From: a virus | Direction: 5' to 3' (one strand) | Virus record (IMG/VR): IMGVR_UViG_3300045004_000088 | Location: 64,001 to 128,000 of that record | DNA: 64,000 nt | Part shown: positions 1 through 64,000 of the stretch, piece by piece | Numbering within the stretch: the first letter of the stretch is position 1 | Layout of the letters: the number at the start of each line of letters is the position of its first letter | Position numbers and translations under genes: made by a program | Notes under the pieces: model-generated | What the model was told of the DNA's origin: nothing | What the model saw: the letters and a program-made list of their open reading frames with translations, nothing else | Database searches by the model: none

Positions 1-221
1 AGCGTTCGATGAGCAGAGGCAGGGCAGCGAGCAGAGTGAGGACGGGAAGTGGTACTATCCACAGCACCTGACCGCAAACAAACTGATCGACGGCAATCTG
101 TATTGGCTGTCTCAAAACAACGGCTGCAAGACGGTACAGCACTCGGTCGGCCCGAAGTTGAAGGTTGCAACGTATATACCCCTGGAGGATTTGAGCCGTT
201 TCTTCCAGGGAAAGTAGGAGT

Positions 222-497
222 ATGGAAAAGGGTAAACACCCATTGTCACTTAGCGATTTCAGAAAGTGGATCGAAGGCCAGGACGCCGGGTCCAAGAACC
301 TCGAAGGCAAGAGAGTGTCTTCGGCGTTGTCGCCCAAGAAGCTGTTACAGGTCGCGGAGTCCGATCAGGGCGACCTGTACGAGTCCGTAAGGCAGTTCTA
401 CCGCAAGGGCGGAACTGTGATCAGTCAAGACGGGGACCACCTGTTGATCGACGCGGGGGCAGGCACGTTCTACACCAACCGGAAAAGCGTCCGCTAA
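222..497 (+). CDS. hypothetical protein
   Basis: 91-aa ORF with balanced composition. Converges on the minus ORF 494..886. No recognisable motif. Confidence 0.3.
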   Translation: MEKGKHPLSLSDFRKWIEGQDAGSKNLEGKRVSSALSPKKLLQVAESDQGDLYESVRQFYRKGGTVISQDGDHLLIDAGAGTFYTNRKSVR

Positions 498-886
498 GAC
501 TTCCTCGTCAACATCGTCTTCTTCTTCGGGTGCTTCTTCAGGTCGGCCTTCGGCGGCAGCAAGAAAGAGGTGCCGTCGAACAAGGGTTTGCAACTCGGAT
601 ACAGCCCTTGAAAACCCCTGGCGTGTAGTTTCTTCCTCAACTCTTGGTAGTGTTCGGCCGACTCGATCCACGGCTCCCAATACATGCGATTGTCGTAAAT
701 GATCTTCTCGACACTCGCATGAATCGTCGGGGGCAGTTTCAGAGATTCCAGATCAACGAGTCGGATTGGCGGTCGCTGCGGGCCGTCCAGCACCGTGACC
801 ACTCTGGCCCCCATTTTGTCCCGCCGCGCCAGATACAGGTAACAACGACTCATCAAACCTCGCATTCTAGCTTGTACGACATACAA
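494..886 (-). CDS. hypothetical protein
   Basis: 130-aa ORF co-directional with the downstream LAGLIDADG gene, overlapping its start. No motif recognised. Confidence 0.3.
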   Translation of the reverse strand: MYVVQARMRGLMSRCYLYLARRDKMGARVVTVLDGPQRPPIRLVDLESLKLPPTIHASVEKIIYDNRMYWEPWIESAEHYQELRKKLHARGFQGLYPSCKPLFDGTSFLLPPKADLKKHPKKKTMLTRKS

Positions 887-1710
887 GCCGGCAGTTTACG
901 TTCTTGTGAAATTGTCTTCCATTTAGACAGCAAGAAGTCTCTGCTTTTGCCAAGCATAACTAACTTGTTCTGACCATTTCTGTGTTTGTAATACTTGATG
1001 TACATTGATAGATCTAAGTTTTGATTCAAAATGGACACCGCGTTCTCCAAGTCGATACGATCCCATCCTTTGGCTGATATTGAAGGTTGTGGCGATTTTT
1101 TGAGTCCATTGCTAAGACGGCCGGTTCTGGTAGTCCCCAGGTAGCCATCGTCCATGTACCAAATCATCAACCCGAAAAAATTCAGCTTGGAAATCAAGTC
1201 TACTGGAATTATGCTTTTGTCGCAGTTTTTCCTGGCCTTGTAGAATCGATCTCTCAATGAAGTAAATATCGGATGACGGGCCGTAGAAATGTGCGTCTTT
1301 TTGTTTGAATTCCATCGCGACATGAAAGGCGACAGGATGTTCATTTTCCATTCGAGGTAATCAGTCTGTTTGGAACCATGTCCTTCGCAGAAGAAGTAGT
1401 TTTTGCAGTCGTCGCTTTTGGTCACACAACCATCGCCCAACATACTGCCGATCAGTACCTGAAAAACGCAGTCGTCAAAATCAGACAAGGAAAGGTTTTG
1501 GTCGAGTTTGCAGCCATTGCGAAACCGAGCGGCCTTTTCGCCAGACCTAGAACGACACTCAGCCGTAATAACTACGCCGATTCTGTTCCTCATCTTGGCA
1601 ATGGCAGGTGCAGTATGGCCCGGCAAGCAATCAATTAATTCAGTCGAATGTTTTGACGGCCCAAGCTGACGAAGTAATTCCAACTCGGATTCAGACCACG
1701 GTTTTCCCAT
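853..1710 (-). mobile_element. free-standing LAGLIDADG homing endonuclease (double-motif)
   Basis: 285-aa ORF with two degenerate LAGLIDADG blocks, LIGSMLGDGC and LMIWYMDDGY. Paralogous to ORFs 41000..41614 and 45007..45564. Confidence 0.55.
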
Positions 1711-1912
1711 GAACTATTGTATGCGGCACGACGGGACATTTCTCAACATTCGCATCGCACTTCACCCAAAATCGATTGTTGTTTTTGTTGCCAGGACGCA
1801 GAGCCTCGGCCAGCACCATTTGAATGAGTAATTTCGCATGCGGGTCATCGGCCGCGCCAAAATTACTGAAGAAATCGTCCATCGTTTCTTTGATCAGATT
1901 GGAGTCCGACAT
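1691..1912 (-). CDS. hypothetical small protein
   Basis: 73-aa ORF directly upstream of and overlapping the LAGLIDADG gene start. Composition is protein-like. Confidence 0.25.
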   Translation of the reverse strand: MSDSNLIKETMDDFFSNFGAADDPHAKLLIQMVLAEALRPGNKNNNRFWVKCDANVEKCPVVPHTIVHGKTVV

Positions 1913-2525
1913 GAATCTTCACCTGCCGCGTTACCGCGAAGTCAAAAACAAATACTGTGTGTGCTACTTCGGGCCGTGCGACGAATACGTCACACTACTC
2001 GATGGCCTTCGGCCACAAGCCGAACAACAACTGCCCGGATTGCAAGTGTATATAGGGTGCAAAGAACACCTGTGCAACGGAGAACGGTTCGTCTCCGAAA
2101 AGGCGGCGTTTCAGATGGTCAGGGAACCGTGGGGGACACAATTCGGACATATCAAAGAGATCCGATGCGACATGAAATCACACCCTGTCCAGCAGTTCTT
2201 CAATGATTCGGGAATCAAGATCAACCCAACCGGACACAAACCGGACACGGAAAACAGACTCGTCAAGCTGGCGGCGGAAGGCATATCGCCTACCCGCTCA
2301 CTTACAGAAGAAGAAAAAACAAAGCTGACCAAGAAGTACGCCAGCCAGGGGTACGTCGTCCGAGAGGACTGTGACTGGCGTGACGCGGGCGTCGTTGTAG
2401 GGGTCGAATCGGTCGCTGTTTGGTCGGCCGCACTCGAAGGCAAAATGACGCACCTGTGCGACACCGGATTGGGGACGGGCTTCTTCCGCGTAATCTGTCC
2501 GTGGGGTGCGGTGATTTCTATTTGA
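1911..2525 (+). CDS. hypothetical Cys-containing protein
   Basis: The first ATG is at 1911 (MNLHLPRYREV...). The track ORF starts at a TTG at 1824. This start overlaps the divergent minus ORF start by 2 nt, so the start is uncertain. Confidence 0.3.
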   Translation: MNLHLPRYREVKNKYCVCYFGPCDEYVTLLDGLRPQAEQQLPGLQVYIGCKEHLCNGERFVSEKAAFQMVREPWGTQFGHIKEIRCDMKSHPVQQFFNDSGIKINPTGHKPDTENRLVKLAAEGISPTRSLTEEEKTKLTKKYASQGYVVREDCDWRDAGVVVGVESVAVWSAALEGKMTHLCDTGLGTGFFRVICPWGAVISI

Positions 2526-2579
2526 GTGCTTCTACATATAGACAGAAGACAGGGATTAGGCACCCCATCAAGGAGAACA

Positions 2580-3158
2580 ATGAGCGTATTTCGTGTAAAG
2601 CTGAACAACACTCAGCAGGGCGTATTGGACCTTAACCCGTCCACTGGCGCACAGATGTCGCCGTCGATTCAGCGGACGATGTGGGTCACCGGCCCGAACA
2701 AGACTTACCGTCAACTTTTCGACGGTGAAACCTTCACGGACTGCAACTATTGGAAGCAGTTCGCGTACCCGCAGACGACTCTGGAAAAGGCGTTCATCGA
2801 AGTCGTGACCGACGACGGCAGCATTTACTCCAGTGACCCGGCTGAGAACACCTTCCCTCGTGTTTACGACCTGACCATCGCTGGCGGTTCTGTGTACGCA
2901 TCGAACGTGATCGATGTAACGGGCGACAACGGCGCGGCGGCTGTTTCGGCGAGCATCGAGAACACGAGTGGTCAGGCGATCCGCGTGAAGATGAACGGTC
3001 TTTCGACGGCCATCTTCGACCTCTCGGCGAACGAAACCAAGACCTTCAACATCGGCGATGCCGTCATCAGCCGCTTGGAGTTCAACAACACCGCTTCCGG
3101 CGCGACCACGGCAACCGTGCAGGTCATCCTCACGATCCGCAGCACCCCGACAAGCTGA
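2580..3158 (+). CDS. hypothetical S/T/N/G-rich protein, possibly virion-associated
   Basis: ATG at 2580 is preceded by AAGGAG. The 193-aa product is rich in small and polar residues. It is followed by a rho-independent terminator at 3211..3238. Confidence 0.4.
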   Translation: MSVFRVKLNNTQQGVLDLNPSTGAQMSPSIQRTMWVTGPNKTYRQLFDGETFTDCNYWKQFAYPQTTLEKAFIEVVTDDGSIYSSDPAENTFPRVYDLTIAGGSVYASNVIDVTGDNGAAAVSASIENTSGQAIRVKMNGLSTAIFDLSANETKTFNIGDAVISRLEFNNTASGATTATVQVILTIRSTPTS

Positions 3159-3210
3159 GTACCACCCCTCGGTTTTTGAACCGATGTCTGCCCTTAATGG
3201 CCGGACAGAA

Positions 3211-3238
3211 AGCCCGACAGCAATGTCGGGCTTTTTCG
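3211..3238 (+). terminator. rho-independent terminator
   Basis: Stem agcccgac / gtcgggct with loop agcaat, followed by ttttcgtt. Confidence 0.55.
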
Positions 3239-3261
3239 TTTGAAGGCACTAAACTATAGTC

Positions 3262-4239
3262 ATGAAGATCAAGAGAAAGACACCTTCAAAAGCGCCGGCG
3301 TGGGGTCTTAGAGATTACTACGAGCGACGTGATAGGGTGCTGGTCGTTCGCGACGTTGGTGGCCTCGGCGACATCCTGATGCAAAGGATGATGTTCGAGA
3401 GCTTCAAACGTGTGATGCCCGAATGTCACATCACCTGGGCCGTCCCCCAACAATACTTGGAAGCCGCCGCGAGACATCCATTTGTTGACGAAGTGGTTGA
3501 CTGCCGCACCGTCAACAAAGCCGACTTCACCCTCGTCTACAACATCACCTTCGCGTGCGGCCGGTACGAGAACGCCATCGCACCCAGAGCCGACAAGCAC
3601 CGCAGCGACATCTGGGCCAACCACTGTGGCGTGGTAATTGGCAAGCACGAAATGTATCTCGGCGTAACGGCCGAAGAGAAGAAAGCCGCCCGTCAACTTC
3701 TGCAACGCAGCGTATCGAGTCCGAACGCTCCGATCTTGGCAATGTGTCCCGCGTCGGCTCAGATCGGCAAGGACATGTCGCCGGCACTACAGACGGAAGT
3801 CGTCACGCGAGTTTGGCAGAAGGGGTGCAACGTCGTTTGTCTGCACAACAAGTCCATGCCACACCTCGATCAGATCGGGTGCCGAACCTTGAGCGGCTTG
3901 AACACGCGACAGTGGATAACGGCACTGGACGCGGCCGACTACGTCTTGAGCGTTGACACGTCGGCGTTCCACTGCGCGGGCGGGCTGAAGAAACCGCTGG
4001 TGGGAATTTTTACCTACTGCGACGGAAAAGTGTACGGAAAGTATTTCGACTTCGTACTCGTTCAAAAGCACAGGGACGACAGCAACTGGGATTGCGGCCC
4101 GTGCTTCAACTGGTCGATGTGCAAAAAAGAGTGCAAGAAAACGATCAAGCCGTGTGCGAGCGAGATCACGTCCGACATGGTGATGGACGGTATAGAAAAA
4201 ATGATGGCGAAGTGGCCGTACAAGCCACAAATCGAATGA
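3262..4239 (+). CDS. glycosyltransferase family 9-like (ADP-heptose:LPS heptosyltransferase fold)
   Basis: N-terminal VLVVRDVGGLGDILMQ...ITWAV matches the GT9 (K/R)ILIV..S.GD.L...P...L signature. C-terminal SVDTSAFHCAGGLKKPLVGIF resembles GT9 GNDSGPMHLAAALGKPLV. Confidence 0.5.
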   Translation: MKIKRKTPSKAPAWGLRDYYERRDRVLVVRDVGGLGDILMQRMMFESFKRVMPECHITWAVPQQYLEAAARHPFVDEVVDCRTVNKADFTLVYNITFACGRYENAIAPRADKHRSDIWANHCGVVIGKHEMYLGVTAEEKKAARQLLQRSVSSPNAPILAMCPASAQIGKDMSPALQTEVVTRVWQKGCNVVCLHNKSMPHLDQIGCRTLSGLNTRQWITALDAADYVLSVDTSAFHCAGGLKKPLVGIFTYCDGKVYGKYFDFVLVQKHRDDSNWDCGPCFNWSMCKKECKKTIKPCASEITSDMVMDGIEKMMAKWPYKPQIE

Positions 4240-4281
4240 GAGATACTCGATTAAAATACGCCGGACTTAGGTAAATAGCTC

Positions 4282-4536
4282 ATGCCTCAAGTTATCAAAC
4301 CACAGAACGTGAACATCACGACCCGCGACGGAGAGATAACGGTCAGGTTGGTAATCGACCTGAATCTGAATCTTGGTGGCGGTGTGGTGGGAATGTCTGT
4401 GGCGTCGGTAGCGAGTGCGGATCAGGTGCCTGAGCAAAAGCAGATGGCACCGAAGCCCGCAGAGGCAGCAGAGTGGATGATACCTGAGTTCACACCATCC
4501 ACCGAAACGATTGAATTCGGAAAGTACGACAAGTGA
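4282..4536 (+). CDS. hypothetical small protein upstream of the actin-like ATPase
   Basis: 84-aa ORF, co-oriented with the actin-like gene and overlapping the extended frame of that gene. Confidence 0.3.
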   Translation: MPQVIKPQNVNITTRDGEITVRLVIDLNLNLGGGVVGMSVASVASADQVPEQKQMAPKPAEAAEWMIPEFTPSTETIEFGKYDK

Positions 4537-4570
4537 GATCGAAAGACCTCAAAACGAAAGGGTGAAAGAC

Positions 4571-5581
4571 ATGGCAATCGGATTTGACGTTGGCACATAC
4601 AACCTCGTATGCTCCAAGCGTGACGAAAAGGGAAACTTCGTTCACAAGCGCGAAGTCAACGCATTTATCGAGATTCCTCTCGAAAACGACTTCGTCTACA
4701 ACATGATGAATAACGCTGGTGTCCCGCTGATCAAGAGGGACAAGTTGGCTTACGCCCTCGGCGAGTCGGCGGTCAAGATGGCCTACGCGATCAACTCGAT
4801 GGAGTTGAAGCGGCCGATGTCGGACGGGTGCGTGAACCCGAAGGAAAAGGAAGCCTACCAGATCTTGAGCATCATGATCCACTCGCTGATCGAGACGGTG
4901 AAGGAGGACAAGGAGCCTCTCTACTTCTGCGTCCCGGCCAACGCAATCAACGTCGAAACGGACGCGAACTTCCACCGCCTGACGCTCGAAGGCATCTTCA
5001 AAGCCTTCAGGAACAAGGACGGAATGCGAGTCGATCCGCACCCGATTAACGAAGCCCTCGCCCTCGTTTACGCCGAACTGTCGAAGAAGGCGTACACGGG
5101 AATCGGGATCAGCTTCGGGGCCGGTATGGTCAACCTGTGTATGGCCATGTTCGGCAACCCCGTCTTCTCTTTCGCAATCGTCAACAGCGGAGACTGGATC
5201 GACAAGCAGGCGGCGCGAGCCACTGCCGAGTCGCCGACCTTCATCAACAAACAGAAGATGAAGATCGATCTCTCGAAAGCTCCCGGTGACCTCATCGAAC
5301 GGGCGATCATCAGCCAGTACCGGCTGATGATCGAACACTGCGTATCCGAAATCAAAAACGGCCTGAACAAGAACAGCAAAGTCGTAAGGACGGACGACCC
5401 GTTCGACATCGTTGTTTCCGGTGGGACCAGTTCGCCGCCCGGTTTCGTGGAAATGTTCAAGACTGTTCTGGACGACGCCAAGCTGCCGATCAAGGTGAGC
5501 GAAGTGATCCGTCCGCAGGACACCTTGTACAGTGTTGCTCGTGGGTGTCTGCTCGCTGCCGAGGCGTCAACCCGAAAGTAA
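4571..5581 (+). CDS. actin-like ATPase (ParM/Alp/MreB superfamily)
   Basis: MAIGFDVGTYNLVC matches the phosphate-1 motif DxGxxNxK. GIGISFGAGMVNLCM matches phosphate-2. VVSGGTSSPPGF matches the adenosine GGG motif. Length is about 336 aa from the ATG at 4571. Confidence 0.65.
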   Translation: MAIGFDVGTYNLVCSKRDEKGNFVHKREVNAFIEIPLENDFVYNMMNNAGVPLIKRDKLAYALGESAVKMAYAINSMELKRPMSDGCVNPKEKEAYQILSIMIHSLIETVKEDKEPLYFCVPANAINVETDANFHRLTLEGIFKAFRNKDGMRVDPHPINEALALVYAELSKKAYTGIGISFGAGMVNLCMAMFGNPVFSFAIVNSGDWIDKQAARATAESPTFINKQKMKIDLSKAPGDLIERAIISQYRLMIEHCVSEIKNGLNKNSKVVRTDDPFDIVVSGGTSSPPGFVEMFKTVLDDAKLPIKVSEVIRPQDTLYSVARGCLLAAEASTRK

Positions 5582-5600
5582 CAAAGATAGGAATCCCAAA

Positions 5601-6254
5601 ATGGATGAGACGAAAAACAAACCCAACATCAACGACCTGTTGGATCAGCCCAGGCTCCGCAAGCCGACGCTTGAGGACATGAAGACCGCAGACGACTTCG
5701 CCAAAGAGGACGAAGTCCAGAAGAACATTGACGACTGGAAGGCCGGCAAACGCAAAACAGAACGGGCCAAGTACACCAAAACCGAAGCCTACCCGGAACT
5801 GCCGAAGGGCAAGCTGCTGTTCCAGTGCGAAGAGTACGAGCAGCCGAAAGAGTACATCACGCTCACGATGAACGAGAACAAGGATCTGATCAAAAAGATC
5901 ATGGACGAGAAGGGGGCGCTCACGGACCACCCGCCGATCCCAGTGGATGAAATCAAGTGGGGCATGGAGAGCCTTGAGAACATCTACAGTGCCGTTCAAG
6001 AAGTTTTCCCAGATCCGAAGAAGGTGGAGGCCAACGACAACCGCATGTTCGAGTTGATCTCCAAATACATGGGTGGAGGCGTGGTGACATACAACCGCTG
6101 GAAGAATAAGTTGTGTGTCAAGGGCATCGAAACCAAGTTCGACATGCGTGAGATAAACGCGGCCGTGACCGCTCTGTCGGCGATCCTGCCGCCGCGAGAG
6201 GCTGAGAAGGTCGTGGCGCGTGAGTTGGGCAAGAAAATCGCAAACGTGCTATGA
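5601..6254 (+). CDS. hypothetical charged protein, possible actin-partner
   Basis: ATG at 5601 (MDETKNKPNINDL...). The product is K/E-rich. The gene ends immediately before the hairpin 6264..6288. Confidence 0.4.
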   Translation: MDETKNKPNINDLLDQPRLRKPTLEDMKTADDFAKEDEVQKNIDDWKAGKRKTERAKYTKTEAYPELPKGKLLFQCEEYEQPKEYITLTMNENKDLIKKIMDEKGALTDHPPIPVDEIKWGMESLENIYSAVQEVFPDPKKVEANDNRMFELISKYMGGGVVTYNRWKNKLCVKGIETKFDMREINAAVTALSAILPPREAEKVVARELGKKIANVL

Positions 6255-6263
6255 ACAACAAAG

Positions 6264-6288
6264 AACCGGGGAGCATGCTCCCCGGTTC
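6264..6288 (+). terminator. 11-bp perfect stem-loop, no U-tract
   Basis: aaccggggagc atg gctccccggtt, followed by caagaaggaaggcaaATG, the RBS of the next gene. Confidence 0.35.
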
Positions 6289-6302
6289 AAGAAGGAAGGC
6301 AA

Positions 6303-6764
6303 ATGAAAGAAGGAACAAAAGGTATCCCGATGCCGGTGAGCGACCTCGGCGTAGCCGCGTACATGGCCATGAAGGGTTGCGCATTGTCTGGTCGTCGCGA
6401 CAAGACGATTTTCTTTTACGTCCCGGCCGAAAAGCTCAAGGAGTTCAAACGGTGGAAGCTGGACTACCTCGTGAGTGAATTTCACCGCTTCGACCACTGC
6501 CTGATGTCTTTGAAAAAGGTGGATGAGTCCGACCCCGATCAAGACTTTTCGTCGTGCAAGTTCCTGACCGATCTGGGAGCGGCGGCGTATGTGTTGATGC
6601 ACAACTTCAGGATCATCGGGCGGCGCGGCAAGTCGTTCTACTTCGAGATCAACGACGACGACGAGGCCAAAAACTTTGACGAACTCAGGCTCCAGTACGT
6701 CACCAGTGAGTTCCACGAGTTCGACTCGTCTCTCATGTCGGTTAAGAAAATCGGAGAGTCTTGA
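6303..6764 (+). CDS. protein made of two tandem copies of a ~70-aa domain of unknown function
   Basis: Internal duplication: DLGVAAYMAMKGCALSGRRDKTIFFYVPAEKLKEFKRWKLDYLVSEFHRFDHCLMSLKKV versus DLGAAAYVLMHNFRIIGRRGKSFYFEINDDDEAKNFDELRLQYVTSEFHEFDSSLMSVKKI. Confidence 0.45.
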   Translation: MKEGTKGIPMPVSDLGVAAYMAMKGCALSGRRDKTIFFYVPAEKLKEFKRWKLDYLVSEFHRFDHCLMSLKKVDESDPDQDFSSCKFLTDLGAAAYVLMHNFRIIGRRGKSFYFEINDDDEAKNFDELRLQYVTSEFHEFDSSLMSVKKIGES

Positions 6765-6983
6765 GAAACATCACCCTCTTGTTGAAAGAGGCGAAAGCCA
6801 AATTCCCAATTGGGACCGATTTGGAATGCAACGGGTACATCTGCACGGTACACGGCTATCAAGCCGTGTGCGTGTCCAGTATCCTGATGTTCGAGAGCAT
6901 AATGCTCGTCATCGTGGGACACCCGTTTTTGCAATCCATCAACTTTGAAATTGGTTCAGCCCCTCTAAATAATCAGGGGGATT

Positions 6984-8672
6984 ATGCTGAGAACAATCGA
7001 TTTGTACGAACAACTGAGCTTTTTCGAGGGGAGCAAGGACTTCGCCTCCGAACTAGAAGCTCTTTACCAGCAACTGGCTTCCGTCAGAAGAAATCTGGAC
7101 CAGAAGGTCGTCGGACTCGTCAACGATTTGCAAACGCAGATCATGAACGACAAGCTGCCTTCCAAGCGAGGGTTCTTTACCCGCGTTCACAACTGGTGGA
7201 AGAACCTGTTCGGTAGCGACCGTCGTTCCAACCCGTACTACTGGCAAAACAAGATCGGCGCACTCGGCCGCACCGACCTCGAACCGCCCACCGTCCGCGA
7301 ATACGCGATGCTCAAAAACCTCGCGGACACCCTGTGGGAAGACGCCTCCGCAGCACCACAACCACTGATCCGAAAGATCCTAAACAACTGGACCGCCAGA
7401 CTCCGTCAGACCATCGCGTCCAGTTTGGACGACATGATGAATCGCGTTCGCAGTATGGCAACTCGTGTGGGCAGTACACCAGCACCCGAAAAGCCTCGTC
7501 CGACACCGGAGCCGACGCCGGAACCAAGAACGCCGACTGTGCATGATGACGATTTCGTGCCTGGGTCTGCCGCCGATGATGAGGGAGACGACGGCAGTAC
7601 AGCCCCGCTAAAACCGGCCGAAAAACCCGAACTGACTCTCGATAAGCAGGCTGAAAAATTTGGCATATTCAAAGACACCAGAACCACTTTTGGTATCTTC
7701 GGAAAACTCGATGATTCCAAGAAAAGACTTATTATTGGTGCTTGTCGTTCTGGACATTGTCCGAAAAATGACACGGCTGAAGACAAATACCCACTGAAAG
7801 AAATCCACGCTGCGACTAACAGATACTTGGAGCTTTTCAGGCAGAAGAAAAAGAAGGGTGACGCATGGAGTGGTCTGAACACCAGAGAACAGGAGATTCT
7901 CCGAGCGATACACGAGCCGTGGAACAAACTTGGCAAACGAAAGAATCTGCATAACAATCGCGGAAACAACGGCAAGCGGATAACTAACCGCAGCCAAAGT
8001 GGTCCGTTTACTTTGCCAAAAGTATTGCGAATTGATGATCCGAGGCACGAGATCCTCAGCAAATACTATCCCGAATTTTTCAATCAGTTGGATCTAGCTG
8101 GTCGTGTCGAACGACCGGACGATACCGAAGACAAGGTTACGAAACGAATTGCAAGACTTCTCAGAAAAGACAAAGAAGAGGGTCATCGTTCGGAAGACGA
8201 AAAGCCAGAGGTTGGCGACCGCGCCGAGATTCACAATATGTCCGATGAAAACCCAAAGGACACCGAAAAGCGGTCGGACTTCGATGACTTGAAAGCACTT
8301 TCGTCCCACGATAAAAGCGACAATTTTGAAGACAATCCAGAAACGGCTGCTGTCCAACAACGGCTCTACGAACCCCAATACGAAGAGTTCGCCTCCAAAA
8401 TTGAAAAGGTTGTCAAGACGGATCGTGAACTGGTGAAAAAGCTGATGGACACATGGGATCACATATCCGATAGCAAGACTTTAAGGAGAAAATTCTTGAA
8501 GTTGATTGAGGCCGGTAAGTACAAAGACATCCAAGCAATGTCCAGCGAGAAGAAAAAGAAGAAAACCTATGAAGACGATGACGAAGAGGTCAAAAAGCAC
8601 TTCGGCGAAGGTGTGTCGGGTTTCAAACAGAAGATGAGGGCGGTGTCGGAAAGGATCTATCGCGAGTCTTAA
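6984..8672 (+). CDS. large low-complexity charged protein
   Basis: 562 aa, including a Pro/Thr/Glu stretch PAPEKPRPTPEPTPEPRTPT and K/E/D-rich regions. No enzymatic motif recognised. Confidence 0.45.
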   Translation: MLRTIDLYEQLSFFEGSKDFASELEALYQQLASVRRNLDQKVVGLVNDLQTQIMNDKLPSKRGFFTRVHNWWKNLFGSDRRSNPYYWQNKIGALGRTDLEPPTVREYAMLKNLADTLWEDASAAPQPLIRKILNNWTARLRQTIASSLDDMMNRVRSMATRVGSTPAPEKPRPTPEPTPEPRTPTVHDDDFVPGSAADDEGDDGSTAPLKPAEKPELTLDKQAEKFGIFKDTRTTFGIFGKLDDSKKRLIIGACRSGHCPKNDTAEDKYPLKEIHAATNRYLELFRQKKKKGDAWSGLNTREQEILRAIHEPWNKLGKRKNLHNNRGNNGKRITNRSQSGPFTLPKVLRIDDPRHEILSKYYPEFFNQLDLAGRVERPDDTEDKVTKRIARLLRKDKEEGHRSEDEKPEVGDRAEIHNMSDENPKDTEKRSDFDDLKALSSHDKSDNFEDNPETAAVQQRLYEPQYEEFASKIEKVVKTDRELVKKLMDTWDHISDSKTLRRKFLKLIEAGKYKDIQAMSSEKKKKKTYEDDDEEVKKHFGEGVSGFKQKMRAVSERIYRES

Positions 8673-9025
8673 TGGAGTCCGGCCAGTTTGGACAAGGCAT
8701 TGACATCGACCAAATTATTCGACGGCGGGGGCGTAGTAGCCATCCGCCGTTTTGCTTCGATTTCGGCAATGACCGTGGCGTGTTCGGGATTGGCAGAATC
8801 CAGAATCTGTTCTTCGGCGATGCCGACGATCTGGCTGTAGAAATAGTAGTTGCAGCAGCCCGTAATGGGGTGCTGCGTCATAATTCCCATCGAATCGACC
8901 GACTTGACGATCCCGACGAAGTAGTCGCACTTCTGTCGCTCGTCAAAGTCGCGGTTGATGGGTCCGGTGAAGATGCTGACGGCCTTGCCGACAAAGTATT
9001 TGAGGTTTTCGAGAGCTTCTTTCAT
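8669..9025 (-). CDS. hypothetical protein
   Basis: 118-aa ORF co-directional with the downstream primase. The opposite-strand ORF 8672..9043 is taken as its shadow. Confidence 0.4.
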   Translation of the reverse strand: MKEALENLKYFVGKAVSIFTGPINRDFDERQKCDYFVGIVKSVDSMGIMTQHPITGCCNYYFYSQIVGIAEEQILDSANPEHATVIAEIEAKRRMATTPPPSNNLVDVNALSKLAGLH

Positions 9026-10056
9026 TTCAACCTAGCTGAGTAAGCAGCCGCGCCGAACGGCGACTCACTGTCGAGTGTGGTTTCGGCGCGAAGGACATAC
9101 TCATAGAGAATCTTCGTGCCGAATTTCTTCAACATGTCGTTCCAGTCGTTGTACCCTTCCGGCGGTTGAACCAGTCTCAACTTGTCTTTGCCGAACCGCA
9201 GACTGATGCTCATGATCTTCTGAGCCATTGCCATCGAACCCTTTTCGCCCGCCTTGTCGCGGTCCAGACAGATGACAAGCTTGTAGTCCTTGAGCAGAAC
9301 GGCCTGCTTCTCGCTCAGGTTTTTGCCGCCCGCCGCCGCCCCGTTGAAACCGCACAGCGACAGGCTCTTGCTGTTGAACTCGCCTTCGCAGAGGTGAACG
9401 GTCGAGCCAAGAGCGGGCCAAACGCCTCCCGGCATGAAGACCACGTCTTCCTTGCCGACGCCGATCTCTTTCTCCGGGCCGAGATACTTCAACTTGGATT
9501 TGCCGATGTGACGACCGTTGAAATAACAGAGATCGCCATCCCGGTCGTAATACGGTAGGATGATCCGTGCCTTGTACTTGCCGCCGGTGCAGATGTAAAG
9601 CCCGTCGTGCGGGATCTTGCGTTCGGCGAGGTACTCACGGGCCTTGTCGCCCCACCAGCCGCGCAACCCGTCGATGGCGTAGCACTCGTCCGGCAGGGAG
9701 ATGCGAACTTTGGGTTTGTTCTCGATGAACGGCCGGTCGGCCGCTTCCATCAGTTCTTCGACCTGACGTTCGAGTTCGCCGAGGTTGGCTTCCCCCTTCA
9801 AAATGGCCGAGGCTTCGTCGTAGGGGATCTTGTCAACCAACATGACGAGCTTGACGAGCGACCCTTTGTTGTCCGTCTTGAAGCAGTGGAACACGCCGTT
9901 CGCGCGTTTCTTTTTACCGCCAGACGGACTGCACCAGAGGTGGTAGTTGTGGTCGGACTCGAAAATGGAGTTGATGCGGATCTCTTTCCCCTTGACAATG
10001 GCGTCGGGGAAACGGTCCTGCACCCAGTGTTTGAATCGACCGAAATCAATTGCCAT
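9022..10056 (-). CDS. DNA primase (zinc-binding domain + TOPRIM)
   Basis: The N-terminus contains HLWCSPSGG...GVFHCFKTDNKG, a CHC2-type zinc ribbon. The central LVICLDRDKAGEKG is a toprim D-x-D motif. Confidence 0.6.
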   Translation of the reverse strand: MAIDFGRFKHWVQDRFPDAIVKGKEIRINSIFESDHNYHLWCSPSGGKKKRANGVFHCFKTDNKGSLVKLVMLVDKIPYDEASAILKGEANLGELERQVEELMEAADRPFIENKPKVRISLPDECYAIDGLRGWWGDKAREYLAERKIPHDGLYICTGGKYKARIILPYYDRDGDLCYFNGRHIGKSKLKYLGPEKEIGVGKEDVVFMPGGVWPALGSTVHLCEGEFNSKSLSLCGFNGAAAGGKNLSEKQAVLLKDYKLVICLDRDKAGEKGSMAMAQKIMSISLRFGKDKLRLVQPPEGYNDWNDMLKKFGTKILYEYVLRAETTLDSESPFGAAAYSARLK

Positions 10057-10099
10057 GACTAATCCGAATCAAAGGGTATAATGCTGGTTGGAGGTACTC

Positions 10100-10903
10100 A
10101 TGAATCCCGAAGACGCACCGAAATCCGAATTCCTGACCATCGAACACATGTCGGTGAGCCGCTACGGGGTTTGGGATCTCTGCAACCAGCAGTACAAGTA
10201 TAAGTATCACCTCAAGGTGGTATCTGACAAGCCCGAAGCGTGCTACTTCATCTACGGCAAGATCGTCCACCGCGCCGCCGAGGAGTATGTCCGACGCAAG
10301 GGCAAGACCCCCATTCTACACTGTGCCGGCGAAGTTTTCGCGGGAAAACTGCTCCTCGAAGACGACCAGAAGGTGCCGCCCAAACTGCCGGTCGAGTACA
10401 GCAAAGAGCAACTGATTTCACACCTGCGTGCCATCGAATCGCTCCACCAGAGGATCGGATTCAGTGGTGAAATCGAATGGCCGTTCCTGTTCGACCTCGA
10501 CCCGCCGCACAAGCGGTGCGTGAAGGGCTTCATCGACCGGCTGGTGTTCACGAAGGACAAGGAACGGGCGTACATCATCGACTACAAGACCAGCAAGAAG
10601 AACAAATGGCGGAAGACGAAGGCGAACGTCAACTACGACCTCCAGTTGCGGACCTACGCGATGGTCGTGAACCGCACCTTCGGGATCGCCCCGGAGAAAA
10701 TCCGAGCGGCCTTGTTTTACCTTGAAGGTGCCGAACTGGTTGACGCCACTTTCACCCAAGAGAGCATTGACTCGGCCGCGACCGAACTGCTAACCTCTTT
10801 CAAGCAGATCCAGTCGATGCGACCGGACGAAGTCTGGGGAAGTCCGGGCTACCACTGCGAACGGTGCGATTACGCCACGATTTGTCCGTTCTTCGGAGGA
10901 TAA
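10100..10903 (+). CDS. PD-(D/E)XK nuclease, Cas4/RecB-like with C-terminal Cys cluster
   Basis: GGAGG sits 6 nt before the ATG at 10100. GFIDRLVF...YIIDYKTSKK is the PD-(D/E)XK core. One N-terminal Cys plus C-terminal CERCDYATIC give a Cas4-type 4-Cys arrangement. Confidence 0.6.
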   Translation: MNPEDAPKSEFLTIEHMSVSRYGVWDLCNQQYKYKYHLKVVSDKPEACYFIYGKIVHRAAEEYVRRKGKTPILHCAGEVFAGKLLLEDDQKVPPKLPVEYSKEQLISHLRAIESLHQRIGFSGEIEWPFLFDLDPPHKRCVKGFIDRLVFTKDKERAYIIDYKTSKKNKWRKTKANVNYDLQLRTYAMVVNRTFGIAPEKIRAALFYLEGAELVDATFTQESIDSAATELLTSFKQIQSMRPDEVWGSPGYHCERCDYATICPFFGG

Positions 10904-10906
10904 GGG

Positions 10907-11422
10907 ATGTTCGAGCAGAAAGAAAAGCTGTTGATCGTCAACCACGTCATCTATCTGACCCCGGAGCAGCGAAAAACTCTGGTAGAGGAACGCCAGCAAG
11001 TTGCGGCTATCGGCATCAGCATCCCGGTGTGGTTCGATGACAACAAGGGATCGGCACCGGCGCGAGAAGTGTTCTGTCAGTACACGGTCACCAACGAACC
11101 GAAGACCCTGATGGTTGCCGTTACGCCGAGCGGCTACAGGATCAACCTGACGCAACCGAAGCCCGACGACGAGGAAACGCCGGATTACAAGAGACTGGGA
11201 AACAAAGAGGGGATGGGCTGGCTCAAGTTCAAACAACTCCAAGTGGTCGAAGCCCCCAACGGCAAAAAGAGCAAGGTGCTTCACTACGTCGAGATTCGGG
11301 ACTGGGAGTATTTCTGGGACTCCGTCAACTGGCGGGGCAGTACCGAAGTGACATGCCCATCCGCATGTTCACCGAGTCCCCAGACTGAACCGTTACCGGA
11401 TTCGTCAGCTTCGCGCTGCTGA
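10907..11422 (+). CDS. hypothetical protein
   Basis: 171-aa ORF with balanced composition. Confidence 0.4.
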   Translation: MFEQKEKLLIVNHVIYLTPEQRKTLVEERQQVAAIGISIPVWFDDNKGSAPAREVFCQYTVTNEPKTLMVAVTPSGYRINLTQPKPDDEETPDYKRLGNKEGMGWLKFKQLQVVEAPNGKKSKVLHYVEIRDWEYFWDSVNWRGSTEVTCPSACSPSPQTEPLPDSSASRC

Positions 11423-11855
11423 TCAATACGCCCGTCGTGTTTGGTTTATCTGACAAGAAGATGTTGCTGCACGGTCCCCAACTCCCGCCGACCGCCGAGA
11501 AGGTCACGATCTGACTCGACACCTGATGCACCCCGCCCGAAACCGTCATCGAGAAGCCGGTCGTAGAATTGACCGGCTGACGTGAATACCCGTTGATGAA
11601 CGGCTCGTTCTGCAAGCTCTCCATCGTATCGCCAATTGCCAGAATCGTCCTGTTGTCCAACCCCAAGTAGTAGTTGTTGGGGATGTATGTGTTCGGCGCG
11701 TTGCCGCCCAGGAACAGGGCGTTCAAAAGGAACTGCTCGCCCAGAAAGTGGAGTGTGTTGAGTACGTTCTCCTCGCGGTAGATCACGCAGCCGTCGCGGA
11801 CCTGTTCGAGAGAAAGAATCGTCATGATGCCGGGCCAGGGTTTCTTGGTTTCCAT
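11325..11855 (-). CDS. hypothetical protein
   Basis: 176-aa ORF rich in N, G and S. Its start faces a divergent intergenic region that carries a TATATAAG motif. Confidence 0.35.
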   Translation of the reverse strand: METKKPWPGIMTILSLEQVRDGCVIYREENVLNTLHFLGEQFLLNALFLGGNAPNTYIPNNYYLGLDNRTILAIGDTMESLQNEPFINGYSRQPVNSTTGFSMTVSGGVHQVSSQIVTFSAVGGSWGPCSNIFLSDKPNTTGVLISSAKLTNPVTVQSGDSVNMRMGMSLRYCPAS

Positions 11856-11906
11856 GCCGTATATAAGTTAGTACGAATGACGTTTTGGAGATTTCAGGAG
11901 AAACCA

Positions 11907-12176
11907 ATGACCTTCGCCGAGTACGTCAAAATGAGAGAGACGGCGGGCGATTCGTGGGGAACCGCACCCGCGCCTCCGGTCCAAATCATGTTGGGACCGA
12001 ACGCACCCATTGCCGGCAACACCAAAGGTGCCAGACCACCCGGCAAAGAAGAACAGTTCGGCAAAGAGAAGAAACGCAAAAAGCCGCCGCGAGAGATCAC
12101 ACAACCGAGCTACGACGACCGCGACCTAATAAAACGGAACATGTATAGGGCCAAAGAACTGGGTGTCAACCCGTGA
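11907..12176 (+). CDS. small basic protein
   Basis: AGGAG precedes the ATG at 11907. The product has a K/R-rich C-terminus (KEKKRKKPPREI). Confidence 0.35.
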   Translation: MTFAEYVKMRETAGDSWGTAPAPPVQIMLGPNAPIAGNTKGARPPGKEEQFGKEKKRKKPPREITQPSYDDRDLIKRNMYRAKELGVNP

Positions 12177-12177
12177 G

Positions 12178-12810
12178 TCACACGAAGCGGAAGACGGACC
12201 CGTATTCTTTGTAGAAGAGGATTTCGCCCGGAACGCCCGGCATATCGAGCATGTACTTCTTCCACCTCAACCACTTATGCCACAATTCCGGCTGGTTGGT
12301 CGGGATCATCGACATGATTTCTCTGAGCCGGTCGAACTCGTCCCGCTCGCTGTAAATCAGAGTGTACATCAAAGGCAAATAAACCCTGATGAACTCTCGC
12401 CAGACCCACGTCTCTTTGATGAAGAGTTGAGATTCCATCGACAGAAGCTTGTCGTAGAACCGAGTGTACTGATCGGCCGGCATGGGCTTGTTTCGGAAAT
12501 TGAGGCCGCTCGGTATGCCGATACCGTTGACCAAATTGAGAAGCCGGTGGTTGGGAATGATCACCGCATCACTGATAAAAACCTCGCCGCGTGGAATGAT
12601 CCGTTCCTGAATAGTTGGGAGCGATTGATTGTCTTCGCACTCGGTGAGATTCCATTGCCTGACCGCGATCTGATCGGGGTGGCGATAAGCGTCGTTCAAA
12701 GTAACAACCTTCCGGTCGCCACGCTCGCTTTCCAGGCAGAAAGAGCAAGGGACCGGAAGGTTGTTACGAAGATCTGTACTGCGAATGTAGAACTCCAAAG
12801 CCGCGATCAT
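12178..12810 (-). CDS. hypothetical Trp/Tyr-rich protein
   Basis: 210-aa ORF, co-directional with the poly-Asp and metallopeptidase genes. Confidence 0.4.
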   Translation of the reverse strand: MIAALEFYIRSTDLRNNLPVPCSFCLESERGDRKVVTLNDAYRHPDQIAVRQWNLTECEDNQSLPTIQERIIPRGEVFISDAVIIPNHRLLNLVNGIGIPSGLNFRNKPMPADQYTRFYDKLLSMESQLFIKETWVWREFIRVYLPLMYTLIYSERDEFDRLREIMSMIPTNQPELWHKWLRWKKYMLDMPGVPGEILFYKEYGSVFRFV

Positions 12811-12818
12811 TGCGCCTC

Positions 12819-13157
12819 TCAGAAGTTCACGTCATCGTCGTCGTCATCGTCATCGAAGTCGTCGTCGTCGTCATCGTCATCGTCATCATCCCAGTCGTCA
12901 TCGTCGTCTAGGTCGTCATCGTCTTCGTCATCGAAGTCGTCGTCATCATCCCAGTCGTCATCGTCGTCTTCGTCATCGAAGTCGTCATCGTCATCGTCAT
13001 CGTCATCGAGATCATCGTCGTCGTCCCAGTCGTCGTCATCGTCGTCTAGGTCGCCGTCGAAGTCATCATCGTCATCGACGCCCCCGCCGAATCCGCCGGG
13101 AACGCCGGACGACATCGCGTTCCGGTTCTTGTAATCGTCTTCTGGGAAAGCTGCCAT
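12819..13157 (-). CDS. extreme poly-aspartate acidic protein
   Basis: ATG at 13157. After a short N-terminal leader, the remainder is (D5-9 F/W/L)n: DDDDDFDGDLDDDDDDWDDDDDLDDDDDDDDDFDDEDDDDDWDDDDDF... Confidence 0.5.
   Translation of the reverse strand: MAAFPEDDYKNRNAMSSGVPGGFGGGVDDDDDFDGDLDDDDDDWDDDDDLDDDDDDDDDFDDEDDDDDWDDDDDFDDEDDDDLDDDDDWDDDDDDDDDDDFDDDDDDDDVNF
12838..13085. repeat. GAC/GAT (GTC/ATC) trinucleotide repeat tract with higher-order ~48-nt units
   Basis: gtcatcgtcgtcgtcatcgtc... repeated. Blocks such as cccagtcgtcatcgtcgtct..gtcgtcatcgtcttcgtcatcgaagtcgtc recur. Confidence 0.7.
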
Positions 13158-13177
13158 GATAGCCCTCTCTGGGTTGG

Positions 13178-14839
13178 TTAACACACCTTTTGACGGACGA
13201 CTTGGCAGCTTCGCACAGTACGAGAGCCGCACACTCGTTCGTTGACGTAGCACCCCAGTTTCGGTGGACGAACTGGAGGGTCTACTTTCTTCTTACAACC
13301 GGAGCAACACCCCGAATTGTTTTCTGGTTTCCACGGCTTACCAAACTCTGGCGCACCGGGCAAGGTGGCGTTGTTGAAGTAGCCGTCGTCGGAATTATAG
13401 CTGGTCCTCAGCAGCGAGCCTGATTCATCAACCTTGAAAACGTGGTGGTCCTTGACCGGCTCCCCGTGAAGGGTTACTAGGTCCGACTCCCAAATATAGT
13501 CAAGACCAAGTTTAACTTCATCGAGAATTTCCTCGTCTTCTGCGCCGTCTACGAACCCCGCCATGCCGAAGCCCTGAGCGACCAAAAGTTGCTCGTGCGG
13601 GACATCAACCTTACAGAAGTACAGCGGATTGTCAGACTGACCGACAATCATTGTATCCGCCAGTACCATCTGAGTGCTTTTTTCGCGAATCAAGAAATCC
13701 TGATCGCCGATCTTCACAGCCTTGTCGGTCGGCAAAACCTCGACGCTTTCGGTCGAGGCCGCACGAACCGTGGTCAACCCCCACGTCGCAAAAACGCTCG
13801 CAACTTCAGTTGCGTAAGGCCCGGTAGCGAGTTCTGTCAACATGGTACTCGCAATTGAAGCCATGTACCTCGGAGTCAGCGGGGCGTTTTGTACCGCACG
13901 GAACAAAACCGTAGCCATTTCGTCGCGTGCGATGATCAGTGCTTCGCGTGTGCCGATACCGCCCGGTGCCTTCACTTTGGCGTAAACGGCCATGATCGCA
14001 GCGTAAAACGCACTGCTGAACACGCGGCTGAAACTGTGGACCTCGCTGGACAACTGGTTCTTCGGCGCAGATCTCGGCAGTGTGGCCGGATCGATGTAGT
14101 AGTACGGAACCGAAGCGTCACGCAGCCCGCCGATCACCCCGTTGATCGCATAGCCCAGATCCGGTGCTACGGACGACGCAATGGTACTGCTTTGGGCCGC
14201 GTCCATCTGCTGTGCAGTATAGGTCAAAACCGGGTCAATCGACATCGCATGCAGGATCGAGCCGCAGTCGGCGAACGCTTCGTGAAACGCACCCTGTTCA
14301 ATGAATGGAGTATTGAACAGCACGGGCTTCAAAGAGTCAAGTACCGAGTGAAAGAATTCGTGGGTGACCACGTCGTTCGACAAACAGGTGTGGACCACCT
14401 GCCCGTTCACAGGGTTCCGGCCCGTGAAGAACTGCAACGACTCGCGATTGTAGAAGGCGTTCAACTGGTTCCCGGCGTTCGGGTAAACGCGAAGAACTTT
14501 GACCGCCGCCCACTTCGGGAGCGTGCCGAGGTACTTCTTCAACATCCTTTGGGCCGAGCAGAGCGTAGCCATGCAGTTGGCCGCGAGCGCCTGTGGTGAG
14601 TTCGGATCGGGGGAATAACCCTTGTAGTTCTGAACGGAAAACGGCGGGTCCGGGTTCTCGGTCGGAACCTGAACGTTTTGGATGAAGGGGGTGTTTGACT
14701 CCTCGTCCATGAAGAAACGGATCTCACCGTCACGGCGGATCACGCTCTCTGAAGGGGTAGGGGTTGGCGGGCGAGACGGACCATACGGGCGTCTGTTCTG
14801 CTGTGTCTGCGTCACTGCTAGGTTTTTCTTGGTTTCCAT
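13178..14839 (-). CDS. zinc metallopeptidase, thermolysin-like (gluzincin), with Cys-rich C-terminal tail
   Basis: VVTHEFFHSV is an HExxH motif. The downstream GAFHEAFADCGS matches the M4 third-ligand motif (NEAxSD). The C-terminus is SGCCSGCKKK...GCYVNERVCGSRTVRSC. Confidence 0.55.
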   Translation of the reverse strand: METKKNLAVTQTQQNRRPYGPSRPPTPTPSESVIRRDGEIRFFMDEESNTPFIQNVQVPTENPDPPFSVQNYKGYSPDPNSPQALAANCMATLCSAQRMLKKYLGTLPKWAAVKVLRVYPNAGNQLNAFYNRESLQFFTGRNPVNGQVVHTCLSNDVVTHEFFHSVLDSLKPVLFNTPFIEQGAFHEAFADCGSILHAMSIDPVLTYTAQQMDAAQSSTIASSVAPDLGYAINGVIGGLRDASVPYYYIDPATLPRSAPKNQLSSEVHSFSRVFSSAFYAAIMAVYAKVKAPGGIGTREALIIARDEMATVLFRAVQNAPLTPRYMASIASTMLTELATGPYATEVASVFATWGLTTVRAASTESVEVLPTDKAVKIGDQDFLIREKSTQMVLADTMIVGQSDNPLYFCKVDVPHEQLLVAQGFGMAGFVDGAEDEEILDEVKLGLDYIWESDLVTLHGEPVKDHHVFKVDESGSLLRTSYNSDDGYFNNATLPGAPEFGKPWKPENNSGCCSGCKKKVDPPVRPPKLGCYVNERVCGSRTVRSCQVVRQKVC

Positions 14840-14866
14840 TGTGCCTCCGAGGTATATAGTCGCATC

Positions 14867-15409
14867 ATGCGATCAAAAGAAGACATCATCCGCGAGCAAC
14901 GCACCGTCGAGGCGGTACGCAAGGGTCTTATGAGCGGCGAGGGCAAGCTCGCGTGCGTCGCGCGGATGTTGGGAGACAAGGTTTACGGGCGACACGGCGG
15001 CGGCAGGCGTGCCATGTTCCATGAATTCGAGAACATGATGGGCCTCGAACAGAACTTCCTCGAAGAAGACGAACTCGAAGAGGGCGAAATCCCCACGGCC
15101 GATGCGGGCATGGCCGCGAACGCCTACCTCTTTAACGGCTACAGTCGGGGGCTTCATCTGGAGATCAAGTTTGACGGCCCGGAAATTTGGGTGCGGTGGA
15201 AGGGCGAGATCGTGTACCATGAGATGAGTGGTGAACTTGGGGCGTTCGCCCCAGGCGACTGGGAAATGGAAATCGAAAAACTGGCAGTGGTTGCCCGCAA
15301 GAAAGAATACGAATACATCAACCTCGCCGACCAACGCGATGTTGCCATCGGCCAAAGGATGAAGGAACAATTCCTCGAAGAGATGAAACGAAAATGGGGA
15401 CTAAAGTAA
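14867..15409 (+). CDS. hypothetical protein
   Basis: 180-aa ORF. A TATATAG motif lies 10 nt upstream. Confidence 0.4.
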   Translation: MRSKEDIIREQRTVEAVRKGLMSGEGKLACVARMLGDKVYGRHGGGRRAMFHEFENMMGLEQNFLEEDELEEGEIPTADAGMAANAYLFNGYSRGLHLEIKFDGPEIWVRWKGEIVYHEMSGELGAFAPGDWEMEIEKLAVVARKKEYEYINLADQRDVAIGQRMKEQFLEEMKRKWGLK

Positions 15410-15714
15410 AACTCTGTTGTGAAACCGGCGTGACCCACATCTGTGGCGGGCCGGGAGCGTGGGATTTCGGCGACAACCACCCCGGCATCATCTACTGCCC
15501 GTGGTGCGGAACCAAGTTACCGGAAAAGAATATCTGCAAGTTCGAGGTGGTGGTTCGCTACGACCGTGGACTCGGAGCCGAGTTCAAAACGAAAGAAGTC
15601 GAAGCGGACAATATGGCCGACGCCAAAAAAGTTGCTGAGGACGCTGTCGCCGAGGAGCTTCGCGGCTCCAAGTTCAACGTCCTCGGCAGTCAGGTCAGAC
15701 CGATCAAGGCGTAA
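15394..15714 (+). CDS. small zinc-ribbon protein
   Basis: The product contains CCETGVTHICGG...YCPWCG, two Cys pairs. Confidence 0.4.
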   Translation: MGTKVKLCCETGVTHICGGPGAWDFGDNHPGIIYCPWCGTKLPEKNICKFEVVVRYDRGLGAEFKTKEVEADNMADAKKVAEDAVAEELRGSKFNVLGSQVRPIKA

Positions 15715-16513
15715 TCAAATCGCCCGAAGTCAGAATGTATGGCACTTCTGCGGCAGTGAGCCTGTTATTGCTGCCGTCGTAGGTGTAGGTCGTTTTCTTC
15801 GCCAAGTCCCCCACCCTCGCGCCGGCCGGGTAGTAAATCGAAGTCATCAGGTTCGTGCCGGTGTAACTGTTCTTTGTGAAGTGGAACGCATCGTTACTGC
15901 CCGCCAAGAGTTGCCAGTCGGCTTTCGGCGAGGTGTAATCCATTCCCGCGAGCGTAATCACGGCCTGATCATTGGCGTCGGCCAAGTTCAACTTCAGCAA
16001 AATGCCGACCGGCAGTTCCGGGTAGGTAGCAGCTTGTGAAATGGCGAACCGCTCGAAGTAAGAGGGCAGTTCAACAACTGCCGCCTTCTTGTTGAACCGC
16101 AGAGCATTTTCGGCCGACGTGTTGCTGATGTAGGCGCGGATAGCCGTCTTGTCCCGGCTGCTCCTGATCAGAACGGTGTTCAGGCCGTCCACTCTGGAAA
16201 CGCTGGCGGTGAAAAGGGCCGCGAACACCGCGTTGGCGTTCAGTGCGTTGACAATTTCGTAGGCTTTGGTGGCGCTCGCCGTCGAACCACTCACGTTGAT
16301 CGAGAGCGAGGCGAAGTTCGGGCTGGTGAAGTCGAGCGCGTAGTTGATTGTCAGGGTCGTGTTGACCGACAGGTCATACGGCTCCGGGTTCCACGCGATC
16401 ATCAACTCGCTGCGATTGACGTTGGCTCTGGCGACAGAGTTGAGAGAATACTGGCGGTCGGCCGAAAGCAGACTGCCACGAAATTCTTGATCGAACAGGT
16501 TCTGAAAAAACAT
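15704..16513 (-). CDS. hypothetical S/T/N/A-rich protein, possibly structural
   Basis: 269-aa ORF with a composition typical of virion or fibre proteins. Confidence 0.35.
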   Translation of the reverse strand: MFFQNLFDQEFRGSLLSADRQYSLNSVARANVNRSELMIAWNPEPYDLSVNTTLTINYALDFTSPNFASLSINVSGSTASATKAYEIVNALNANAVFAALFTASVSRVDGLNTVLIRSSRDKTAIRAYISNTSAENALRFNKKAAVVELPSYFERFAISQAATYPELPVGILLKLNLADANDQAVITLAGMDYTSPKADWQLLAGSNDAFHFTKNSYTGTNLMTSIYYPAGARVGDLAKKTTYTYDGSNNRLTAAEVPYILTSGDLITP

Positions 16514-16531
16514 GGTCCTCCTGTGTATTAT

Positions 16532-17059
16532 TTAGCTTGTACCGCTTACCTCTGCGAGTAGTTTTTTTGCATATCGAGGGTCCGCGAGCAGCTTGCTGCT
16601 GAACCGTTCGTCGGTGGCCGGCACCGCGAAGACTAGATTCTCTTTGACGAGTAACGGAACCCGGTCTGGCGTCATCTGGCCTTCCGGCATCTCGCACTCT
16701 GCCATCGCGAAGTAGGTCTGGTCGCCGTGGTCCTTGAAGAAGTCCACTTCCCACCCCTTGTAGGGGGCAGCATATTTATACCGGACCTTCTCGAACCTGA
16801 CCAGCGACTGACCCCACAGGTCGTTGTAATCGCGTTCGTCAATGTCCTGTTCGATCTCGATGACGCGGGAGCCGACGTTGTTCTTATAGGTGAAGACGTA
16901 GCTCGAACGGACGCCGTCGCGGATCTTCCTGACCCGAACCGTCATCCCCCGAACCGCACACGGGTAACCCTGCCAAATGTGCAGCGGCCGGGCGACACCA
17001 GAGAACTGGGATTCGGATTCGATCTTGATGACGTATTTCAGTTCGTTTTCCGTGGGCAT
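16532..17059 (-). CDS. CYTH-domain protein (triphosphate tunnel metalloenzyme family)
   Basis: N-terminal ENELKYVIK matches the ExExK signature (EIERKFLV). The central R-x-R / TYK pattern and the C-terminal GWEVDFF...AMAECEMP match the CYTH wEvDeF...aEvE core. Length is 175 aa. Confidence 0.5.
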   Translation of the reverse strand: MPTENELKYVIKIESESQFSGVARPLHIWQGYPCAVRGMTVRVRKIRDGVRSSYVFTYKNNVGSRVIEIEQDIDERDYNDLWGQSLVRFEKVRYKYAAPYKGWEVDFFKDHGDQTYFAMAECEMPEGQMTPDRVPLLVKENLVFAVPATDERFSSKLLADPRYAKKLLAEVSGTS

Positions 17060-17066
17060 AGAATCC

Positions 17067-17801
17067 TCACTTGTTGTGAACGCGGTTCAGAGCTTTGAAA
17101 TACTCCTCGATCATCGGACGGAACTTCTCAGGCAAATCCCTCGTGATTTCCTGCACAACTTTAGCGCGTTTCTCTGGCGGGAGCGTTCCCCACTGTTCGG
17201 CGACCTCTTTCAACTTCTTGTCATCTACTTTGCCCGACCCGGTGCCGCCCATGACGATTGAATCGGGGGCCGGACTGTTGGGCTTGCCGTTACCCGGCCC
17301 CTGCTTGTCTTTGCCGGCCTGAGCGTCCTGTTCTGACTTGGACCCCTTGCCGCCGTCTTCTTTTTCTTTGATCAACTTGTCGAGTTTGGCGACGATGTCC
17401 TGCTGGATCTTCTGGGTGTCTTTGCCGGCGCGGGCGAGATCTAGCTTGTCGGCCGACATTCTCATGTCGCGTTCGATGTCGCCGAGGTCGTCCTTTTTCC
17501 AATCCTGAAGGTCACGTTCCATGAACAGTGCCATCGCCAAATGGCGTCTTTCAAGTGGCCGGAAGCTCTCCTTGAGATTCCAGACCCACTTCTGGGCTTC
17601 GATTTTGTTGTTGAGGGCGAAATAGTTGACCGCCATCAAGAAGCAGTATTCGTTGTACTGCTCGTTTGTGGGGGCGAACCCCTTCAAACGCACGAGTGAC
17701 GCCTCATAATCTTTCTGGTACGTCAAATCTTTGGCTTGCAGAAGGGGACTGGTCGGTACGGGCTGAAGGGCCAGCACCAACGCAAGAAACAGTGCAGTCA
17801 T
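17067..17801 (-). CDS. secreted protein with N-terminal signal peptide
   Basis: ATG at 17801 gives MTALFLALVLALQPVPTSPLLQA, a hydrophobic h-region followed by an AXA-like cleavage site. The C-terminal half is K/D/E-rich. Confidence 0.45.
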   Translation of the reverse strand: MTALFLALVLALQPVPTSPLLQAKDLTYQKDYEASLVRLKGFAPTNEQYNEYCFLMAVNYFALNNKIEAQKWVWNLKESFRPLERRHLAMALFMERDLQDWKKDDLGDIERDMRMSADKLDLARAGKDTQKIQQDIVAKLDKLIKEKEDGGKGSKSEQDAQAGKDKQGPGNGKPNSPAPDSIVMGGTGSGKVDDKKLKEVAEQWGTLPPEKRAKVVQEITRDLPEKFRPMIEEYFKALNRVHNK

Positions 17802-17811
17802 TTTTGTGCCT

Positions 17812-18234
17812 TCAAGAGTGGAGCATTCTGAGGTTATCCGCATCAGTGCGGCTCTGCAAGATCTGTTCTTCGAGGAAGATTTCGATGACGCGGCCGTTTA
17901 CGCCGCCGAGTTGTTGCGCCTGTTCGAGCCGCTCGACGTAGTTCGCGACCACTTCGGTTTCCATGTCGTAGGCGTACTTGACAGCGGTCTTCGGGTCGTC
18001 AAAAACGGGCATGCCCTTCGGGATCACGGAGATGTGACCGCCGAGTCCGATGATGAGGTCTTGGAACTGCTGGACGTGTTTCATTTCGCTCGCGGCCTCG
18101 TCCAAGAACAGTTCCCGAATCTCTTGCCTGTGCAGCCCGATCAGCGTAGCCGAGTTCTGGAGGTAGAACATCATGTGACCCATCTCGTTTGCCAAGTCGT
18201 TTTGCAAAAGGCCGATCATCGTCTTCAAGTCCAT
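17812..18234 (-). CDS. ferritin-like / bacterioferritin-like protein
   Basis: ATG at 18234. NDLANEMGHMMFYLQNSA and EAASEMKHVQQFQDLIIGLGG parallel the bacterioferritin di-iron helices (ELIAINQYFLHARM; EE..EMKHADKLIERILFLEG). Confidence 0.55.
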   Translation of the reverse strand: MDLKTMIGLLQNDLANEMGHMMFYLQNSATLIGLHRQEIRELFLDEAASEMKHVQQFQDLIIGLGGHISVIPKGMPVFDDPKTAVKYAYDMETEVVANYVERLEQAQQLGGVNGRVIEIFLEEQILQSRTDADNLRMLHS

Positions 18235-18329
18235 CGCCGAACCTCCTTCAAATGCGTTGCAGTGCAACTAGATAAGCAATCGAGGCAGAAAGATCCTCAA
18301 TTATAGAGACGTTTCCAAACAGGAGAACC

Positions 18330-20255
18330 ATGCCAACAACTCCCTCCAAGTGGCGGGGTCAGTACAAGTCGCTCAAGGAATACTACGACAACGTGGTCTA
18401 CACCAAAGACGATCACGAGGTCGAAGCCCGGCCGGAACTATTGGGGCAGAAGAAGTTCCCGGCCGAATACTTCGAGTTCGACCGCTTCCAGTACGCAATC
18501 GACCCAGACGAGACGATGGAAGAGGTCGATGCTTACTCAAAAGCGAGACAAGACCAAGAAACCATCAAGTGTAAATACAGCTTTTCCTACTGGTGTCAGA
18601 AGTACGTCAAGATTCTTCACCCGATGAAGGGTTTGATCCCCTTCATGCTCTACAAGTACCAGAACAAGGTAATCCGCGACTACGAAAACAACCGCTTCAA
18701 CATCATCTCGAAGTTCCGGCAGGGTGGGCTGACGACGGTGACGCTGATTTGGGGTCTGTGGCGGGCGCTGTTCCAGACCGACCAGCAGATCATGTTGCTG
18801 TCCAAGACAGACCGCGAAGCGACGGACATCGGGATGATCGTGGACCGCGTCGTGGAATACCTGCCGTCGTGGATGAAGCCGGACAAGAATGCGGGCAAGT
18901 GGAACGACCACTTGAAGCAGATCAAAGAAACCGGCGGCGCTCTCAAATTCTACTCGCCGGAAGCTGCCCGTGGTAAGTCGGTGACGTTTCTCATCATTGA
19001 CGAAGCGGCCTTCATCGACAACATGGAGTCGCACTGGAAGGCTATGTGGCCGGTGCTTTCCACAGGTGGTAGCTGTACGCTCGTGTCAACGGTTAACGGC
19101 CTCGGTAACTGGTACGAAGAAACTTTCCACGGGGCCAAAGAGGGTCGAAACAAGTTCCACGTCATCGAGTTGGACTACTGGGAACACCCCGATTACAACG
19201 ATCCGGTTTGGGTTGAAGACCAGAAGGCACAGCTTGGCGAACGCGGTTTCGCCCAGGAAGTTTTGCGTTCGTTCCTCGGCTCCGGTGAAACGTATATTCC
19301 GCCGCACATTCTGGCAGAACTCGACCGCCAGACACGAGATCACACGCCGATCCGCAAGGCGTTCAAACAGTGGACGAACAAGGCGACTCGTGCCGAAGAC
19401 GTTGAAGCAGTCAAGGGACTGGCGCGGAACGAAAAAGAGATGGAGAAGTTGGACAATACGCCGGGGCTGGTGGCGTTCCAGCGTGGCGCGTTGTGGATCT
19501 GGCGAGAAGCCATCGAGGGTCACGAGTACATCGTGTCCGCTGACGTGGCCGAAGGTATGGGCGAGAACGGCGACAACTCCAGTTTCCAAGTCATCGACTG
19601 TGCGACTCTGGAGCAGGTGGCCGAGTTCTACTCGAACACGGTGCCGCCCTACATCTTCGCCCAGATTCTGAACGAGATCTCGTTGTACTACAACACCGCG
19701 TTACTCGTGGTCGAAGACATGGGTCCGGGTGTTGCCGTCTTGAGCAACCTTCAGAATGAGTTGTTCTACGAGAACATGTACTACGACGAGAAGGGTGCGA
19801 AGACCGGCAAGGCCGGCATCAAGATGTCTCGCGTCAACCGGCCGATCATCCTCGAAGCTCTGCAACAGCGAATCTTGACAGGCACGGTACAAATCAACTC
19901 TCGCCGTCTGGTCCGCGAGTTGAAAACGTTGGAGTATAACCCGACGACGAAACGTGCGGAAGCTCAGAAGGGCAAGCACGACGACGCGGTCATGGCGTTG
20001 GCAATGGCGCTCTACGTCCGCGACCAGATCATGCGGGACATCCCGATGGGTGCCGACGTACCGAGCGAAGTCATGGACACCTTCAAGAGTCAGACTTACG
20101 AAGACATCAAGAGGGAGATTCTCGAAGGCGCTCCGAAGAACTGGATCGAAGAGGCACCCGACTTCTTGGCGGGCGAGCGTGGCGGCATATTGCCGGGCAT
20201 CATCCTGAACCACCGACGCAAATTCGACACACTGCTCAAGGAATTCGGCTGGTAA
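18330..20255 (+). CDS. terminase large subunit (T4 gp17-like)
   Basis: AGGAG precedes the ATG. ISKFRQGGLTTV is Walker A-like and TFLIIDEAAFI is Walker B. The 641-aa length and its position heading the head module fit. Confidence 0.8.
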   Translation: MPTTPSKWRGQYKSLKEYYDNVVYTKDDHEVEARPELLGQKKFPAEYFEFDRFQYAIDPDETMEEVDAYSKARQDQETIKCKYSFSYWCQKYVKILHPMKGLIPFMLYKYQNKVIRDYENNRFNIISKFRQGGLTTVTLIWGLWRALFQTDQQIMLLSKTDREATDIGMIVDRVVEYLPSWMKPDKNAGKWNDHLKQIKETGGALKFYSPEAARGKSVTFLIIDEAAFIDNMESHWKAMWPVLSTGGSCTLVSTVNGLGNWYEETFHGAKEGRNKFHVIELDYWEHPDYNDPVWVEDQKAQLGERGFAQEVLRSFLGSGETYIPPHILAELDRQTRDHTPIRKAFKQWTNKATRAEDVEAVKGLARNEKEMEKLDNTPGLVAFQRGALWIWREAIEGHEYIVSADVAEGMGENGDNSSFQVIDCATLEQVAEFYSNTVPPYIFAQILNEISLYYNTALLVVEDMGPGVAVLSNLQNELFYENMYYDEKGAKTGKAGIKMSRVNRPIILEALQQRILTGTVQINSRRLVRELKTLEYNPTTKRAEAQKGKHDDAVMALAMALYVRDQIMRDIPMGADVPSEVMDTFKSQTYEDIKREILEGAPKNWIEEAPDFLAGERGGILPGIILNHRRKFDTLLKEFGW

Positions 20256-20285
20256 CTCAGATAACAGAAACGAATCCGAGGACGC

Positions 20286-21164
20286 ATGAACTTTTTTGAA
20301 GACTACCTCAATCGAAAAGAAGAAACCGAGATCAACGTCGAGATGGGCGAGTACATCCAGGCGGTGTTGTCGCACGTCCCGACCCATAAGGAATCCGAAG
20401 AGTCTTTGCTGATGCAGATCGAAGACTCTTCGGACAACCTCGCGGCGTTGATCGCGGCGGCGAGCAAAATCCCTCAAAAGCTCAATCTGGTTCCGAGCGG
20501 GCCGGCGGCGGGCAAATTGCGTGTGATCGTGAACGGCGGGGAGAGTCCGCTGACGTGGAACCCACACGGCGTGATCAAACAAACGGCCATGAACATGGGC
20601 CGGCTCGGACGCCTCGTTCAAATGGCTAAGGACAGTGTCCCCAACTGGGGCGGTTCCAAGATCGTCATCATGCCGTCGCTCGATGCTTTCCCGGCGAGTG
20701 ACGGCATCGTTCAACTCAACCGCTGTGGGTGCGGGAAGTCTTTCAAGGCCGGCATCCACAACAAAGGCTTGAAACTGGTAGGGCCAGAAGACGACGATGA
20801 TTCTGATCTGGCCGGTTTGATCGACAAACTGAAAAGCGGCTTCGAGTCGAAACCCAAATTGGTACGTCTGGTATTTCACGCCCCGAAGTCGATGCGTGGG
20901 AAGCTAAAAAAAGCCGGGCGCGAAATCGCCGTGCTTCGCAAAGCGTTCATCCCGGCGGTGCCGATGAAAAAGCCGAAGAAGGACAGCAAAAAGAAAGACG
21001 AAGGGCTAGATTTGTGGAGGGTCCGCGTTGACGAACGGTTCGTCGGACTTCCCATCAACGAAACGTATTGGCCCATCGAAAACGAACCGCTCGAAATCCT
21101 CAGCCTCGAACTGATTGAAAGCGAACCCCAAAAGGAAGAAAGACATGAAGACCAACACAACTGA
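20286..21164 (+). CDS. hypothetical protein
   Basis: 292-aa ORF immediately after terminase. It has a K-rich stretch (KKPKKDSKKKDE). Confidence 0.4.
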   Translation: MNFFEDYLNRKEETEINVEMGEYIQAVLSHVPTHKESEESLLMQIEDSSDNLAALIAAASKIPQKLNLVPSGPAAGKLRVIVNGGESPLTWNPHGVIKQTAMNMGRLGRLVQMAKDSVPNWGGSKIVIMPSLDAFPASDGIVQLNRCGCGKSFKAGIHNKGLKLVGPEDDDDSDLAGLIDKLKSGFESKPKLVRLVFHAPKSMRGKLKKAGREIAVLRKAFIPAVPMKKPKKDSKKKDEGLDLWRVRVDERFVGLPINETYWPIENEPLEILSLELIESEPQKEERHEDQHN

Positions 21165-21501
21165 CACCAAGCGTCTGATCCAGCAGGCTCTTGCTACGAT
21201 GCCGGCCGACAATGCGTTGTCCGAAGCTAGGCACCACTTGCGAGCCGCCCTAAACCACGTTGATCACGTCGAACAGAAACGACTGCGGCGTGAGGCGGTT
21301 CAAAAGCAAAACCAGATCAACGAGCAGTTCAAGCGAATGGGTAACGTTCAGGGCAACCCGCAAGCACTGAAAGAAACCATCGCGGCGATTGACGACATGA
21401 TCAGCAAGGAACAGAAGAAACTGGAAGAGATCGCAAACCGGAAGAAGTCGCGTCAACAGCAACCCGACGACGCTGACGGCGACGAAATGCTCACCGGGTG
21501 A
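21145..21501 (+). CDS. hypothetical basic protein
   Basis: ATG at 21145 (MKTNTTDTKRL...). The product is Q/K/R-rich and probably helical. Confidence 0.35.
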   Translation: MKTNTTDTKRLIQQALATMPADNALSEARHHLRAALNHVDHVEQKRLRREAVQKQNQINEQFKRMGNVQGNPQALKETIAAIDDMISKEQKKLEEIANRKKSRQQQPDDADGDEMLTG

Positions 21502-22099
21502 TCCGTTCGAGTGGCAGACTTTTGAGATAGTACAGGTGACGTTCGTAACAGTCTTCGCACCACGCCTCATCGCGGCCGAGACTTGTTTTACTTGTCGGCC
21601 GCATCGCCTGAAACACTTTCGGATCAAACTCGGCCTCTTCTTTCAGACCGAGAAATTTGGAGAGCGGCGTGACGTATTCCCCGCTCTCCAAGTCCTCGTA
21701 TGTCAAGAGCATACCCGTCCCCACCCTCTTGGCGATTTCGCACATTCTTCTGAGCCGGTAGCAGTAGTACATCGCCGCTTCATGCGGCCTGTAAACGCCG
21801 TTTTGCACCATCAGTCCGATTGACGGTTCCGGCCGTCGCAACACGAACAGGTAGTGGGCGTGCGGGGCAATGTTCTTGGGGCCGAGTTGGAAATTGTGAT
21901 TGATCTCCATAGCGTACATCGCCGCGAGCGAGTTCATTTTGTGGGGACTGGACGTGATAGCTTGGAGGTCGGTGTAGTCTCTTATTGATGTCTGGGTGTT
22001 GGCGAACTGGACCCGTGGGTTGTGGTTCAGCAAGCTCAACAGTTGCAGGGAACCAGAACCGAGATGAGATACCGCCAGGAGAACGCGCTTGACTGCCAT
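21491..22099 (-). CDS. possible sulfotransferase-fold protein
   Basis: Weak resemblance only. AVSHLGSGS may be a P-loop-like 5'-PSB motif, and FVLRRPEPS resembles the RDP 3'-PB motif. Confidence 0.25.
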   Translation of the reverse strand: MAVKRVLLAVSHLGSGSLQLLSLLNHNPRVQFANTQTSIRDYTDLQAITSSPHKMNSLAAMYAMEINHNFQLGPKNIAPHAHYLFVLRRPEPSIGLMVQNGVYRPHEAAMYYCYRLRRMCEIAKRVGTGMLLTYEDLESGEYVTPLSKFLGLKEEAEFDPKVFQAMRPTSKTSLGRDEAWCEDCYERHLYYLKSLPLERITR

Positions 22100-22183
22100 T
22101 TTTAACTCATTTGGGTTTAGGGTGAGCTATATACATGAGCGTGAAAACGCTAACTGTATGACAGCACGAGATAAAGGAATGAA

Positions 22184-24742
22184 ATGACACCAGTTTGGGC
22201 AGACTTTTTCAAGATCTTCACCTACCAGTTCGCTCCCGACCCCTACAGCAGACGGGCGAACACACGCGACCTTTCGGGTGCCGGCGTAACACAGCCGGAC
22301 GCCATCCCGATGATGGGGCCGGACGGCAGCATGTCCGGCAGCGGCGACTCCCGCCTCGTCAGGTTCCGCGATACCAATGAAATGATCGACCTCTCGTCGG
22401 TCAGTAACCGCCAATCACGATACAAGGAATACCAAAGACTTTTGGGCGTCCCAGAGATCGACCGCGCGTTGACAGTGTTCGCAGACGAAGCCTGTCTCGC
22501 GGGGTGGACGAAGGTGCAAACGCCACATGGCGAATTCACAATCGAGCAACTCGCCAAGACGCGGGCCAACGACCGCTTCCTCGTCTACTGCTACGACCAC
22601 AAGGCCGAGGACTACACTCTTGGGTGGGCTTACGCTCCGAGGAAAACCAAGACCGCCAAAACGCTTCAACTGGTCTTCGACAACGGCAAAATCCTGACGC
22701 TCACACACGACCACCGGATCATGACCGGCAAAGGAACATACGTTCAGGCTAGTGATGTGAAGATCGGCGATGAGATGATGCCGTTCTATCGGCTGCGTCC
22801 GAACCCCGAATTGAACAAATTGAAAACCGGGCAACAGCCGAGGATCTACTCGCACCGCAAAGGGTGGATCAACGAGCGGCAGTTCGTTGACGATTGGAAA
22901 TCCGGCAAGACTCAAGAGCGGTACGAGGAGGCCAACAAGATCTCCCGGCTCGCGGCCGGCGGCTTGGTCATGGAGCAGATCCTGAAACAGATCCCGCATG
23001 ATTGGAAGACGATCAAATTGCGGCTGGCGCGGACTGGCTTCACATACAAGGAGTTGAAGAAACTCGGCGAGAAAGAAAAAACCAGACGCATCGTTGACAT
23101 CCGGCCGGGGCCGGAAATTGATGTGTACGACATGAGCGTGGAGAAGCACGAGAACTTCTGCACAGACAGCATCGTGGTACACAACTGCCAGAAGGATGAG
23201 TTCGGCAACCTGTTTAAGATCGAGTGCAGCAACCGCGAGGTCGTTGAAGAGGCGAAGCACTTCTTCTTCCACCGTCAAATGTTGAACATGAACCGCAAGG
23301 CGTGGGCCGAGTTCAGGAAGCTGTGTTTGTTGGGCGACCTGTTCTGGGAGGCGATCATCAACCCGGAGCGGCCGGGCGACGGCATCGCGAACTTTGCCAG
23401 CTTGCCGGCCGAGTCGATGTACCGCATCGAAACAACGAAGGGCAAGCTGATCGAGTTCCAGCAGGCGCGAGAGGGGCCGGACTACAACGCCCTGGTCCGT
23501 GCGCCGATCATGCAGGCCAATGACGCCGAAATTGCACAAAGCACCGCCATTCGGTTCGCGCCGGAACAGATCGTTCACATCAGGATCGGCGACAACCGAA
23601 AAACGTTCTACCCGTATGGCGTCTCGCTGGTTGAACCCGCTCGCGGTCCAGCACACCAGTTACGTTTGATGGAAGACGCGATGTTGGTGTACCGGCTTTC
23701 GAGAAGCCCGGAGCGGCGTGTATTTTACATTGACGTTGGACAACTCCCACCGTTCAAGGCAGAGGCGTTTGTCGAGCGTCTGAAGGACCAATTCAGGAAG
23801 AAGAAGGTGGCGACCAACAGGTCGCCGTATCAAGGCGCGAACCAAGTGGAAGAAAGGTGGCACGCCCCGGCCGTGGACGAGGACTACTGGTTGCCGATTC
23901 GCGGCGACTCGCAGACCAAGATCGACACGTTGCCGGGAGCGCAGAACCTCGGCGAGATCGATGACGCCGTATACTTCCGTAATAAATTGTTCGTAGCATT
24001 GAACTTCCCTCCGAACTACCTGAGCAACGAAGACCCGAACGCAACGAGGATCACGTTGTCGGCTCAGGACGTGAAGTTCGCGAGGATGATCGAACGGTTG
24101 CAGGGCCACTTCGAGGACGGCCTGTGGGAAATGTTGGACAGACACCTGCAAATGATCGGGTATCCACCTGATGTGTACGACGACTTGGTGATCAAGATGA
24201 CGCCGCCAAGCGATTGGCGTGAACTGAGCCGTGCGGAGACGACGAACAACCGGGTGACGACGGCGAGCAGCCTGAAGTCGGCCCAGTTGATGTCGGACTA
24301 CGACGTTCACATTCGGTATCTGCGTCACTCCGAGGAAGAAACCGAGGAAATGATCGCGAGGCTAAAGATTCAGAAACTTGAGGAACTGAAGCTGCAAATC
24401 TTGGCACAGAACCCGCAACTATTGGGCGTGGGTACTCCGGGTACTGAAGGCCAAGACGGGCAGGAAATAGGATCTCAGGCCGGTGGTCCGAGTCCGATGT
24501 TGGGTGGTGACCCGGCAGCGGGCGGGGCTGGCGGTGCTGCACCGCCTCCGGGTGGTGGACTGGCGGCTGAGGAACCGCCGGAAGGTGGTCCTGGGAACGC
24601 GACACCGGACGCGCAGAAACCTCAAGGAAAGCCGCTCGCCGATCCTGAAGAAGAGGAGATCATGAAGTACGATCTCGAAATTCAGGACTACGACGCTGAA
24701 CAAGATGTGGAAGACATCGACTACAGCGTAAACAACGAGTGA
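22184..24742 (+). CDS. portal protein (T4 gp20-like), intein-containing precursor
   Basis: The extein aligns with T4 gp20. [33 protein letters not shown] parallels [74 protein letters not shown] parallels [42 protein letters not shown]. The C-terminal tail is acidic. Confidence 0.85.
   Translation: [852 protein letters not shown]
22493..23185 (+). mobile_element. intein (231 aa) inserted in the portal gene
   Basis: Block A is CLAGWTKV, starting with Cys. Block B is [11 protein letters not shown]. Blocks F/G are [12 protein letters not shown]...VVHN, followed by the +1 Cys (CQKDEF). The flanking exteins are continuous with the T4 gp20 alignment. Confidence 0.7.
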
Positions 24743-24779
24743 GCCAAACTTAAAAGGCACGCCCGCGATAGATAATGTC

Positions 24780-25859
24780 ATGGGCAAACACAACATCCTC
24801 GTAATTGACGACCGAGTCCCCGATCCGCACTTCGGGGCCGGCTTTCCGCGTGCCTACAGACTCCTGATGAGCCTGTACAAGCTCGGCCACAAAATCTGGT
24901 TCTATCCCAACATCAAGTCCAGCATCAAGGAGTTGAACGTTGAGAAGCTCAGAGAGTTCAACATCGAAGTCGTTTCCGACATCGAAACGGTGCCGGAAAC
25001 GATAGACCTGATCATCGTCTCCCGTCCCCACAATGCCCACTATTACCTCCCGCCGGCGCAGAAGCGACTGCCGCACGCCAAAACCATCTATGATACAGAA
25101 GCCCTGTGGTACAGACGGTACGACTTGCAACTGGCGTTCACGGGTCGTCTGCCGGGGTGGGCGTACCGTTACGACGAAATCGGCATGGCCCAAAAAGTTG
25201 ACCTGTGTTGGGTGGTCAACGACGAAGAGAAACAGATCCTCGAATCACACCAAGTCAAGAAGGTAGTCAAGCTCGCCCACGCTCTGGACCGCCACTGGGC
25301 CGGCGAGGACTTCAACTACCGCAAAGATTACTTGGTGGTCGGCGGGATCTTGGAGAACGATTCGTCCAACGAGGATGCCCTGTGGAACTACCTGAGCAAC
25401 GCATGGGAACTCGTCCGAGAACCCGGCATCAAAATGAACGTCACCGGCCAAGCGAGCGCGGACAGGCTGAACAATGAAGATTTCAAGAAACGGTTCTTCG
25501 ATGTGAACCTGATGGGACACGTTCCGAACCTGACCCCGCTCTACGAATCACACCGCGTGTTCGTCGCGGCGACACGATTCGCAACCGGCATCCCGTGGAA
25601 GGTACACGAGGCGATGGCAAACGGCATCCCGTGCGTGATCTCTCGACTGTTGGCGGATCAACTGAAGCTGGTGCCGGATCGGGACGCGATGGTTTGCGAC
25701 AACCGGGACGATTACTTCGAGAAGAGTCGCGAGCTTTACCACAACCGCAAGATCTGGCAGGACACGAGGCATCACGGGTACGAACTGATCAAGCGGGACT
25801 GCGACCCGCACAAGTTCATGAACGTGATTCAGGAATCAATTGATTCACTTTACGCCTGA
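24780..25859 (+). CDS. glycosyltransferase family 4 (GT-B, group 1)
   Basis: C-terminal RVFVAATRFATGIPWKVHEAMANGIPCVIS matches the GT4 E(G)FG..LLEAMA.G.PVI motif. Confidence 0.6.
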   Translation: MGKHNILVIDDRVPDPHFGAGFPRAYRLLMSLYKLGHKIWFYPNIKSSIKELNVEKLREFNIEVVSDIETVPETIDLIIVSRPHNAHYYLPPAQKRLPHAKTIYDTEALWYRRYDLQLAFTGRLPGWAYRYDEIGMAQKVDLCWVVNDEEKQILESHQVKKVVKLAHALDRHWAGEDFNYRKDYLVVGGILENDSSNEDALWNYLSNAWELVREPGIKMNVTGQASADRLNNEDFKKRFFDVNLMGHVPNLTPLYESHRVFVAATRFATGIPWKVHEAMANGIPCVISRLLADQLKLVPDRDAMVCDNRDDYFEKSRELYHNRKIWQDTRHHGYELIKRDCDPHKFMNVIQESIDSLYA

Positions 25860-26841
25860 CGACTTCTAGCAACTCGCGGTTGTTAGAAACGAACGAAGCG
25901 AAGCCGGCGGATTGCGTGCCGGCTTCGCTTTCTATTTGGTCGAACGCGGAATCAAAATCAACATCAATGTATTCGCCGCCATCGGAGAAACATTCGGTCA
26001 AAACTCCGTGACCGGCCGCTTCGACAAGCTTCCTGACCTTTCGAGTGAACCCGACGCTCATGATCGGCGTGTTGGCCGACATCGCGAAAACGTGCGAATG
26101 GAAACGCTGACAGACGGCGGCGTCCGAATCCGCGAGCAAGTCCACGACCTCTTGTGGTGAGAGCAAGTCGTTCACGCAGACCAAATCGTTGTTGACGTAA
26201 GACCTCAAGGACAAATGAACACGTCGGTCGTCGGCGTGGGCATCCCCCGAACACGGCACGCAAACCACTTGATAGCCGCGTTTCTGGAGGCTGGTGCAAA
26301 AGCGACCAAAGCTTTCCAAGAACTTCTGGCTCCGACGCCAGAACGTATCGTCTGACCGCACTCTGGATGGCATCATGTAATCCGTCAAGAAGACCGCCAC
26401 CACCGGCTTGTCTTTTGGTGCGTAACGAGACAGAACGTCTTCCCCACTGGGTTTGATAGCGAAAGCCAAATCAGGTGTGTACTCGACAACGCAGTTTGTT
26501 TTGTTGCGAACCAGATCGACATCTCTTTGGTTCCGTAAGAACCAAGCAGAGAATCCGGCTTGGGCGGCGAGATCGCTTTCCGACTCGTAGCCCAAGCCGA
26601 CGCCGAGGGCAATCTTGACGGGCGAGGCCGAGGCCGTGATGGTGGGTAGGTAGTAGGGGGTGACGACATCGCCGCCGCCTAGAACGATCACGTCCGGTGT
26701 GGGCGGCGGCGATTTGCGGTAAAGATCAATGTTGAAGAACCGCACTTCGTGTGCCTTGAAGAAGTTTGCGATGGCGGGACGAAAGGCTTCGTCCCCCACG
26801 TTCTTCATGTCGTAATACCCGACGACGTGTATCTGCATCAC
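25816..26841 (-). CDS. polysaccharide pyruvyl transferase family protein (CsaB/WcaK-like)
   Basis: N-terminal IHVVGYYDMKNVGDEAFRPAI matches the family signature GYYG..N.GDEAIL. Confidence 0.5.
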   Translation of the reverse strand: MMQIHVVGYYDMKNVGDEAFRPAIANFFKAHEVRFFNIDLYRKSPPPTPDVIVLGGGDVVTPYYLPTITASASPVKIALGVGLGYESESDLAAQAGFSAWFLRNQRDVDLVRNKTNCVVEYTPDLAFAIKPSGEDVLSRYAPKDKPVVAVFLTDYMMPSRVRSDDTFWRRSQKFLESFGRFCTSLQKRGYQVVCVPCSGDAHADDRRVHLSLRSYVNNDLVCVNDLLSPQEVVDLLADSDAAVCQRFHSHVFAMSANTPIMSVGFTRKVRKLVEAAGHGVLTECFSDGGEYIDVDFDSAFDQIESEAGTQSAGFASFVSNNRELLEVVRRKVNQLIPESRS

Positions 26842-27563
26842 TTGGCGTAGAAGTTAGGTGTTGCGGGTGTCTCTTCTCGTTCCGCCGCGTTCTGGGCGAA
26901 GTTGTTGTCGAAGTCGAAATCCTGAGTGCTAGTTTCGACCGGACCCTGAGTCACGCCCATTACAACCCCGGCGGCGTTCTTGGTGATCACGAGCGACGAT
27001 GTCTTCTTGATCACTTCGATACCGGAATTGTAGCCATATCCGTTCGGCTTGTAGCGGAAGTCTACGTCGATGGTGTACGGCATGACGACGGTTTGCGCCG
27101 GGTCGATGACCGCGTTGTTGTTGATCTGGGACTGGACGGCGTTGGCGAACCAGCCCGTGTCGATGTTGAGCTTGTCTTGGTCAACAACAAACCCGGTGCC
27201 GGCGATGCCGACCAAGTCGAGTGCGAAATCGCCGTCCTCGGTAACGGTGAGGCCGACGCCGGTGACTTCGCCGAAGTCCACGTTCAATTTGCAGTGCCGG
27301 ACGCTCAAGCCTTTGCCGGCGATTCTGGACGAGACCTCACACGGGTTGATGCACAACGCATCTTCTTTGAAGCCAAGACCGCCGCCGTCGAGCAGCTTGA
27401 GAATGAGTCTGCCCCATTCGCTAAATCCGAATCCGGCACCGGCGTCTATGGATAGCTCGCCGTTGCGTCCGCTCAGGCCGTCTCCAGCGAAGGCGAAGAT
27501 CGCTTCGGGAGGGAGTATAAGTCTGGTCACTATTCGTCTTGATTCCATTGCATCCTCGTTCAC
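26838..27563 (-). CDS. hypothetical Gly/Asp-rich protein
   Basis: 241-aa ORF. The start may be internal (MESRRIV). Confidence 0.35.
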   Translation of the reverse strand: MNEDAMESRRIVTRLILPPEAIFAFAGDGLSGRNGELSIDAGAGFGFSEWGRLILKLLDGGGLGFKEDALCINPCEVSSRIAGKGLSVRHCKLNVDFGEVTGVGLTVTEDGDFALDLVGIAGTGFVVDQDKLNIDTGWFANAVQSQINNNAVIDPAQTVVMPYTIDVDFRYKPNGYGYNSGIEVIKKTSSLVITKNAAGVVMGVTQGPVETSTQDFDFDNNFAQNAAEREETPATPNFYAK

Positions 27564-27604
27564 GGTTCAAAGGCCCAATAATGTAGTTGGGTGATCCGTC
27601 ACTT

Positions 27605-27973
27605 TCAGTTATCCCCACCTTCGGAATCGCCGCCCATAGAATCGGCCGCGTTCGGAACGACCTCGTCGCGCCCGTTCATGTCACCCAGACCCTGTTCGGT
27701 TCCAAGTGAAGACCCCTTCAGGTTTTTCTTCAAGTCTTCGAGTGCCGACTTGATCTCCGAGTCCTGCTGACCGATCCGGTCCAGCAGGCCGATCATAATT
27801 TTCGGATGTTTGTGACAGGCGACCTTCGCGATCTGAACCAGTTTCTGTCTGGTGGCTTCGCGGTCGCTCTTGTCGTTGTCGTTGTCAGTAACCGTTTCAG
27901 CGTGTTCGCGGCGACGAACGTATTCCTTGAATGTTCTCACAGGTTCCTTGTTTTTGGCGGCGACTGCATACAT
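27605..27973 (-). CDS. hypothetical protein
   Basis: 122-aa ORF with an acidic C-terminus. Confidence 0.35.
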   Translation of the reverse strand: MYAVAAKNKEPVRTFKEYVRRREHAETVTDNDNDKSDREATRQKLVQIAKVACHKHPKIMIGLLDRIGQQDSEIKSALEDLKKNLKGSSLGTEQGLGDMNGRDEVVPNAADSMGGDSEGGDN

Positions 27974-28139
27974 ATCGGTATCTAGGACTCGTAATAGCAG
28001 ATTGATCTAGGCTATTTGCCAAGAGCAAATTCTTAAACGCACTCTATATACGAGAACGAGTCACACTTGGAATTGTGGCAGAGAATACTTCGTGCCGAAC
28101 AGGTAGGCACAACAAACCCAAGCACCGGAGTAACGAGGT

Positions 28140-29990
28140 ATGAAGAGAAAACTGATCAAGTACGACGCATTCCGCCACATCGAAAACGATTCGCTGTCGG
28201 CGGCTGAGGTCGAACTCGCAGAGGCACAGGAAGTATTGTCAACTGCTCTGGGTGTTGACGGTCTTAACCTACACTGCTTCGGTGAAACCGATGTAACATA
28301 CGAAACCCCAGACGGCGAGTTCGTCCACGCCAGCTATTCATTGAGCAAAGACAACTTGGTGTTCGAGAACATCGAGCAATTGGTGATCGATGACGAGAGC
28401 GAGAGGGGCGAAGCCCGCAAGATCCTGACCGACTTGGTCGAGAGCTTGTTCGAGGAAAACGAAGGCAAGGCCGCTGGTCTGTTCGACCGCTACATGGCTC
28501 TGCCTCACACCCGCAAGAACTTGAAGGAAGCGACGATGAGCGAGGGCAAGTTCGCCTTCGGCAAGTCGAACCCGTCCGGCAAGAAGGCGTGGAACAAGGG
28601 CAAGAAGGAAGATCCGGCGACGACCAAGAAGCGGATCAAGTCCGGCCTGTTCACCAAGAGCCACATGAGCGACTCCGAGAAGAAGTCCCACAAGAAGGCT
28701 TCCGAAGCATTCAAGAAGGGTACTGGTGGCAACCCACGCGCACGTCTCTACGCCCGCAAGGTGAAAAAGAGCAAGGTCAACGAGTGGAATACGCTCTCCG
28801 AGAACGTGTTGCAGTACGTCAAGTTCCAGCAGTTGGGCGGGGTGCTTCGTGAAACGAAGTTGCGTCACGACGAGAAGGGCAACGTGGTTGCCGTCGCAGT
28901 GCCGACCGCACAGGTTCGGAACGAGGGCAAACTGTTGAGCTTCAACTGGAAGGTTCTCGACCACGAGATCAAGTACAGCCGCAACGGTGCCAAGAACATT
29001 CAGAACGAGGCGGCATTCGCCCGTGCGATTTCGGACCTGAAGCGTTACAACGCGATCTCCGACAACGCCGGTCTTGAGACGACTTTGGAAAACATTGTCG
29101 CAGCTTGGCCGCAGCTTCTGTACCTGACCCACCAAGAGTTGAGCGAGCGTATCGCACAGGCGTTGGATACGGCCGGCGTTCAGAAGTACGACGACCAGAT
29201 GTGTGACTTCATGGCAGAGGGCATCCTCCGCATGGCTCACCACGCCTACACCGACCGCGCCGACAAGATCGTGAAGATCAGCCGGATGAAGGGCGAGGGC
29301 GACGACGCCTACTCCGCGTTCCGCAGTGTGGCCGACAAGTTCCTCCCGCAAGTGGACGAAGCCGAGAACGCCCAGTACCGCGTGTTCGCGGATCTCTACA
29401 AGGCGTTGAACGAGTTCTACGAAGTCGTTCAGAAAGAAGGCGACGAGGCCACGAAGCAGGAAGTGTTCGCCTACATGAAGGACTGCGAGAGCGTCCTGAA
29501 CCGTCAGGACGAGCCGGACTTGGATCTGGCCGAGAACATCGCGACGTTCCTCCAGTCGCTGGTCGAGACGAACATCGACGGCGAAGAGTGGAACGTCTCC
29601 AACAGCACACACATCAGCATCAACGGCGACCACCCGCGCATGGCTCAACTTGCCAGTTGGGGATACACGCCGTCGAAGGACTTCTCCGGTGACTGGGGTT
29701 CGGAGATGCCGGTTTCGGACGGTAAGAACCCGCGCAACGCGGCCGAAGTCGAGAAGATGAAAAACTCTTGGGCCAACATCGGTGGTAGCGATACCGCACC
29801 GGAGTTGAAGAACCCATACGTCCCGCAACCGTTCGGTGATTACAAGATCAAGGGCGAGAAGTTTGTGGGCGACGATGACGCGACCGGCGAATGGGGTAGC
29901 AAGGACACATGGCCGGGCCTTCAGAACCCGTATGTACCGGACTCGGTTCGTCCTCCGATGAAGAGTGACAACCTCGTTCAAGACAAGTGA
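28140..29990 (+). CDS. large K/E-rich head-module protein (position of T4 prohead core proteins gp67/gp68)
   Basis: 616 aa, immediately upstream of the gp21 homologue. The C-terminus has repeated NPYVP motifs. Function is inferred from position only. Confidence 0.4.
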   Translation: MKRKLIKYDAFRHIENDSLSAAEVELAEAQEVLSTALGVDGLNLHCFGETDVTYETPDGEFVHASYSLSKDNLVFENIEQLVIDDESERGEARKILTDLVESLFEENEGKAAGLFDRYMALPHTRKNLKEATMSEGKFAFGKSNPSGKKAWNKGKKEDPATTKKRIKSGLFTKSHMSDSEKKSHKKASEAFKKGTGGNPRARLYARKVKKSKVNEWNTLSENVLQYVKFQQLGGVLRETKLRHDEKGNVVAVAVPTAQVRNEGKLLSFNWKVLDHEIKYSRNGAKNIQNEAAFARAISDLKRYNAISDNAGLETTLENIVAAWPQLLYLTHQELSERIAQALDTAGVQKYDDQMCDFMAEGILRMAHHAYTDRADKIVKISRMKGEGDDAYSAFRSVADKFLPQVDEAENAQYRVFADLYKALNEFYEVVQKEGDEATKQEVFAYMKDCESVLNRQDEPDLDLAENIATFLQSLVETNIDGEEWNVSNSTHISINGDHPRMAQLASWGYTPSKDFSGDWGSEMPVSDGKNPRNAAEVEKMKNSWANIGGSDTAPELKNPYVPQPFGDYKIKGEKFVGDDDATGEWGSKDTWPGLQNPYVPDSVRPPMKSDNLVQDK

Positions 29991-30007
29991 CCCACTACAG
30001 GAGACTA

Positions 30008-30685
30008 ATGGAAGATCGCTTGCTGATCGACTGCTGCACCAACGGCCATCTCTTCACTCTTAACTTGAACGAGTCAACCACCCGCACGGGTGGGCTGACT
30101 CGCTTCAAGGGTAAGTTTCAGGAAGCCGACGCGGTCAACAAAAACAAAAGGTCGTATCCGTTCAGGGTGCTGGACGAGAACGTGAAGAAACTCGTTGAGT
30201 GTGTGAAGGCTCGCGGTCTTATTGGTGAGTTGGATCACCCGACCGACAGCATCATTCACTTCGAGAAGGCGTCCCACGTCATCACGAAGTTGTGGTGGGA
30301 AGGTAAAGTCCTCATGGGCGAGGGCGAGATCCTCAACACGCCCCACGGCAACATCCTCAGAAGCCTTATCAGTGACGGTGTTCGCATCGGCATTAGTAGT
30401 CGTGGTGTTGGCAACGGCACGGTAGACGAGAACGGCATCCTCGTTATTGGGGAGTCCTATAAGCTCATCACCTTCGACGCCGTCGCCGATCCGTCAACTT
30501 TTGCAGCCTTCCAAGAGAAGGTCGTCGGCAAAAGTGAGGCTTTTGAATATCAACCCGTGGAAACTGTTACGAAAAAGACAAGCAGCGGCATACATAACTC
30601 TACGATCAACAAAGACGCGCTGATCGCCTGCTTGGGCGGATTCGTCAGGCACCAGACTTCCAAGATTAGAGCGAGGTTAAACTAA
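30008..30685 (+). CDS. prohead core protease (T4 gp21-like)
   Basis: Direct similarity to T4 gp21. VNKNKRSYPFRVL parallels VNRNKRLYPKRIL. GELDHP parallels GELNHP. LWWEGKVLMGEGEI parallels MWWKGNDVYGRARV. GISSRGVGN parallels GVSSRGLGS. AGGAG precedes the ATG at 30008. Confidence 0.8.
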   Translation: MEDRLLIDCCTNGHLFTLNLNESTTRTGGLTRFKGKFQEADAVNKNKRSYPFRVLDENVKKLVECVKARGLIGELDHPTDSIIHFEKASHVITKLWWEGKVLMGEGEILNTPHGNILRSLISDGVRIGISSRGVGNGTVDENGILVIGESYKLITFDAVADPSTFAAFQEKVVGKSEAFEYQPVETVTKKTSSGIHNSTINKDALIACLGGFVRHQTSKIRARLN

Positions 30686-31602
30686 TGGACAGAATTCTTG
30701 AAGCACTTCGGAAGCTGCTCCCAGAGGATCAACTCAACGAAGTAGCAGGCGCGATCAAGGCCGAACTCGGAGCGGCTCGTAAGCAACTTGAGTCCGAATA
30801 CAACTCGAATTTGGAGAAGGCATACGAAGACCTTTCCGAAGAGTTGCAGACGGCTGAGAAGACGGCGTATGCCGGCTATCAGGAAGCATACGGCATCATC
30901 AACGAGCTTCGCAACCGTCTCGAAACGCAACGCGACGAGTTCAAGACGGCTCTGGACGAGGGCTTCGAGGAAGCCTACCAGATGTTGCTCGGCGAGCGTG
31001 AGAAGAACCGCAATCTCGAAATCGAGATGTACGAGGAATACGACAAGAAGCTCGCGGACGTGAAGGACTACATGGTCGAGAAGCTCGATCAGTTCCTCCA
31101 GTTCAAGGGCGCGGAGATCTACGAACAAGCCAAGCGTGACGTGTTGAAAGACCCGCGTATGGCAGAACACAAGGTTGCTCTGGACAAGATCGTTGAGATC
31201 GCCAGCAACTACATGTCGGACGAAGAGTACACATTCGCTACTTCCGCCAAGCTGGAAGAAACGCAGAAGTCTCTTGAGGAAGCACGCGGTCAGCTTCGCA
31301 TCATGGAAGCCCGCAACATCCGCCTCAGCACCGACAACACGAAACTGACGGAGCAAAACCGCCAAGCAGCTTCGGCACTGACCGAGAGCCGCAAGGTTGT
31401 TACCGAAAGTCGCCGCCGTGAGACGGCAAAGAATGAGAGAACTGAAAGAGTTGAACGTTCACGCAATGCGTCGGGGAGAGGCCAAACCCATACGGAAGAG
31501 GGCGTTGTGATCGCAGAATATGCGAACAACAGTAACTCTTCTGAAATCAACGAACTTCTTGTTCTGAGTGGTGTAACTCAGGGCGCGAAGAACGGCAAGT
31601 AA
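30685..31602 (+). CDS. prohead scaffolding protein (T4 gp22-like, coiled coil)
   Basis: 305 aa, E/K/L/A/R-rich with heptad-like character. It lies between the gp21-like and gp23-like genes. Confidence 0.55.
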   Translation: MDRILEALRKLLPEDQLNEVAGAIKAELGAARKQLESEYNSNLEKAYEDLSEELQTAEKTAYAGYQEAYGIINELRNRLETQRDEFKTALDEGFEEAYQMLLGEREKNRNLEIEMYEEYDKKLADVKDYMVEKLDQFLQFKGAEIYEQAKRDVLKDPRMAEHKVALDKIVEIASNYMSDEEYTFATSAKLEETQKSLEEARGQLRIMEARNIRLSTDNTKLTEQNRQAASALTESRKVVTESRRRETAKNERTERVERSRNASGRGQTHTEEGVVIAEYANNSNSSEINELLVLSGVTQGAKNGK

Positions 31603-31635
31603 CTTACCAACAACCCACCTGTTAACAGGAGTTAG

Positions 31636-33108
31636 ATGAACGCAAACGCAAAGTTCCTGAACGAAGCGCGGGAGTTGGAATCTCGTTGGGGTCGCACTGG
31701 ACTTCTCAATGGCATCGAGGACAGGTACGTCCGCTCTGCCACGGCAGTATTGCTTGAGAACCAAAGACTCATGAACGAGGTTTCGACCGACACCTCAGAC
31801 ATCGCTCAGTTCAAGAGAATCTCGATTCCGCTGGTACGCAGAATCTACCCGCAACTGATTGCCAACAAGATCGTGTCCGTGCAGCCGCTGCTCGGCCCGA
31901 CTGGTCTGGTGTACTACCTCCGCTTCCGCTACTCGTCCAACAAGGGCGCGATCCGTGGTGCGGACAACAACGGCGGCTTCCCCGGCGACGACGCCAACTC
32001 GCTGATGCAGCGGGCTGACGGTACGGCGAACCTCGACATATTTTTCACTCACCAGTTCGTTCAGAACGAGTCTACCTCGACTGACGCCGGTGCGGTGACA
32101 ACTGCGACCTACGCCCCGCTGGAACACACCCCGGTCCTCGCAGGCACCATGACGGGTACGGTCTACGTCGGCTCGACCGCCGTTCAGACCTACGTCGTGT
32201 CCTCGACTGGCGTGTTCACCTTCACGGCAATCGGCTCGCCGACCGTGTTCGCGAACACCACTGGTGGCACGGCCACTGGTACTGGCGTGGCTGGTACGAC
32301 CCTGAACGTCACCACGGGTGAAATGACGGTCGTATTCAACTCCGCTCCTTCGAGCAACCACCTCGTATTGTCATACGAGTATAACATGGAGTGCAACCAA
32401 GACCTCCCTGAGATCAACTTGGTGATCGAGTCGGAAGAGATCGCGGCGAAGACCCGCAAGCTCAAGGCCGTGTGGAGCTACGAAGCTCAACAAGACCTCC
32501 GCTCGCAGCACAACCTCGACGCGGAAGCGGAACTGACGGCGGTTCTGGCGCAAGAAATCAACCTTGAGATTGACCGCGAAGTTCTTACTGACCTTCGTAA
32601 CAACGCTGGTACAATCGCCGCGTGGGACTTCAACACCGCGCTTGGTGAAACGATCAAGGAAAAGTACGAATCTCTGTACGTCAAGATCGTTGAGATCTCG
32701 GCAGTCATCCACAGGAAAACCCTGCGTGGTGGTGCCAACTGGCTCGTGACCTCGCCAGAAGTGGCGTCGATCTTCGAGACGGCGACGGCAGGTTTCGCAC
32801 CGGCACCAAGTGAAACATTCACCTCGTCACTGGGTATCCAGTACGTTGGTACGGTCAACAACCGTTGGCGTTTGTACAAAGATCCGCTCTTTCCGACGAA
32901 TCAAATTTTGCTTGGGTACAAGGGAGATTCGTACATGGATTCGGGTTACTTCTACTGTCCATATGTACCCTTGACGCAGACCCCGGTCGTGTTGGACCCA
33001 GAGAGCTTCTGCCCGCGTAAGGGAATCCTCACACGTTATGGCAAGAAATTGCTCCGCGAAGGCTCAAAGTTCTACGGACGTATGAGCATCGCAAACTTCG
33101 TGATCTGA
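31636..33108 (+). CDS. major capsid protein (T4 gp23-like)
   Basis: EEIAAKTRKLKAVWSYEAQQDLRSQHNLDAEAELTAVLAQEINLEIDREV parallels T4 IEAKSRQLKAAYSIELAQDLRAVHGMDADAELSGILATEIMLEINREV. LGYKGDSYMDSGYFYCPYVPLT parallels VGYKGPNEMDAGIYYAPYVALT. Confidence 0.85.
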   Translation: MNANAKFLNEARELESRWGRTGLLNGIEDRYVRSATAVLLENQRLMNEVSTDTSDIAQFKRISIPLVRRIYPQLIANKIVSVQPLLGPTGLVYYLRFRYSSNKGAIRGADNNGGFPGDDANSLMQRADGTANLDIFFTHQFVQNESTSTDAGAVTTATYAPLEHTPVLAGTMTGTVYVGSTAVQTYVVSSTGVFTFTAIGSPTVFANTTGGTATGTGVAGTTLNVTTGEMTVVFNSAPSSNHLVLSYEYNMECNQDLPEINLVIESEEIAAKTRKLKAVWSYEAQQDLRSQHNLDAEAELTAVLAQEINLEIDREVLTDLRNNAGTIAAWDFNTALGETIKEKYESLYVKIVEISAVIHRKTLRGGANWLVTSPEVASIFETATAGFAPAPSETFTSSLGIQYVGTVNNRWRLYKDPLFPTNQILLGYKGDSYMDSGYFYCPYVPLTQTPVVLDPESFCPRKGILTRYGKKLLREGSKFYGRMSIANFVI

Positions 33109-33142
33109 TCACGGGTTCGGCGAACCAACAGCAACAAAAAGA

Positions 33143-33178
33143 AACCCCGGCCAAAAGCCGGGGTTTTCTGCGTTTTTG
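33143..33178 (+). terminator. rho-independent terminator after the capsid gene
   Basis: Stem aaaccccggc / gccggggttt with loop caaaa, followed by tctgcgtttttg. Confidence 0.65.
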
Positions 33179-33367
33179 CACTCACCTAGATCATGAATAA
33201 GCAAGACCGAATGGGAATTGCCGGCGGCATCTGTACGCTACTTTGGCTGTGGAACTGCCGGCAGATCAAAAAAATGGAAAACCCGAAGAGGCGTTGGGAG
33301 AAGATTTGTGCGTGGTTCTACCGCGACCCGCACGGATGGGTCGCACTCAACCGCCGCGTCGAACAGA

Positions 33368-33895
33368 TCACTTGTTCTTCCGCACCCACTCGTCCAGAGC
33401 TTCCCAGAACTTGTCCGGCTCCTCATAAGCCATCGCGTGCTTCAAGCGGTTGTACTCTTTCCAGTACCTCTTGTTGAACTTGCTCTCCTTCGTCTCCATG
33501 CCTGCCCATAGATCGACTTCTGGCTCGATCTTCGCAATAGGTGCCGGCCGTGGACGCGGCCGAGGCTTGGGTCGCGGCGGGGGAACGTTAGGGCCAATAG
33601 GATTGCCCCAGATGTCGTGCGTGGGCGGCGGGGCGTCTTTGATCCAACTGTCTGGATTGGGCTTTGGAGGGCTGTAGGTGGGCGTAGGAGCCGCAGATGG
33701 CCGGTGGCGGGGCTGGCGGTAGTTCGGGTCGGTCAACGCATCATACGCATCCTGAACCTCACAGAAACGACGTGCGGCGTCGGCATCGCCTGGATTGCGA
33801 TCCGGGTGAAACTCCTTTGCCTTCTTGCGGTATGCAGCCTTGATCTGTTCGGGTGTGGCGTTCGTTGCCACACCCAGTACGTCATGATGTCCCAT
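33368..33895 (-). CDS. DnaJ (J-domain) protein with Pro-rich linker
   Basis: ATG at 33895. HDVLGVATNATPEQIKAAYRKKAKEFHPDRNPGD...FCEVQDAYDAL is a canonical J domain with the HPD motif. It is followed by PPRPKPRPRPRPAP. Confidence 0.7.
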   Translation of the reverse strand: MGHHDVLGVATNATPEQIKAAYRKKAKEFHPDRNPGDADAARRFCEVQDAYDALTDPNYRQPRHRPSAAPTPTYSPPKPNPDSWIKDAPPPTHDIWGNPIGPNVPPPRPKPRPRPRPAPIAKIEPEVDLWAGMETKESKFNKRYWKEYNRLKHAMAYEEPDKFWEALDEWVRKNK

Positions 33896-33951
33896 ACGGT
33901 ATTTACACTGCCTAAAATGATAACCAGAAGAGTAAATAACTCGGAGGTAAC

Positions 33952-34137
33952 ATGAGCAAGAAATCACACAAAGAGATCGAAAAAGAAGAGGAACGCACCG
34001 GCATCGACCTCGACGGCGACGGCGAGAAGGGCGAGTCCAAAGAACACAAAGATAAGATCGAGAAGGCCCGTCTCAAGAAATTCAAGGAGTGGCTTGTCGA
34101 AACGCACCCCGAAGAAGCGGAAAAAGCACAAGCGTAA
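33952..34137 (+). CDS. small K/E-rich protein
   Basis: GGAGG precedes the ATG. The 61-aa product is highly charged. Confidence 0.3.
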   Translation: MSKKSHKEIEKEEERTGIDLDGDGEKGESKEHKDKIEKARLKKFKEWLVETHPEEAEKAQA

Positions 34138-34444
34138 GAAGACGAAGTTCCAACTGACTCTCGAATCGCTCGGCTTCAACACCTACACCGCGTACCTCAG
34201 ATCCGACCACTGGACGGATTTCAAGAAGAAGTATTTCGACAAGCACGAAAAGGTCTGCTTCTGTTGTGGTGAAGACGCACGCGACCTTCACCACACGACC
34301 TACGAACACCTCGGAAGCGAACTTCAAAAAGACGTGAAGCCCCTCTGTCGGAAGTGCCACAAGAAGGTCCACCGGATGGTGAAGAGACGCCGCGCCCTGC
34401 TCGGCGAAGCTCACGAAGTCCTGAAAGCCACTTCCAAACGCTGA
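34094..34444 (+). CDS. HNH endonuclease
   Basis: CFCCGEDARDLHHTTYEHLGSELQKDVKPLCRKCHKKVH is an HNH motif (C-x2-C...HH...N...C-x2-C-H...H). A TTG start at 34094 sits 4 nt after AAGGAG. Confidence 0.6.
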   Translation: MSKRTPKKRKKHKRKKTKFQLTLESLGFNTYTAYLRSDHWTDFKKKYFDKHEKVCFCCGEDARDLHHTTYEHLGSELQKDVKPLCRKCHKKVHRMVKRRRALLGEAHEVLKATSKR

Positions 34445-34491
34445 AATCATCTGTGCTGGATAGATACCCACAAACACCTCAGTGGGGAACC

Positions 34492-35259
34492 ATGCACAAA
34501 ATCAAGCGATACGGTTGGAAACGCGGACTCCCGAAATACGGCGTTCCGAGGTTTGAAGCCCCGATGACCGCCGGGCCGCTCCCCAAGTACGTTGATCTCA
34601 CGTCCCAAATGCCCCCGGTCTACGACCAGGGCGAACTCGGCTCATGCACGGCCAACGCCGCTGCCGCCCTCGCCCAGTTCCTGAACATGAGGGAAGGTTA
34701 CAAGCCCTACACCCCGTCGCGGCTCGCCATCTACTACTGGGAACGAGTCATCGAGCGGACGGTTCACGAAGACGCTGGAGCCTCGCTCACGTCGGCCGCA
34801 CACGTTCTCGCTACCAACGGCGCACCCAACGAAACACTCTGGCCGTACAAGATCGACAAGTTCGCCGTCGCGCCGCCTGAGAGCGTGGTAGCGAACGGCA
34901 AGCAGCACATCGTCACCAAGCCGCTCAAGGTCAAGCAGAACATGGACGACATCCGGGCGTGTCTCGCGGCCGGATACCCAATCATGTTCGGCTTCGTCGT
35001 CTACGACTCGTTCGAGAGCGAAGAGGTCGGCAAGACCGGATTGTTGTCAATGCCCAGAGACGGGGAACAACTACTGGGTGGTCACGCCGTCGTCGCGGTC
35101 GGGTACGATGACACCACCAAACTCATCAAGGTACGCAACTCGTGGGGACCGAAATGGGGATGGAAAGGACACTTCAAGATGCCCTATTCCTACGTCCAAG
35201 ACCCCGATCTTACAGACGACCTGTGGACCGCACATTACATCACCGGCTTCAAAGGATGA
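34492..35259 (+). CDS. papain-like cysteine peptidase (C1 family)
   Basis: QGELGSCTANAAAA carries the catalytic Cys in a QGxCGSCWAF-like block. GGHAVVAVGYDD carries His. NSWGPKWGWKGHF carries Asn in the NSWG..WG..GY block. ATG at 34492. Confidence 0.75.
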   Translation: MHKIKRYGWKRGLPKYGVPRFEAPMTAGPLPKYVDLTSQMPPVYDQGELGSCTANAAAALAQFLNMREGYKPYTPSRLAIYYWERVIERTVHEDAGASLTSAAHVLATNGAPNETLWPYKIDKFAVAPPESVVANGKQHIVTKPLKVKQNMDDIRACLAAGYPIMFGFVVYDSFESEEVGKTGLLSMPRDGEQLLGGHAVVAVGYDDTTKLIKVRNSWGPKWGWKGHFKMPYSYVQDPDLTDDLWTAHYITGFKG

Positions 35260-35277
35260 AACCTACAACGGTGTAAG

Positions 35278-35306
35278 AAAAACCCGGCAAATCGCCGGGT
35301 TTTTTC
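35278..35306 (+). terminator. rho-independent terminator
   Basis: Stem acccggc / gccgggt with loop aaatc, followed by tttttc. Confidence 0.65.
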
Positions 35307-35340
35307 GCTTACTCACACTCAGGTAAAAGAAATTGCCGAA

Positions 35341-35360
35341 ACTTGCAAATTTTTGCAAGT
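35341..35360. promoter_or_regulatory. near-perfect 20-bp palindrome (candidate operator) adjacent to a TATATAAAA box
   Basis: acttgcaaat|ttttgcaagt with 9/10 arm match, immediately followed by cctatataaaacaggaggATG of the T5orf172-MerR gene. Confidence 0.45.
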
Positions 35361-35387
35361 TCAAGCCTATATAAAACAGGAGGATGG

Positions 35388-36131
35388 ATGCCATACGTTT
35401 ACTTCGCTCAGGAGCCATACGATAAGGCCATCAAGATTGGAATTTCACATAACGTGAGAAAACGAATAGCCCAACTTGAGAACAGCATGCCGCACAACTT
35501 GCAGATAATAGGAATGATGTCTGGCGATTTTGCCAAAGAGCAAGAGTTGCACATGATGTTCGAGCCGTATCGAATCAAAGGAGAATGGTTCAAACCCGAC
35601 AAAGCAATCTTGGACTATATCGAGAATAATGCCAGGATCACTGAAGTCCCGATGGATCTAAAAGAAGAAGTCAAGGAGATTGCCAAGAAGTCCAGAAAGC
35701 AAACGCCAGCGGTTAAGGAGTGCCGGAAGTTACTGGAGCTTGCGAACTATCGCGCAGAAGAGGCACAAGCCGAACGAGTAATGACCATCGATCAGGTGGC
35801 ACAACTCTTAGGTGTGACGACCGCGACTTTGCGAAACTGGGACAAAAACGGCAAACTCAAAGCTTTGAGAACCGAGGGCAAACACAGACGATACAAAGAA
35901 TCGGATGTGACCGCCATCAGGAAGCAGATGATGACGGGAGCGGAGTTCATGATTCAAGGTACGACACCGAGAACTTTGAAAGAAGAACTTGAAAAGATGT
36001 TGGCACAGTTTCAGCCTGAAGATTCGATCACACTTTCCATTCGCCACGACGCGCTGATGGACAAAGTAAGGATCACAATCGATTCGGCCGACAGACTGTC
36101 CTCGACAACAAGAAGTTTTGGAATCAGATAA
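35388..36131 (+). CDS. T5orf172 (GIY-YIG-like) domain protein fused to a MerR-type HTH
   Basis: N-terminal YVYFAQE...IKIGISHNVRKRIAQL...GEWF matches the T5orf172/Mug113 domain pattern. The central MTIDQVAQLLGVTTATLRNWDKNGKLKALRTEGKHRRY is a MerR-family HTH. AGGAGG precedes the ATG. Confidence 0.55.
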   Translation: MPYVYFAQEPYDKAIKIGISHNVRKRIAQLENSMPHNLQIIGMMSGDFAKEQELHMMFEPYRIKGEWFKPDKAILDYIENNARITEVPMDLKEEVKEIAKKSRKQTPAVKECRKLLELANYRAEEAQAERVMTIDQVAQLLGVTTATLRNWDKNGKLKALRTEGKHRRYKESDVTAIRKQMMTGAEFMIQGTTPRTLKEELEKMLAQFQPEDSITLSIRHDALMDKVRITIDSADRLSSTTRSFGIR

Positions 36132-36162
36132 CAACCTCGGCGGTTTGCCGAAAGGATGAGAC

Positions 36163-36549
36163 GTGAAAAACAACCTGTGGCTCAAGAAGGTGAAGAGGAC
36201 TACCAAAGTCAGCTTCCGAAATCCCGTAGCCGAAACGACCAGTTCGCTCGAAGTCGAGATCGAGAAGTACAACATGACCCACAACGAAAAGCTCGCGGCG
36301 GTCGTCCAGGCCGCGCTCAAGCACTTCGCTGCGGAGATCAACGAACTGTTCCACCCGTCATGCGACATGACCCAATTGGAACGACGCAAAGCATTGGTCG
36401 CAAACGCGGAAGCCAAACAGGGCAAGCCGCTGTCCGAGCCAGTGATCGAAGACAAATTCGTGCGGTTGGCCGTCGAAGGCACCTGTTGGATTCCGATCCA
36501 CAGCTACAGCAGCCGCACCGGGATCTGCGAGAAAGTGAGCCTGAAATGA
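36163..36549 (+). CDS. hypothetical protein
   Basis: 128-aa ORF, possibly with a GTG start. No motif recognised. Confidence 0.3.
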   Translation: MKNNLWLKKVKRTTKVSFRNPVAETTSSLEVEIEKYNMTHNEKLAAVVQAALKHFAAEINELFHPSCDMTQLERRKALVANAEAKQGKPLSEPVIEDKFVRLAVEGTCWIPIHSYSSRTGICEKVSLK

Positions 36550-36746
36550 AAGAAAGCACTTTGAAAACGCACTTCAAGGAAAAGAAAACCCTTGAACGAA
36601 TGATCGAAAGGTTCGGGAAAGCGGAAACAGCCAAGCGGTTGGCTTGGCTGCATGATTGCGATGAACGAAAGGTTGGGTCGTTAGTAAAGCAATTCTTGGC
36701 CGGGGATCAGCCGAAAAGCGGTTTCCAGCCGGCGGGCCAGCGGTAA
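36546..36746 (+). CDS. hypothetical small protein
   Basis: MKESTLKTHFKEKK..., about 66 aa. The end overlaps the convergent GT2 gene. Confidence 0.25.
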   Translation: MKESTLKTHFKEKKTLERMIERFGKAETAKRLAWLHDCDERKVGSLVKQFLAGDQPKSGFQPAGQR

Positions 36747-37414
36747 ATCTTCGCCGCCTTCTTGAGAGCGTCCATGTCGATCCGCTTCTTACCCATAACG
36801 CGGATTCGTTCGACGTGGTGATCTCGGTCCCAAGTGTTACTGCCGTGGAACGTGCGGCAGTAACACGTCCCGCCCTCCACAATGTGCAGCATGTTCTGCA
36901 ACTTCAATTCCTTCTTCAACACCGTGTCCTCACCCTTTGACGCGGGCGGGTAGAACTTGCCGGCGCGACGATCAAGGAACAACGTCCCCTCGATCCCGTT
37001 CGGGTCCGCGACCCACGCCACTTCGTTCGTATCGCAGAAATAGTGCAGTTGTTCCTTCAGGACGACGGCCGGGTATTCGCCGTCGTGATGGCCCTTGTAC
37101 TGCTCACTGATCCGCGTCGGCCCGTACCAGTCGTCATCGTCCCACTGGATCGTCAAGTCGCTCGGTGAATACTCCAGAGCGAGATTCCGAAGTTCTCCGA
37201 GTTTCCGTTTCCGGGCCGAGTGAAGCACGGAAACTTCACGGTCGTCACCCATGAGTTTCTTCAAAGCCTCATGCTCTTTGACATCCCCGTCGTTGACGAT
37301 GAGCAAATGCTTATTGGGGTAGTCCTGCTTCTTGAAGTATTTGTAGCTCTGCTTGACCAGCGGAATCCTTCCCGTGGTCACCATCAGAGCGGTGATCATC
37401 GGGTAGTGCTTCAT
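36707..37414 (-). CDS. glycosyltransferase family 2
   Basis: N-terminal MITALMVTTGRIPLVKQSYKYFKKQDYPNKHLLIVNDGD is a typical GT2 start (I(T/S)..M.T.NR...L......Q.Y...EL.IVDDGS). Confidence 0.6.
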   Translation of the reverse strand: MKHYPMITALMVTTGRIPLVKQSYKYFKKQDYPNKHLLIVNDGDVKEHEALKKLMGDDREVSVLHSARKRKLGELRNLALEYSPSDLTIQWDDDDWYGPTRISEQYKGHHDGEYPAVVLKEQLHYFCDTNEVAWVADPNGIEGTLFLDRRAGKFYPPASKGEDTVLKKELKLQNMLHIVEGGTCYCRTFHGSNTWDRDHHVERIRVMGKKRIDMDALKKAAKIYRWPAGWKPLFG

Positions 37415-38472
37415 GCGACCTCCGTGCTGTCTTCGTTGCGTGAGCGGAAGTAGTCCCGCATTTGATCGCGAAGGCCAATCGACCTATCGGTCAACTGCCA
37501 CAGCCCCTGGCTGTCGCGTTTGAGGTCCAAGTTCGGATCGTAGTTGTTGTCGAGCAGAATCTTCGAGCGTTCCTTGTAGCGGCGGTCCTTCTTCCGACCG
37601 TGCCAGTGGTGGAGGATGCTCCCCGGAACGTAACCGATGTTCCGACGAATGTGCCTCTCTGCCCGCTGTTCCCACTCCAACATGTAATCGACAAAAGACT
37701 TGGACCAACCCGGCCCAATCGTCTCTTTAATCCGGCCGATCAAGCCGTAGGCCATGTACCAGTCGGCCGAACCGAGAACGGCCCAGTCGATCAACCCGCC
37801 GAGGGCGTTAATCGCTTCGCGGCGAGCGGCCCATGCGTAGCCTGGGTGCGCGTAATACGGACGCGGTTGCGGCTGGAGCTTGAGATTCCGTCCTTCGTAG
37901 CAGGACATCGTCAGTTCGCCCGGAGCGTGCTGCGGGAGGTCGAACCCGCCGTTCTTGTACCTGTTGGCGAAGCCGGTGTGGTTCTTGATTACCGAGAAGT
38001 CCGGTCCCAGATCGTGCGTGTGCGAGAACATCTGCACGATGTGGAAGTGTTGCAGTTGGTTCAGAGTCTCGTTCACCCAGTCCGGTCGCGCGAAGCTGAT
38101 GTCGGGATCGATCCACGCGACGTACTCCCAGTCGGACGGCAGACGGGAAAACGCAATGTTGATCAGATTCTCTTTGTGCCAGACCTCGCTCCAAGTCCTT
38201 AGCTGGATGTGTCTTGGGTTGTCCTTGTGTGTGACGACGTGCGGACGGTTGCCGAACGCGGCTTCGGCGACCCAAAGCTGTGCGCCGGCGTCGTTGACCA
38301 TCTTCTCGAATTTCTCGAAAAGGTGGTAGCGGGTGGCGTAGCGGCATGCGTTCGTGAGGGGAACGATGACGTGAAGTTTGCTTGGTTCCCAGATGAATGG
38401 GGATTCTGGTGTTGTGTGGTACGTCGGGAAGGCCGTCTTGACGTAGGCCGCTGGCTTGTCGTGGATTGGCAT
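37411..38472 (-). CDS. putative GT-A-fold nucleotide-sugar transferase (DxD-containing)
   Basis: The start overlaps the downstream GT2 gene by 4 nt, suggesting an operon. It contains VAWIDPDISF, a DxD-like motif after a hydrophobic strand. Weak support. Confidence 0.3.
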   Translation of the reverse strand: MPIHDKPAAYVKTAFPTYHTTPESPFIWEPSKLHVIVPLTNACRYATRYHLFEKFEKMVNDAGAQLWVAEAAFGNRPHVVTHKDNPRHIQLRTWSEVWHKENLINIAFSRLPSDWEYVAWIDPDISFARPDWVNETLNQLQHFHIVQMFSHTHDLGPDFSVIKNHTGFANRYKNGGFDLPQHAPGELTMSCYEGRNLKLQPQPRPYYAHPGYAWAARREAINALGGLIDWAVLGSADWYMAYGLIGRIKETIGPGWSKSFVDYMLEWEQRAERHIRRNIGYVPGSILHHWHGRKKDRRYKERSKILLDNNYDPNLDLKRDSQGLWQLTDRSIGLRDQMRDYFRSRNEDSTEVA

Positions 38473-38544
38473 TTGATCCTTTCCTGGGGTCTACTCGAAT
38501 TATAGCTAGGTAGGGACGCCGGCCTGCCGACTCGCCGTTCTACA

Positions 38545-39213
38545 TCACTTTTTCAAACTCGATCTGTATTCTTGGGCTTGTGCATCTCGGCCTTCCTTGT
38601 CGTCCGCGACGAGTTGCTCAATGATCGGCTGTGCGGCACGGAGCCATTCGGCGTAGAAGTTCTTCCAGGCACGGATCAAATCCACGAAATCTTCCGGCTG
38701 TATGAACTCTTTGACCAACTGTTGTGCGGCTTTGAATCCTTTGTAACACTCTTTGAACCGCATAATGTTGACTTGGAAGTTGACGACGTGCGGTCGTTTC
38801 TTGGCCTGTGGCTTCTCTTGTGGTTTGCTCCACCACCATTCATTCTGATTGTGAAGGAATTGTCTGAAAGTCTGCCAAAGTTCAAGTAGATTCGAGCAAA
38901 CTTTTTGCTTGTCGGGATAAAGCTTGGCGACATCGCATATCATGTCCTCGAAATTGTCTTGGTCATAGTGCCAGTGAGCGTTAAAAGCTCTGGAAGCTTG
39001 CTCAGGCGAAGTGTACTTCGGCGTGCCTGAAAAGTTCTCGATACTTTTGCCGTCTTTGCGCCGATTTTTGAGTGTGGGGTCTACGCCGTTAAGGACGCGG
39101 ACCATTAGTCCACGAAGATCCCCCTGCCCGACAACGAAATCGTCGTTGTCGTCCTGGCCGTGCATCGTTTTGGAAACGGTGGGGCTGTTGTCGCTAGACG
39201 GCGTTTTTACCAT
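38545..39213 (-). CDS. hypothetical Trp-rich protein
   Basis: ATG at 39213 (MVKTPSSDN...). The start is divergent from the 39369 gene. Confidence 0.35.
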   Translation of the reverse strand: MVKTPSSDNSPTVSKTMHGQDDNDDFVVGQGDLRGLMVRVLNGVDPTLKNRRKDGKSIENFSGTPKYTSPEQASRAFNAHWHYDQDNFEDMICDVAKLYPDKQKVCSNLLELWQTFRQFLHNQNEWWWSKPQEKPQAKKRPHVVNFQVNIMRFKECYKGFKAAQQLVKEFIQPEDFVDLIRAWKNFYAEWLRAAQPIIEQLVADDKEGRDAQAQEYRSSLKK

Positions 39214-39368
39214 AGCGTGATCTTGCGAACGAGGCGGCACATAATCGACCGTCGCGGCTCCCAAGTCAACCTCGGATTTTTCCAGCCAGTTTCTGAAGCC
39301 TTCTATACGGTTATCTATTGACACCGGCCCCAGAACGGACGATATAAGAGGTAAGAAGGAGGAATGAC

Positions 39369-39866
39369 ATGAGCAAGACAACCGAAGACATCCGCAAGAC
39401 GAACAAGACCGAACCGGCCAAAGTGCAGGCCGGTCACCTGATGGCGATCATCTACTACGTCACGGTCGAAAACACCGCCTACAACGGCGAGCGGTTGACC
39501 GTGAAGGACGTGGTGGGCGATACCGGAAAGATCGACATCAACGGCAAAAGTCTGATCGAAACCGCACTGTCGGCCGACCAGTTCCAAGAAACCGTGAAGG
39601 TGAACAGGACGCAACTGGCTCAACTCCTGATCGAGTCGCACAACCGGCCGTTCACGGTCGTGTTCGACAAGCAGGAGAGCAAAGACGGGAAGGACAAAGA
39701 GAGGAAATTGCGAGGCCGACTGATCAGCCACGAAGCACTCCTCGGCCGGTCGCTGGTCGAAGATCTGGACATCGACGCGAAAGATCCGAAGGGCCGCACG
39801 CGACTCGTGGACCACCGGACGCTCAAATCACTTATAGTCGATGGTGTCAAGTACGAACTGAAGTAA
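39369..39866 (+). CDS. hypothetical protein
   Basis: 165 aa, AGGAGG RBS, GATATAAG motif upstream. A strong terminator follows downstream. Confidence 0.4.
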   Translation: MSKTTEDIRKTNKTEPAKVQAGHLMAIIYYVTVENTAYNGERLTVKDVVGDTGKIDINGKSLIETALSADQFQETVKVNRTQLAQLLIESHNRPFTVVFDKQESKDGKDKERKLRGRLISHEALLGRSLVEDLDIDAKDPKGRTRLVDHRTLKSLIVDGVKYELK

Positions 39867-39954
39867 ATACCTGCAAGCACTCCGAGAAAGTGCTGGTGTG
39901 GACGCAGGGGAGGGCAGAGTGCCTTCCCCTTGAGAGAAACACGACAGGGAAATG

Positions 39955-39984
39955 GCCCCCGAAACTTCGGGGGCTTATTTTTTG
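39955..39984 (+). terminator. rho-independent terminator (overlaps stop of convergent phosphatase gene)
   Basis: Stem gcccccg / cgggggc with loop aaactt, followed by ttatttttt. Confidence 0.7.
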
Positions 39985-41009
39985 TACTTGGCTGCGTCCT
40001 CGGTCAGATCGACCATCCGACCCTTTTTGCCGCAGTGGTGCGGGCTGTAAGCCAACCCCACGTCCAAGTTGACGGCGCGGCCGTCGCAGTATTCCATCGG
40101 CAGGTGTTCGCCGAACAGACGAGTATGTCCGTGGCAGACCTTCTTCGCCCCGCCGAAATACTCCAGATGGTGCGGGATGATCTCTTCACCGGAATCCCAG
40201 TAGCGGCCCGAAGTCGTCACGCCCCAGAACTTGTAGCCCGGAGAGATCGAAGACGAGAGCAGTCCGAGGGTCAGGGCGTTGTTCGCCTTCTGGATCGGGT
40301 CCGTCTTGTCGCTGTCATCAATGGACTCGAAGAACTTGTACACGCGGTGCGAATCACAGTGTTGAAACAGGACGCCGTCCTTGAGGTACATGGCGGGCCA
40401 GCCGACCGCCCACATCATCAAGTCGGGCGACTCCATGAACTTGACGAGGTCTTCAAGGTTCATGCCGTTCGCGAGCATGTCGGCGATCTGATCCTTGAAG
40501 ACGCGGAGTTCGCCGGCTTCATCGGGGAGATCGGACTCGTCAATACCTTCGGGGGTGTCGGGGTTGGCGGCGTAGTTCGCGCAGGCGTTCATGACGGCAC
40601 CCATCCGCCAGTGCTTCTTCTCGCGGTACAGGGTGCCGCCGTCGTTGGACTCCTTGAACGTGTCCTCGCGTGAGCCGTTGTTGATCTTGGAGATCAACTC
40701 CCTGAGCTTCGGTCGCCGGACCAAGAATATGGCGCAGTTGAGGAAGCCGATGTCGTGGTTGCCCATCGTGACAACGAGGTCGCCACCGGCGGCTTCGGCC
40801 TGCTTGTGGAGGTTGTAGGCTTTCTCGATGGTTTCGTAGCCGTGCGGCCCACGGTCGGTGAGATCGCCGGTGAGAACGAGTGTGCCGTCCTCGGAAGCCC
40901 AGTCGCCGTTGGAGTCAACGACACCCTTGTCTTCGAGGTTGAGCATCATTTCGCCGAGCATGCCGTGGATGTCGCCGATCCCGAACAATTTTTTTGTCTT
41001 CATGCGCAC
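39975..41009 (-). CDS. calcineurin-like metallophosphoesterase (Ser/Thr phosphatase / diadenosine tetraphosphatase-like)
   Basis: GIGDIHGML, LVLTGDLTDRGPHG and TMGNHD are the canonical metallophosphatase motifs I-III. Confidence 0.7.
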   Translation of the reverse strand: MRMKTKKLFGIGDIHGMLGEMMLNLEDKGVVDSNGDWASEDGTLVLTGDLTDRGPHGYETIEKAYNLHKQAEAAGGDLVVTMGNHDIGFLNCAIFLVRRPKLRELISKINNGSREDTFKESNDGGTLYREKKHWRMGAVMNACANYAANPDTPEGIDESDLPDEAGELRVFKDQIADMLANGMNLEDLVKFMESPDLMMWAVGWPAMYLKDGVLFQHCDSHRVYKFFESIDDSDKTDPIQKANNALTLGLLSSSISPGYKFWGVTTSGRYWDSGEEIIPHHLEYFGGAKKVCHGHTRLFGEHLPMEYCDGRAVNLDVGLAYSPHHCGKKGRMVDLTEDAAKYKK

Positions 41010-41614
41010 CTTTCTATCTTATACCTCATACACTTAGGCACAAACGGTTCAACTAAAGGAAGGAACTTCTCTATCTCTGTCATCGACACCAGTCGGATCG
41101 CCTTCTGATTTATCCTGAAGTCGAGATCGAACTTATCCTTAAAAAACCTGATCATGGTCTGACGTTCTGCGTCCGAGAAACACTGAGTAGATATGGTCAG
41201 ATGCTTTGTGTCAGAAGTCCAATACAGGTTGCCGTCGTCACAGTACCAGATGGCGATAGCTTCAGGCGTCAGTGCTGTCAGTAGCTCCATCGTCACTATT
41301 TTCTTGTCTTCTTTGCAAAATTGTTCATACAAAGCATTGAAGCCAGGATGCGCCTTCAGACAGGCGGTGAAAGAGGAGTATGTCTTGCCTGTTCTCTTGT
41401 CAAATCGCGACCTCTCAAATGGCGTCCAATCAAGTCCGACCTGTTCTGCCTTCCAAACCGCGTAGTCTTTTTGTTCAGCACCATGCTCCCACCTGATGGA
41501 TCTATTTTTTTGTCGAACTGCCATTTTGGGGAAGAACGCATCGCCAAGTAGCGTTCCCATTAACAGATCCGCCTGTCGGTCGCCTATGGCGTGGAGGCGT
41601 TGTTTTTTGTTCAT
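41000..41614 (-). mobile_element. free-standing LAGLIDADG homing endonuclease
   Basis: LLMGTLLGDA and IAIWYCDDGN blocks. Paralogous to 853..1710. Confidence 0.55.
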
Positions 41615-41703
41615 TTTGGTCGCTTTCTGACGTGTCCCTTAATGAGTATACGCCTAGCAAGAAGAAGAATTTCTGGTATCATACGGTGAAGGGGGAATTT
41701 TCC

Positions 41704-42231
41704 ATGAAACTCGAAAAGGTCATCAGCGGCGGGCAGAACGGCGTCGATCAGGCCGCGCTCCGAGCCGCCAAGTTCCTCGAAATTCCGACCGGCGGCTGGA
41801 TGCCCAACAGATGGATGACTTTGGACGGACCCCGCCCGGAGTTCGAGGAACTGTACGGGATGAAGGAGTGCTACGCCGGGTACAGGGCCAGAACCGAGGC
41901 AAACGTCATCGACGGGGACGCCACCCTGATCTTCGCGGCGGATTTCAAGTCCCCCGGAGAAATATGTACGTTCAGGGCGATCTCCAAGTTTCAAAAACCC
42001 TTCTTCAAGGTCCACGTTGACGACAACTTGATCGAGAAACTCGAAGAGGGGTTGGCGTGGCTGTCTTGGACCGAGGGCAAGACCCTGAACGTGGCCGGCA
42101 ACAGCGAGAACACCTCGTCGGGCATCGGCGAAAAGGCCGAGCAGTTTCTCACCGAACTATTTAGATGGTATGTGCGTCGTCCCGACATAAATAAAGCATG
42201 CACGAAGACCGAACCTCCGTTGACGCACTGA
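41704..42231 (+). CDS. SLOG-superfamily Rossmann protein (MoCo-carrier/LOG/DprA-like, PF12694-like)
   Basis: VISGGQNGVDQAALRAAKFLEIPTGGWMPNR...YRARTEANVIDGDATLIF matches the SGGQTGVDRAAL...GGW.P.GR...Y..RTE.NV.DSDGTLI signature. AGGGGGA precedes the ATG. Confidence 0.5.
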   Translation: MKLEKVISGGQNGVDQAALRAAKFLEIPTGGWMPNRWMTLDGPRPEFEELYGMKECYAGYRARTEANVIDGDATLIFAADFKSPGEICTFRAISKFQKPFFKVHVDDNLIEKLEEGLAWLSWTEGKTLNVAGNSENTSSGIGEKAEQFLTELFRWYVRRPDINKACTKTEPPLTH

Positions 42232-42337
42232 AGGCGAAGCTCGAACGTTACCTCAATGCGTTGGCGCGACTCGAACAGATGGTTCCCAAACCCGACCCGA
42301 CCCCCGGACTGTTGGCCGTGCGGGTCAAGGCGGTGTC

Positions 42338-42667
42338 GTGAGCGACATCAACATTCGCGGCTGTGCCGCGACCTCGGCGACCCGCTACTTCTACTACAAC
42401 TTCTCGGTCGGGTCGGTCGTCTACTTCGTCCCCAAAGCGAAAAAAGGCGTTCTGGAGCCTCACACGGTGAAGGAAGTCGAACCGTTCATGCGGAACGGGA
42501 ACTACATGCACTTCAAGTTCCTGTACCGGGACACCTTCAACGCGATCTTCAACGAGGACGAACTATGTTCGGAGGCCGACGCCATCGAATACGCTAAAAC
42601 GTACTACGAAACGGCCATCGCGGAACTGATCGAATTGATCAGAATCAAAGAATGCAATAATTCTTAG
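42338..42667 (+). CDS. hypothetical protein
   Basis: 109-aa ORF with a GTG start at 42338. It overlaps the stop of an unlisted 47-aa ORF at 42198..42341. Confidence 0.3.
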   Translation: MSDINIRGCAATSATRYFYYNFSVGSVVYFVPKAKKGVLEPHTVKEVEPFMRNGNYMHFKFLYRDTFNAIFNEDELCSEADAIEYAKTYYETAIAELIELIRIKECNNS

Positions 42668-42731
42668 CGCAATTCCAGAAACTTGTGGTTTGACAGCTTT
42701 TAAGGATGTCGCCCCAACCTCTCGGAGTGCA

Positions 42732-43250
42732 ATGAACAAGAATCTACAGGCCGAATTGAACACAATGGGCTACGGAGATCACGCCGTAGCAATCAGCACT
42801 GAAGCGGATCAGGACTTCCTGATCATGTCCAAGCTGCTCCGTATCACCAAGACCGTCGATTTCGAGCCGGAAGAACTCGAATACTACACCTGGATGTCCG
42901 AGAACATGGACGCCGCCGGCCACTTCGCACGCGGCAAGATACAAACGCCCGACTTCACCCCGGAAGAACTCCGCGAGTACCAATGGGCTGCCGAACACCC
43001 GACCGGCTCTTGTCGCGGCTTCCGTCTGACGGACGAGCCGACCGAAGAAGAGGTCAAGGGCTGGCAAGAGACGTTGGAATTCTTCAACAAGATGGACTTC
43101 GCGGCCGTTCGAGCGAAGATTGAGTTCTACGACCGCGAGGAAGAGAAGCCTTACGACAACGACCCGTGGTTCTCGGATCGAACCGGGGAGTGGCTGGCCT
43201 GTTGTAACCTCGGCCGCGACCCGTACTCTCAGAGCGACGATGCGTGGTGA
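42732..43250 (+). CDS. hypothetical acidic protein
   Basis: ATG at 42732 after GGAGTG. The product is E/D-rich. Confidence 0.35.
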   Translation: MNKNLQAELNTMGYGDHAVAISTEADQDFLIMSKLLRITKTVDFEPEELEYYTWMSENMDAAGHFARGKIQTPDFTPEELREYQWAAEHPTGSCRGFRLTDEPTEEEVKGWQETLEFFNKMDFAAVRAKIEFYDREEEKPYDNDPWFSDRTGEWLACCNLGRDPYSQSDDAW

Positions 43251-43981
43251 GGCCAGTCGCCCAGAGTGGCCGTCAGTTCGTCTTGCAACGCGATGTATTC
43301 GCGTTTGTCGCGTCCGGGCAAGCACTTGAACCGCTGACCTGTACACAGATCCCTCGAACTCATGAACCCGTGCCAGACGTATTGGGCGCGAGGCAAGTTC
43401 GCGTCCCGCCGATTGTCCACGTCGCGAATGTCGCCGGTCATCAGGGACATCGCCTGAACGCGGTCGAAGAACGTCTCGTTGTTCTTCCACGAAGCGAGCG
43501 TAAGCTTCCCGGTCGCATACTCGGTGGTTTTCACGTCAACGGTCAAGCCGTCCAAGATGAAGTCGCCGTCATCGTCTTTGACTTTGCGGGCCGCGACGGA
43601 GATTTGACTGGTCGGGAAGAGGTTGAACAGTTTGCCGAAAGCGAGTTCCCCCGCAATGCCGTTCTGTTCGATGAACCGCTCACGTTCAGAACCCGGTGCG
43701 CCGTCTTGGATCATGTTCTTGACGCCGGCCGACCGAGCCGCCTGAGTCCGTTTGGGGCCGATGACCATGCACGAGGCGATCTCGAACCGGGAGAGTTGGA
43801 TCTTGTAGCCTTTGGCGGGAACGAGAGGGGCAATTTCTTCCGCCCACGGACGGAGGTCGAAAGCCTTGTAGGGGTAGACACCCCGTTCACGACAGTCCTC
43901 CCAATAGTCGGTCAATTCGGCGCGAGAAACGTCGTTGCGGACGGCGTGGCGTTGATCGAGAAGCCAGCTTGACAGGTCCAT
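43229..43981 (-). CDS. hypothetical protein, possible PD-(D/E)XK-like nuclease
   Basis: GIAGELAFGKL ... DDDGDFILDGLTVDVKTT resembles an E...D...(D/E)xK arrangement. Weak support. Confidence 0.3.
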   Translation of the reverse strand: MDLSSWLLDQRHAVRNDVSRAELTDYWEDCRERGVYPYKAFDLRPWAEEIAPLVPAKGYKIQLSRFEIASCMVIGPKRTQAARSAGVKNMIQDGAPGSERERFIEQNGIAGELAFGKLFNLFPTSQISVAARKVKDDDGDFILDGLTVDVKTTEYATGKLTLASWKNNETFFDRVQAMSLMTGDIRDVDNRRDANLPRAQYVWHGFMSSRDLCTGQRFKCLPGRDKREYIALQDELTATLGDWPHHASSL

Positions 43982-44339
43982 GTGAAGCCTCCGTTTGAAG
44001 GTAGTTTACCACCTTCAACATCGGCCGTCAACGCCGGTACGTCCATTACTTTTTCTTCATTTTCGCGGCGGGAGATGCGGCCGTCACGGGAGCGCTGGCC
44101 CCGGCGGTGCCGCCACCGGGCGGGTCTGTTGCACACGGACCAGTCGTTCCCGAACAGCCCTTGTTGTTGAGCTTGTACTTCGGGTAGATCTTGGCCGCGC
44201 GACCGGCCGGCGTGTCATCGGATTTGAACGGGTGGCCTGGACATCCCATCGTGCCGCACGACTCTTCGTTCTTCAGCCACTCTTTGAACTCTCCCATGAC
44301 AGTATCTATGAAAACAGCACGCATTGCTGCGTGCTGTTT

Positions 44340-44609
44340 TCACCAGTTCCAATCGTCATCGAGATCGCGGAACCGGGGTGGCGGTTCAATAACCACTGCG
44401 GGTTCGACCGGCTGTGACGGGCCGGGGTCGAGTACCACAGGGGTTTGAGTCAACGGTACTTGCGGTGCATAGAAGTAGCCGCAGTCTCGGAGGTCGTCGG
44501 CTGTGACGCCTGCAAGAATTCCTTTGAACGCCCCAGAAGACACTGTTTTGCCAGACGCTGTTGCCACGGGATCTCGCTTTCGCATACGACGATGATCATC
44601 GCCGCACAC
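44340..44609 (-). CDS. short ORF carrying a major-capsid-protein C-terminal motif (gp23/gp24-like fragment)
   Basis: CGYFYAPQVPLTQTPVVLDPGPSQP matches the MCP segment GYFYCPYVPLTQTPVVLDPESFCP. The DNA differs from the MCP gene by many synonymous changes. Confidence 0.3.
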   Translation of the reverse strand: MCGDDHRRMRKRDPVATASGKTVSSGAFKGILAGVTADDLRDCGYFYAPQVPLTQTPVVLDPGPSQPVEPAVVIEPPPRFRDLDDDWNW

Positions 44610-44845
44610 ATTTTAGCGTCCACCACCGAGAGCATGTTGAGGAAGACCCACGGCCAGACCGGGCCGTGAGCATCCTTGTCATACTTCGCCATGATGTTCG
44701 GGGCGAGGGACAGGCATGTGTAGTAGATGTCTTTTCGAGCGGGCTTGGGGAAAAAGCTCTTTGCGATTTTCTTCGCGGCGCGATGCAGAACGTCCGAGTG
44801 TTCTCGGCGCGACTTCTGCTGCAACCACACGTTGTCGGTGTTCAT
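44450..44845 (-). CDS. hypothetical protein
   Basis: ATG at 44845 (MNTDNVWLQQ...). The C-terminus overlaps ORF 44340..44609 in another frame. Confidence 0.3.
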   Translation of the reverse strand: MNTDNVWLQQKSRREHSDVLHRAAKKIAKSFFPKPARKDIYYTCLSLAPNIMAKYDKDAHGPVWPWVFLNMLSVVDAKMCAAMIIVVCESEIPWQQRLAKQCLLGRSKEFLQASQPTTSETAATSMHRKYR

Positions 44846-45006
44846 TGCTGCCTCTGTTGTTGAGATCCCGCAAGAGACGCAGGATCGTACTGTATGTAGT
44901 CTAAATCGGCCAGTCGGCCCGTCATGTCGGATGATATTGGAGGAACCCGCCCCCGTCAACGACACTTCAAAGAAAACATATCCCTTTTTCTGCCTTCATT
45001 ATACGC

Positions 45007-45564
45007 TCAGATGTACTTCCTGATGCGATAGGGATTCGCCTTGTCCAGCAGGTACTTGGGGAAACACGGGGTAACCATCTTCAACAATTTCTTGGCCGAC
45101 TCGCCCTCGAACACCGCGATCTTCTTCTTCTCGTAACACGGATACCCCACCTCGTTGAAATACCGGATCGCGACTTGATGATCGACCAGATTGGCGAGTC
45201 GAATGTAAACGCGGTTGCCGCAGATCCCGCCCTTGTCCAAAAACCAAGTGGCGATCCCGTCGCACTTCAACACGTCGAGCCACTTCATGGTGACCGCCTT
45301 GCGGCCATCGGCGTAACAGAGATCGCGGAACTCGTTCCAGATCTCGTGAGAACAAGACTCCCAAGTCTTGTTCTCAAAACCGCAAGGATCACGCGCGTAT
45401 TGTTCGAGGTGCTTACACTTGACTTTGAACCAGTTGAAGTCGTCCGTGGACCTCATGTACAACGAATAGTTCTTGCCCTTCGGGTGCTTTCGCACACACG
45501 AAGTTCCCAAGATGGTTCCCATCACGACCTGTCGCTGGTATTCGTATAGCTGAAATGAACGCAT
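45007..45564 (-). mobile_element. free-standing LAGLIDADG homing endonuclease (degenerate)
   Basis: VMGTILGTSC and IATWFLDKGG blocks, arranged as in 853..1710 and 41000..41614. Confidence 0.45.
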
Positions 45565-45677
45565 GCCCCTATGTAGTCAACTTCGGCGTAATTCCCGCAA
45601 GCAGTCACTCAAAGAACGGAGTTGGTGATTATCTACTATACAAGCGAGAAATTCGCGTCTCTTACAAGGAGGATCAA

Positions 45678-46013
45678 ATGGGTGCAACATCTGTAACCGG
45701 CCGTGGTAACGGCAGTGCAGACGGAATGAATAAGGGCAGTTCGCGGTCAACTTTGGGTGTTGACCACTTGATCGGCCCGCGCGTCGTCAATGCCGGTGTG
45801 GTGACGATGTCGGCTTCGACCAAAGACGTTGACTTCCCGACACTGTCGGGCGTGGTCGGCGACTACAGCGTTCAACTGACCGCTTCCAACTCGACGGCTG
45901 TCTTCGTTACGGATTTCACCGTTGATGGCTTCACCATCAACGGTGCTTCCGGCCAGACGATCTACTGGTCGCTGTTCAAGAACGGTCTGTCCGAGAGCGA
46001 CGTGCCGAACTAA
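45678..46013 (+). CDS. small S/T/G-rich protein, possibly virion-associated
   Basis: AAGGAGGA precedes the ATG at 45678. Two hairpin terminators follow the gene. Confidence 0.4.
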   Translation: MGATSVTGRGNGSADGMNKGSSRSTLGVDHLIGPRVVNAGVVTMSASTKDVDFPTLSGVVGDYSVQLTASNSTAVFVTDFTVDGFTINGASGQTIYWSLFKNGLSESDVPN

Positions 46014-46100
46014 ATGAAACAACCGACGAGGGCGTGCCTCGTCGGTCAGAAGGGTACGCTTTACATCGACGCAAAGCGTGGAAACGTCTCATCCTTCGGC

Positions 46101-46136
46101 AAACCACGGGTTCACGCCCGTGGTTTGTTTTTTTGG
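46101..46136 (+). terminator. rho-independent terminator
   Basis: Stem aaaccacggg / cccgtggttt with loop ttcacg, followed by gttttttt. A second hairpin lies upstream at 46023..46045 (ccgacgagg gcgtg cctcgtcgg). Confidence 0.7.
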
Positions 46137-46158
46137 ACACCCTATGTACCTGAGTTGA

Positions 46159-46674
46159 TCAGAAAATCGCCCCGGACTCGCCGAGGGTTTTGAAAAGGGC
46201 CATCAGGTGTTTGCACATGCCCGACATCTCTGCCGGATTCACAGCCGCGCCGCTCCCGTCGTATTTCTTTCTCTTGTTTCCAAAAAGTGAACCGTCAACC
46301 CAGTCGTAGTAGTTGAACCGCCACTGGAAGTCCGGGCAATTGCACCTCAGCATCAAATCCGTTCCGCCCGACTCGAACCGCTCGAATGCGTACCGCTTGT
46401 CGTCTGCGACGATCTCGAACAGCCCGGTTCCGGGGCGACCGTAGTTGACGCCCTTGAACAAGATCATGGGGCGGTAGTCCGTTCCCTTGACCGTATTGTG
46501 TGCCTGTGCGGAAATGAAGAGGGTCTTTACTCCTAGATATGGTGTCCACTCCAGTTGGTCGATCTCGATTTGATCAACGACGTGCTGGCGGTAGCGGGTT
46601 TTCGGGAACGCCCTGACGCTACTGTCGTGGAGTTCGGCTTGGGTGCTTTCGGCGAGCCACCGGCTGAAATTCAT
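46159..46674 (-). CDS. SWIM zinc-finger protein
   Basis: ATG at 46674 (MNFSRWL...). The C-terminal RCNCPDFQWRF...MCKHLMALF fits the SWIM pattern C-x-C-x(n)-C-x-H. Confidence 0.5.
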   Translation of the reverse strand: MNFSRWLAESTQAELHDSSVRAFPKTRYRQHVVDQIEIDQLEWTPYLGVKTLFISAQAHNTVKGTDYRPMILFKGVNYGRPGTGLFEIVADDKRYAFERFESGGTDLMLRCNCPDFQWRFNYYDWVDGSLFGNKRKKYDGSGAAVNPAEMSGMCKHLMALFKTLGESGAIF

Positions 46675-46715
46675 GGAGTGTTTCACAAACCTATCTAGTG
46701 AAACTAAGGTAGAGT

Positions 46716-47042
46716 ATGAGCCAACTTGTTGATGCACAGGGTGTACCATTCGACCTTCCGCCCGCACCGATGGGGGTGGACGGCAAACCGAAGAAGCGGT
46801 TCGAGGTGCGGTTAAATCTCGTCGGGGGCGGGCTTCAAAAAGAAGTCTACATCGACGGCGAAAAACTGGACTGGTCAATCGACATCGCTTCGTTCGTTGA
46901 CGCCCATAGAATGGGATTGAAGTACAAACTCGAAATACAAAAGAGCATTGCACAACACTTCACCAAATCTGTCGGAGAAGTCCTCGGCAGATTCGTGAGT
47001 ATCGCCGAAATCAAAAACGCCATTCAGACCGGGTGGATCTAA
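46716..47042 (+). CDS. hypothetical protein
   Basis: 108 aa. The end overlaps the aminotransferase start (ATGCTCGAC...). Confidence 0.4.
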   Translation: MSQLVDAQGVPFDLPPAPMGVDGKPKKRFEVRLNLVGGGLQKEVYIDGEKLDWSIDIASFVDAHRMGLKYKLEIQKSIAQHFTKSVGEVLGRFVSIAEIKNAIQTGWI

Positions 47043-48334
47043 TGCTCGACCAAATCGCGACCGAAGATGCAGTTGAAATCATCCGGCGTCACACCATCGG
47101 CGACGGATACCCGTTCGTCGTATCGCTCGACAGCCACATGAGCAGGCTCATTGATGAAAAGAACAATGTCTGGTACATCGACTGCGTTTCGCAATACGCC
47201 AGTCAACCTCTCGGCTGGAACCACCCGGCACTGGGGGTGCTTGACAAGGACGCACCCAAACTCATCAAACACAAAATAGCGAATCCAGACTTCTACACGA
47301 AAGAGAAGGCCCGGTTCGTTCGCGACATCGCCGACGTACTGCCGGACTTCAAATACTTCTTCTTCGTAGAGGGCGGCAGCCTCGCGGTCGAAAACGCACT
47401 GAAGGTCGCGTTCGACTGGAAGGCCCAGAAGATCGGTTGCCCGCCGACAATTACTCCAGACTTCGACGTGGTTCACCTGAAGCACGCATTCCACGGTCGG
47501 AGCGGCTACACCCTGTCTTTGACGAACACGACTCCCGACAAAACGATGTGGTTCCCGACGTTCAAGTGGACCCGCGTCGATCCGCCGGCCGTCAACCTGT
47601 ACCCGGACCCGGACGAACAGTTGGCTGTCGAGGAACGGGTGCTGAGGGAGATCTGGCACGCGATGACTTCTCGAACGGTCGCCGCGTTCATCATGGAACC
47701 GATCCAGGGTGAAGGCGGCGACAACTACTTCACCCCGCGATTCTTCAAGATGCTGCGAGAGATGTGCGACGAACTGGAAGTGTTGCTGATTTTTGACGAG
47801 GTGCAAACAGGCGTCGGCATCACCGGAAAGATGTGGGCGTACCAGCACTACGGCGTAGTTCCCGACATCATTTCGTTCGGCAAGAAGACACAAGTCTGTG
47901 GGATTGCGGCCACGGGACGCATCGAAGACGTGAACCACGTCTTCAAGGCGAGTAGCCGGATCAACAGCACTTGGGGCGGCAACATCGTAGACATGGTGAG
48001 GTTCTCGGCGATCAAATACGCCATAGAACAAGAAAACATGCTCGAATCGGTCAACAAGGTTGGAGAACACCTGCGTTCTCGACTGAAAGAAATGCCGCTG
48101 ATCAAAAACGTCCGTGGACTGGGACTGATGGTCGCTTTCGATATGGAAGACGCGGCCCAAAGGGACGCGATGCTCGAAGCAATGGAAAAGAACTACCTGC
48201 TCGCTTTGAAGTGCGGCCCGAAGTCGATCCGACTCAGACCGCACCTGACTTTTTCGTTATCGGACGCCAACACCGCATGTGAAGCCATCTCAAAGGCGAT
48301 CACATGTATCCGGCCTTCGGTTTCGGCGGAATGA
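47033..48334 (+). CDS. class-III PLP-dependent aminotransferase, L-lysine 6-transaminase (LAT)-like
   Basis: LIFDEVQTGVGITGKMWAYQHYGVVPDIISFGKK is the class-III DEVQTGFGRTG...PDI...GK motif including the PLP Lys. N-terminal PFVVSLDSHMSRLIDEKNNVWYIDCVSQYASQPLGWNHPAL resembles LAT-family N-termini. Confidence 0.75.
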   Translation: MDLMLDQIATEDAVEIIRRHTIGDGYPFVVSLDSHMSRLIDEKNNVWYIDCVSQYASQPLGWNHPALGVLDKDAPKLIKHKIANPDFYTKEKARFVRDIADVLPDFKYFFFVEGGSLAVENALKVAFDWKAQKIGCPPTITPDFDVVHLKHAFHGRSGYTLSLTNTTPDKTMWFPTFKWTRVDPPAVNLYPDPDEQLAVEERVLREIWHAMTSRTVAAFIMEPIQGEGGDNYFTPRFFKMLREMCDELEVLLIFDEVQTGVGITGKMWAYQHYGVVPDIISFGKKTQVCGIAATGRIEDVNHVFKASSRINSTWGGNIVDMVRFSAIKYAIEQENMLESVNKVGEHLRSRLKEMPLIKNVRGLGLMVAFDMEDAAQRDAMLEAMEKNYLLALKCGPKSIRLRPHLTFSLSDANTACEAISKAITCIRPSVSAE

Positions 48335-49166
48335 TGCTCTTGAAGAACTCGTCGTCTTGACGCTTCTGAATGTTGTGGTACTCGTTCAAGGCGTCACCGA
48401 TACAAGCTCTCCAGTCATGGAAGTGCTTGGACCAGACGAAGTTCTTGTTGTCTTTACCCGAATTGATGTAACGCTTGATCTCGTCCTCGGCCTGCTTCCA
48501 GTGGGCCTTCTTATCCCACCAGTCGTTACCGTGAAGATCGTCGCCTTTCGACGTGTCACCCCTGCCGTGTGCGGCTTCCTTCTGCTTGCGAATGTGTTCG
48601 GCGCGGCTCGCGACCCACCGGGTCCAGTCGGGCGTACCCTCGACGGGCAGTTTATTCTTCCACTCATCGTGTTCCGCGTCTTGGAGTGGAGTGTGCGGCT
48701 CGTCCATCTTTTCCGCTGGTGGTGTCGCAACGCCGGGCGGCGTTTCGCGGCTCAGTTGACGACGGGACTTGCCCATGTCGGCGAGCGACTGAGACACGTC
48801 TTCTTCGCTAATCTCGCCAAGTTCGTGTTCGAGTTCGGAAAGGCTCTTTTCAACGCGGGTGAGCGTTTCGTCAATCTTGTCGAACCGCTTCGGGCCGTAG
48901 ATTTCGCGAAGCACGTTTCTCAGTGTGGACGTAACGTCACCGCCGCCGCTCCTCTGTTGGCCGAGGTGCTGCGGTTCGCTCATTGCCTTCTTGAAACTGT
49001 GGAAGGCACTCATCATCTGCTGGCCCGGTTTCGAGATCGCTGCCAGAAAACTTTGGATGAGCTTGACGCCCTTTTCGTGGAACTTGGCGGCATCACCGCT
49101 TTCGTGAACGTAGGTGCGGACGCTCACCGCTTCTTTGAGTGGGTACAAGGTGAAGTTCTTTCTCAT
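48300..49166 (-). CDS. hypothetical charged protein
   Basis: 288 aa, E/K/D-rich with Trp pairs (NDWWDKKAHWKQ). Confidence 0.35.
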   Translation of the reverse strand: MRKNFTLYPLKEAVSVRTYVHESGDAAKFHEKGVKLIQSFLAAISKPGQQMMSAFHSFKKAMSEPQHLGQQRSGGGDVTSTLRNVLREIYGPKRFDKIDETLTRVEKSLSELEHELGEISEEDVSQSLADMGKSRRQLSRETPPGVATPPAEKMDEPHTPLQDAEHDEWKNKLPVEGTPDWTRWVASRAEHIRKQKEAAHGRGDTSKGDDLHGNDWWDKKAHWKQAEDEIKRYINSGKDNKNFVWSKHFHDWRACIGDALNEYHNIQKRQDDEFFKSIIPPKPKAGYM

Positions 49167-49978
49167 CGAGTCTTCCTTTTCTTCGGTTGCGGTACGCCCG
49201 CAAGAATCAAGGCTTCGGCGAACACGTCGCCTCTGTGTACTGTGTGCGACGGATAATATTTCTCAACGGGAGTTGACCCCCCGCCGTGTTCCGATCCGTC
49301 AGCGGCAGGGGTTGCCGGTGTAGCAGGAGTCGCAGGGGTTGCCGGTGTAGCAGGAGTCGCCGGTGCAGCAGCACCACGCTCGGCTTCGTCTTCGGAGCGA
49401 ACGTCGGCCAATTTACCTTCGAGTTCCTGAACGTAGTTCGGGTCACGCTTGATGGCGTCCGCGACGTGTAGTAACTGGGAGTGCTGGCCGAGTTCTTTCA
49501 TCTTTTCCAAGACGGCGTGTAGCTCGTCGCGGAAATTATCATAGCCGGCGGCGTCACCGCCCTCTTGTTGGTACTCGTCGGGAATGTGGATCGTCTTGAC
49601 GACGCTATCGACTTTGGTGATGGCCTTCACAGCCTTGTCGAAGTTCTTGGCCGCGCCACCGCCACTAAACAGATCGTTGAGCCAACCGAGGAACGAACCG
49701 TGTTGGACTTTGTTGGCCGGACGTGCGCCGGGCTTATCGCCGTCACCACCAGCAGCCGGGGCATCCGGCGAACTTCCGCCGCCTGACGGTGGGTGAGGTT
49801 CGTCTTCGAGGTAAATGGATTCGAGGAGAGGTCCGTAGAGGCCGGGGTATCGAGCCTCTACGAAATCGAGAACGAATTTTTCCGGGTCGTTGGTCTTACG
49901 AGCCAGTTCGTTCGCCAGCTTGCCGACTGACATCAAACTCTTGCGATCCGACAGGTAAGATCTGAATGTGAGCATCAT
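49163..49978 (-). CDS. hypothetical protein with (ATP)n repeat
   Basis: It contains AAPATPATPATPATPATPATPAADG, encoded partly by a perfect 27-nt tandem duplication at 49306..49359. Confidence 0.4.
   Translation of the reverse strand: MMLTFRSYLSDRKSLMSVGKLANELARKTNDPEKFVLDFVEARYPGLYGPLLESIYLEDEPHPPSGGGSSPDAPAAGGDGDKPGARPANKVQHGSFLGWLNDLFSGGGAAKNFDKAVKAITKVDSVVKTIHIPDEYQQEGGDAAGYDNFRDELHAVLEKMKELGQHSQLLHVADAIKRDPNYVQELEGKLADVRSEDEAERGAAAPATPATPATPATPATPATPAADGSEHGGGSTPVEKYYPSHTVHRGDVFAEALILAGVPQPKKRKTR
49306..49359. repeat. perfect 2x27-nt tandem repeat
   Basis: caggggttgccggtgtagcaggagtcg occurs twice in tandem, coding TPATPATPA on the minus strand. Confidence 0.8.
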
Positions 49979-50847
49979 TCCCCTTGCGTTATTTCCTCCC
50001 AGTCTATCGGCTCGTACTTCAACTGGACGACCGGGAGCTTCGGTACTTCTGACTTGGAGTTATATACGAAGCTCAGGGTGTTATTTTGCTCATTGTCCAG
50101 AACCTTGACGGTTCCAATCGGGATGCAGAAAGAAATCCCCGTCACCGGGAACGGCTCGCCCTGGAACCGTGTGATCTTGATGGCCTGCATCAGACCGATC
50201 AGTTTGTTTTTGTAGTAAGCCGGCCCGCCGCTGTCGCCAAACACCGTCATCATGTTGGTTCGGTACACGTCGTTGGGGTGCGGACGAACCCTGCCCTTCA
50301 GCCCCGTGATCTGGCCCTTGTCGAACCGTGGGTCTTCGCCGGCACCACAGCCGACGTGCAGGATCTCGTTACCCATCGAGAGACGAGTCTCGAAGTCCAT
50401 TGTCGCGACGTGGACCGGATGGTTCGTAACGAAGACGCAGATCGCGATGTCGTACTTGTAGGAATAGTGATAGACGACGAGAGGGTTCTGTTCCCACTCT
50501 ATGAACTTCGTGCCATCGGCTTCATAAACGGCTAGGTCGGCCGTGTAATTCTGGCCGGGAATCACGCAGTGCGCACAGGTGAGCATCACGTTGACGTACT
50601 GATTGGCCTTTTTGTTTGAAGGAACTGCTTCTGAACGGATTACGACGCCGGTTCCGAATTGAGGTCTTTTGGTGTTTACGACACGGACGGCTGGGTAGAT
50701 GACGTTCTTGTGAAGGGCTTCATCGAAGTCTCGGACTACGGCACGCGGGGCAGGGGCTTGCTCCACGGGTTTGGGAAGTGCTTGTGAGAACGTGACGCTG
50801 CCCAGTGCTAGGGCCAGGAACGTGGCCCCTAAGATGCGAGTGATCAT
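49975..50847 (-). CDS. secreted trypsin-like serine protease (S1 family)
   Basis: N-terminal MITRILGATFLALALGSVTFSQA is a signal peptide. LTCAHCV carries His in the TAAHC motif. GDSGGPAYY is the catalytic Ser motif GDSGGP. Confidence 0.7.
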   Translation of the reverse strand: MITRILGATFLALALGSVTFSQALPKPVEQAPAPRAVVRDFDEALHKNVIYPAVRVVNTKRPQFGTGVVIRSEAVPSNKKANQYVNVMLTCAHCVIPGQNYTADLAVYEADGTKFIEWEQNPLVVYHYSYKYDIAICVFVTNHPVHVATMDFETRLSMGNEILHVGCGAGEDPRFDKGQITGLKGRVRPHPNDVYRTNMMTVFGDSGGPAYYKNKLIGLMQAIKITRFQGEPFPVTGISFCIPIGTVKVLDNEQNNTLSFVYNSKSEVPKLPVVQLKYEPIDWEEITQGE

Positions 50848-51248
50848 TAACCACCTTGTTGAGAGTTCCGGTCGAACAAGACGGGTTCCCGCGACTCGCT
50901 GTCGGCCTATATTATTTAAGCACGGTGAGCGCCAAAAAAACAGGCCCAGGCGTCAAACGCTTCATCAAAACCAAACATTTATCTCAAAGCCTGTCTGCGC
51001 TGGCAGTTGCGCGCTGTCAATTTTCAAGAAAATGGTAGTCAAACGGTGTTTTTGCCGATGACAGCAGTGAAAGAAACTGTTATAACGACAAGTGACTTGC
51101 CGTTGTCAATCCGAACACAGGCGGTTCGCGACTTGGGGTCAAAAGAGATGACGTTCCACGCCGACGCCGGGAGGTTGCTGAGGAATTCTCTTACAGGGTC
51201 AGTGGGCAACAGGAGGTTGATCAGGTTCCTCTGAGAGAGTGCAATTTC

Positions 51249-51509
51249 GTGTGTCGAGCATGCGTTTTGTGGCATGTGGTATCTAGGAGAGAGATGGGAT
51301 CAAAAACCGAACAAGTGCAACTGGACTGCTACTTTTTTGTGGGCGAGGGTACGGACGAGGATCGCAAGATGGAGGCTTGGTGCCTCGATTGCAGGGGTGC
51401 GAAGCGGCCGAACACGGGATGGTTCTGGAACGGCAGCACAAAAGGTTACGGGCCGTGGGACATCAAGTGTCACGCCTGCGGAAAATACATCCACCGGGTG
51501 AAAAAATGA
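51249..51509 (+). CDS. small zinc-finger protein
   Basis: CLDCRGAKRP...CHACGKYIH gives a C2/C2-H arrangement. The stop overlaps the Dam start (ATGA). Confidence 0.35.
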   Translation: MCRACVLWHVVSRREMGSKTEQVQLDCYFFVGEGTDEDRKMEAWCLDCRGAKRPNTGWFWNGSTKGYGPWDIKCHACGKYIHRVKK

Positions 51510-52339
51510 AAACGACAGCAAGAAAGTCAGCGATTCTGCGTCCTCCATTCAAATGTCATGGTGGCAAAGCATACCTAAAAAAATGGGTCATCGATAACTT
51601 CCCGTCCGACTACGAAGACATGACTTATGTCGAGCCGTATTCGGGGGCCGCGAGCGTATTGCTCAACAAAGAACCGAGCAAAGAAGAGGCGATGAATGAC
51701 CTTCATCCGGGGGTCATCGAGATCTTCAAGGCCATTCGGGATGACCACGTCGAGTTCGCCAAGCGACTGAAGAAGCTTTCTTACAGTCAGAGGACTTTCG
51801 ACCGGGCGTTGAAGCAGTCGGTGGGGCCGCTCGACGGCCATCTGGATCTCGCGGTGAACGAATACGTTTTGCGGCGGATGTCGCGTGGCGGGATGAAGAA
51901 GGCGTTCGCGTGGAGCGAGCGGTTGCGGGGCGGTCAGCCCGGCGACGTGAACGCATGGAAGACCGCACTCAAACTGATGCCCGACCTGTCGGAGCGGCTC
52001 CAGAGCGTCTACATCTTCAACAAACCGGCCGTCGAGGTGATCAAGGCGTTCAACAAGCACAACACTCTGTTGTACGTCGATCCGCCGTACCTGCACTCCA
52101 CGCGGAAGGCGAAGAAGGTCTACGAGAAGTACGAAATGACCGAGGACGACCACAAAAAGTTGTGCGAAGTTCTGGTGACCTTCAAGGGGAAGGTGCTGAT
52201 CAGCGGGTACGACTCCGAGTTGTATGACAGCTACTTCCAGAACTGGCACAAGATCTTCCGCGACATCGCCAATCACAGCAGCCAGAGCAAAAAGAAGGAA
52301 TTCAAGCGAGAAGTATTATGGATGAATTTTGTCAAGTGA
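51506..52339 (+). CDS. dam: DNA N6-adenine methyltransferase (Dam family)
   Basis: FKCHGGKAYL, VEPYSGAASV and the catalytic DPPY motif. ATG at 51506. Confidence 0.75.
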   Translation: MKTTARKSAILRPPFKCHGGKAYLKKWVIDNFPSDYEDMTYVEPYSGAASVLLNKEPSKEEAMNDLHPGVIEIFKAIRDDHVEFAKRLKKLSYSQRTFDRALKQSVGPLDGHLDLAVNEYVLRRMSRGGMKKAFAWSERLRGGQPGDVNAWKTALKLMPDLSERLQSVYIFNKPAVEVIKAFNKHNTLLYVDPPYLHSTRKAKKVYEKYEMTEDDHKKLCEVLVTFKGKVLISGYDSELYDSYFQNWHKIFRDIANHSSQSKKKEFKREVLWMNFVK

Positions 52340-52494
52340 TTACGAACAGTTTCTGTGACATGATTTACAAGGAGGCTACCGTCTTCTTGAAGAGGAAGAA
52401 AGAAGTGTTCGACAATGCCAAGAAGCTTCATCGACCGGGCATCGGCAAATACACGAGAAAGAAGAACTTCGCGTGATGCTCGTCTAAATAGGAC

Positions 52495-52740
52495 ATGCTC
52501 ACTTTTCGCGAATGGCTGGTAGAGGCCGGGGCCGAAATCGGAGTCGTGTACTCCAACCCCGTCAACGACGAGCGATACTCGGAAAAAGGGGTTCGGAGCA
52601 ATCGGGAGGGCGACAAGCCGCCACCGATGCCCGGACCCCCTAACGTTGATCCCGATGACATGTACGTCACCGGAAAGAAACGCGCCCGTCGTGGCAGGGA
52701 GCTTTCCGCGACAAAAGTCAAGGAGCGAGTGCTTAAATAA
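52495..52740 (+). CDS. hypothetical small basic protein
   Basis: 81-aa ORF (MLTFREWLVEAGAE...) with a K/R-rich C-terminus. Confidence 0.3.
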   Translation: MLTFREWLVEAGAEIGVVYSNPVNDERYSEKGVRSNREGDKPPPMPGPPNVDPDDMYVTGKKRARRGRELSATKVKERVLK

Positions 52741-52761
52741 TGAAGCCCCATAAGGAGGACC

Positions 52762-53070
52762 ATGCAACCTAAACCAGCTATTACCTTCCGCGCGAACACA
52801 GAAACGTTGGACCGCCAGGGGCATCTCGTCCCGAACCGGACGACGCTTTCTGGCGGCGAGACGATCTCGGAAGCCGACGAACAGAAGTTCAACAGGACCG
52901 TTGCTTTCGTTCCGGGTGTGAACGCCGGCATGAACGTGACCGGATACCACCACGGCGAAGAGTTCACGCTCTACGGCAACAACGCCCTGTACTTCAAGAA
53001 CCTACACTGCCCCGGTAACGCCGACGACCTGTTTGTGGTCGTATCGACGGACTGGGACGATCACGGCTAA
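52762..53070 (+). CDS. hypothetical protein
   Basis: 102 aa. GGAGG precedes the ATG. Confidence 0.35.
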   Translation: MQPKPAITFRANTETLDRQGHLVPNRTTLSGGETISEADEQKFNRTVAFVPGVNAGMNVTGYHHGEEFTLYGNNALYFKNLHCPGNADDLFVVVSTDWDDHG

Positions 53071-53079
53071 GGAACCCAA

Positions 53080-53400
53080 ATGGTGTCGTTCCAGAAACTG
53101 ATGGAACACATGGATGGGTTCCGCAAAGAACAAAACGATAAGAACGCCAAGAAATCGGCCGAGGCCATCAGAACGGGCATCAACATCCGTGATGACTTCT
53201 GGGACGATTTCTTGGCGTTGCTTAACAACTCGTCGGCGTTGGCCGAGCTTCTGAAAGTCCCCTCCACAAAGATCTCGGCTTGGCGGGCGAGAGTTCAGAA
53301 GTACCTCGACCAAGTTCGAGAAGAGGACGAAACCCCCGATCCGAAGAAGCGTTCGACCATGATTCGCGCCGAGAAAGATCCTTTCGATTTCGACTGGTAA
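53080..53400 (+). CDS. hypothetical protein
   Basis: 106 aa. Confidence 0.35.
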   Translation: MVSFQKLMEHMDGFRKEQNDKNAKKSAEAIRTGINIRDDFWDDFLALLNNSSALAELLKVPSTKISAWRARVQKYLDQVREEDETPDPKKRSTMIRAEKDPFDFDW

Positions 53401-53411
53401 CAAGGAGAGCA

Positions 53412-53726
53412 ATGGGCAAGTTCACTGAATGGGTCAACGAGATCAAGTCACAGGATCTCAAAGAGTTCTCGGCACTCGACCTCGCACGCGCGAAGTCTGA
53501 CAGAGCTTTTGGCGGCGTGGCCGACAGCAAGTTCAAGACGACCGGCGGGCTGACTCAGATCGTTTACGGCGACCTGAAGAACATCTTGGAACGTCGCGGG
53601 AGCGAAGACCCATCGGGCGACAAGAACGCCATCTTCAAGGCGATCAAAGAAGCCTACAGGATGCTGGTGAACGAACACAGGAAGGCTGCGACCGCGCAAC
53701 CCAGTGCCTCAACACCCGGAACCTAA
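53412..53726 (+). CDS. hypothetical protein
   Basis: ATG at 53412 after AAGGAGAG. MGKFTEWVNEIK... Confidence 0.35.
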   Translation: MGKFTEWVNEIKSQDLKEFSALDLARAKSDRAFGGVADSKFKTTGGLTQIVYGDLKNILERRGSEDPSGDKNAIFKAIKEAYRMLVNEHRKAATAQPSASTPGT

Positions 53727-54748
53727 TGAGCCGAGTAGTTCAAAACAAAGCGTCACGTCAAGAACTACAAGAGAAAATCAAACGGGCTATGGAGAAAAAG
53801 CCGAGTTCAAACGGCTTGTGGTCCCGTTCGTTTCCTCCTGTGGCCGCGAACGCGACGGCACGAAACAACCTGCGAGGAGTGGTGAAGTCTACAAAGAAGA
53901 ACGCTCCAGTTCGTCCGGTCCCGTCACGCCCGATCAAAGAGGGCAAGCCCGCGAGGGCAACGTTTTTGACCGGGGAGGCTTTCCTCCTCGAACAAAAAGT
54001 ACGCCGCCGCAGTATGTCGCCATTCGTGGCAAGAGAGAGGTTCCCCGCCGGCCACCACGGAACATTCAAGCACTCTGGCGACCTGGGCGACCTCTGGTAC
54101 AGCCTGCCGATCATGAGGTACATGGGGTCGGGCGACATCTATTTGGTCGAAGACGGTCTGAAGTCAACGAAGGCAGACGGGACGCCGAGCGGCCTGAGCC
54201 GCAAACTGATCGACATGGCGAAACCGTTGCTCGAAGCCCAACCCTATATCGGCAAGTGCGAACTGTGGGGCAAGCAAGAGGTTGAAGTTGACATGGACAT
54301 CTTCCGCCGCATCAACCTGTACGGCGACATCAACCTCTGCGAACTCATCCTGCAAAATTCGGGTGTGCCGTTCCGCGAGAGCGATACGCCGTGGTTGACT
54401 TGCAACAAGAACCGGGTCGCGGCTAGAGTTTTCGCACGGTCCCCGCGATACCACAACCCGAACATCAAGTGGGCCGAGATCTATAACGCCTACAAGACGG
54501 ACGCGGTGTTCGTTGGTTTGCCATACGAACACCAACTGTTCGAGGCCAAAGTCGGGCCGATCCCGTACCGGCCGGTCAAAGACTTCTTGGAAATGGCCGA
54601 AATCATCAACGGTGCGGACCTCTTCATCGGCAATCAGTCAAGCCCGATGGCTATTGCCATCGGCCTCGGCAAGAACTTCATTCAAGAAGTCTGCCTGAAC
54701 TGCCCCAACTGCATGTTCGACCGGCCGAACGCGAAATACTTGACATGA
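53726..54748 (+). CDS. glycosyltransferase family 9-like (second heptosyltransferase-fold gene)
   Basis: HSGDLGDLWYSLPIM is the GT9 GD(L/V)L motif. C-terminal ADLFIGNQSSPMAIAIGLGKNFIQ matches GT9 LVIGNDSGPMHLAAALGKPLV. An alternative ATG lies at 54014. Confidence 0.5.
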   Translation: MSRVVQNKASRQELQEKIKRAMEKKPSSNGLWSRSFPPVAANATARNNLRGVVKSTKKNAPVRPVPSRPIKEGKPARATFLTGEAFLLEQKVRRRSMSPFVARERFPAGHHGTFKHSGDLGDLWYSLPIMRYMGSGDIYLVEDGLKSTKADGTPSGLSRKLIDMAKPLLEAQPYIGKCELWGKQEVEVDMDIFRRINLYGDINLCELILQNSGVPFRESDTPWLTCNKNRVAARVFARSPRYHNPNIKWAEIYNAYKTDAVFVGLPYEHQLFEAKVGPIPYRPVKDFLEMAEIINGADLFIGNQSSPMAIAIGLGKNFIQEVCLNCPNCMFDRPNAKYLT

Positions 54749-54755
54749 ACCGTCT

Positions 54756-55433
54756 TTAACCGCGTTGAATGTCGGCGAGGTGATCCTCGGTTCGACGCTT
54801 CTGGAACGTAGCGACACCGTGATCGGTCTTGAACGTCAGACCACGCAAGTCGCCGTTCTTGAACAACTGTTTCATCTGAGCAGGTACGCCGCCGTACCAC
54901 GGGTGTTCGAGACACCAGAGGTCGTGGATGCAGATGATCCCGCCCGGCGTCACTCGCGGGAACAGGGTCAACAGTTCGTTGTACCGCTCTTTCAGTTCCG
55001 TGTCGAGCCAGAGGAAATCGTAAGTCAAATCCGGGTGCATGCCCGCAAAGAACTCGGTGGTAGTGGTAGTCACAACCGTCGCGAACGAACTCAGACCCAT
55101 CGCCGCCAGTTTGTCTTTGGCGCGACTGGCGACCGTTCCGTCTTTCTCAATGGTCGTAAGGTGGCCGAAACCGTTGTCGCGGAGGGCCAGTGCCATGTAC
55201 TGAGCCGAGACGCCGATGTTGGTGCCGGTTTCCAGAATCGAAACCGGCTTAACCATCCTGACCAAACCGTAAAGGAACTCGCCCTCTTCGATGGCGATCC
55301 CGGTAGGGTCTTGCATGTCTTGGAAGTCGGAGTGTGACAGCATGCTGTCGCGGCTGACGGGTCCGTACTTTTCCTTGTGAGAAAGGATCTTCTTGTGCGG
55401 ATCGAGTTCTAGCAACTTGTCGGTGGCGTTCAT
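54756..55433 (-). CDS. class I SAM-dependent (O-)methyltransferase, family-3 OMT-like
   Basis: VSILETGTNIGVSAQYMALAL is the LE.GT..G.S SAM-binding motif. GGIICIHD is motif post-II. Confidence 0.6.
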   Translation of the reverse strand: MNATDKLLELDPHKKILSHKEKYGPVSRDSMLSHSDFQDMQDPTGIAIEEGEFLYGLVRMVKPVSILETGTNIGVSAQYMALALRDNGFGHLTTIEKDGTVASRAKDKLAAMGLSSFATVVTTTTTEFFAGMHPDLTYDFLWLDTELKERYNELLTLFPRVTPGGIICIHDLWCLEHPWYGGVPAQMKQLFKNGDLRGLTFKTDHGVATFQKRRTEDHLADIQRG

Positions 55434-56119
55434 TGTATCCCTTTGTTGACAAAAGCGAACAACCGAAGTGGTTCTTGGTGTTGGTAGCAGAATTCGGCCG
55501 ACACGTCCTCAAAGCCCTCGAACTCTTTCCTGAAATCATCGAACGTGCGTTCGTCCCGCTGATGGAATTCGCCGACTATGTACTTGGTCTTCGCCAAAGT
55601 TCGCTTGGCTTTCGCCAAAAACCATTCGCCACCTTCACAGTCGGTTTTCAAAAGGTGGATTCTCTCGTAGCCGCTCATCAAGTTGTCCAAATCAACGCGG
55701 GCCACAGCAACCTCGGAGCAATTCTCCAGAGGGCGAGGTTCTGCAACGAAACGGCGTCTGAAGCCCCAGTCGTCGTTGCGTGAGAACCAGAAGATCTTGT
55801 TGCACCCCAACGCTCCTTCGATCACCGTGATCGCGTTGCCGGCGTTGTTCAAAGCGATGTTGTGTCGCAGGATCTCGATGTTCTCTGGGAGCGGTTCGAT
55901 GGCGACACAGACCATGCCCAACTGTGCTGCGAGCAAAGAGGCGTGGCCCGCGTAAGCGCCAACGTCCAAGAAGACTTCGCCGGCTTTGGCGAGCCGGCGA
56001 ATGTTGTACTCGTCCGAATCGATGGCGTCACGGCCGATGATCGCGGTCGCGATGTTGGTGTCGGTGCTGTTGGGTCGAACGGCCGACAGCACACCTTTGA
56101 AATTGATGACTTCGTTCAA
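55430..56119 (-). CDS. FkbM-family methyltransferase
   Basis: VFLDVGAYAGHASL matches DVGAN.G..S. LLKTDCEGGEW matches the FkbM KIDVEGAE block. Confidence 0.6.
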   Translation of the reverse strand: MNEVINFKGVLSAVRPNSTDTNIATAIIGRDAIDSDEYNIRRLAKAGEVFLDVGAYAGHASLLAAQLGMVCVAIEPLPENIEILRHNIALNNAGNAITVIEGALGCNKIFWFSRNDDWGFRRRFVAEPRPLENCSEVAVARVDLDNLMSGYERIHLLKTDCEGGEWFLAKAKRTLAKTKYIVGEFHQRDERTFDDFRKEFEGFEDVSAEFCYQHQEPLRLFAFVNKGIQ

Positions 56120-57162
56120 CGCAACTCCTCAAGGAATCTTCTGACGCGAGCGGCTTCGTAGTCCCAGTTGAACAGCCCCTTAGCCGTTTCCCAACAGGCA
56201 TACGACATCTCGTTGGCGCGGTGGATGTTGTCGGTAATGATCCTGATCGTCTCGACCAGAGAAGCCAAATTCCAATCCGCCTCCAAGCATGTGCGGAACG
56301 GCATCAGGTACTGCCGGGCTGTCCGGTACTGGAAGAACCGACGTGGGATGATCGGAATGCGACCGAGGGCCACGCTCTGCAAGAGCGAGTGTCCGTAACC
56401 TTCGTAGGTCTTGAAGTAGTAGCCGCAAGAACTCGATTGGTAAGCGGCTGGCATGTCTTTTTCGGCCAACATGCCGTAAGTATTGTTGATGCCGTAGTCC
56501 TTGAAGGTACATTCGGGCATCGCCGTTTTCAAATCGTTCCACAGGCCGAACACACTGATGTTGTTCGTCGGCGCAACGTTGCCGCTCTCGCAGTGTGGGC
56601 AAACGTCCCCCCAACACCAGCAATCCTTGTCCCAGTGCCAACCGTTGAAGGAGGCGAGACAGTTCGTAAAGGTGGCGACCGTCTTCAGGTCTTCGGCTTT
56701 GATCGGGACGAATTCTTTCTGATGGTACTGGTAGCCGAGTTCCTGCGAATAGAAGATCTTGTGGGCCGAGGACCGCATGTAAGAACCGTAGTCCGACGAC
56801 ATGAAGTTCTTCACGAACGACCAGTCGTAGATGGACTTCTCGTTGCCGGCCTGGGCGATGATCTTGATGTTCTTCTTGGGGTGCGACTTGAGCAGGTTCT
56901 GGAACAGTGGCAGGCTCTCGCACCGCGTGATCAGAACCGCGTCCCAGTCCGTAGCCAAGAACTGATCCCGGTTGATGGCGTAAGGGAAGTGCTGGATGTA
57001 CTGGTCGGGTACGCCCTGGAGGTTTTTGTAGTGGTCGGTTGTTACCGGGAGCCACACCCCGATCATGCCCTGAGCCGTCACCCAGTTGACGAAATCGGGA
57101 TTCGGGAAATACAGTTCGTGTCCGAGTCGCTCGTGGAACAGCAGGAACAGACTGCGTCCCAA
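56116..57162 (-). CDS. putative GT-B-fold glycosyltransferase
   Basis: C-terminal TYEGYGHSLLQSVALGRIPIIP resembles the GT-B E(G)FG..LLEAMA.G.PVI motif. The product is Trp/Cys-rich and otherwise unrecognised. Confidence 0.35.
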   Translation of the reverse strand: MGRSLFLLFHERLGHELYFPNPDFVNWVTAQGMIGVWLPVTTDHYKNLQGVPDQYIQHFPYAINRDQFLATDWDAVLITRCESLPLFQNLLKSHPKKNIKIIAQAGNEKSIYDWSFVKNFMSSDYGSYMRSSAHKIFYSQELGYQYHQKEFVPIKAEDLKTVATFTNCLASFNGWHWDKDCWCWGDVCPHCESGNVAPTNNISVFGLWNDLKTAMPECTFKDYGINNTYGMLAEKDMPAAYQSSSCGYYFKTYEGYGHSLLQSVALGRIPIIPRRFFQYRTARQYLMPFRTCLEADWNLASLVETIRIITDNIHRANEMSYACWETAKGLFNWDYEAARVRRFLEELR

Positions 57163-57197
57163 CCCGCCATGATGATGATCTGAAAATATCTTAATGA

Positions 57198-58010
57198 CTA
57201 CTCCTTGAAACCACCGTGTGGTTTTGCCAATGCCGCTTCCAAAGACATGCCCGAATTAAGTCTCTTTGAAAGAGTGTGATAGTTTATGTTGTATTCTTTG
57301 GCGATCCTCTTCCTGTCGATCTTTTGCAAAGCGGCAATCAAATCGCCGTCAAACTCTTTCTGAAGTTGCTTGTATGAAACTCCTAGCTTCCTAGCCAAAG
57401 ACTTCAAAGTGAATGGAACACCTTCCCACTTTACGATTACATATTTCGACTTGACATTAGCGGCTTCGGCTACAGACAAACCGTTTCTAAGTTTCTGCCT
57501 GAATGTGGTCTAGTTGACGCCGAAATGGTCTGCCCAATCCTTCGCAGACTTCGACTGACCCTCGTGTTCAAACAACTTAGCTGGATTATGCGGAATGGCT
57601 CCCTGTTTCAATCGAGCCGTCCTCAGTTTTTGTCGCGTTGCCACCGAGTGTGTGAGTCGTCCATCGGCCGGGACCATGACGTTGTATCCTTTGTCGGGGT
57701 CACAGCTTTTCGCCACGTCGATGTGGAAAGTTTCTCTTGCAATTAGATTGTCGGCGGGACAGTTTTCCAACACGCTCATCACGAACACATCGCTGCCGTA
57801 CTTGTTCCAAGCATTTTGGAGGTGCGGGTTATGGTGAGTGCCAAGACGCAAATGACGACGGTGACGATACCATCGAGTCTTGATGTTGACTGCACTGCCG
57901 ACGTAAACTTTGCCGTTAACGCCATTCTCGATTTTGTAAACACCGGACTTGAGGTGGTCGCTGAAGATCTTCAAGCTCACCTCATTATTCTGTTGATGAA
58001 TTCGACCCAC
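57198..58010 (-). pseudogene. GIY-YIG homing endonuclease interrupted by an in-frame TAG
   Basis: The N-terminal ORF (58010..57510) has SGVYKIENGVNGKVYVGSAVNIKTRWYRHRRH, a GIY-YIG core. A TAG at 57510..57512 is followed in the same frame by 10 open codons and a 93-aa ORF with repeated NUMOD1-like helix motifs. The readthrough gives GVN*TTFRQKLRNGLSVAEAA, which mirrors the later GINYHTLSKRLNSGMSLEAAL, so the stop sits where a Tyr is expected. Confidence 0.6.
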
Positions 58011-58897
58011 TCAGGACCGACTTTCTTCACGTCGAACCGTTCTCGGTTTTTCAACGAGTTCTGGTGGGCGATCTCACGAAGGTTCTTGTCAGCCAGTATC
58101 CGGCGGGCGTTGCTGATCATGGCGGGAACTTCGCGGTCCAGATAGAGTGCCATGTTCTCTTCTTCTAGACCGTGGCCGTTGTTGTAACAGACGGTCGGAC
58201 AGCCGGCACACCACGCCTCGATTTGCGACATGATCAGGGCTGCCGGAACGGTGCCGAAAGAGACGAAGCAGGCACTGTCACGGAACCGTTCTCGCATCTG
58301 CGGTTCGGGGATCTCGCCCATCCCGCCGACCTCGTCCGTTTCCTTGCCGGAAAGCATGACGGGTACTTCCTTCTTGAACTGCTTCATCAACTCCCAACCG
58401 CAGCCGTGGCCGCGTTTGTGGATGCTGTTGCAGGTGGCGTAGCAAACGGGGTACTTGCCGGTCCACGGCTCGAAGTCCTCGAAATACTTGCCGAAGTACA
58501 AGAGCTTTTGCTTGTGTTCGGGACAGCCGGCCTCACGATGACGACGGTGGTCCTTGACCGAGTACGGAGCGATGTATGCGTGCGGGTAATCACGCGCCAT
58601 CGCCGAAACAGCCTCGTACTGCCAAGTGTCGGCCTGTCCGAAACTTACGAGGACCACCCGTTTGCCCTTGTCGAGCAAATCTTTCATCACCGCCGCGTAG
58701 TTCGGCACTTGGTGAAGGACGATCAATTGGAAGTCATTGATGTTCGAGTTGGCATCGGTGACGCCGGGTATTTTTGGTCGCTGTTTCGATCCGATGTCCC
58801 AGTCGCCGCCGACCGAATAGCCGAGGTCTTTGAACATTCGGGCGTGGTCGTATTCCAGCGAAGCATGGCAAGATTGCACAAAAAGACGATGACTCAT
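57977..58897 (-). CDS. putative glycosyltransferase (GT-B-like C-terminus)
   Basis: ATG at 58897 after AGGAGG. C-terminal FGTVPAALIMSQIEAWCAGCPTVCYN weakly resembles the GT-B EAMA.G.PV motif. Confidence 0.3.
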   Translation of the reverse strand: MSHRLFVQSCHASLEYDHARMFKDLGYSVGGDWDIGSKQRPKIPGVTDANSNINDFQLIVLHQVPNYAAVMKDLLDKGKRVVLVSFGQADTWQYEAVSAMARDYPHAYIAPYSVKDHRRHREAGCPEHKQKLLYFGKYFEDFEPWTGKYPVCYATCNSIHKRGHGCGWELMKQFKKEVPVMLSGKETDEVGGMGEIPEPQMRERFRDSACFVSFGTVPAALIMSQIEAWCAGCPTVCYNNGHGLEEENMALYLDREVPAMISNARRILADKNLREIAHQNSLKNRERFDVKKVGPEWVEFINRIMR

Positions 58898-58949
58898 GGC
58901 ACCTCCTACTCCTAGTATAGTTAGGCTCGCTATTACAAAACGGAGACAC

Positions 58950-60152
58950 ATGGCCAAAATTGATCTATCCAAAGAATTCTGCTACCTGCCCAACTTCGTT
59001 CGCGAAGACATCCTGATGGCCCAAACTGTCGGCCAGCAGTTCGGGTGGCAGATCCAGAACTTCGACCTCCCTTCAGCTTGGAAGGACACATGCGGCACTG
59101 GCGTCAACGTCGCCGTCCTCGACACCGGGGTCGATTTGACGCACCCGGACCTAATCGAGAACCTGATCGAAGGTTACAACGTCATCAACCCCAAGCTGCC
59201 GCCGACCGATGATAACGGTCACGGTACGCACGTCGCCGGCATCATCGCGGCGTCGAACAACGCAATCGGCGTCGTGGGCGTTTCGCCGTGCGCAAAGATC
59301 ATCCCCATCAAGGTTCTGAACCGGATGGGTGCGGGCAGGATGGATCACGTCATCGAAGGCATCAAAGTCGCTGTTGACAAGGGTGCCGATCTGATCTGCA
59401 TGTCTCTCGGCACCCGCAACCCTCTGGACGAGGTATTGAAGGCGATCAAGAAAGCGGCCGACAGCGGGGTCGTGTGTTTCGTGGCCGCAGGCAACGCCGG
59501 CCGCACGGCACAGCTACTGTATCCCGCCGCGTATGACATGACCATTAGCATCGGTGCCGTGGACGAGAACTCGATGCGAGCGTCGTTCAGTTGCACCGGC
59601 CCCAATCTCGACTTCGTCGCGCCGGGCGTGGACATCTACAGCACCGTGCCTGTTTCGAGCTACGCGGTGATGTCGGGTACTTCTCAGGCCGCTCCGTTTG
59701 CGTGTGGTGTCGGCGCGTTGCTGTTGTCGCACCACCGAATGACCAAGCCGGGGGCCAAGTTCAAGAAAGAAGACTACGTCAAGGCACTGAGCAACAACGC
59801 ACTGACCGTCGAAAACCTCGACGTGAAGTACGCGGAACTGGGTAAGAGATTCTTTCAAGGCTTCGGGATCATCAACCCGGTCAACTTCTTGGACTGGGTC
59901 GAGAACAAGAAAGTCGATTCGGTGGCGCAGACCATCGCCGGTGCTTTGAGCGACGTGGGCATGCTCGATACCACGAAAGCCGACGTGTCGGCTTTGCGTA
60001 AGTTGTCTACGGATTTGAACAAGGCTCTGAAGCAGTTCCCGAAGGTGAATCAGAAGGCGGCGTCGAAGAAGGCGGCGGTTCAGAAAGAGATGATTTCATC
60101 TGCTTTACTACGTCGCGTATCAAAGCAGCCCGCTCATAATCCTCAGCCTTGA
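58950..60152 (+). CDS. subtilisin-like serine protease (S8 family)
   Basis: GTGVNVAVLDTGVD carries the catalytic Asp. HGTHVAGIIAA carries His. MSGTSQAAPFACG carries Ser in the GTSMAxP block. ATG at 58950 after GGAGAC. Confidence 0.75.
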   Translation: MAKIDLSKEFCYLPNFVREDILMAQTVGQQFGWQIQNFDLPSAWKDTCGTGVNVAVLDTGVDLTHPDLIENLIEGYNVINPKLPPTDDNGHGTHVAGIIAASNNAIGVVGVSPCAKIIPIKVLNRMGAGRMDHVIEGIKVAVDKGADLICMSLGTRNPLDEVLKAIKKAADSGVVCFVAAGNAGRTAQLLYPAAYDMTISIGAVDENSMRASFSCTGPNLDFVAPGVDIYSTVPVSSYAVMSGTSQAAPFACGVGALLLSHHRMTKPGAKFKKEDYVKALSNNALTVENLDVKYAELGKRFFQGFGIINPVNFLDWVENKKVDSVAQTIAGALSDVGMLDTTKADVSALRKLSTDLNKALKQFPKVNQKAASKKAAVQKEMISSALLRRVSKQPAHNPQP

Positions 60153-60672
60153 TGCAGTCTTTCATCCGACCTTCAAGGTACTTGATGCGTTCAGGCAGCG
60201 GCACGCCACCGTGCCGCTTGACCGTCGCGAGCGTGCGATCAACGGTAGACTCTTTGGGTTCGCCACGGTCCTTGCGTTTCTTCCACGCTTTCGGCACCTT
60301 GCCGTTGTGAATCATGTCGCCGTGGTGGTTCATCAACATCGTCTCGATGTCGTCGCGGAAGGCATCGTAGCAGGCCGGGCAGCCGAACTGATTGGCCTTT
60401 TCGATTTCGAGCGGGTTGATGCCACAGACGGGGCATTTGTGCGAGGCGGCTACGGCTTTGGCCGCTGCCGCCTTTTGCATCATTTCTTGAAACTGATTCA
60501 AGGAGTTATTCAGCACGGGAAGCGATTTGGCCGAGGTGGAGGGAGCGGCCCCCTGACCGAGAGCGCACTGGGGACAACACTGAATCGTCTTGGTGCCTTG
60601 CGGAGTGATCTCCGCAAGGGTGAGATTCTTGGGATTGGAACAGGGTTGGCCGGTGCGGGGGCAAACGCTCAT
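60007..60672 (-). CDS. zinc-ribbon protein with C-terminal UVR domain (McsA-like architecture)
   Basis: It has several CxxC pairs (CPRTGQPC, CCPQC, CPVCG...CPAC). C-terminal ERIKYLEGRMKDCIKAEDYERAALIRDVVKQMK matches the UvrB/UvrC UVR motif. Confidence 0.45.
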   Translation of the reverse strand: MSVCPRTGQPCSNPKNLTLAEITPQGTKTIQCCPQCALGQGAAPSTSAKSLPVLNNSLNQFQEMMQKAAAAKAVAASHKCPVCGINPLEIEKANQFGCPACYDAFRDDIETMLMNHHGDMIHNGKVPKAWKKRKDRGEPKESTVDRTLATVKRHGGVPLPERIKYLEGRMKDCIKAEDYERAALIRDVVKQMKSSLSEPPPSSTPPSDSPSGTASEPCSNP

Positions 60673-60674
60673 GA

Positions 60675-61322
60675 TTACTTCTTCTTGCGTTCGATCAGTT
60701 TGTTTTCGTCGTTGTAATCCCTGATCTTCTTCAACAGTTCCGCGATCTCGTCCTTCGTCAACTTTTCCGCGTTGTCCTTCGTGAACTTCTCGGCGTAGTT
60801 TTCGAGGATCTTGGCGGTTTCCTTGCGAAGATCAGTGAGTTTTTCGACGTAGCCCTTCAACTCGTCCAGAGTCGGCGCGTTCTCGTGGGTGGGCGGCTTC
60901 AGGGCATACTTCTTCAACTCATCTTGCCAGAAACCGTTGAGTCTTGTCAACTCGAATGTGAGCCGTTGCAGGTTGGAAAGGTAGAAAGACTGACGGTCGA
61001 ATTCGGGCAAGTCTTTTACCTTCAGTTCCTTTTTATCGCTGACCCGCGTCAGGGTGACGTTTTTCCAGTATTCGGGGTCGTTGAACTTTTTGCTCCACTC
61101 GGTGTAACGCTTCAGTGCGTGTTCGTAATCTGACTTGACCGGCAGATCTTCTTCCAGCTTGGGAACGGCCTGCACTTTCTTGTTTTCCACTTTCGTCGGG
61201 GGCGGCACCTGACCCGCGAAGGACGTGCCGATCAAAGTCGCAAATACCAACATCGATGCAAAGAGTTTCATTTGAATTTCCTCGTTGTGGAACCGGACAG
61301 GGTCATTATAGTCCGTTTTCAC
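60675..61322 (-). CDS. secreted protein with signal peptide
   Basis: MKLFASMLVFATLIGTSFAGQ followed by a K/E-rich helical body. Confidence 0.4.
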   Translation of the reverse strand: MKTDYNDPVRFHNEEIQMKLFASMLVFATLIGTSFAGQVPPPTKVENKKVQAVPKLEEDLPVKSDYEHALKRYTEWSKKFNDPEYWKNVTLTRVSDKKELKVKDLPEFDRQSFYLSNLQRLTFELTRLNGFWQDELKKYALKPPTHENAPTLDELKGYVEKLTDLRKETAKILENYAEKFTKDNAEKLTKDEIAELLKKIRDYNDENKLIERKKK

Positions 61323-62140
61323 GGAAACGCTGTACCGCTGACCAGAACCGCGCCCCCGTCAGAGGCAAGAGCCGAAGAACCGGCCGCAGTCGTCCTTCTT
61401 ACCCAAACGGGATACCCCTCTGTCGGTCCTAAATGCCCAATGGAAAGCGGATTTTCCATTGATGGCGTGTAGAAGCTGACGCCGGTTGGGGTTGTGGTCG
61501 GTGCGTCGATGAGCGGCGCGATCCCGTTAATCGGACTGCCGGGTACGATTTTGGATGTTGTCACGGTTGACGCGGGAGTCAAACCGTTTGAAGTCACCGT
61601 CAGCGTCGGATGAAACCGTTTGCCAGAAGTTCCGGCGAAAATGACGGTAAACACCACGGTCGTGGACGGGCCGATGCCCGTCTGGGCCGTAACCGTAACG
61701 TCTTCGAGGCCATCGACGGTACGAATGGCCGTTTGGAAATTCGCTGCCCAAACGCCGAGGTCGGAGTTGTAAGAAAACGTAAAGTCTTCGTCGCCGTGGC
61801 CCAACGTCAAGCTGCCGGTTGTCGGGTCACCGACCACGGTAACGGTTTGTATTTCGTCAACGAACGCGAAGCCCAGTGCCATGTCGGACCCGCCGGCAAC
61901 TTCGTCGGTTATGGCGACCGTCGAGTTCCACAGCGTTTCGGTGTTGCTGTTGTTGAAGACGTAGAAGCACATGTAATCAACGAGTCCGTCTTCCTGCTCG
62001 TCGGCCGTGACGTTCTCGAACAGATTGTTTATCCCGTTCGGAACGGGATAAGAGGACGGATCGCCGCCGAGTGAGGCGAATTGGTTTTGGTTTGACGCTC
62101 CCCCGGAGAGGACGTGTACGATGTCGCCGTCTTGAATCAT
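61319..62140 (-). CDS. hypothetical T/S/G-rich protein, possibly structural (Ig-like)
   Basis: 273 aa with β-rich, low-charge composition. Confidence 0.35.
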   Translation of the reverse strand: MIQDGDIVHVLSGGASNQNQFASLGGDPSSYPVPNGINNLFENVTADEQEDGLVDYMCFYVFNNSNTETLWNSTVAITDEVAGGSDMALGFAFVDEIQTVTVVGDPTTGSLTLGHGDEDFTFSYNSDLGVWAANFQTAIRTVDGLEDVTVTAQTGIGPSTTVVFTVIFAGTSGKRFHPTLTVTSNGLTPASTVTTSKIVPGSPINGIAPLIDAPTTTPTGVSFYTPSMENPLSIGHLGPTEGYPVWVRRTTAAGSSALASDGGAVLVSGTAFP

Positions 62141-62195
62141 AAAACCTCCCGACTATCTAGGACGCTACAATAACAGTTATAGTACGGGAGGAACG

Positions 62196-63110
62196 ATGGG
62201 AACTACCTTCGGGTGCGACAGCGAGTTCATTTTGACCCTCCACGGCAAGTACAAAAGTGCCGTTCCGGTTTTGCGAGGTACGAGGGACAAACGTCAGCGG
62301 ATCGACGGCGTAGAAATCTTTCACGACAACGTTCTGGCCGAAGTCGCAATCGAGTACAGCAACACTTGGCACCAAGTACGCGGCAGTTTCCATCACGCCT
62401 TGAAGACGCTCGCACGGGCGGTCGATCCCTGTAAGTTGAACTTGTTCGCATCGGCCGACTACCCGCGTTCCGAGCTTACTGACCCGGAAGCAAAAGAGGC
62501 CGGCTGTTCGGAAGAGAAAGACGCCTACACCAGAAGCACGTTGCCGTCTCAGGAAGACAAGATCAAGACGGGAGCATTCCGAACCGCCGGCGCACACATC
62601 CATCTCGGTGGGGACGGCGTTCTACAGAACAGCATCCGATTGAAACTCGTGGTTTACGCGATGGACCTGTTCGTGGCGGTGCCGTCTTTGTTCCTAGACG
62701 ACAACATTTTCGCCCGCGAGCGGCGGGCGATGTACGGTCGGGCGGGCAGCTACCGGGAGAAACCATACGGGCTGGAGTACCGCGTCCTGGGTCCGTTCTG
62801 GTTGAGATCCCCTTCTACGGCCGAACTGTTTTACAACTTGTCGATGTTCGCGTTGGACTTTGTCGAGTCGGGCAAGTTCGACAGGTTCTGGAGCATTGAC
62901 GAGAAGAAGCTGTTCGACGGCAAGAAAGACGCCTACCAGTGTCACGGTTACAACAAGGATCTGTTGATCGACACGATCAACACCTACGACATGGTAGAAG
63001 CGGAGAAGTTCTTGGAGTTCATCTCGCACTTCTTGCCGGCGCAACTGGTAAGAGATTTCGAGCGTGAACGCGAGAGCGAGCCGGACCTCTACACGTCGTG
63101 GGACATTTGA
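62196..63110 (+). CDS. hypothetical protein
   Basis: 304 aa. GGGAGG precedes the ATG. No motif securely recognised. Confidence 0.4.
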   Translation: MGTTFGCDSEFILTLHGKYKSAVPVLRGTRDKRQRIDGVEIFHDNVLAEVAIEYSNTWHQVRGSFHHALKTLARAVDPCKLNLFASADYPRSELTDPEAKEAGCSEEKDAYTRSTLPSQEDKIKTGAFRTAGAHIHLGGDGVLQNSIRLKLVVYAMDLFVAVPSLFLDDNIFARERRAMYGRAGSYREKPYGLEYRVLGPFWLRSPSTAELFYNLSMFALDFVESGKFDRFWSIDEKKLFDGKKDAYQCHGYNKDLLIDTINTYDMVEAEKFLEFISHFLPAQLVRDFERERESEPDLYTSWDI

Positions 63111-63790
63111 TCTCTGACCTTGCGGCAGATCGGCCGGACATCAACCTTGCGACACTTCTGGCACTGCCATTTTTGATCGAGGGACGCGAAGGCTCGTACT
63201 TCAAGTACGAGCCTCGTTTTGTGAATGTACGAACGGCGACCGCACTCGTTGCACAAGCTCGCCGTGTGGTTGGCCTTCTTGCCGTTTTGTTGGGGCTTGG
63301 CCGTCTTGATGTCGCGGTAGTGCGAGTAGAGCAGGTTGACGAGGGCGGTTGGCATCGGCGGGGCGGGGAACGTCGATTTCTTGAGCCACTCGTAGACCTT
63401 GCCGCTCTTGTGGACGCTCGGCGGAACGACCGACTGGTGACGCCGACCCCGAAACTCGATGCCGTCGAACTTGCAGATGGTAATGTTCGGATTCGGCGAG
63501 AGGAACAGATGGTGGCAGGACTTGTTGCTCTTGAACATCGGGTGCGGGCAGTGCCGCGTAAGATCGAAGATCATCTCGTTGGCTTCTTCGGTGTCCCCCT
63601 CAACGTCCATGACGGTGCCGAGCAAAAATCCCATGTTGGCGTCGGGCATCTGATCAAAGGCGGCGCGATACTTGTCGGCAGACCAATCAACTTGCCAGTC
63701 TTTGAAGACGGGAATCTTGCTTCCGGGGTACAAGGCGATGGGGTTGAAACCACAGGTCAGGTACGCTTCAAAGTAATTCGCGATGTCCAT
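63089..63790 (-). CDS. Prim-Pol (bifunctional primase/polymerase N-terminal domain) protein with zinc fingers
   Basis: YPGSKIPVFKDW and GFLLGTVMDVEGD match the Prim-Pol P.SK.P..GW and vDvD motifs. The C-terminus has CNECG...CQKCRKVD. Confidence 0.5.
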   Translation of the reverse strand: MDIANYFEAYLTCGFNPIALYPGSKIPVFKDWQVDWSADKYRAAFDQMPDANMGFLLGTVMDVEGDTEEANEMIFDLTRHCPHPMFKSNKSCHHLFLSPNPNITICKFDGIEFRGRRHQSVVPPSVHKSGKVYEWLKKSTFPAPPMPTALVNLLYSHYRDIKTAKPQQNGKKANHTASLCNECGRRSYIHKTRLVLEVRAFASLDQKWQCQKCRKVDVRPICRKVRDQMSHDV

Positions 63791-64000
63791 GCTCAGTCGT
63801 CCTGAACGGAGAAAATGCGGAAACGCGGCGTGCGTCTCTCGTCCCGACCACCACCGGCTAGGGCTTCTGAAATTTGGTCGGGCGTAAGAGACGCGACCTT
63901 CACTCCATTATCCCTGGCCCATGTAATAATACGAAGAATGTCTTTGGCCCGTGAGCGGGCCACCCACGGATTGTTATCGAGGAGGTACGGCGTGAACGTT
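63787..64000 (-). CDS. partial ORF running off the window end
   Basis: Open frame from the window end down to a stop at 63787, co-directional with the Prim-Pol gene. Confidence 0.2.

Follow-up and report, generated by a model that had tools for sequence, protein, structure and literature searches.

Genes and features of the locus

The window, the 64,000-nucleotide stretch of viral DNA that was analysed (IMG/VR record IMGVR_UViG_3300045004_000088, positions 64,001 to 128,000), carries a compact set of genes around an actin-fold ATPase. The features are as follows.

4282-4536, + strand: small open reading frame (ORF), 84 aa
4571-5581, + strand: actin-fold ATPase, Volactin family by profile, 336 aa from ATG
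5601-6254, + strand: K/E-rich gene in an accessory slot, 217 aa
6263-6288, + strand: hairpin, perfect 11-bp stem, GC-rich, 4-nt loop
6303-6764, + strand: tandem-domain gene, 153 aa, orphan domain (about 70 aa) present twice
6984-8672, + strand: downstream neighbour gene, 562 aa

The four + strand ORFs of the initial annotation are borne out as listed by an ORF check of the window, and the three nucleotide motifs, the hairpin and the two-domain protein that it described are all present. Two details change. The K/E-rich ORF is real, but its product has 217 and not 218 aa, and the hairpin, whose perfect 11-bp stem stands, begins at 6263, one base before the 6264 given earlier. A longer, TTG-started ORF opens at 4511 in the ATPase frame; because homologues of 333-337 aa start at ATG, the start is placed at ATG 4571. 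The ATPase ORF also contains a 12-bp perfect palindrome (5304-5333), which is not kept in relatives.

Across 83 related loci the core order is small ORF, actin and tandem-domain gene, the first being found beside the ATPase in 79 loci and the last in 81. In 56 of the 83 the next gene upstream encodes a GT9-like glycosyltransferase (tblastn; Pfam), which tblastn did not find in the other 27; primase (DnaG-type) and PD-(D/E)XK nuclease genes are nearby in 43-46. Directly 3' of the tandem-domain gene, 55/83 loci have the gene for the 562-aa protein (22-51% identity), a highly charged, proline- and acid-rich product that is mostly low-complexity and has no Pfam or PHROG match. A promoter-like site precedes this gene at 6945-6973, and the neighbour is tentatively considered part of the module.

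Family, motifs and fold of the ATPase

Judged by its sequence, the predicted ATPase falls within the Volactin family over its full length. It scores 233.8 bits against Pfam PF25216 (curated cut-off 35), with residues 1-330 matching profile positions 1-321 of 321, and this assignment takes the place of the ParM/Alp-like label first proposed; no ParM-type Pfam family is found at E<=0.1. A Halogeometricum family member is 37% identical (BLASTP, E 2e-72), and replicons of Halogeometricum, Natrinema and Haloarcula give 34-37% identity by tblastn (E 6e-61 to 6e-56). The two members scanned on PF25216, from Halogeometricum and Haloarcula marismortui, score 436-447 bits. Secondary Pfam matches are to MreB and Actin, with MreB_Mbl partial (residues 55-132) at 23.4 bits and under its cut-off of 27. 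A sequence search of the PDB gave no relative at E<0.5.

The nucleotide-site motifs are the phosphate-1 motif DVGTYN (4586-4603), the connect motif PINEALA (5045-5062), the phosphate-2 motif GISFGAGMVN, of which GAGMVN is at 5117-5134, and the adenosine motif SGGTSS (5417-5434). Residues D6, G8, T9, E161, G183, G185, G284 and G285 are invariant over 41 phage homologues. Some close homologues carry an intein with a LAGLIDADG endonuclease inside the phosphate-2 motif; inteins typically occupy conserved sites of important proteins. The N-terminus, MAIGFDVGT, places five residues ahead of the phosphate-1 Asp and has neither an extension nor an amphipathic helix. Where most actins have Asp in phosphate-2, this protein has Ser (GISFGAGM), a family-wide feature that counts against a cytoskeletal reading.

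Membership of the polymerising branch of actins is supported by the structural neighbours of an AF2 model (pLDDT 81.5, pTM 0.82). The best Foldseek matches are MreB, MamK, BeeR and actin, those to MreB and MamK having E about 3e-13 and TM 0.65-0.71, and ranks 1-27 consist entirely of filament formers or actin relatives (MreB, MamK, BeeR, actin, Arp). Lower among the 50 matches listed stand EutJ (ranks 28 and 30), ParM (ranks 35 and 42, TM 0.50-0.52) and crenactin. No Hsp70 or sugar kinase occurs among these 50; clustering with those families, which the initial annotation held to be the contrary outcome, is seen neither with the structure model nor with Pfam. Its recognition of an actin-fold ATPase in a phage holds, given structural neighbours that comprise MreB, MamK, BeeR, actin and ParM.

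Two conserved partners

The small ORF encodes an acidic protein (pI 4.6). When 32 distinct sequences are aligned, a strand-rich N-terminal motif, MPQ(L/V)IKPxxVxIxTxDGE..LxLN(I/L)NLN, is joined through a variable linker to the C-terminal motif W.IP(D/E)F..S..I.FGK. The 79 of 83 loci come from tblastn, and the misses are contig ends or an insertion, with a single apparent real miss (L080). In most loci only 0-19 nt separate its stop from the ATPase start. The protein has no Pfam or PHROG match.

The tandem-domain gene is present in every one of the 81 loci that have downstream sequence. A single-domain profile matches its product twice (106 and 112 bits), and the AF2 model (pLDDT 93) has two copies of a beta-alpha-beta-beta-alpha-alpha unit, so the two-domain build read from the sequence at first is upheld. 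The alpha/beta domain, an orphan, has the motif DLGAAAY.LM ... G(R/K)(R/K)GK ... Y..SEFH.FD..LMSLKKIGE. Some relatives hold one domain only, and the tandem-domain protein therefore probably works as a dimer. Its pI is 6.1, and no ribbon-helix-helix, HTH or winged-helix fold was found in it. No ParR-type fold was found in the partners, in keeping with the earlier remark that they do not resemble ParR-type adaptors. Neither the small protein nor the tandem-domain protein has a recognisable cargo-binding or DNA-binding fold, and the searches turned up neither binding sites nor repeats, observations that count against a cytoskeletal reading.

Three candidate identities for the orphan domain were set aside. 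Rsd (regulator of sigma D) is a weak PDB-profile match of the family (E 0.004), from which the JGI label on some homologues derives; the link is rejected, since Rsd is all-helical and the confident AF2 model shows beta-strand in the region of the match. The Pfam family LidA_Long_CC reaches 27-30 bits in some homologues (cut-off 26.5) and 12.7 in the window copy, and is regarded as spurious or uninformative. A resemblance to DUF5659 finds no supporting Pfam match.

An accessory gene with its own hairpin

Is the K/E-rich protein a partner of the ATPase, as was suggested at first? The slot between the ATPase and tandem-domain genes is filled by a gene in 17 of 81 loci, and in most of the loci without a slot gene the gap is <140 nt. 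On this distribution the 217-aa gene is an accessory gene in a variable position and not a core partner; conservation singles out the small ORF and the tandem-domain protein as the partners. The slot protein has 38 K+R and 40 D+E (36% charged residues). Its N-terminus is variable; a C-terminal domain of about 100 aa is conserved and shared among slot proteins (BLASTP E 1e-6 to 3e-49). It has no significant Pfam or PHROG match.

The hairpin, GAACCGGGGAG-CATG-CTCCCCGGTTC, is directly 3' of the slot gene and 14 nt ahead of the tandem-domain gene start. By estimate, about 0.1 perfect 11-bp hairpins are expected by chance per 64 kb, and the window as a whole has about 24 perfect hairpins of >=9 bp vs about 1.6 in shuffles. 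Of the slot-bearing loci examined, most have a strong hairpin of unrelated sequence in the corresponding position (L001, L003, L004, L014-L016, L019 and L035), and most loci that lack the slot gene also lack a hairpin. The hairpin thus belongs to the slot-gene module and not to the core. A role as terminator was rejected: there is no T-run on the + strand, and the scanner calls a terminator on the - strand only, where no gene ends. Lacking a T-run, the hairpin probably serves the slot-gene module as an RNA element (3'-end, stability or attenuation).

Phage context and distribution

Genes for the gp23 capsid protein, the gp20 portal and the large terminase are all in the window, and the capsid protein is 78% identical to that of the 595-kb LR756511; by these markers the window is assigned to a T4-like huge phage. 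A Chloracidobacterium MAG includes one related contig in its bin. The ATPase gene occurs in at least 211 IMG/VR contigs of up to 533 kb and in other contigs of up to 673 kb, at 63-95% identity. There were 1694 ATPase homologues found, the best 120 of which have 65-95% identity. In the scan of cellular genomes a single-protein query gave no match, and a diverse alignment was needed as query. Neither the small ORF nor the tandem-domain partner occurs at the bacterial and archaeal homologue loci, and both are also missing beside the volactin genes of a second viral clade, whose neighbours have no Pfam or PHROG annotation. Among 72,556 plasmid records the family is in five, all haloarchaeal megaplasmids. 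One bacterial homologue is fused to Wzz/GNVR/BY-kinase domains (polysaccharide chain-length machinery). This fusion, the GT9-like neighbour of the phage cassette and the cell-shape function of the archaeal founder of the family hint at an envelope or shape role.

A putative cytoskeleton of the infected cell

A volactin-type actin of their own and two partners found in this phage group only suggest that these phages, the largest known, probably build a private actin cytoskeleton in the host. That the cassette represents a phage-made polymerising actin with two lineage-specific partners, organising the infected cell, is the reading favoured here, with somewhat better than even confidence. Most likely, the 336-aa protein would bind ATP and polymerise into filaments in the infected cell, and the co-inherited 84-aa acidic peptide and tandem-domain protein would serve as filament regulator and cargo adaptor. 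In some lineages a variable accessory gene with its own hairpin, the 217-aa gene in the window, is inserted between ATPase and adaptor. The system would most likely organise infection spatially in T4-like phages of very large size by positioning phage DNA replication or virion assembly, much as the tubulin PhuZ and the actin-like AlpC serve other phages. Family membership, fold, conservation, synteny and the absence of centromere repeats are shown by the analysis; that the protein polymerises and binds its partners, and its cargo and timing, are predicted properties of the system.

Could the cassette instead partition DNA? The phage genome might be segregated as a low-copy plasmid in a carrier or pseudolysogenic state by a ParMRC/Alp-type system, with the tandem-domain or the 217-aa protein as centromere-binding adaptor. 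An ATPase gene followed by a small conserved partner does recall the parM-parR order, volactin dynamics have been likened to those of ParM (PMC10869688), and the prophage AlpC/AlpA pair works in this way (PMC4446434, PMC5539076). The iterated, centromere-like repeats that the initial annotation proposed to look for upstream are, however, found neither in nor near the cassette: direct and inverted scans of 2400-9100 gave only chance-level short matches, and TRF on 1-12000 gave only 2-copy arrays of 9-12 nt, all away from it. The tandem-domain fold, at pI 6.1, is neither ribbon-helix-helix nor winged helix, the phage is T4-like, and ParM fits the ATPase model less well than MreB and MamK. Because centromere-like repeats and a ParR-type fold are lacking and the family is almost absent from plasmids (five of 72,556, all haloarchaeal), ParMRC-type partition is unlikely, and the plasmid-type DNA positioning suggested at first is given only a slim chance.

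Host remodelling deserves more weight, although it too is thought rather unlikely. The phage actin would act on the envelope in the manner of MreB or volactin, for example enlarging or reshaping the cell for very large virions, with the adjacent glycosyltransferase and without moving phage DNA or particles. The founder controls the rod-to-disk transition of Haloferax (PMC10869688), MreB provides the nearest solved structures, the GT9-like gene is directly upstream in 56/83 loci and a bacterial homologue has the Wzz/GNVR/BY-kinase fusion. Yet the ATPase has no N-terminal amphipathic helix and no mreC, mreD or rodZ-like neighbours; the absence of a GT9 match from 27/83 loci means that the link is not obligatory, and primase and nuclease genes are conserved neighbours too. 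It is very improbable that the protein only resembles actin and is an ASKHA ATPase that does not polymerise, such as a chaperone, a kinase or a EutJ-like protein. EutJ at ranks 28 and 30, the phosphate-2 Ser and the lack of a PDB sequence relative at E<0.5 would fit such an enzyme, but the 27 structural matches above EutJ are all filament formers or actin relatives, the secondary Pfam matches are MreB and Actin and not Hsp70 or sugar kinases, and the founder of the family polymerises in vivo (PMC10869688).

No description of the cassette was found in the literature searched, and no actin homologue is mentioned in a huge-phage survey, a comparative genomics paper and a 2026 review. Phage-made cytoskeletons are known mainly from the PhuZ tubulin of nucleus-forming jumbo phages and one prophage actin, AlpC. 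A bolder form of the cytoskeletal proposal is offered tentatively, with the balance somewhat against it: huge T4-like phages of up to about 670 kb may assemble an actin cytoskeleton from a polymer of the volactin family together with two partners not seen before, one a bipartite acidic peptide and the other a dimeric adaptor of orphan fold. After PhuZ and AlpC, phages would then have a third cytoskeletal system of independent origin, one that the largest known phages require to organise replication or assembly, and volactin-type actins would seem to have been exchanged between archaea, bacteria and viruses. The cassette suggests a separate, very large group of uncultured huge phages with a well-conserved volactin-family actin and partners of its own. 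If the ATPase polymerises, it offers a handle on how infection is organised in phages with genomes of 0.5-0.7 Mb, supplies new actin-binding modules and turns volactin, a curiosity of haloarchaea, into a family that spans bacteria, archaea and viruses. The components are all small, and heterologous expression is a feasible test.

Comparison with known systems

The founder, volactin HVO_2015 of Haloferax volcanii, is a cellular, apparently essential protein that controls the rod-to-disk shape change, and it is the only family member for which dynamic filaments have been shown in vivo (PMC10869688). The ATPase belongs to the same family (PF25216) by profile and pairwise similarity and shares its motifs, among them the GISFGAGM variant of phosphate-2; it differs in being viral, in a T4-like huge phage, with two partner genes missing from archaeal and bacterial loci. 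MreB and MamK, the nearest solved structures, are of similar size (about 335 aa), but they have only 15-20% identity to the ATPase, and MreB_Mbl scores under its cut-off. Moreover, the ATPase lacks an N-terminal membrane helix, and its neighbours are phage genes, with nothing like MreCD, RodZ or MamJ among them.

ParMRC likewise has an actin-fold ATPase gene followed by a small conserved gene on one strand; the cassette, in contrast, has no parC-like repeats or ribbon-helix-helix adaptor, and its family is virtually absent from plasmids. The closest functional precedent is the AlpC/AlpA pair of the Corynebacterium prophage CGP3 (PMC4446434, PMC5539076), in which an actin-like ATPase encoded by the phage has an adaptor gene of its own and is needed for efficient viral DNA replication. 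AlpA binds alpS DNA sites in a ParMRS-like manner, whereas in the window cassette neither repeats nor a DNA-binding fold were found; the ATPase is probably of another family, and it belongs to a huge T4-like virus where CGP3 is an integrated prophage. PhuZ of the Chimalliviridae jumbo phages is also a phage-encoded cytoskeletal polymer kept across a jumbo-phage clade, and it positions replicating phage DNA. PhuZ has a tubulin fold and works with the chimallin nucleus, whereas the window protein has the fold of actin.

Organization of the cassette

The four open reading frames named in the initial annotation are all present on the + strand, separated, in order, by 34, 19 and 48 nt.

4282-4536, +, small ORF (84 aa)
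4571-5581, +, ATPase (336 aa counted from ATG)
5045-5062, +, PINEALA connect motif, inside the ATPase ORF
5601-6254, +, slot protein (217 aa; K+R = 38, D+E = 40)
6303-6764, +, tandem-domain protein (153 aa)

Homologues of 333-337 aa begin at the same Met as the 336-aa ATPase, and its three nucleotide motifs are DVGTYN (4586-4603), GAGMVN (5117-5134) and SGGTSS (5417-5434). The two-domain build proposed for the last protein also holds, a single ~70-aa domain profile matching it twice (106 and 112 bits). The hairpin reported after the slot gene exists but lies at 6263-6288, one base before the position first assigned; it reads GAACCGGGGAG-CATG-CTCCCCGGTTC and what comes next is AAGAAGGAAGG, then the ATG at 6303, rather than a T-run. 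A perfect 12-bp palindrome within the ATPase coding region, CGATCATCAGCC-AGTACC-GGCTGATGATCG (5304-5333, +), is probably fortuitous, as it is not conserved in relatives. Window-wide there are ~24 perfect hairpins of >=9 bp vs ~1.6 in shuffles (e.g. 33142-33166, 35278-35304 and 46100-46127), and several, such as the one that follows the capsid gene, are canonical terminators with T-runs 3' of genes.

The window belongs to a T4-like phage:

853-1710, -, free-standing LAGLIDADG homing endonuclease, upstream of the cassette region (Pfam LAGLIDADG_2, E 4e-21)
3262-4239, +, GT9-like glycosyltransferase
9022-10056, -, DnaG-type primase
10088-10903, PD-(D/E)XK exonuclease
18330-20255, large terminase
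22184-24742, +, gp20-type portal with intein (Pfam Portal_T4 plus Intein_splicing, residues ~154-334)
24780-25859, +, GT1-like glycosyltransferase
31636-33108, gp23-type major capsid protein
47033-48334, +, class-III aminotransferase
58896-60152, +, subtilase

The capsid protein shares 78% identity with its counterpart in LR756511 (uncultured phage, 595 kb). Two records of the deposited phage collection, and no others, match the ATPase: LR756511 (60%) and LR745208 (485 kb, 33%). Upstream, a beta-rich 210-aa protein without family match (2526-3158, +) is separated from the cassette by a canonical terminator (3209-3234). Short AT-rich motifs, which may represent phage promoter elements, recur immediately 5' of the small ORF start (window 4265-4281; related loci L001-L083): GTAnATAG 5-8 nt 5' of the ATG in the window's sub-lineage, and AACTATA(T/A)T 15-25 nt 5' of the small ORF in other loci and also before the GT9-like gene (3250-3258).

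The ATPase is a volactin-family actin

Over its full length the ATPase matches Pfam Volactin (PF25216; 233.8 bits, cut-off 35); its scores for MreB and Actin stay below the respective cut-offs. A PHROG search gave no match, and a profile of 41 homologues found no solved structure by sequence. The AF2 model (pLDDT 81.5, pTM 0.82) is nearest MreB (E ~3e-13, TM 0.65), MamK (TM up to 0.71) and BeeR; eukaryotic actins, EutJ, ParM and crenactin rank next. The 50 structural matches listed include neither Hsp70 nor a sugar kinase, and the actin fold proposed initially therefore stands. The protein is MreB/MamK-like with intact nucleotide motifs.

Several close homologues of ~700 aa (P0227, P0235 and P0236; 63% identity) have the phosphate-2 motif interrupted near residue 183 by a Hint/intein domain with LAGLIDADG endonuclease. 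An intein at such a motif is a sign of a functionally important site.

Conservation across related loci

The window's proteins were compared by tblastn with 83 related loci.

Loci with a match to each protein
ATPase: 83/83
Tandem-domain protein: 81/83
84-aa ORF: 79/83
Upstream 210-aa protein (2526-3158): 74/83, 38-79% identity
GT9-like glycosyltransferase, directly 5' of the cassette: 56/83
562-aa protein: 55/83
Primase: 46/83
PD-(D/E)XK nuclease: 43/83
217-aa protein: 3/83

In the two loci lacking the tandem-domain gene the sequence stops before its place; for the small ORF, four absences reflect a contig end or displacing insertion, and L080 is the single apparent real exception. Small ORF, ATPase and tandem-domain protein are the conserved core. 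The 217-aa protein is accessory: the slot between ATPase and tandem-domain gene, <140 nt in most loci, is filled by a gene of 183-349 aa in 17 of 81. The slot proteins have a ~100-aa C-terminal domain in common with the 217-aa protein and differ at the N-terminus. In most slot-bearing loci examined, the slot gene has 3' of it a hairpin that is strong and GC-rich but unrelated in sequence, and most slot-less loci have none; the hairpin therefore goes with the accessory gene.

Across 32 distinct sequences of the 84-aa family two parts are conserved, a strand-like segment at the N-terminus and the C-terminal motif W.IP(D/E)F..S..I.FGK, and the charged linker is variable. In most loci 0-19 nt separate the stop of the small ORF from the start of the ATPase, a spacing suggestive of coupled expression. 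The tandem-domain protein is predicted with high confidence (pLDDT 93.3, pTM 0.85) as two beta-alpha-beta-beta-alpha-alpha units. Its domain profile finds 346 proteins, many of which have a single domain (72-80 aa) and are encoded on contigs of 327-669 kb; the one checked occupies the same place after the ATPase (L105, 6001-6240), and LR756511 (L104) has a single ~79-aa copy downstream of the actin (9806-10042). Such single forms in some huge phages imply a duplication or fusion within the clade, and the working unit is probably a dimer, the window's protein being a fused pseudo-dimer.

Distribution of the family

A large protein collection contains 1694 ATPase homologues; the best 120 have 65-95% identity, and their contigs reach 673 kb. 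When 50%-identity representatives were searched exhaustively, 952 clusters matched at E<=1e-3, and at E<=1e-30 there were 251. In IMG/VR the window's clade has at least 211 loci (contigs to 533 kb). A broader motif scan added at least 558 viral contigs (to 436 kb), the best 80 of which (L109-L188) form a different clade, as in LR745208 (L103, 329426-346391), with its own conserved unannotated neighbours (~464, 186, 215, 401 and 152 aa; the 152-aa protein is zinc-ribbon-like). These loci lack both the 84-aa and the tandem-domain partner. A 13.7-kb phage contig binned in a Chloracidobacterium MAG (L084, JAYVUD010000122.1) has full cassette synteny, and its actin is 68% identical; the contig was mis-binned or else hints at the host.

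Among 72,556 plasmids there are five matches, all haloarchaeal replicons (34-37% identity, E to 6e-61); for two of them a Pfam scan gave 436-447 bits with PF25216, and a Halogeometricum protein aligns full-length by BLASTP (37% identity, E 2e-72). Bacterial MAG chromosomes (loci including L095, L096 and L086) carry members at 32-41% identity, in at least eight Planctomycetota (contigs of 275 and 154 kb), Desulfobacterales, Omnitrophica, Acidobacteria, Patescibacteria and Fermentibacteria; both members scanned (Desulfobacterales, Planctomycetota) match PF25216. At these identities the phage ATPase is about equally far from archaeal and bacterial members and was not recently captured from a host. 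Neither partner gene adjoins the ATPase gene at the bacterial loci, and neither was seen among annotated neighbours at two haloarchaeal loci. The Desulfobacterales gene adjoins radical-SAM, TPR and ArsA-like genes. P0350, a 1160-aa homologue, is Volactin fused to Wzz, GNVR and a ParA/BY-kinase domain, a fusion that links the actin to polysaccharide chain-length machinery.

Possible function

Across a large clade of huge T4-like phages the ATPase shows good conservation, and two lineage-specific proteins are co-inherited with it. How might these act together? The ATPase would polymerize, the acidic 84-aa peptide might regulate or cap the polymer via its C-terminal motif, and the dimeric orphan-fold protein could couple the polymer to a cargo. 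A replication-linked role would agree with the conserved primase and nuclease neighbourhood. The main rival is an envelope or shape function, for which speak the frequent GT9-like neighbour, the bacterial homologue fused to Wzz and BY-kinase domains and volactin's own role in shape: HVO_2015, the founding volactin, forms dynamic filaments in vivo and influences the rod-to-disk transition (PMC10869688). The plasmid-type partition analogy drawn initially fares less well. A ParMRC-type system is unlikely because scans around the cassette found no centromere-like repeats, no ribbon-helix-helix/HTH adaptor turned up, plasmids almost never carry the family, and the phage is of the T4-like kind.

Phage actins (AlpC) and the Volactin family are already known. 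A huge-phage survey, a jumbo-phage comparative genomics paper and a 2026 jumbo-phage review do not mention an actin homologue, and other full-text searches on phage actins brought up only AlpC and plasmid-prophage reports. Within the literature searched, a volactin-type actin with dedicated partners appears undescribed as a conserved huge-phage feature. By analogy with PhuZ and AlpC/AlpA, the polymerizing system envisaged here would, inside an infected cell, organize replication or assembly.

Follow-up and report, generated by a model that had tools for sequence, protein, structure and literature searches.

A polyaspartate protein is encoded in the middle of a three-gene module of a T4-like huge phage, and this module is kept in many uncultured phages of that type. 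We are highly confident that this is a real gene and that its product has three parts: a short leader at the N terminus, then an acidic tract about 85 residues long (about −75 charges, with F, L, W or Y every 6–8 residues), and lastly a C-terminal Phe in members of the close clade. The evidence favors a function of the intact chain that is tied to the module of the adjacent peptidase. The window, i.e. the whole stretch of DNA analyzed, comprised 64,000 nt (positions 64,001–128,000 of IMG/VR record IMGVR_UViG_3300045004_000088), and its head genes for a gp20-like portal, a gp23-like MCP, a gp21-like protease and a scaffold protein are those of a T4-like phage. The polyaspartate gene begins 20 nt after the peptidase gene and runs in the same direction; 8 nt separate its stop codon from the gene for a 210-aa protein. 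The features of the locus are as follows.

13178..14839, minus strand: predicted zinc metallopeptidase of 553 aa, first gene of the module (HEFFH motif and homologue profile)
13178..13342 including the stop codon, minus strand: basic, Cys-rich C-terminal tail of the peptidase, 54 aa (residue counts)
13163..13169, minus strand: Shine-Dalgarno-like GAGAGGG, 5 nt upstream of the polyaspartate ATG (read from the sequence)
12819..13157, minus strand: polyaspartate ORF of 112 aa, middle gene of the module (ATG and ribosome-binding site)
13077..13157, minus strand: N-terminal leader, residues 1–27, MAAFPEDDYKNRNAMSSGVPGGFGGGV (weak consensus in relatives)
12831..13076, minus strand: polyaspartate tract, residues 28–109 (composition)
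12819..12830, minus strand: C-terminal V-N-F and TGA stop codon (terminal Phe kept in the close clade)
12178..12810, minus strand: 210-aa partner with a predicted novel fold, third gene of the module (predicted fold and family)
12163..13134, plus strand: antisense poly-Ser ORF, open for 323 codons (judged an artefact)

A sequence-only reading of this DNA had described an extreme poly-Asp ORF at 12819..13157 on the minus strand, consisting of a leader and Asp runs split by F, W or L, co-directional with and directly downstream of a metallopeptidase gene. All of this was confirmed. The protein contains 71 Asp (63%; 46 GAC and 25 GAT codons) and 3 Glu, i.e. 74 acidic as opposed to 2 basic residues out of 112, and carries a net charge of −72. 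With an Asp background of 6.2%, taken from 16 reference genes of the window, the probability of at least 71 Asp in 112 residues is ~1e-56. Among the ORFs of the window with 60 aa or more, no other exceeds 30% D plus E. Within the tract itself, 69 residues are D and 2 are E, interrupted by 4 F, 3 L, 3 W and 1 G. Its Asp runs are 1–11 residues long, most of them at least 5, and are split by single F, L or W residues, by the one G and by the two E; the chain ends with ...DDDDDDDDVNF. Neither a Pfam search nor reading of the sequence revealed a second domain besides the 27-aa leader. Judged by its composition, the chain is almost certainly a stand-alone, intrinsically disordered polyanion, and a stable fold that arrays carboxylates is implausible for a chain of 63% Asp.

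A GAY tract leaves more than one frame open on either strand (in the window, one in the sense and two in the antisense direction), and the plus-strand ORF at 12163..13134 is indeed open over 323 codons. In L010, one JGI gene caller took the antisense frame. Nevertheless, the notion that there is no gene here, the tract being an assembly artefact or the poly-Ser ORF being expressed in its place, is scarcely credible. The Ser ORF runs antisense through the entire conserved 210-aa gene (243 family representatives, confident fold) and was rejected as the product, and in L007 no start codon in this frame precedes the tract. In the Asp frame, by contrast, the ATG, the ribosome-binding site, the leader and the C terminus are all conserved: GAGAGG or GAGG precedes the ATG also in L003 and L006–L009, and the same start context and termini reappear in the acidic genes of relatives. 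An assembly artefact, which had been named as a possible refutation, is at odds with identical tract DNA in two independent JGI samples. L001, L002 and the window do not differ in their tract DNA, the exact protein is present on 9 contigs from at least two samples, and the locus was recovered independently many times.

The same reading had proposed ~48-nt higher-order units in a slippage-prone tract and hence free in-frame variation of length. The units did not emerge. Autocorrelation of the tract was flat, with 0.61–0.72 at each multiple of 3 and 0.613 at 48, and Tandem Repeats Finder reported imperfect arrays with periods of 6, 12, 27 and 45 (68–74% matches) at 12830..13082. Exact repeats reach at most 30 nt, with copies spaced 60 nt apart. 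Slippage received slight support from a single-codon polymorphism: L015 and L017 differ from L016 by one GAC codon, with 1 difference in 2697 flanking bases, at a site lying at contig ends. Against proneness to slippage, no run of one codon goes beyond (GAC)5, with GAC codons interspersed among GAT codons. The share of GAT is 35% in the tract compared with 25% genome-wide, so the repeats are interrupted. These data bear on the possibility that the locus is a contingency locus, whose function would lie in the variation as such, with replication slippage in the tract changing the length of the protein. The one-codon difference and the breaks of short-read assemblies within the tract in at least four lineages are in its favor. 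A long perfect repeat tract of the kind expected for such loci was not found, however, two samples share identical tract DNA, and a length of 106–127 aa is kept even though the peptidases of the lineages are only ~30% identical. A contingency locus is therefore very improbable. Instead of varying freely, length was nearly constant across deep divergence, and length and charge of the polyaspartate protein look stabilized rather than variable.

D-rich proteins at the same position in related phages, the proposed check, were found. An acidic ORF adjoins homologues of the peptidase, of the 210-aa protein or of both in 18 phage lineages, whose peptidases range from 100% to ~30% identity. L020/L050, L035 and L041 were found by a D5-F-D5 DNA pattern alone, and hmmsearch then showed both flanking genes. 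Twelve of the 14 complete acidic copies are 106–127 aa long with net charges of −68 to −90. The acidic sequence itself is not conserved, whereas its bulk properties are. In a subset of 10 lineages, the non-acidic tract residues (n = 158) comprised 55 F, 42 L, 14 W and 8 Y; these four make up three quarters of them and are spaced by ~6–8 residues. Residues one step away from GAY codons (N, H, Y, A, G and V) accounted for only 28 of the 158, and His never occurred. Glu partly substitutes for Asp in L053 and L056. The leader of the close clade follows the consensus MAxLLENDxKxxxAPxxAG, weak yet recognizable across 9 relatives, and the C termini of this clade read VNF, VNF, ENF, PGF, VDF and EVNF; distant members of the module do not have the C-terminal Phe. 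In two lineages the protein is far less acidic (net −32 and −39), and L055 lacks an acidic gene beside its peptidase and 210-aa genes. Taken together, the pattern points to selection on bulk properties of the acidic chain and not on its sequence. The constancy of length and charge argues for the intact chain as the functional unit.

Identity to the published genome LR756511.1 is 79% for the MCP, 56% for the portal and 53% for TerL, but only 30% for the peptidase. The 210-aa gene is missing from that genome. The module thus evolves faster than the core genes, which fits a role in interaction with the host. In a set of 50,697 phage records, the peptidase matched LR756511.1 and one fragment only, and neither blastn with the region nor tblastn with the 210-aa protein retrieved anything. 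The polyaspartate protein matched nothing in Pfam, PHROGs, NCBIfam or PADLOC, including no known DNA-mimic or anti-defence family. A protein search with its sequence gave no significant match among 8000 candidates, because composition correction strips the signal, and literature searches on polyaspartate proteins in phages yielded nothing relevant. Calls of genes on the wrong strand and the breaks of short-read assemblies in the tract mean that the family is under-represented in catalogues. Small polyaspartate proteins of a similar kind also occur in bacterial chromosomes, and in Planctomycetia such genes are translationally coupled to scpB.

The peptidase contains the motifs HEFFH (residues 160–164) and HEAFAD (residues 186–191). 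His160, Glu161, His164, Glu187 and His268 are invariant across 18 peptidase homologues, in agreement with the zinc ligands and catalytic residues of the M36 and M4 families. While the peptidase of the window alone matched nothing in Pfam, PHROGs or NCBIfam, the profile of the 18 homologues matched fungalysin Mep (7z6t, E = 2e-7) and, weakly, thermolysin (~0.1), and PF02128 and PF01447 were assigned to 9 and 5 of the 18, respectively. The enzyme is thus, as predicted from this profile, a distant relative of M36 (fungalysin) and M4 (thermolysin) peptidases. Its 54-aa C-terminal tail holds 12 K/R, 3 D/E and 7 Cys (charge +9) and is invariant between the window and L003; in L012 (6519–6842) and L057 (2916–3209) the Cys-rich tail is encoded on its own, by a small ORF that immediately precedes the acidic gene. 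Overall, the proteins of the module are not basic (pI 5.8 and 6.3), so there is no obvious partner for the polyaspartate chain inside the module except the +9 Cys-rich tail. L052, a peptidase homologue of bacterial type, has a different neighborhood with no acidic gene.

The polyaspartate protein might be a dedicated substrate or regulator of this peptidase, which we regard as unlikely, albeit deserving of serious weight. As a substrate it would be cut at F, L and W into ~10–13 peptides, each a hydrophobic residue followed by Asp(5–11); as a regulator it would act by occupancy of the active site or by chelation of Zn or Ca, a competitive inhibitor until needed. Enzymes of the thermolysin/fungalysin type (M4/M36) prefer bulky hydrophobic P1' residues, and the residues that punctuate the tract are almost solely F, L, W and Y. 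The catalytic residues are intact, the peptidase gene lies no more than 600 bp from the acidic gene wherever upstream sequence was seen, and LR756511.1 keeps the pair of peptidase and acidic gene without the 210-aa gene. On the other hand, conserved length and net charge are unexpected if only cut sites matter, and conservation of the leader and of the C-terminal Phe hints at a role for the two ends of an uncut chain. Also against this reading, thermolysin is not, to our knowledge, known to favor Asp at P1 and P2', and L055 has a peptidase but no acidic gene. A variant in which cleavage at P1' would produce N-degron peptides for ClpS was set aside, as acidic residues beside the N-terminal residue weaken ClpS binding.

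The 210-aa protein belongs to a family with 243 representatives. Its fold was predicted with a pLDDT of 91 and matched nothing in the PDB or BFVD; the prediction thus represents a novel fold. No fusion to an acidic tract, which would point to a functional link, occurred among 16 long members of the family. An alignment of the 210-aa protein matched nothing among genome contigs and only two short contigs among metagenome contigs, and a 55-sequence alignment was too divergent for locus finding. The window contains a single copy of the T4 late-promoter motif TATAAATA, away from the module, and a scan of the window for sigma-70 promoters stayed at chance level. PADLOC defence models did not match any protein of the module.

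The polyaspartate gene lies outside the head module, ~9 kb from the portal gene and on the opposite strand, amid genes for a primase and an exonuclease and small genes with no assigned function. A Gp80-family fibre-like gene lies near it. A ferritin/Dps-like gene is found a few genes away and is kept in all relatives. This neighborhood bears on two further alternatives. The first, a protein of the capsid interior or of capsid assembly comparable to the prohead core proteins of T4, is improbable. It would suit a T4-like phage whose window encodes portal, MCP, gp21-like protease and scaffold protein, with the fibre-like gene close by. In T4, the core proteins gp67 and gp68 and the internal proteins are small, are targeted into proheads and are processed by gp21 (PMC9958956). 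The polyaspartate protein resembles them in small size and T4-like lineage. In addition, its leader often shows hydrophobic-x-Glu at residues 4–7 (LLE, FLE, ILE and FPE), comparable with ILE at residues 4–6 of the scaffold protein and with the N-terminal targeting sequence of T4 core proteins, which ends in (L/I)-x-E. A three-residue motif is too short to count as evidence, however, and this one, present in most leaders of the close clade, is absent in distant members. The T4 core genes reside in the head-gene cluster and not in a peptidase module, a PHROGs search detected no homology to the core proteins, and packing of a −72 chain beside DNA is electrostatically unfavorable.

The second alternative, which we rate lower still, is a high-capacity buffer of Mg2+, Ca2+ or polyamines that would tune ions for replication, packaging or the Ca/Zn-dependent peptidase. 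The extreme charge density, with ~−75 charges conserved, and the ferritin/Dps-like gene are in keeping with it, and polyAsp Ca-binding proteins of eukaryotes offer a parallel as counter-ion sponges. A buffer would leave the selected F/L/W/Y punctuation, the leader and the terminal Phe unexplained, it would require a very high copy number, and literature searches gave no phage precedent.

As a tentative first choice, we propose that the protein may be an intact, disordered, polyanionic decoy resembling nucleic acid that acts together with the peptidase module. Its charge density would let it compete with DNA or RNA for the basic grooves of host nucleic-acid-binding proteins, candidate targets being nucleoid proteins, polymerases and defence nucleases, and the solvent-exposed F, L and W residues could serve as "stickers" that add affinity via hydrophobic pockets. 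The gene is presumably co-transcribed and is tightly coupled with those of the peptidase and the 210-aa protein, so its product probably acts with theirs, one option being a bait or regulator through which bound targets would meet the peptidase. Several observations sit uneasily with a decoy. The near-obligatory linkage to the peptidase is not explained by a simple decoy; L055 does without the acidic gene, and in two lineages the net charge is only −32 and −39; there is no homology to known DNA-mimic or anti-defence families, and the proteins of the module are not basic overall.

A broader extension of the decoy reading is doubtful, and we put it forward as speculation. The three genes could form an undescribed host-takeover module, in which a bait of about −75 charges catches cationic host nucleic-acid-binding proteins (nucleoid proteins or defence nucleases) and the 210-aa protein acts as an adaptor to the peptidase, or in which the bait is diced into units of a hydrophobic residue plus Asp(n). 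Stand-alone polyaspartate proteins of 75–145 aa with spaced F, L, W or Y would then be an unrecognized prokaryotic class, and the scpB-coupled examples of Planctomycetia may have been copied or mimicked by huge phages. If the decoy reading holds, evolution would keep only polymer-level properties of the chain (length, ~−75 charges and sticker spacing) while the flanking enzymes diverge to ~30% identity, and the module would offer a clean natural system for target recognition by disordered polyanions. The analysis brings to light an unannotated three-gene module in huge phages of up to ~600 kb, including the published genome LR756511.1, which carries no annotation, and flags a wider set of unannotated small polyaspartate proteins in bacterial chromosomes.

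Several known systems resemble the polyaspartate protein in part. T7 Ocr has a defined fold that places carboxylates like the phosphates of B-DNA. Mimics of the Ocr, ArdA and Arn type share with the polyaspartate protein a very high acidic density and an almost complete lack of basic residues, but the tract lacks the sequence complexity to build a fold and matched nothing in Pfam or PHROGs. Ocr (116 aa) is a small, highly acidic phage protein reported to compete with DNA for DNA-binding enzymes (PMC3439906, PMC7261183).

Gp44 of Bacillus phage SPO1 offers another parallel. Its residues 56–122 are disordered, contain 57% D/E and no basic residues, are modeled as a mimic of ssDNA and bind the β/β' subunits of RNA polymerase (PMC8208478). 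Both proteins are encoded by phages and are acidic (over ~67 aa in Gp44), disordered and poor in or free of basic residues. The acidic domain of Gp44 sits between a DNA-binding N-domain and a C-domain, and homologues are found in Bacillus phages, whereas the polyaspartate protein stands alone, with 63% Asp, a net charge of −72, regular F/L/W and a peptidase module around it. No relationship in sequence was seen; the polyaspartate protein has no PHROG match and does not show the three-domain architecture.

The proposed sticker mode of the decoy is likened to this acidic domain and to the acidic, aromatic-tipped tails of SSBs. The tails of T7 gp2.5 and Escherichia coli SSB bind basic patches of partner enzymes (PMC12339929, PMC3936761), and the terminal Phe is essential according to papers cited in the first of them (PMC12339929). 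A gp2.5-like SSB in IMG/VR ends in DDDDDFDDDDDFD. As in the polyaspartate proteins, whose close clade ends in VNF, ENF, PGF or VDF, Asp runs of these tails are broken or ended by Phe. The SSB tails, however, are 8–26 residues long and tethered to an OB-fold, whereas the polyaspartate protein is a free chain of ~85 residues with 10–13 motifs and no OB-fold. A decoy of SSB tails marked by the C-terminal Phe had been considered and was demoted to a resemblance, as distant members of the module do not possess this residue.

Acidic activation domains of eukaryotes likewise set aromatic and Leu residues in acidity and disorder. They differ from the polyaspartate protein in that they are eukaryotic, belong to larger proteins and have a much less extreme composition, and we know of no coactivator-like target in bacteria. 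In such domains and in D/E-repeat regions, function is conserved without conservation of sequence (PMC9241528; PMC10250230, PMC6294567). According to the acidic exposure model (PMC9241528), it is acidity that keeps aromatic residues and Leu accessible for binding.

The acidic gene lies in a compact module of three genes, all on the minus strand (3/3):

13178..14839 (-), peptidase gene, 553 aa
13178..13342 (-), basic Cys-rich C-terminal tail of the peptidase: last 54 aa, 12 K/R versus 3 D/E, net charge +9, 7 Cys
12819..13157 (-), polyAsp gene, 112 aa, sequence MAAFPEDDYKNRNAMSSGVPGGFGGGV-DDDDDFDGDLDDDDDDWDDDDDLDDDDDDDDDFDDEDDDDDWDDDDDFDDEDDDDLDDDDDWDDDDDDDDDDDFDDDDDDDD-VNF
12178..12810 (-), gene for a 210-aa protein, with 243 cluster representatives in its family

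As the sequence-only reading had held, the polyAsp gene is co-directional with the metallopeptidase gene and just downstream of it: it starts 20 nt past the peptidase stop, and 8 nt separate its end from the ATG of the 210-aa gene. A Shine-Dalgarno-like site (GAGAGGG) is located 5 nt upstream of its own ATG. The protein has a net charge of -72: against 71 Asp (46 GAC and 25 GAT codons) and 3 Glu stand 2 basic residues. With the Asp content of 16 window genes as reference (6.2%), the probability of finding at least 71 Asp in 112 residues is ~1e-56, and the window has no second ORF of comparable Asp richness.

GAY (GAC/GAT) repeats leave several frames open on both strands, in this tract one sense and two antisense; a poly-Ser ORF on the plus strand (12163..13134) is therefore expected by construction. 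This ORF of 323 codons crosses the whole 210-aa gene in antisense. Because tract changes, read as GAY or as TCR, are synonymous in both frames, substitution patterns cannot tell which strand is coding. In all close relatives, the Asp frame retains its ATG, ribosome-binding site, leader (consensus MAxLLENDxKxxxAPxxAG, recognizable throughout), and C-terminal x-N/G/D-F. No start codon was found upstream of the tract for the Ser frame of the close relative L007. The poly-Ser frame was rejected as the expressed product, being antisense to the conserved 210-aa gene while the start, leader, and C terminus of the Asp frame are kept; it is a by-product of reading the GAY tract and the 210-aa gene in antisense. 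The JGI annotation of another close relative, L010, called an antisense frame (5627..6025, minus strand) in place of the Asp frame.

The exact polyAsp protein was called on 9 contigs, in contig classes up to 0.2-1 Mb, the peptidase was found on a contig of 475,914 bp, and the tract DNA was identical across two independent JGI samples, which rules out an assembly artefact. In at least four lineages (L006/L014, L009, L011, and L015-L017), Logan and SPAdes contigs end within the tract; the gene is thus systematically truncated in short-read catalogues. The Asp-frame ORF is a real gene, and neither of the two outcomes named earlier as fatal to it, poly-Ser expression or misassembly, was found. That the ORF is not a gene is extremely improbable.

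The tract had also been described as slippage-prone and built of ~48-nt higher-order units. Such a unit is absent: autocorrelation was flat, and the longest exact repeat was 30 nt at a spacing of 60 nt. Tandem Repeats Finder reported imperfect arrays with periods of 6, 12, 27, and 45 (68-74% matches). In favour of slippage, a single GAC codon differs between near-identical contigs (L015-17 group), at contig ends. On the other side, uninterrupted runs of one codon go no further than (GAC)5, and the GAT share is 35% in the tract versus 25% genome-wide. Raised GAT use together with constant length is evidence against selection for slippage, and a contingency locus is a very improbable explanation. 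Elsewhere in the window, 49305..49360 holds 2.1 perfect copies of a 27-nt unit in tandem, and 60726..60796 holds 2.8 copies of a 24-nt unit (80% matches).

Searches with the peptidase and the 210-aa protein recovered relatives of like arrangement on many contigs. D-rich proteins, for which a search at the same position in related phages had been proposed, were present both in a close clade with 51-100% identical peptidases (L003, L006/L014, L007, L008, L009, L010, L011, L015-17, and L053) and in distant lineages with ~30% identity (L012, L013, L056, L057, and LR756511.1). By a tract-only route, 2.9 million viral contigs were scanned for DNA encoding D5-F-D5, yielding 34 contigs, among them three further huge-phage lineages, L041 (533 kb), L035 (223 kb), and L020/L050 (245 kb), whose stand-alone polyAsp ORFs are flanked by peptidase and 210-aa homologues according to hmmsearch. 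The position of the polyAsp gene within the module is conserved. In L055 the peptidase is followed directly by the 210-aa gene and the acidic gene is absent; in L013 two opposite-strand genes separate peptidase and acidic gene. Other stand-alone polyAsp ORFs occur on large viral contigs (L046, 7018..7329, C terminus DDDF; L048; L037/L049; L045; 320 kb and 356 kb); in the fetched stretches, neither peptidase nor 210-aa gene was detectable. In most lineages 0-18 nt separate the acidic stop from the 210-aa start, or the two overlap as ATGA, suggesting coupled translation. LR756511.1, a published but unannotated uncultured metagenomic huge-phage genome of 595,163 bp, is syntenic with the window and carries the peptidase and a 106-aa acidic gene but lacks the 210-aa gene. 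Its identity to the window is 79% for the major capsid protein, 56% for the portal, 53% for TerL, and 30% for the peptidase; the pace of evolution is thus higher in the module than in core genes. The module was found in no cultured phage (blastn of the region and tblastn of the 210-aa protein, 50,697 phage records).

Between lineages the acidic sequence itself is not conserved, but its bulk properties are. The 14 complete copies have medians of 113.5 aa and a charge of -72.5; 12 of them span 106-127 aa with net charges of -68 to -90, the length exceptions being 75 and 83 aa. Asp is partly replaceable by Glu (L053 and L056). The 158 non-acidic tract residues of a 10-lineage subset include 55 F, 42 L, 14 W, and 8 Y; by lineage, the median spacing ranges from 5 to 9 residues, and most lineages fall within 6-8. 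One substitution turns a GAY codon into a codon for N, H, Y, A, G, V, or E, whereas F, L, and W require two or three. One-step neighbours made up only 28 of the 158 residues, His none, so the punctuation is selected and not mutational noise. Length, charge, and hydrophobic punctuation are under selection. That polymer properties persist while the sequence does not is striking and can be tested. Because length and charge are conserved, the intact chain is probably the functional unit. As a reading of the charge, a cation or polyamine buffer appears quite improbable.

The peptidase has invariant motif residues (H160-E161-x-x-H164, in the window protein HEFFH; E187; H268). Against the PDB, a profile built from 18 homologues matched fungalysin (7z6t, E=2e-7) and gave a weak match to thermolysin; Pfam assigned M36 to 9 and M4 to 5 of the 18. 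Thermolysin-like peptidases favour hydrophobic residues at P1', which agrees with F/L/W punctuation if the polyAsp protein were a substrate or inhibitor of the peptidase; this leaves the conserved length and charge unexplained, and we consider it unlikely. The basic Cys-rich tail, a separate small ORF in two distant lineages (L012, 6519..6842; L057, 2916..3209), is in every case the acidic gene's immediate upstream neighbour and may therefore be a charge-complementary partner. The 210-aa family (consensus N terminus MNLAIEYL.R...PCSLFL) received no family assignment, and none of 16 long members carried a fused acidic tract. A model from a 55-sequence alignment (pLDDT 90.9, pTM 0.86) predicts a beta-sheet domain plus a helical bundle; it had no match among solved and BFVD structures and apparently represents a novel fold.

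The window belongs to a huge, uncultured phage of the T4-like kind:

10907..11422 (+), Gp80-like fibre gene
11325..11855 (-), 171-aa gene, convergent with the fibre gene
17812..18267 (-), ferritin/Dps-like gene, adjoining the large terminase gene; weak NCBIfam DPS match
18330..20255, T4-type large terminase
22184..24742 (+), gp20-like portal with intein (Pfam Intein_splicing at residues 154-334, upstream of Portal_T4 at 360-724)
29987..30685, gp21-like prohead protease
31636..33108, gp23-like major capsid protein
Also in the window, scaffold protein

The module is flanked by the terminase side on one hand and a PD-(D/E)XK exonuclease and Toprim primase on the other, with the fibre and ferritin/Dps-like genes nearby. 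A T4-style capsid-internal or assembly component (PMC9958956) is a decidedly doubtful role for the polyAsp protein. Pfam Ferritin matched the counterparts in L006-L012, which stand beside the terminase in close-clade loci; in the fetched stretch of L012, ferritin was seen and terminase was not. The fibre and 171-aa genes overlap by ~98 nt at their 3' ends, likewise in L001, L007, L008, and L010.

Among the matches listed, D5-F-D5 also occurred on >120 bacterial and archaeal contigs. Of these loci, 39 carry small (53-161 aa) stand-alone ORFs built like the phage protein, with a short leader and an F/L/W/Y-punctuated acidic tract; they are mostly from Planctomycetota and Spirochaetota, multi-megabase contigs and cultured isolates included, and none has the peptidase or 210-aa gene. 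Extreme polyAsp proteins are thus not unique to this phage, but the peptidase module is. None of nine sampled bacterial proteins had a meaningful Pfam family; a tenth was LysW-like, with a zinc ribbon and an acidic tail. In four Planctomycetia loci (L156, L063, L134, and L171) the polyAsp gene comes after a co-directional scpB, and in L156 the two overlap by 4 nt at the scpB stop (ScpB 2161..2916, polyAsp 2913..3302); in Treponema-type genomes (L112, L129, L132, L149, L152, and L165) it lies beside rsfS, nadD, and obg.

From its composition the polyAsp protein is probably disordered. The most likely reading, held tentatively, is a polyanionic, nucleic-acid-like decoy: the chain would mimic nucleic acid, exposed F, L, and W would hold it in place by entering hydrophobic pockets that adjoin basic grooves, and its coupling to the peptidase suggests that the two might act jointly, with the chain as bait or regulator. 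The remaining probability falls to something else. Precedents for a decoy are the acidic domain of SPO1 Gp44 (PMC8208478), SSB acidic tails ending in Phe (PMC12339929), and the acidic exposure principle (PMC9241528). A T7 gp2.5-like SSB (L023, IMGVR_UViG_3300009095_000028; phrog_112, E=5e-45) ends in ...DDDDDFDDDDDFD, sharing the Asp-Phe motif, but as a tethered tail. We found no description of polyaspartate proteins in phages in the literature. Searches of Pfam, PHROGs, NCBIfam, and PADLOC gave no homology, and the protein is unlikely to have the folded architecture of DNA mimics and has no tail tethered to an OB-fold or other domain; it belongs to no described family. In its proposed working it most resembles disordered acidic mimic domains and SSB tails, so that an acidic disordered mimic or decoy would be of a known kind, enclosed in a three-gene module that is undescribed.

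Follow-up and report, generated by a model that had tools for sequence, protein, structure and literature searches.

The window analysed here, a stretch of viral DNA of 64,000 nucleotides (64 kb), belongs to a T4-like huge phage, whose structural module it covers, and encodes a terminase, a T4-type portal, a prohead protease and a gp23 capsid protein. Within this module lies a gene for a predicted class-III PLP aminotransferase, and a gene scan of the window placed phage hallmark genes on both sides of it. The same protein was also found on a contig of 475,914 bp (~476 kb). For a metabolic gene this position is odd, inside the virion structural module and between function-unassigned genes and proteases. 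The features of the locus are collected in Table 1.

Table 1 Features of the aminotransferase locus; positions are those of the 64-kb window.
Feature	Position	Strand	Basis or remark
LAGLIDADG homing endonuclease	45007..45564	-	Pfam LAGLIDADG_2, E=2.9e-10; flanks the conserved block
111-aa conserved protein	45678..46013 (maximal ORF from 45555)	+	Homologues and gene calls; member of the conserved block
Strong terminator-like hairpin pair	46020..46129	46098-46129 on +; 46048-46020 on -	Stems of 14 and 12 pairs, then T-runs
SWIM-like protein (CxC...CxH), 171 aa (likely extent)	46159..46674	-	Divergent from the small ORF/aminotransferase pair
Divergent spacer, 41 bp	46675..46715		Between SWIM-like gene and 108-aa ORF
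Small ORF, 108 aa	46716..47042	+	Sequence read directly; coupled to the aminotransferase
LAT-family class-III PLP aminotransferase, 430 aa (probable start)	47042..48334	+	PF00202, TIGR03251, PDB 2CIN
Convergent three-gene unit	48300..50847	-	ORF coordinates; Pfam Trypsin_2
288-aa protein	48300-49166	-	ORF; part of the three-gene unit
271-aa protein with PATP repeats	49163-49978	-	ORF; part of the three-gene unit
Trypsin-like protease with signal peptide	49975-50847	-	Pfam Trypsin_2; part of the three-gene unit

To place these genes in context, loci were compared in three sets, comprising 31 distinct loci of related huge phages (Type A), 19 loci of a second phage lineage (Type B) and 80 cellular loci of the L-lysine 6-transaminase (LAT) family. 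The block formed by the SWIM-like gene, the small ORF and the aminotransferase is kept across the 31 Type A loci (relatives 45-76% identical), and this gene order recurs in about 30 viral contigs, independent of one another and drawn from different samples. The homing endonuclease keeps its position in 29/31 Type A loci, and homologues of the 111-aa protein occupy the matching relative position in 22/31, its length being that called for the same protein in the relatives L004 and L006. The 111-aa gene upstream is set apart from the SWIM-like gene by the terminator-like hairpin pair. At the other end of the block, the last 35 nt of the convergent three-gene unit, which is kept in close relatives, overlap the aminotransferase gene at its 3′ end. 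Megablast with the locus found nothing similar among GenBank phages, and PADLOC linked no local gene to a defence system, except for one generic protease-domain match.

The maximal aminotransferase ORF (47033..48334, plus strand), present as the earlier note had described it, opens with a GTG at 47033. We consider the ATG at 47042 to be probably the true start, since it agrees with a 430-aa call in public data and overlaps the TAA stop of the small ORF upstream in the sequence TAATG. The small ORF is, as judged from the nucleotide sequence, translationally coupled to the aminotransferase and lies on the same strand, not on the opposite one where the earlier note had put it. In 30/31 Type A loci a homologue directly precedes the aminotransferase, and the family numbers about 55 representatives of 80-130 aa. 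The protein had no match in Pfam, PHROG or NCBIfam, its model had no fold match in BFVD, and no counterpart was found at the 80 cellular LAT loci; it may be a partner of the aminotransferase. The divergent spacer, which has a similar length (~40 bp) in several relatives, carries a perfect palindrome (GTTTCAC-N11-GTGAAAC, 46680-46704) that is unique in the window, with a chance expectation of 0.03. Its interpretation as an operator was rejected because L004, the closest relative, does not have the palindrome.

Beyond the spacer, on the opposite strand, lies the neighbour for which a SWIM-type signature had been reported, likely a gene of 171 codons rather than the 264-aa maximal ORF. The signature CNCPDF...CKHL was recovered, and its C112-x-C114 and C155-x-H157 are invariant in 32/32 homologues. 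The protein resembles the SWIM zinc finger (PF04434) in this CxC...CxH pattern and in a weak structural similarity to a SWIM-type-annotated phage protein, and differs from it in an unusually long spacing of ~40 residues between CxC and CxH, in an N-terminal β-sheet domain (AF2 model, pLDDT 81.8) and in a Pfam score of 17.4 bits, just under the cutoff of 19.6, with the CxC half alone aligning. Two of the 32 family members give any Pfam SWIM match at E<=0.01, both sub-threshold. The model had no match in the PDB at E<=0.001, and its BFVD matches were small phage proteins, one annotated as SWIM-type; the match to the SWIM-type protein of Achromobacter phage Motura was weak (E=2.5e-4, TM 0.42-0.51). 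The SWIM-like gene occurs in 28/31 Type A, 0/19 Type B and 0/80 cellular loci. Its place beside the aminotransferase is lineage-specific synteny, and a functional link between the two is putative.

Sequence comparison identifies the enzyme as a class-III PLP aminotransferase best matched by far to the LAT family, which bears out the LAT-like assignment of the earlier note; the motifs quoted there (FDEVQTGVGITGK...PDIISFGKK) were also found in the protein. Aminotran_3 (PF00202) was the only Pfam family matched at E<=0.01 (E=1.9e-80; 271 bits, with a cutoff of 30.5; positions 20-403 of the 403-position profile covered), and the DegT/DnrJ/EryC1 family gave no match at this threshold. The top NCBIfam model was TIGR03251 (LAT_fam) with 456 bits, more than 260 bits above the runner-up family (195 bits), and the top PDB match was the LAT of Mycobacterium tuberculosis (MtLAT; EC 2.6.1.36, Rv3290c, 2CIN) with 346 bits and 45% identity, the next family reaching 129 bits. 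The JGI annotation is likewise L-lysine 6-transaminase. The score of 456 bits lies below the curated TIGR03251 equivalog cutoff of 520.8 bits, which a Type B homologue (467.7 bits) does not reach either, and lysine is therefore not certified as the substrate by this model.

Besides being the top sequence match, MtLAT shares its fold and domain length with the phage enzyme. The Schiff-base lysine is K281 (47882-47884), equivalent to MtLAT K300, and the aspartate binding the pyridine nitrogen is D252, equivalent to MtLAT D271; both are invariant across 120 viral and 81 cellular sequences. Active-site residues described for MtLAT are F167, H168, R170, E238, E243, D271, V273, Q274, K300, N328, S329, T330 and R422 (PMC9780415). 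The window protein has all 13, and across the same viral and cellular sequences they vary little or not at all, so that the residues for PLP binding, the substrate carboxylate (R170), the Glu switch (E243) and 2-oxoglutarate (R422) are conserved. Two further positions differ: A129 of MtLAT is replaced by Ser, at a site that is variable in both sets, and V63 by Tyr. We rejected a narrowing of the pocket towards ornithine through the Val63 to Tyr/Phe change, suggested by a comparison with Tyr85 in ornithine aminotransferase, because Phe is normal at this position in cellular LATs (74/81, and 94/120 viral sequences), Val being mainly mycobacterial. Comparison with L004 gave a dN/dS of ~0.10, and the aminotransferase is under purifying selection.

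In a tree inferred by NJ only, with viral sequences picked by similarity to the query, the LAT family was monophyletic in 100/100 bootstraps when seven other class-III aminotransferases served as outgroup, and the viral LATs formed a virus-only clade (support 97-100/100) as sister group to the cellular LATs. The window aminotransferase falls inside this clade, apart from 80 cellular LATs. The earlier note had named grouping with host-derived auxiliary metabolic genes as part of what would refute its modification idea, and this applies by half: the partners are metabolic, but the enzyme itself belongs to the virus-only clade and not with host genes. This placement bears on a non-phage origin, be it contamination with host DNA, a chimeric assembly or a host gene captured recently and now decaying, which would suit a typical cellular metabolic family labelled by JGI simply as L-lysine 6-transaminase. 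Against it stand the phage genes on both sides, the gene order common to ~30 independent viral contigs, the virus-only clade, the dN/dS of ~0.1 and the intact catalytic residues. Synteny and phylogeny have effectively refuted such an origin already, and we regard its probability as negligible. With viral flanks and conservation in 31 distinct viral loci, the gene qualifies as an auxiliary metabolic gene (AMG).

The genes that accompany the aminotransferase differ between lineages. Of the Type A loci, 27 extend at least 5 kb past the aminotransferase, and in 16 of these a glutamate dehydrogenase (GDH), identified with NCBIfam, lies 2.6-4.5 kb downstream of it; the GDH gene follows the trypsin-like gene in L005, L087 and L092, the loci whose gene calls were read. 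No GDH, aldehyde dehydrogenase (ALDH) or piperideine-6-carboxylate (P6C) dehydrogenase is encoded in the 64-kb window, where a search for a GDH remnant found none. In 19/19 Type B loci the aminotransferase (52-54% identical) belongs to an operon whose stop and start codons overlap, and there it directly follows a gene for an arginine-dihydrolase-like enzyme (249 bits to NF052232), itself preceded by an ALDH; some of these loci add saccharopine-dehydrogenase-like and OCD-family genes. The arginine-dihydrolase-like gene was not found in the window or in Type A loci. These recurrent partners (GDH, ALDH and the arginine-dihydrolase-like enzyme) are amino-acid catabolic genes.

Among cellular LAT loci, an ALDH adjoins the LAT gene in 37/80, as would be expected of lat-pcd, the known pair in which LAT and P6C dehydrogenase convert lysine to 2-aminoadipate; these ALDHs are candidates for pcd. 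The Type B operon likewise has an ALDH, and differs from this pair in the arginine-dihydrolase-like gene inserted between ALDH and aminotransferase and in its ALDH, which shares only 30-36% identity with the ALDHs next to cellular LATs and for that reason was not assigned as P6C dehydrogenase. The window differs in having no ALDH. The phage enzyme as a whole departs from LAT in its score below the equivalog cutoff, its virus-only clade, the missing adjacent ALDH and the coupled 108-aa ORF. GDH was found beside LAT in 0/80 cellular loci, and the LAT-GDH pairing is virus-specific in the loci compared. The only GenBank phage record with a homologue of the aminotransferase is that of an uncultured 595-kb phage (LR756511.1), and the GDH of the lineage occurs in none of the GenBank phage records, the best match being 41.6% identical. 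Top GenBank matches to this GDH include records with bacterial annotation.

Based on these comparisons, we propose that the aminotransferase is probably a LAT-family, 2-oxoglutarate-using omega-aminotransferase that acts as an AMG of huge phages. It would most likely reroute host nitrogen metabolism, since the genes that accompany it in related phages encode enzymes that degrade amino acids. The comparisons establish the family, the intact active site, the virus-only clade, the conserved synteny and the purifying selection, and from these we infer the substrate and the physiological role. The mechanism is modelled on that of M. tuberculosis LAT. By this analogy, K281 would carry PLP as a Schiff base and form an external aldimine with the ε-amino group of L-lysine, or possibly the δ-amino group of L-ornithine. 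R153 would anchor the α-carboxylate of the substrate, and R397 would be shielded by E224, so that only the distal amine reacts. The first half-reaction would yield PMP and 2-aminoadipate-6-semialdehyde, which cyclises to P6C; E224 would then swing away, allowing 2-oxoglutarate to bind on R397 and R153 and to yield L-glutamate. During infection, nitrogen from a basic amino acid could thereby be channelled into glutamate, the general amino donor, and the phage GDH of 16/27 relatives could regenerate 2-oxoglutarate with release of NH4+ and NAD(P)H, together amounting to transdeamination. The phage of the window, where GDH is missing, would need a host enzyme or a gene elsewhere in its 476-kb genome.

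The arginine-dihydrolase-like neighbour in Type B points to ornithine at least equally with lysine. If ornithine δ-aminotransferase activity were the main role, arginine or ornithine would be converted to glutamate-5-semialdehyde/P5C and glutamate by unchanged chemistry, a possibility that we consider unlikely. In its favour, 19/19 Type B homologues directly follow an arginine-dihydrolase-like gene, the product of which would be ornithine, with an ALDH in front and, in some of these loci, an OCD-family gene nearby. The Arg that anchors the carboxylate and the Glu/Arg switch are also found in ornithine aminotransferase, and the subgroup-II enzymes, which include ornithine δ-aminotransferase, GABA-AT, AcOAT and putrescine AT, share the fold, this switch and the logic of a carboxylate-binding Arg (PMC4244111). 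However, other subgroup-II omega-aminotransferases score far lower against the window protein (129-195 bits; 154 bits for ornithine aminotransferase models) and the LAT family is monophyletic apart from them. Moreover, the active-site residues match those of the cellular LAT family, position 63 included, with no viral shift in specificity, and the window and Type A loci are without the arginine-dihydrolase-like gene.

The earlier note had instead suggested a part in DNA hypermodification or in glycan or amino-sugar synthesis, the enzyme supplying an amine or aldehyde for thymidine-type modification of phage DNA or for virion glycans. Sugar-related genes are indeed abundant: the window and relatives are rich in glycosyltransferases and methyltransferases (GT9, GT1, pyruvyl transferase, GT2 and FkbM), a phiEco32-type COOH-NH2 ligase lies 14 kb from the aminotransferase, and some relatives encode an NDP-sugar epimerase/dehydratase ~8.8-8.9 kb downstream. 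The window also makes visible 64 kb of a 476-kb genome. However, the sugar genes are neither adjacent to the aminotransferase nor consistently present, and a Pfam scan of all 78 predicted window genes of at least 70 aa detected no thymidylate-synthase-like hydroxymethylase, 5-hmdU DNA kinase (5-HMUDK), aGPT-Pplase or DegT-family aminotransferase. In thymidine hypermodification, by contrast, the PLP enzymes are decarboxylases; they have been modelled on the tryptophan-synthase-beta fold, and their genes lie in clusters with those for 5-HMUDK and aGPT-Pplase (PMC8989533, where the word aminotransferase appears nowhere). Two of them, M6 gp52 and ViI gp226, resemble the window enzyme in being phage-encoded and PLP-dependent, but they act on DNA-bound amino acids, and neither their fold and decarboxylase type nor their gene cluster is matched in the window, whose enzyme is a fold-type I class-III aminotransferase. 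The modification role is thus unsupported, since such genes are missing from the window, the known PLP enzymes have another fold and the recurrent partners are catabolic, none of them being nucleotide or sugar enzymes; the residues for an amino-acid α-carboxylate and for 2-oxoglutarate are also intact. We consider decoration of phage DNA or sugars unlikely, with a probability that is slight.

Virus-encoded enzymes of central nitrogen metabolism have precedents in giant-virus GDH, glutamine synthetase and glutaminase and in rumen-phage GS and AsnS; GDH has been reported in NCLDVs (PMC9270025) and nitrogen-assimilation AMGs in phages (PMC13196213). In the literature searched, we found no phage reported to carry a LAT-family aminotransferase or to pair LAT with GDH. 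An entire lineage of uncultured, T4-like huge phages has kept its own lysine-type aminotransferase over long evolutionary time, in most cases paired with its own GDH, and a second phage lineage carries the same enzyme in a multi-step operon for the catabolism of basic amino acids. This points to phage control of the node that leads from lysine or arginine to glutamate and 2-oxoglutarate, a part of virocell nitrogen metabolism for which the evidence to date has come chiefly from genes of glutamine and asparagine synthesis. The locus provides an enzyme open to direct testing, together with a defined pair of genes, and drops off the list of candidates for DNA hypermodification.

The enzyme can also be read in terms of signalling rather than nutrition, with the consumption of 2-oxoglutarate, lysine or both shifting the nitrogen-status or stringent-response signals of the host in favour of phage replication. 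GDH also sets the ratio of 2-oxoglutarate to glutamate, and its pairing with LAT is confined to viruses (0/80 cellular loci); in mycobacteria, overexpression of LAT alters amino-acid pools and alarmone-related persistence (PMC4726150). Type B operons, however, resemble full catabolic pathways and not one signalling step, and we hold this reading to be rather improbable. We are equally doubtful of a dedicated phage system as opposed to a simple nutritional AMG, in which the aldehyde product (2-aminoadipate semialdehyde/P6C) or the removal of the amine would serve a phage-specific purpose such as cross-linking or modification of the virion, provision of a precursor for the COOH-NH2 ligase, or rewiring of the 2-oxoglutarate nitrogen signal. 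This last reading draws on the virus-only clade, the coupled 108-aa protein, the usual phage GDH and the proteases in the structural module.

On family-level similarity, the window's aminotransferase is best placed in the L-lysine 6-transaminase (LAT) family by a wide margin, though below the curated equivalog cutoff: it scored 456 bits against NCBIfam TIGR03251 (L-lysine 6-transaminase; cutoff 520.8), with the next family at 195 bits. The Pfam Aminotran_3 score was 271 bits, and a PDB search returned Mycobacterium tuberculosis LAT (MtLAT) at 346 bits and 45% identity, with the next family at 129 bits. Active-site and PLP-pocket residues have been listed from MtLAT structures, together with a Glu243 switch (PMC9780415). 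When 120 viral LAT-family sequences were aligned with 81 cellular ones, F167, H168, R170, E238, E243, D271, Q274, K300, S329, T330 and R422 (MtLAT numbering) were invariant in both sets, and V273 and N328 nearly so. Only three positions set the viral sequences apart from the cellular ones, none of them among the residues listed for MtLAT; one, F423 to L, adjoins R422. A Val63 to Tyr replacement in the window protein was considered as a viral specificity change and rejected, as Phe is normal in cellular LATs too. The conserved active site and a dN/dS of ~0.10 (against a 76%-identical orthologue) argue that this is an intact, selected LAT-family enzyme, and we infer lysine as its substrate.

Using neighbour-joining as the sole tree method and a viral set picked by similarity to the query, the 120 best metagenomic matches formed one clade apart from MtLAT and the 80 best matches in one-genome-per-species bacterial and archaeal genomes (bootstrap 100/100). 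All clade members whose context was read lie on phage-like contigs. Identity of the window protein to cellular LATs averages 47% (maximum 50%); among cellular LATs it is 56%. Rooting with seven other class-III aminotransferases recovered the LAT family (100/100), the viral clade (97/100) and the cellular LATs (74/100) as monophyletic, which in these trees makes the viral clade a sister group to cellular LATs, not nested in one phylum.

Gene neighbourhoods were surveyed, with a tblastn scan, across 71 viral loci with a LAT-family homologue at 40% identity or more (60 distinct at 97% identity), and two architectures recurred. Type A (31 distinct loci), the lineage of the window, comprises T4-like phages on contigs reaching 572 kb in IMG/VR and 933 kb in other assemblies, with the order LAGLIDADG(-), 111-aa gene(+), SWIM-like gene(-), small ORF(+), aminotransferase(+), trypsin-like gene(-), GDH(+), Dam(+). 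The small ORF was present in 30/31 loci and the SWIM-like gene in 28/31, and the LAGLIDADG gene beside the block kept its position in 29/31 relatives. Of the 27 loci that extend at least 5 kb past the aminotransferase gene, 16 have a GDH gene 2.6-4.5 kb downstream of it. This phage GDH scored 433 bits against NCBIfam GdhA_Arch, under the cutoff of 750. Within the window's own subclade it is present in loci L001 and L005; it is absent from the window, from locus L003 and from the window's closest relative (L004), and no remnant was detectable in the window.

Type B (19 distinct loci) is a second phage lineage with ThyX, split PolIII-alpha and sigma-70, and has the order glyoxalase-like, ALDH, arginine-dihydrolase-like, aminotransferase, UGDH-N-like and, in some loci, saccharopine-dehydrogenase-like; ALDH and the arginine-dihydrolase-like gene were each found in 19/19. 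Stops and starts overlap in this operon, and some loci have an OCD-family gene nearby; the operon resembles a basic-amino-acid pathway carried by a phage. In locus L090 the six-gene operon has a truncated UDP-glucose-dehydrogenase-like gene and an OCD-family gene 6 kb upstream; 18 further IMG/VR loci carry the operon (e.g. L094, L097, L100, L133, L139). Next to cellular LAT genes, ALDH was adjacent in 37/80 loci, and GDH, the SWIM-like gene and the small ORF were found near 0/80 each. Given these partners and the cellular count for GDH, the enzymes travelling with viral LAT are, by gene context, amino-acid catabolic, and the pairing of LAT with GDH is viral.

The best reading is of a 2-oxoglutarate-dependent omega-aminotransferase predicted to act on L-lysine, or possibly on L-ornithine, as the Type B context of its homologues hints. 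Amino nitrogen would in this way be passed to glutamate in the infected cell; the phage GDH of most relatives would regenerate 2-oxoglutarate and close the cycle, and in the window's phage this step would be left to the host or to a gene elsewhere in the genome. Less likely alternatives are that ornithine is the main substrate, that the aminotransferase manipulates 2-oxoglutarate signalling, or that its aldehyde product is put to a phage-specific use. Enzymes of this kind and viral nitrogen-metabolism genes are already known, with GDH reported from giant viruses (PMC9270025) and GS/AsnS from rumen phages (PMC13196213). The literature searched gave no description of LAT-family genes or of a LAT-GDH pair in phages, and the GDH of this lineage is absent from GenBank phage records.

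The earlier note had proposed a role in phage DNA or glycan modification, for which we find nothing in support. In thymidine hypermodification, the PLP enzymes that have been characterised are decarboxylases with tryptophan synthase beta as their structural model; their genes adjoin those for 5-hmdU DNA kinases and aGPT-Pplase transferases, often with a dUMP hydroxymethylase gene close by (PMC8989533; PMC13458397). The window (64 kb of 476 kb) contains no 5-hmdU DNA kinase, aGPT-Pplase transferase or dUMP hydroxymethylase and, as regards an amino-sugar role, no DegT-type sugar aminotransferase. The aminotransferase also keeps the residues binding the amino-acid carboxylate and 2-oxoglutarate, and the window's many glycosyltransferases are scattered, without linkage to its gene. 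The glycan-type set (GT9, GT1, polysaccharide pyruvyl transferase, GT2, Methyltransf_24 and FkbM methyltransferase) is interleaved with structural genes and suggests virion or host-surface glycan modification independent of the aminotransferase.

At the locus itself, the ORF first placed at 47033..48334(+) is real as a maximal ORF. The public gene call is 430 aa and a TAATG overlaps the TAA stop of an upstream 108-aa ORF with an ATG, so the gene likely starts at this ATG and is translationally coupled to the 108-aa ORF. Its 3' end converges with a three-gene unit on the minus strand, the two sharing 35 nt; the unit encodes a trypsin-like protease with signal peptide and two unknown proteins. 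The 108-aa ORF has no recognisable family or fold; coupling and its retention across Type A loci make it, on present gene context, a more consistent companion of the aminotransferase than the SWIM-like gene.

Features of the window and of related viral loci
Feature	Position	Strand	Remark
Aminotransferase	47042-48334	+	likely gene
Small ORF	46716-47042	+	108 aa
SWIM-like ORF	46159-46674	-	171 aa; best reading of the opposite-strand ORF
TAATG	47040-47044
Palindrome	46680-46704		GTTTCAC-N11-GTGAAAC
Homing endonucleases (LAGLIDADG x3, GIY-YIG x1)	853-1710, 41000-41614, 45007-45564, 57510-58010	all -	free-standing
Actin-like protein	4511-5581		Pfam Volactin, E=6e-68
T4-type portal	22184-24742
Glycan-type genes	3262-4239, 24780-25859, 25816-26841(-), 36707-37414(-), 54756-56119(-)
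Papain-like C1 protease	34354-35259		non-prohead
Trypsin-like protease	49975-50847	-	non-prohead; signal peptide
Subtilase	58896-60152		non-prohead
271-aa protein	49163-49978	-	(PAT)n repeat
cpYpsA SLOG-family protein	41632-42231		circularly permuted; Pfam cpYpsA, E=5e-29
phiEco32-type COOH-NH2 ligase	62196-63110	+	PHROG 3815, Pfam PF14395
PrimPol	63089-63790	-	adjoins the ligase
Phage GDH genes	L005:14160-15422, L087:12693-13946, L091:12952-14205, L092:14169-15434
Type B six-gene operon	L090:7214-13142

The SWIM zinc-finger neighbour described in the earlier note is encoded divergently from the small ORF and the aminotransferase. Its Cys/His residues (C112, C114, C155 and H157) are invariant; the Pfam SWIM match is sub-threshold, with the CxC half alone aligned, and no functional link to the aminotransferase was found. 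The protein is one of 69 in a compact family, none of them annotated. Its AlphaFold model (pLDDT 81.8) places the Cys/His region after a beta-sheet domain; it had no match in the PDB, and in BFVD it matched small uncharacterised phage proteins (E ~1e-9 to 1e-10) and, at E=2.5e-4, a SWIM-type protein of Achromobacter phage Motura. On these model matches the fold is also present in proteins of records labelled Siphoviridae and of Motura, phages for which GenBank phage records gave no LAT match. The gene is absent from Type B loci, and we conclude that its adjacency to the aminotransferase reflects lineage synteny. Two strong terminator-like hairpins mark the end of the SWIM-like gene, and its start is 41 bp from the small ORF. 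This divergent spacer contains a perfect palindrome, unique in the window (0.03 expected), which the closest relative does not share. Five relatives have in common a looser TTCAY...(A/C)TATCTA motif, a possible promoter element.

Gene calling by codon usage and Pfam searches of the 78 predicted proteins identified a T4-type large terminase, a Gp20-type portal that carries an intein (Intein_splicing, inserted before Portal_T4), an S77 prohead protease and a Gp23 major capsid protein, alongside several homing endonucleases and proteases, glycosyltransferases, methyltransferases, a Dam methylase, a cpYpsA SLOG protein, a phiEco32-type COOH-NH2 ligase and a PrimPol. The window represents the structural module of a huge T4-like phage, known from metagenomes alone. 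An identical aminotransferase is present on a 475,914-bp contig; megablast against GenBank phages gave no match, and the sole close homologue in a protein search of these phages was in the uncultured 595-kb LR756511.1 (49% identity). The cpYpsA protein is kept near the aminotransferase block in three other viral loci (L003, L006, L093), and the COOH-NH2 ligase also lies close to the aminotransferase elsewhere, at +10.9 kb in L088 and +3.6 kb in L093. The same block (LAGLIDADG, 111-aa gene, SWIM-like gene, small ORF, aminotransferase) is borne by the end of a 933-kb contig (L089; ENA ERZ25039540 contig_19076, bases 920485-933350 of 933350), which could be a concatemer or chimera and, if a single genome, would represent an exceptionally large phage.
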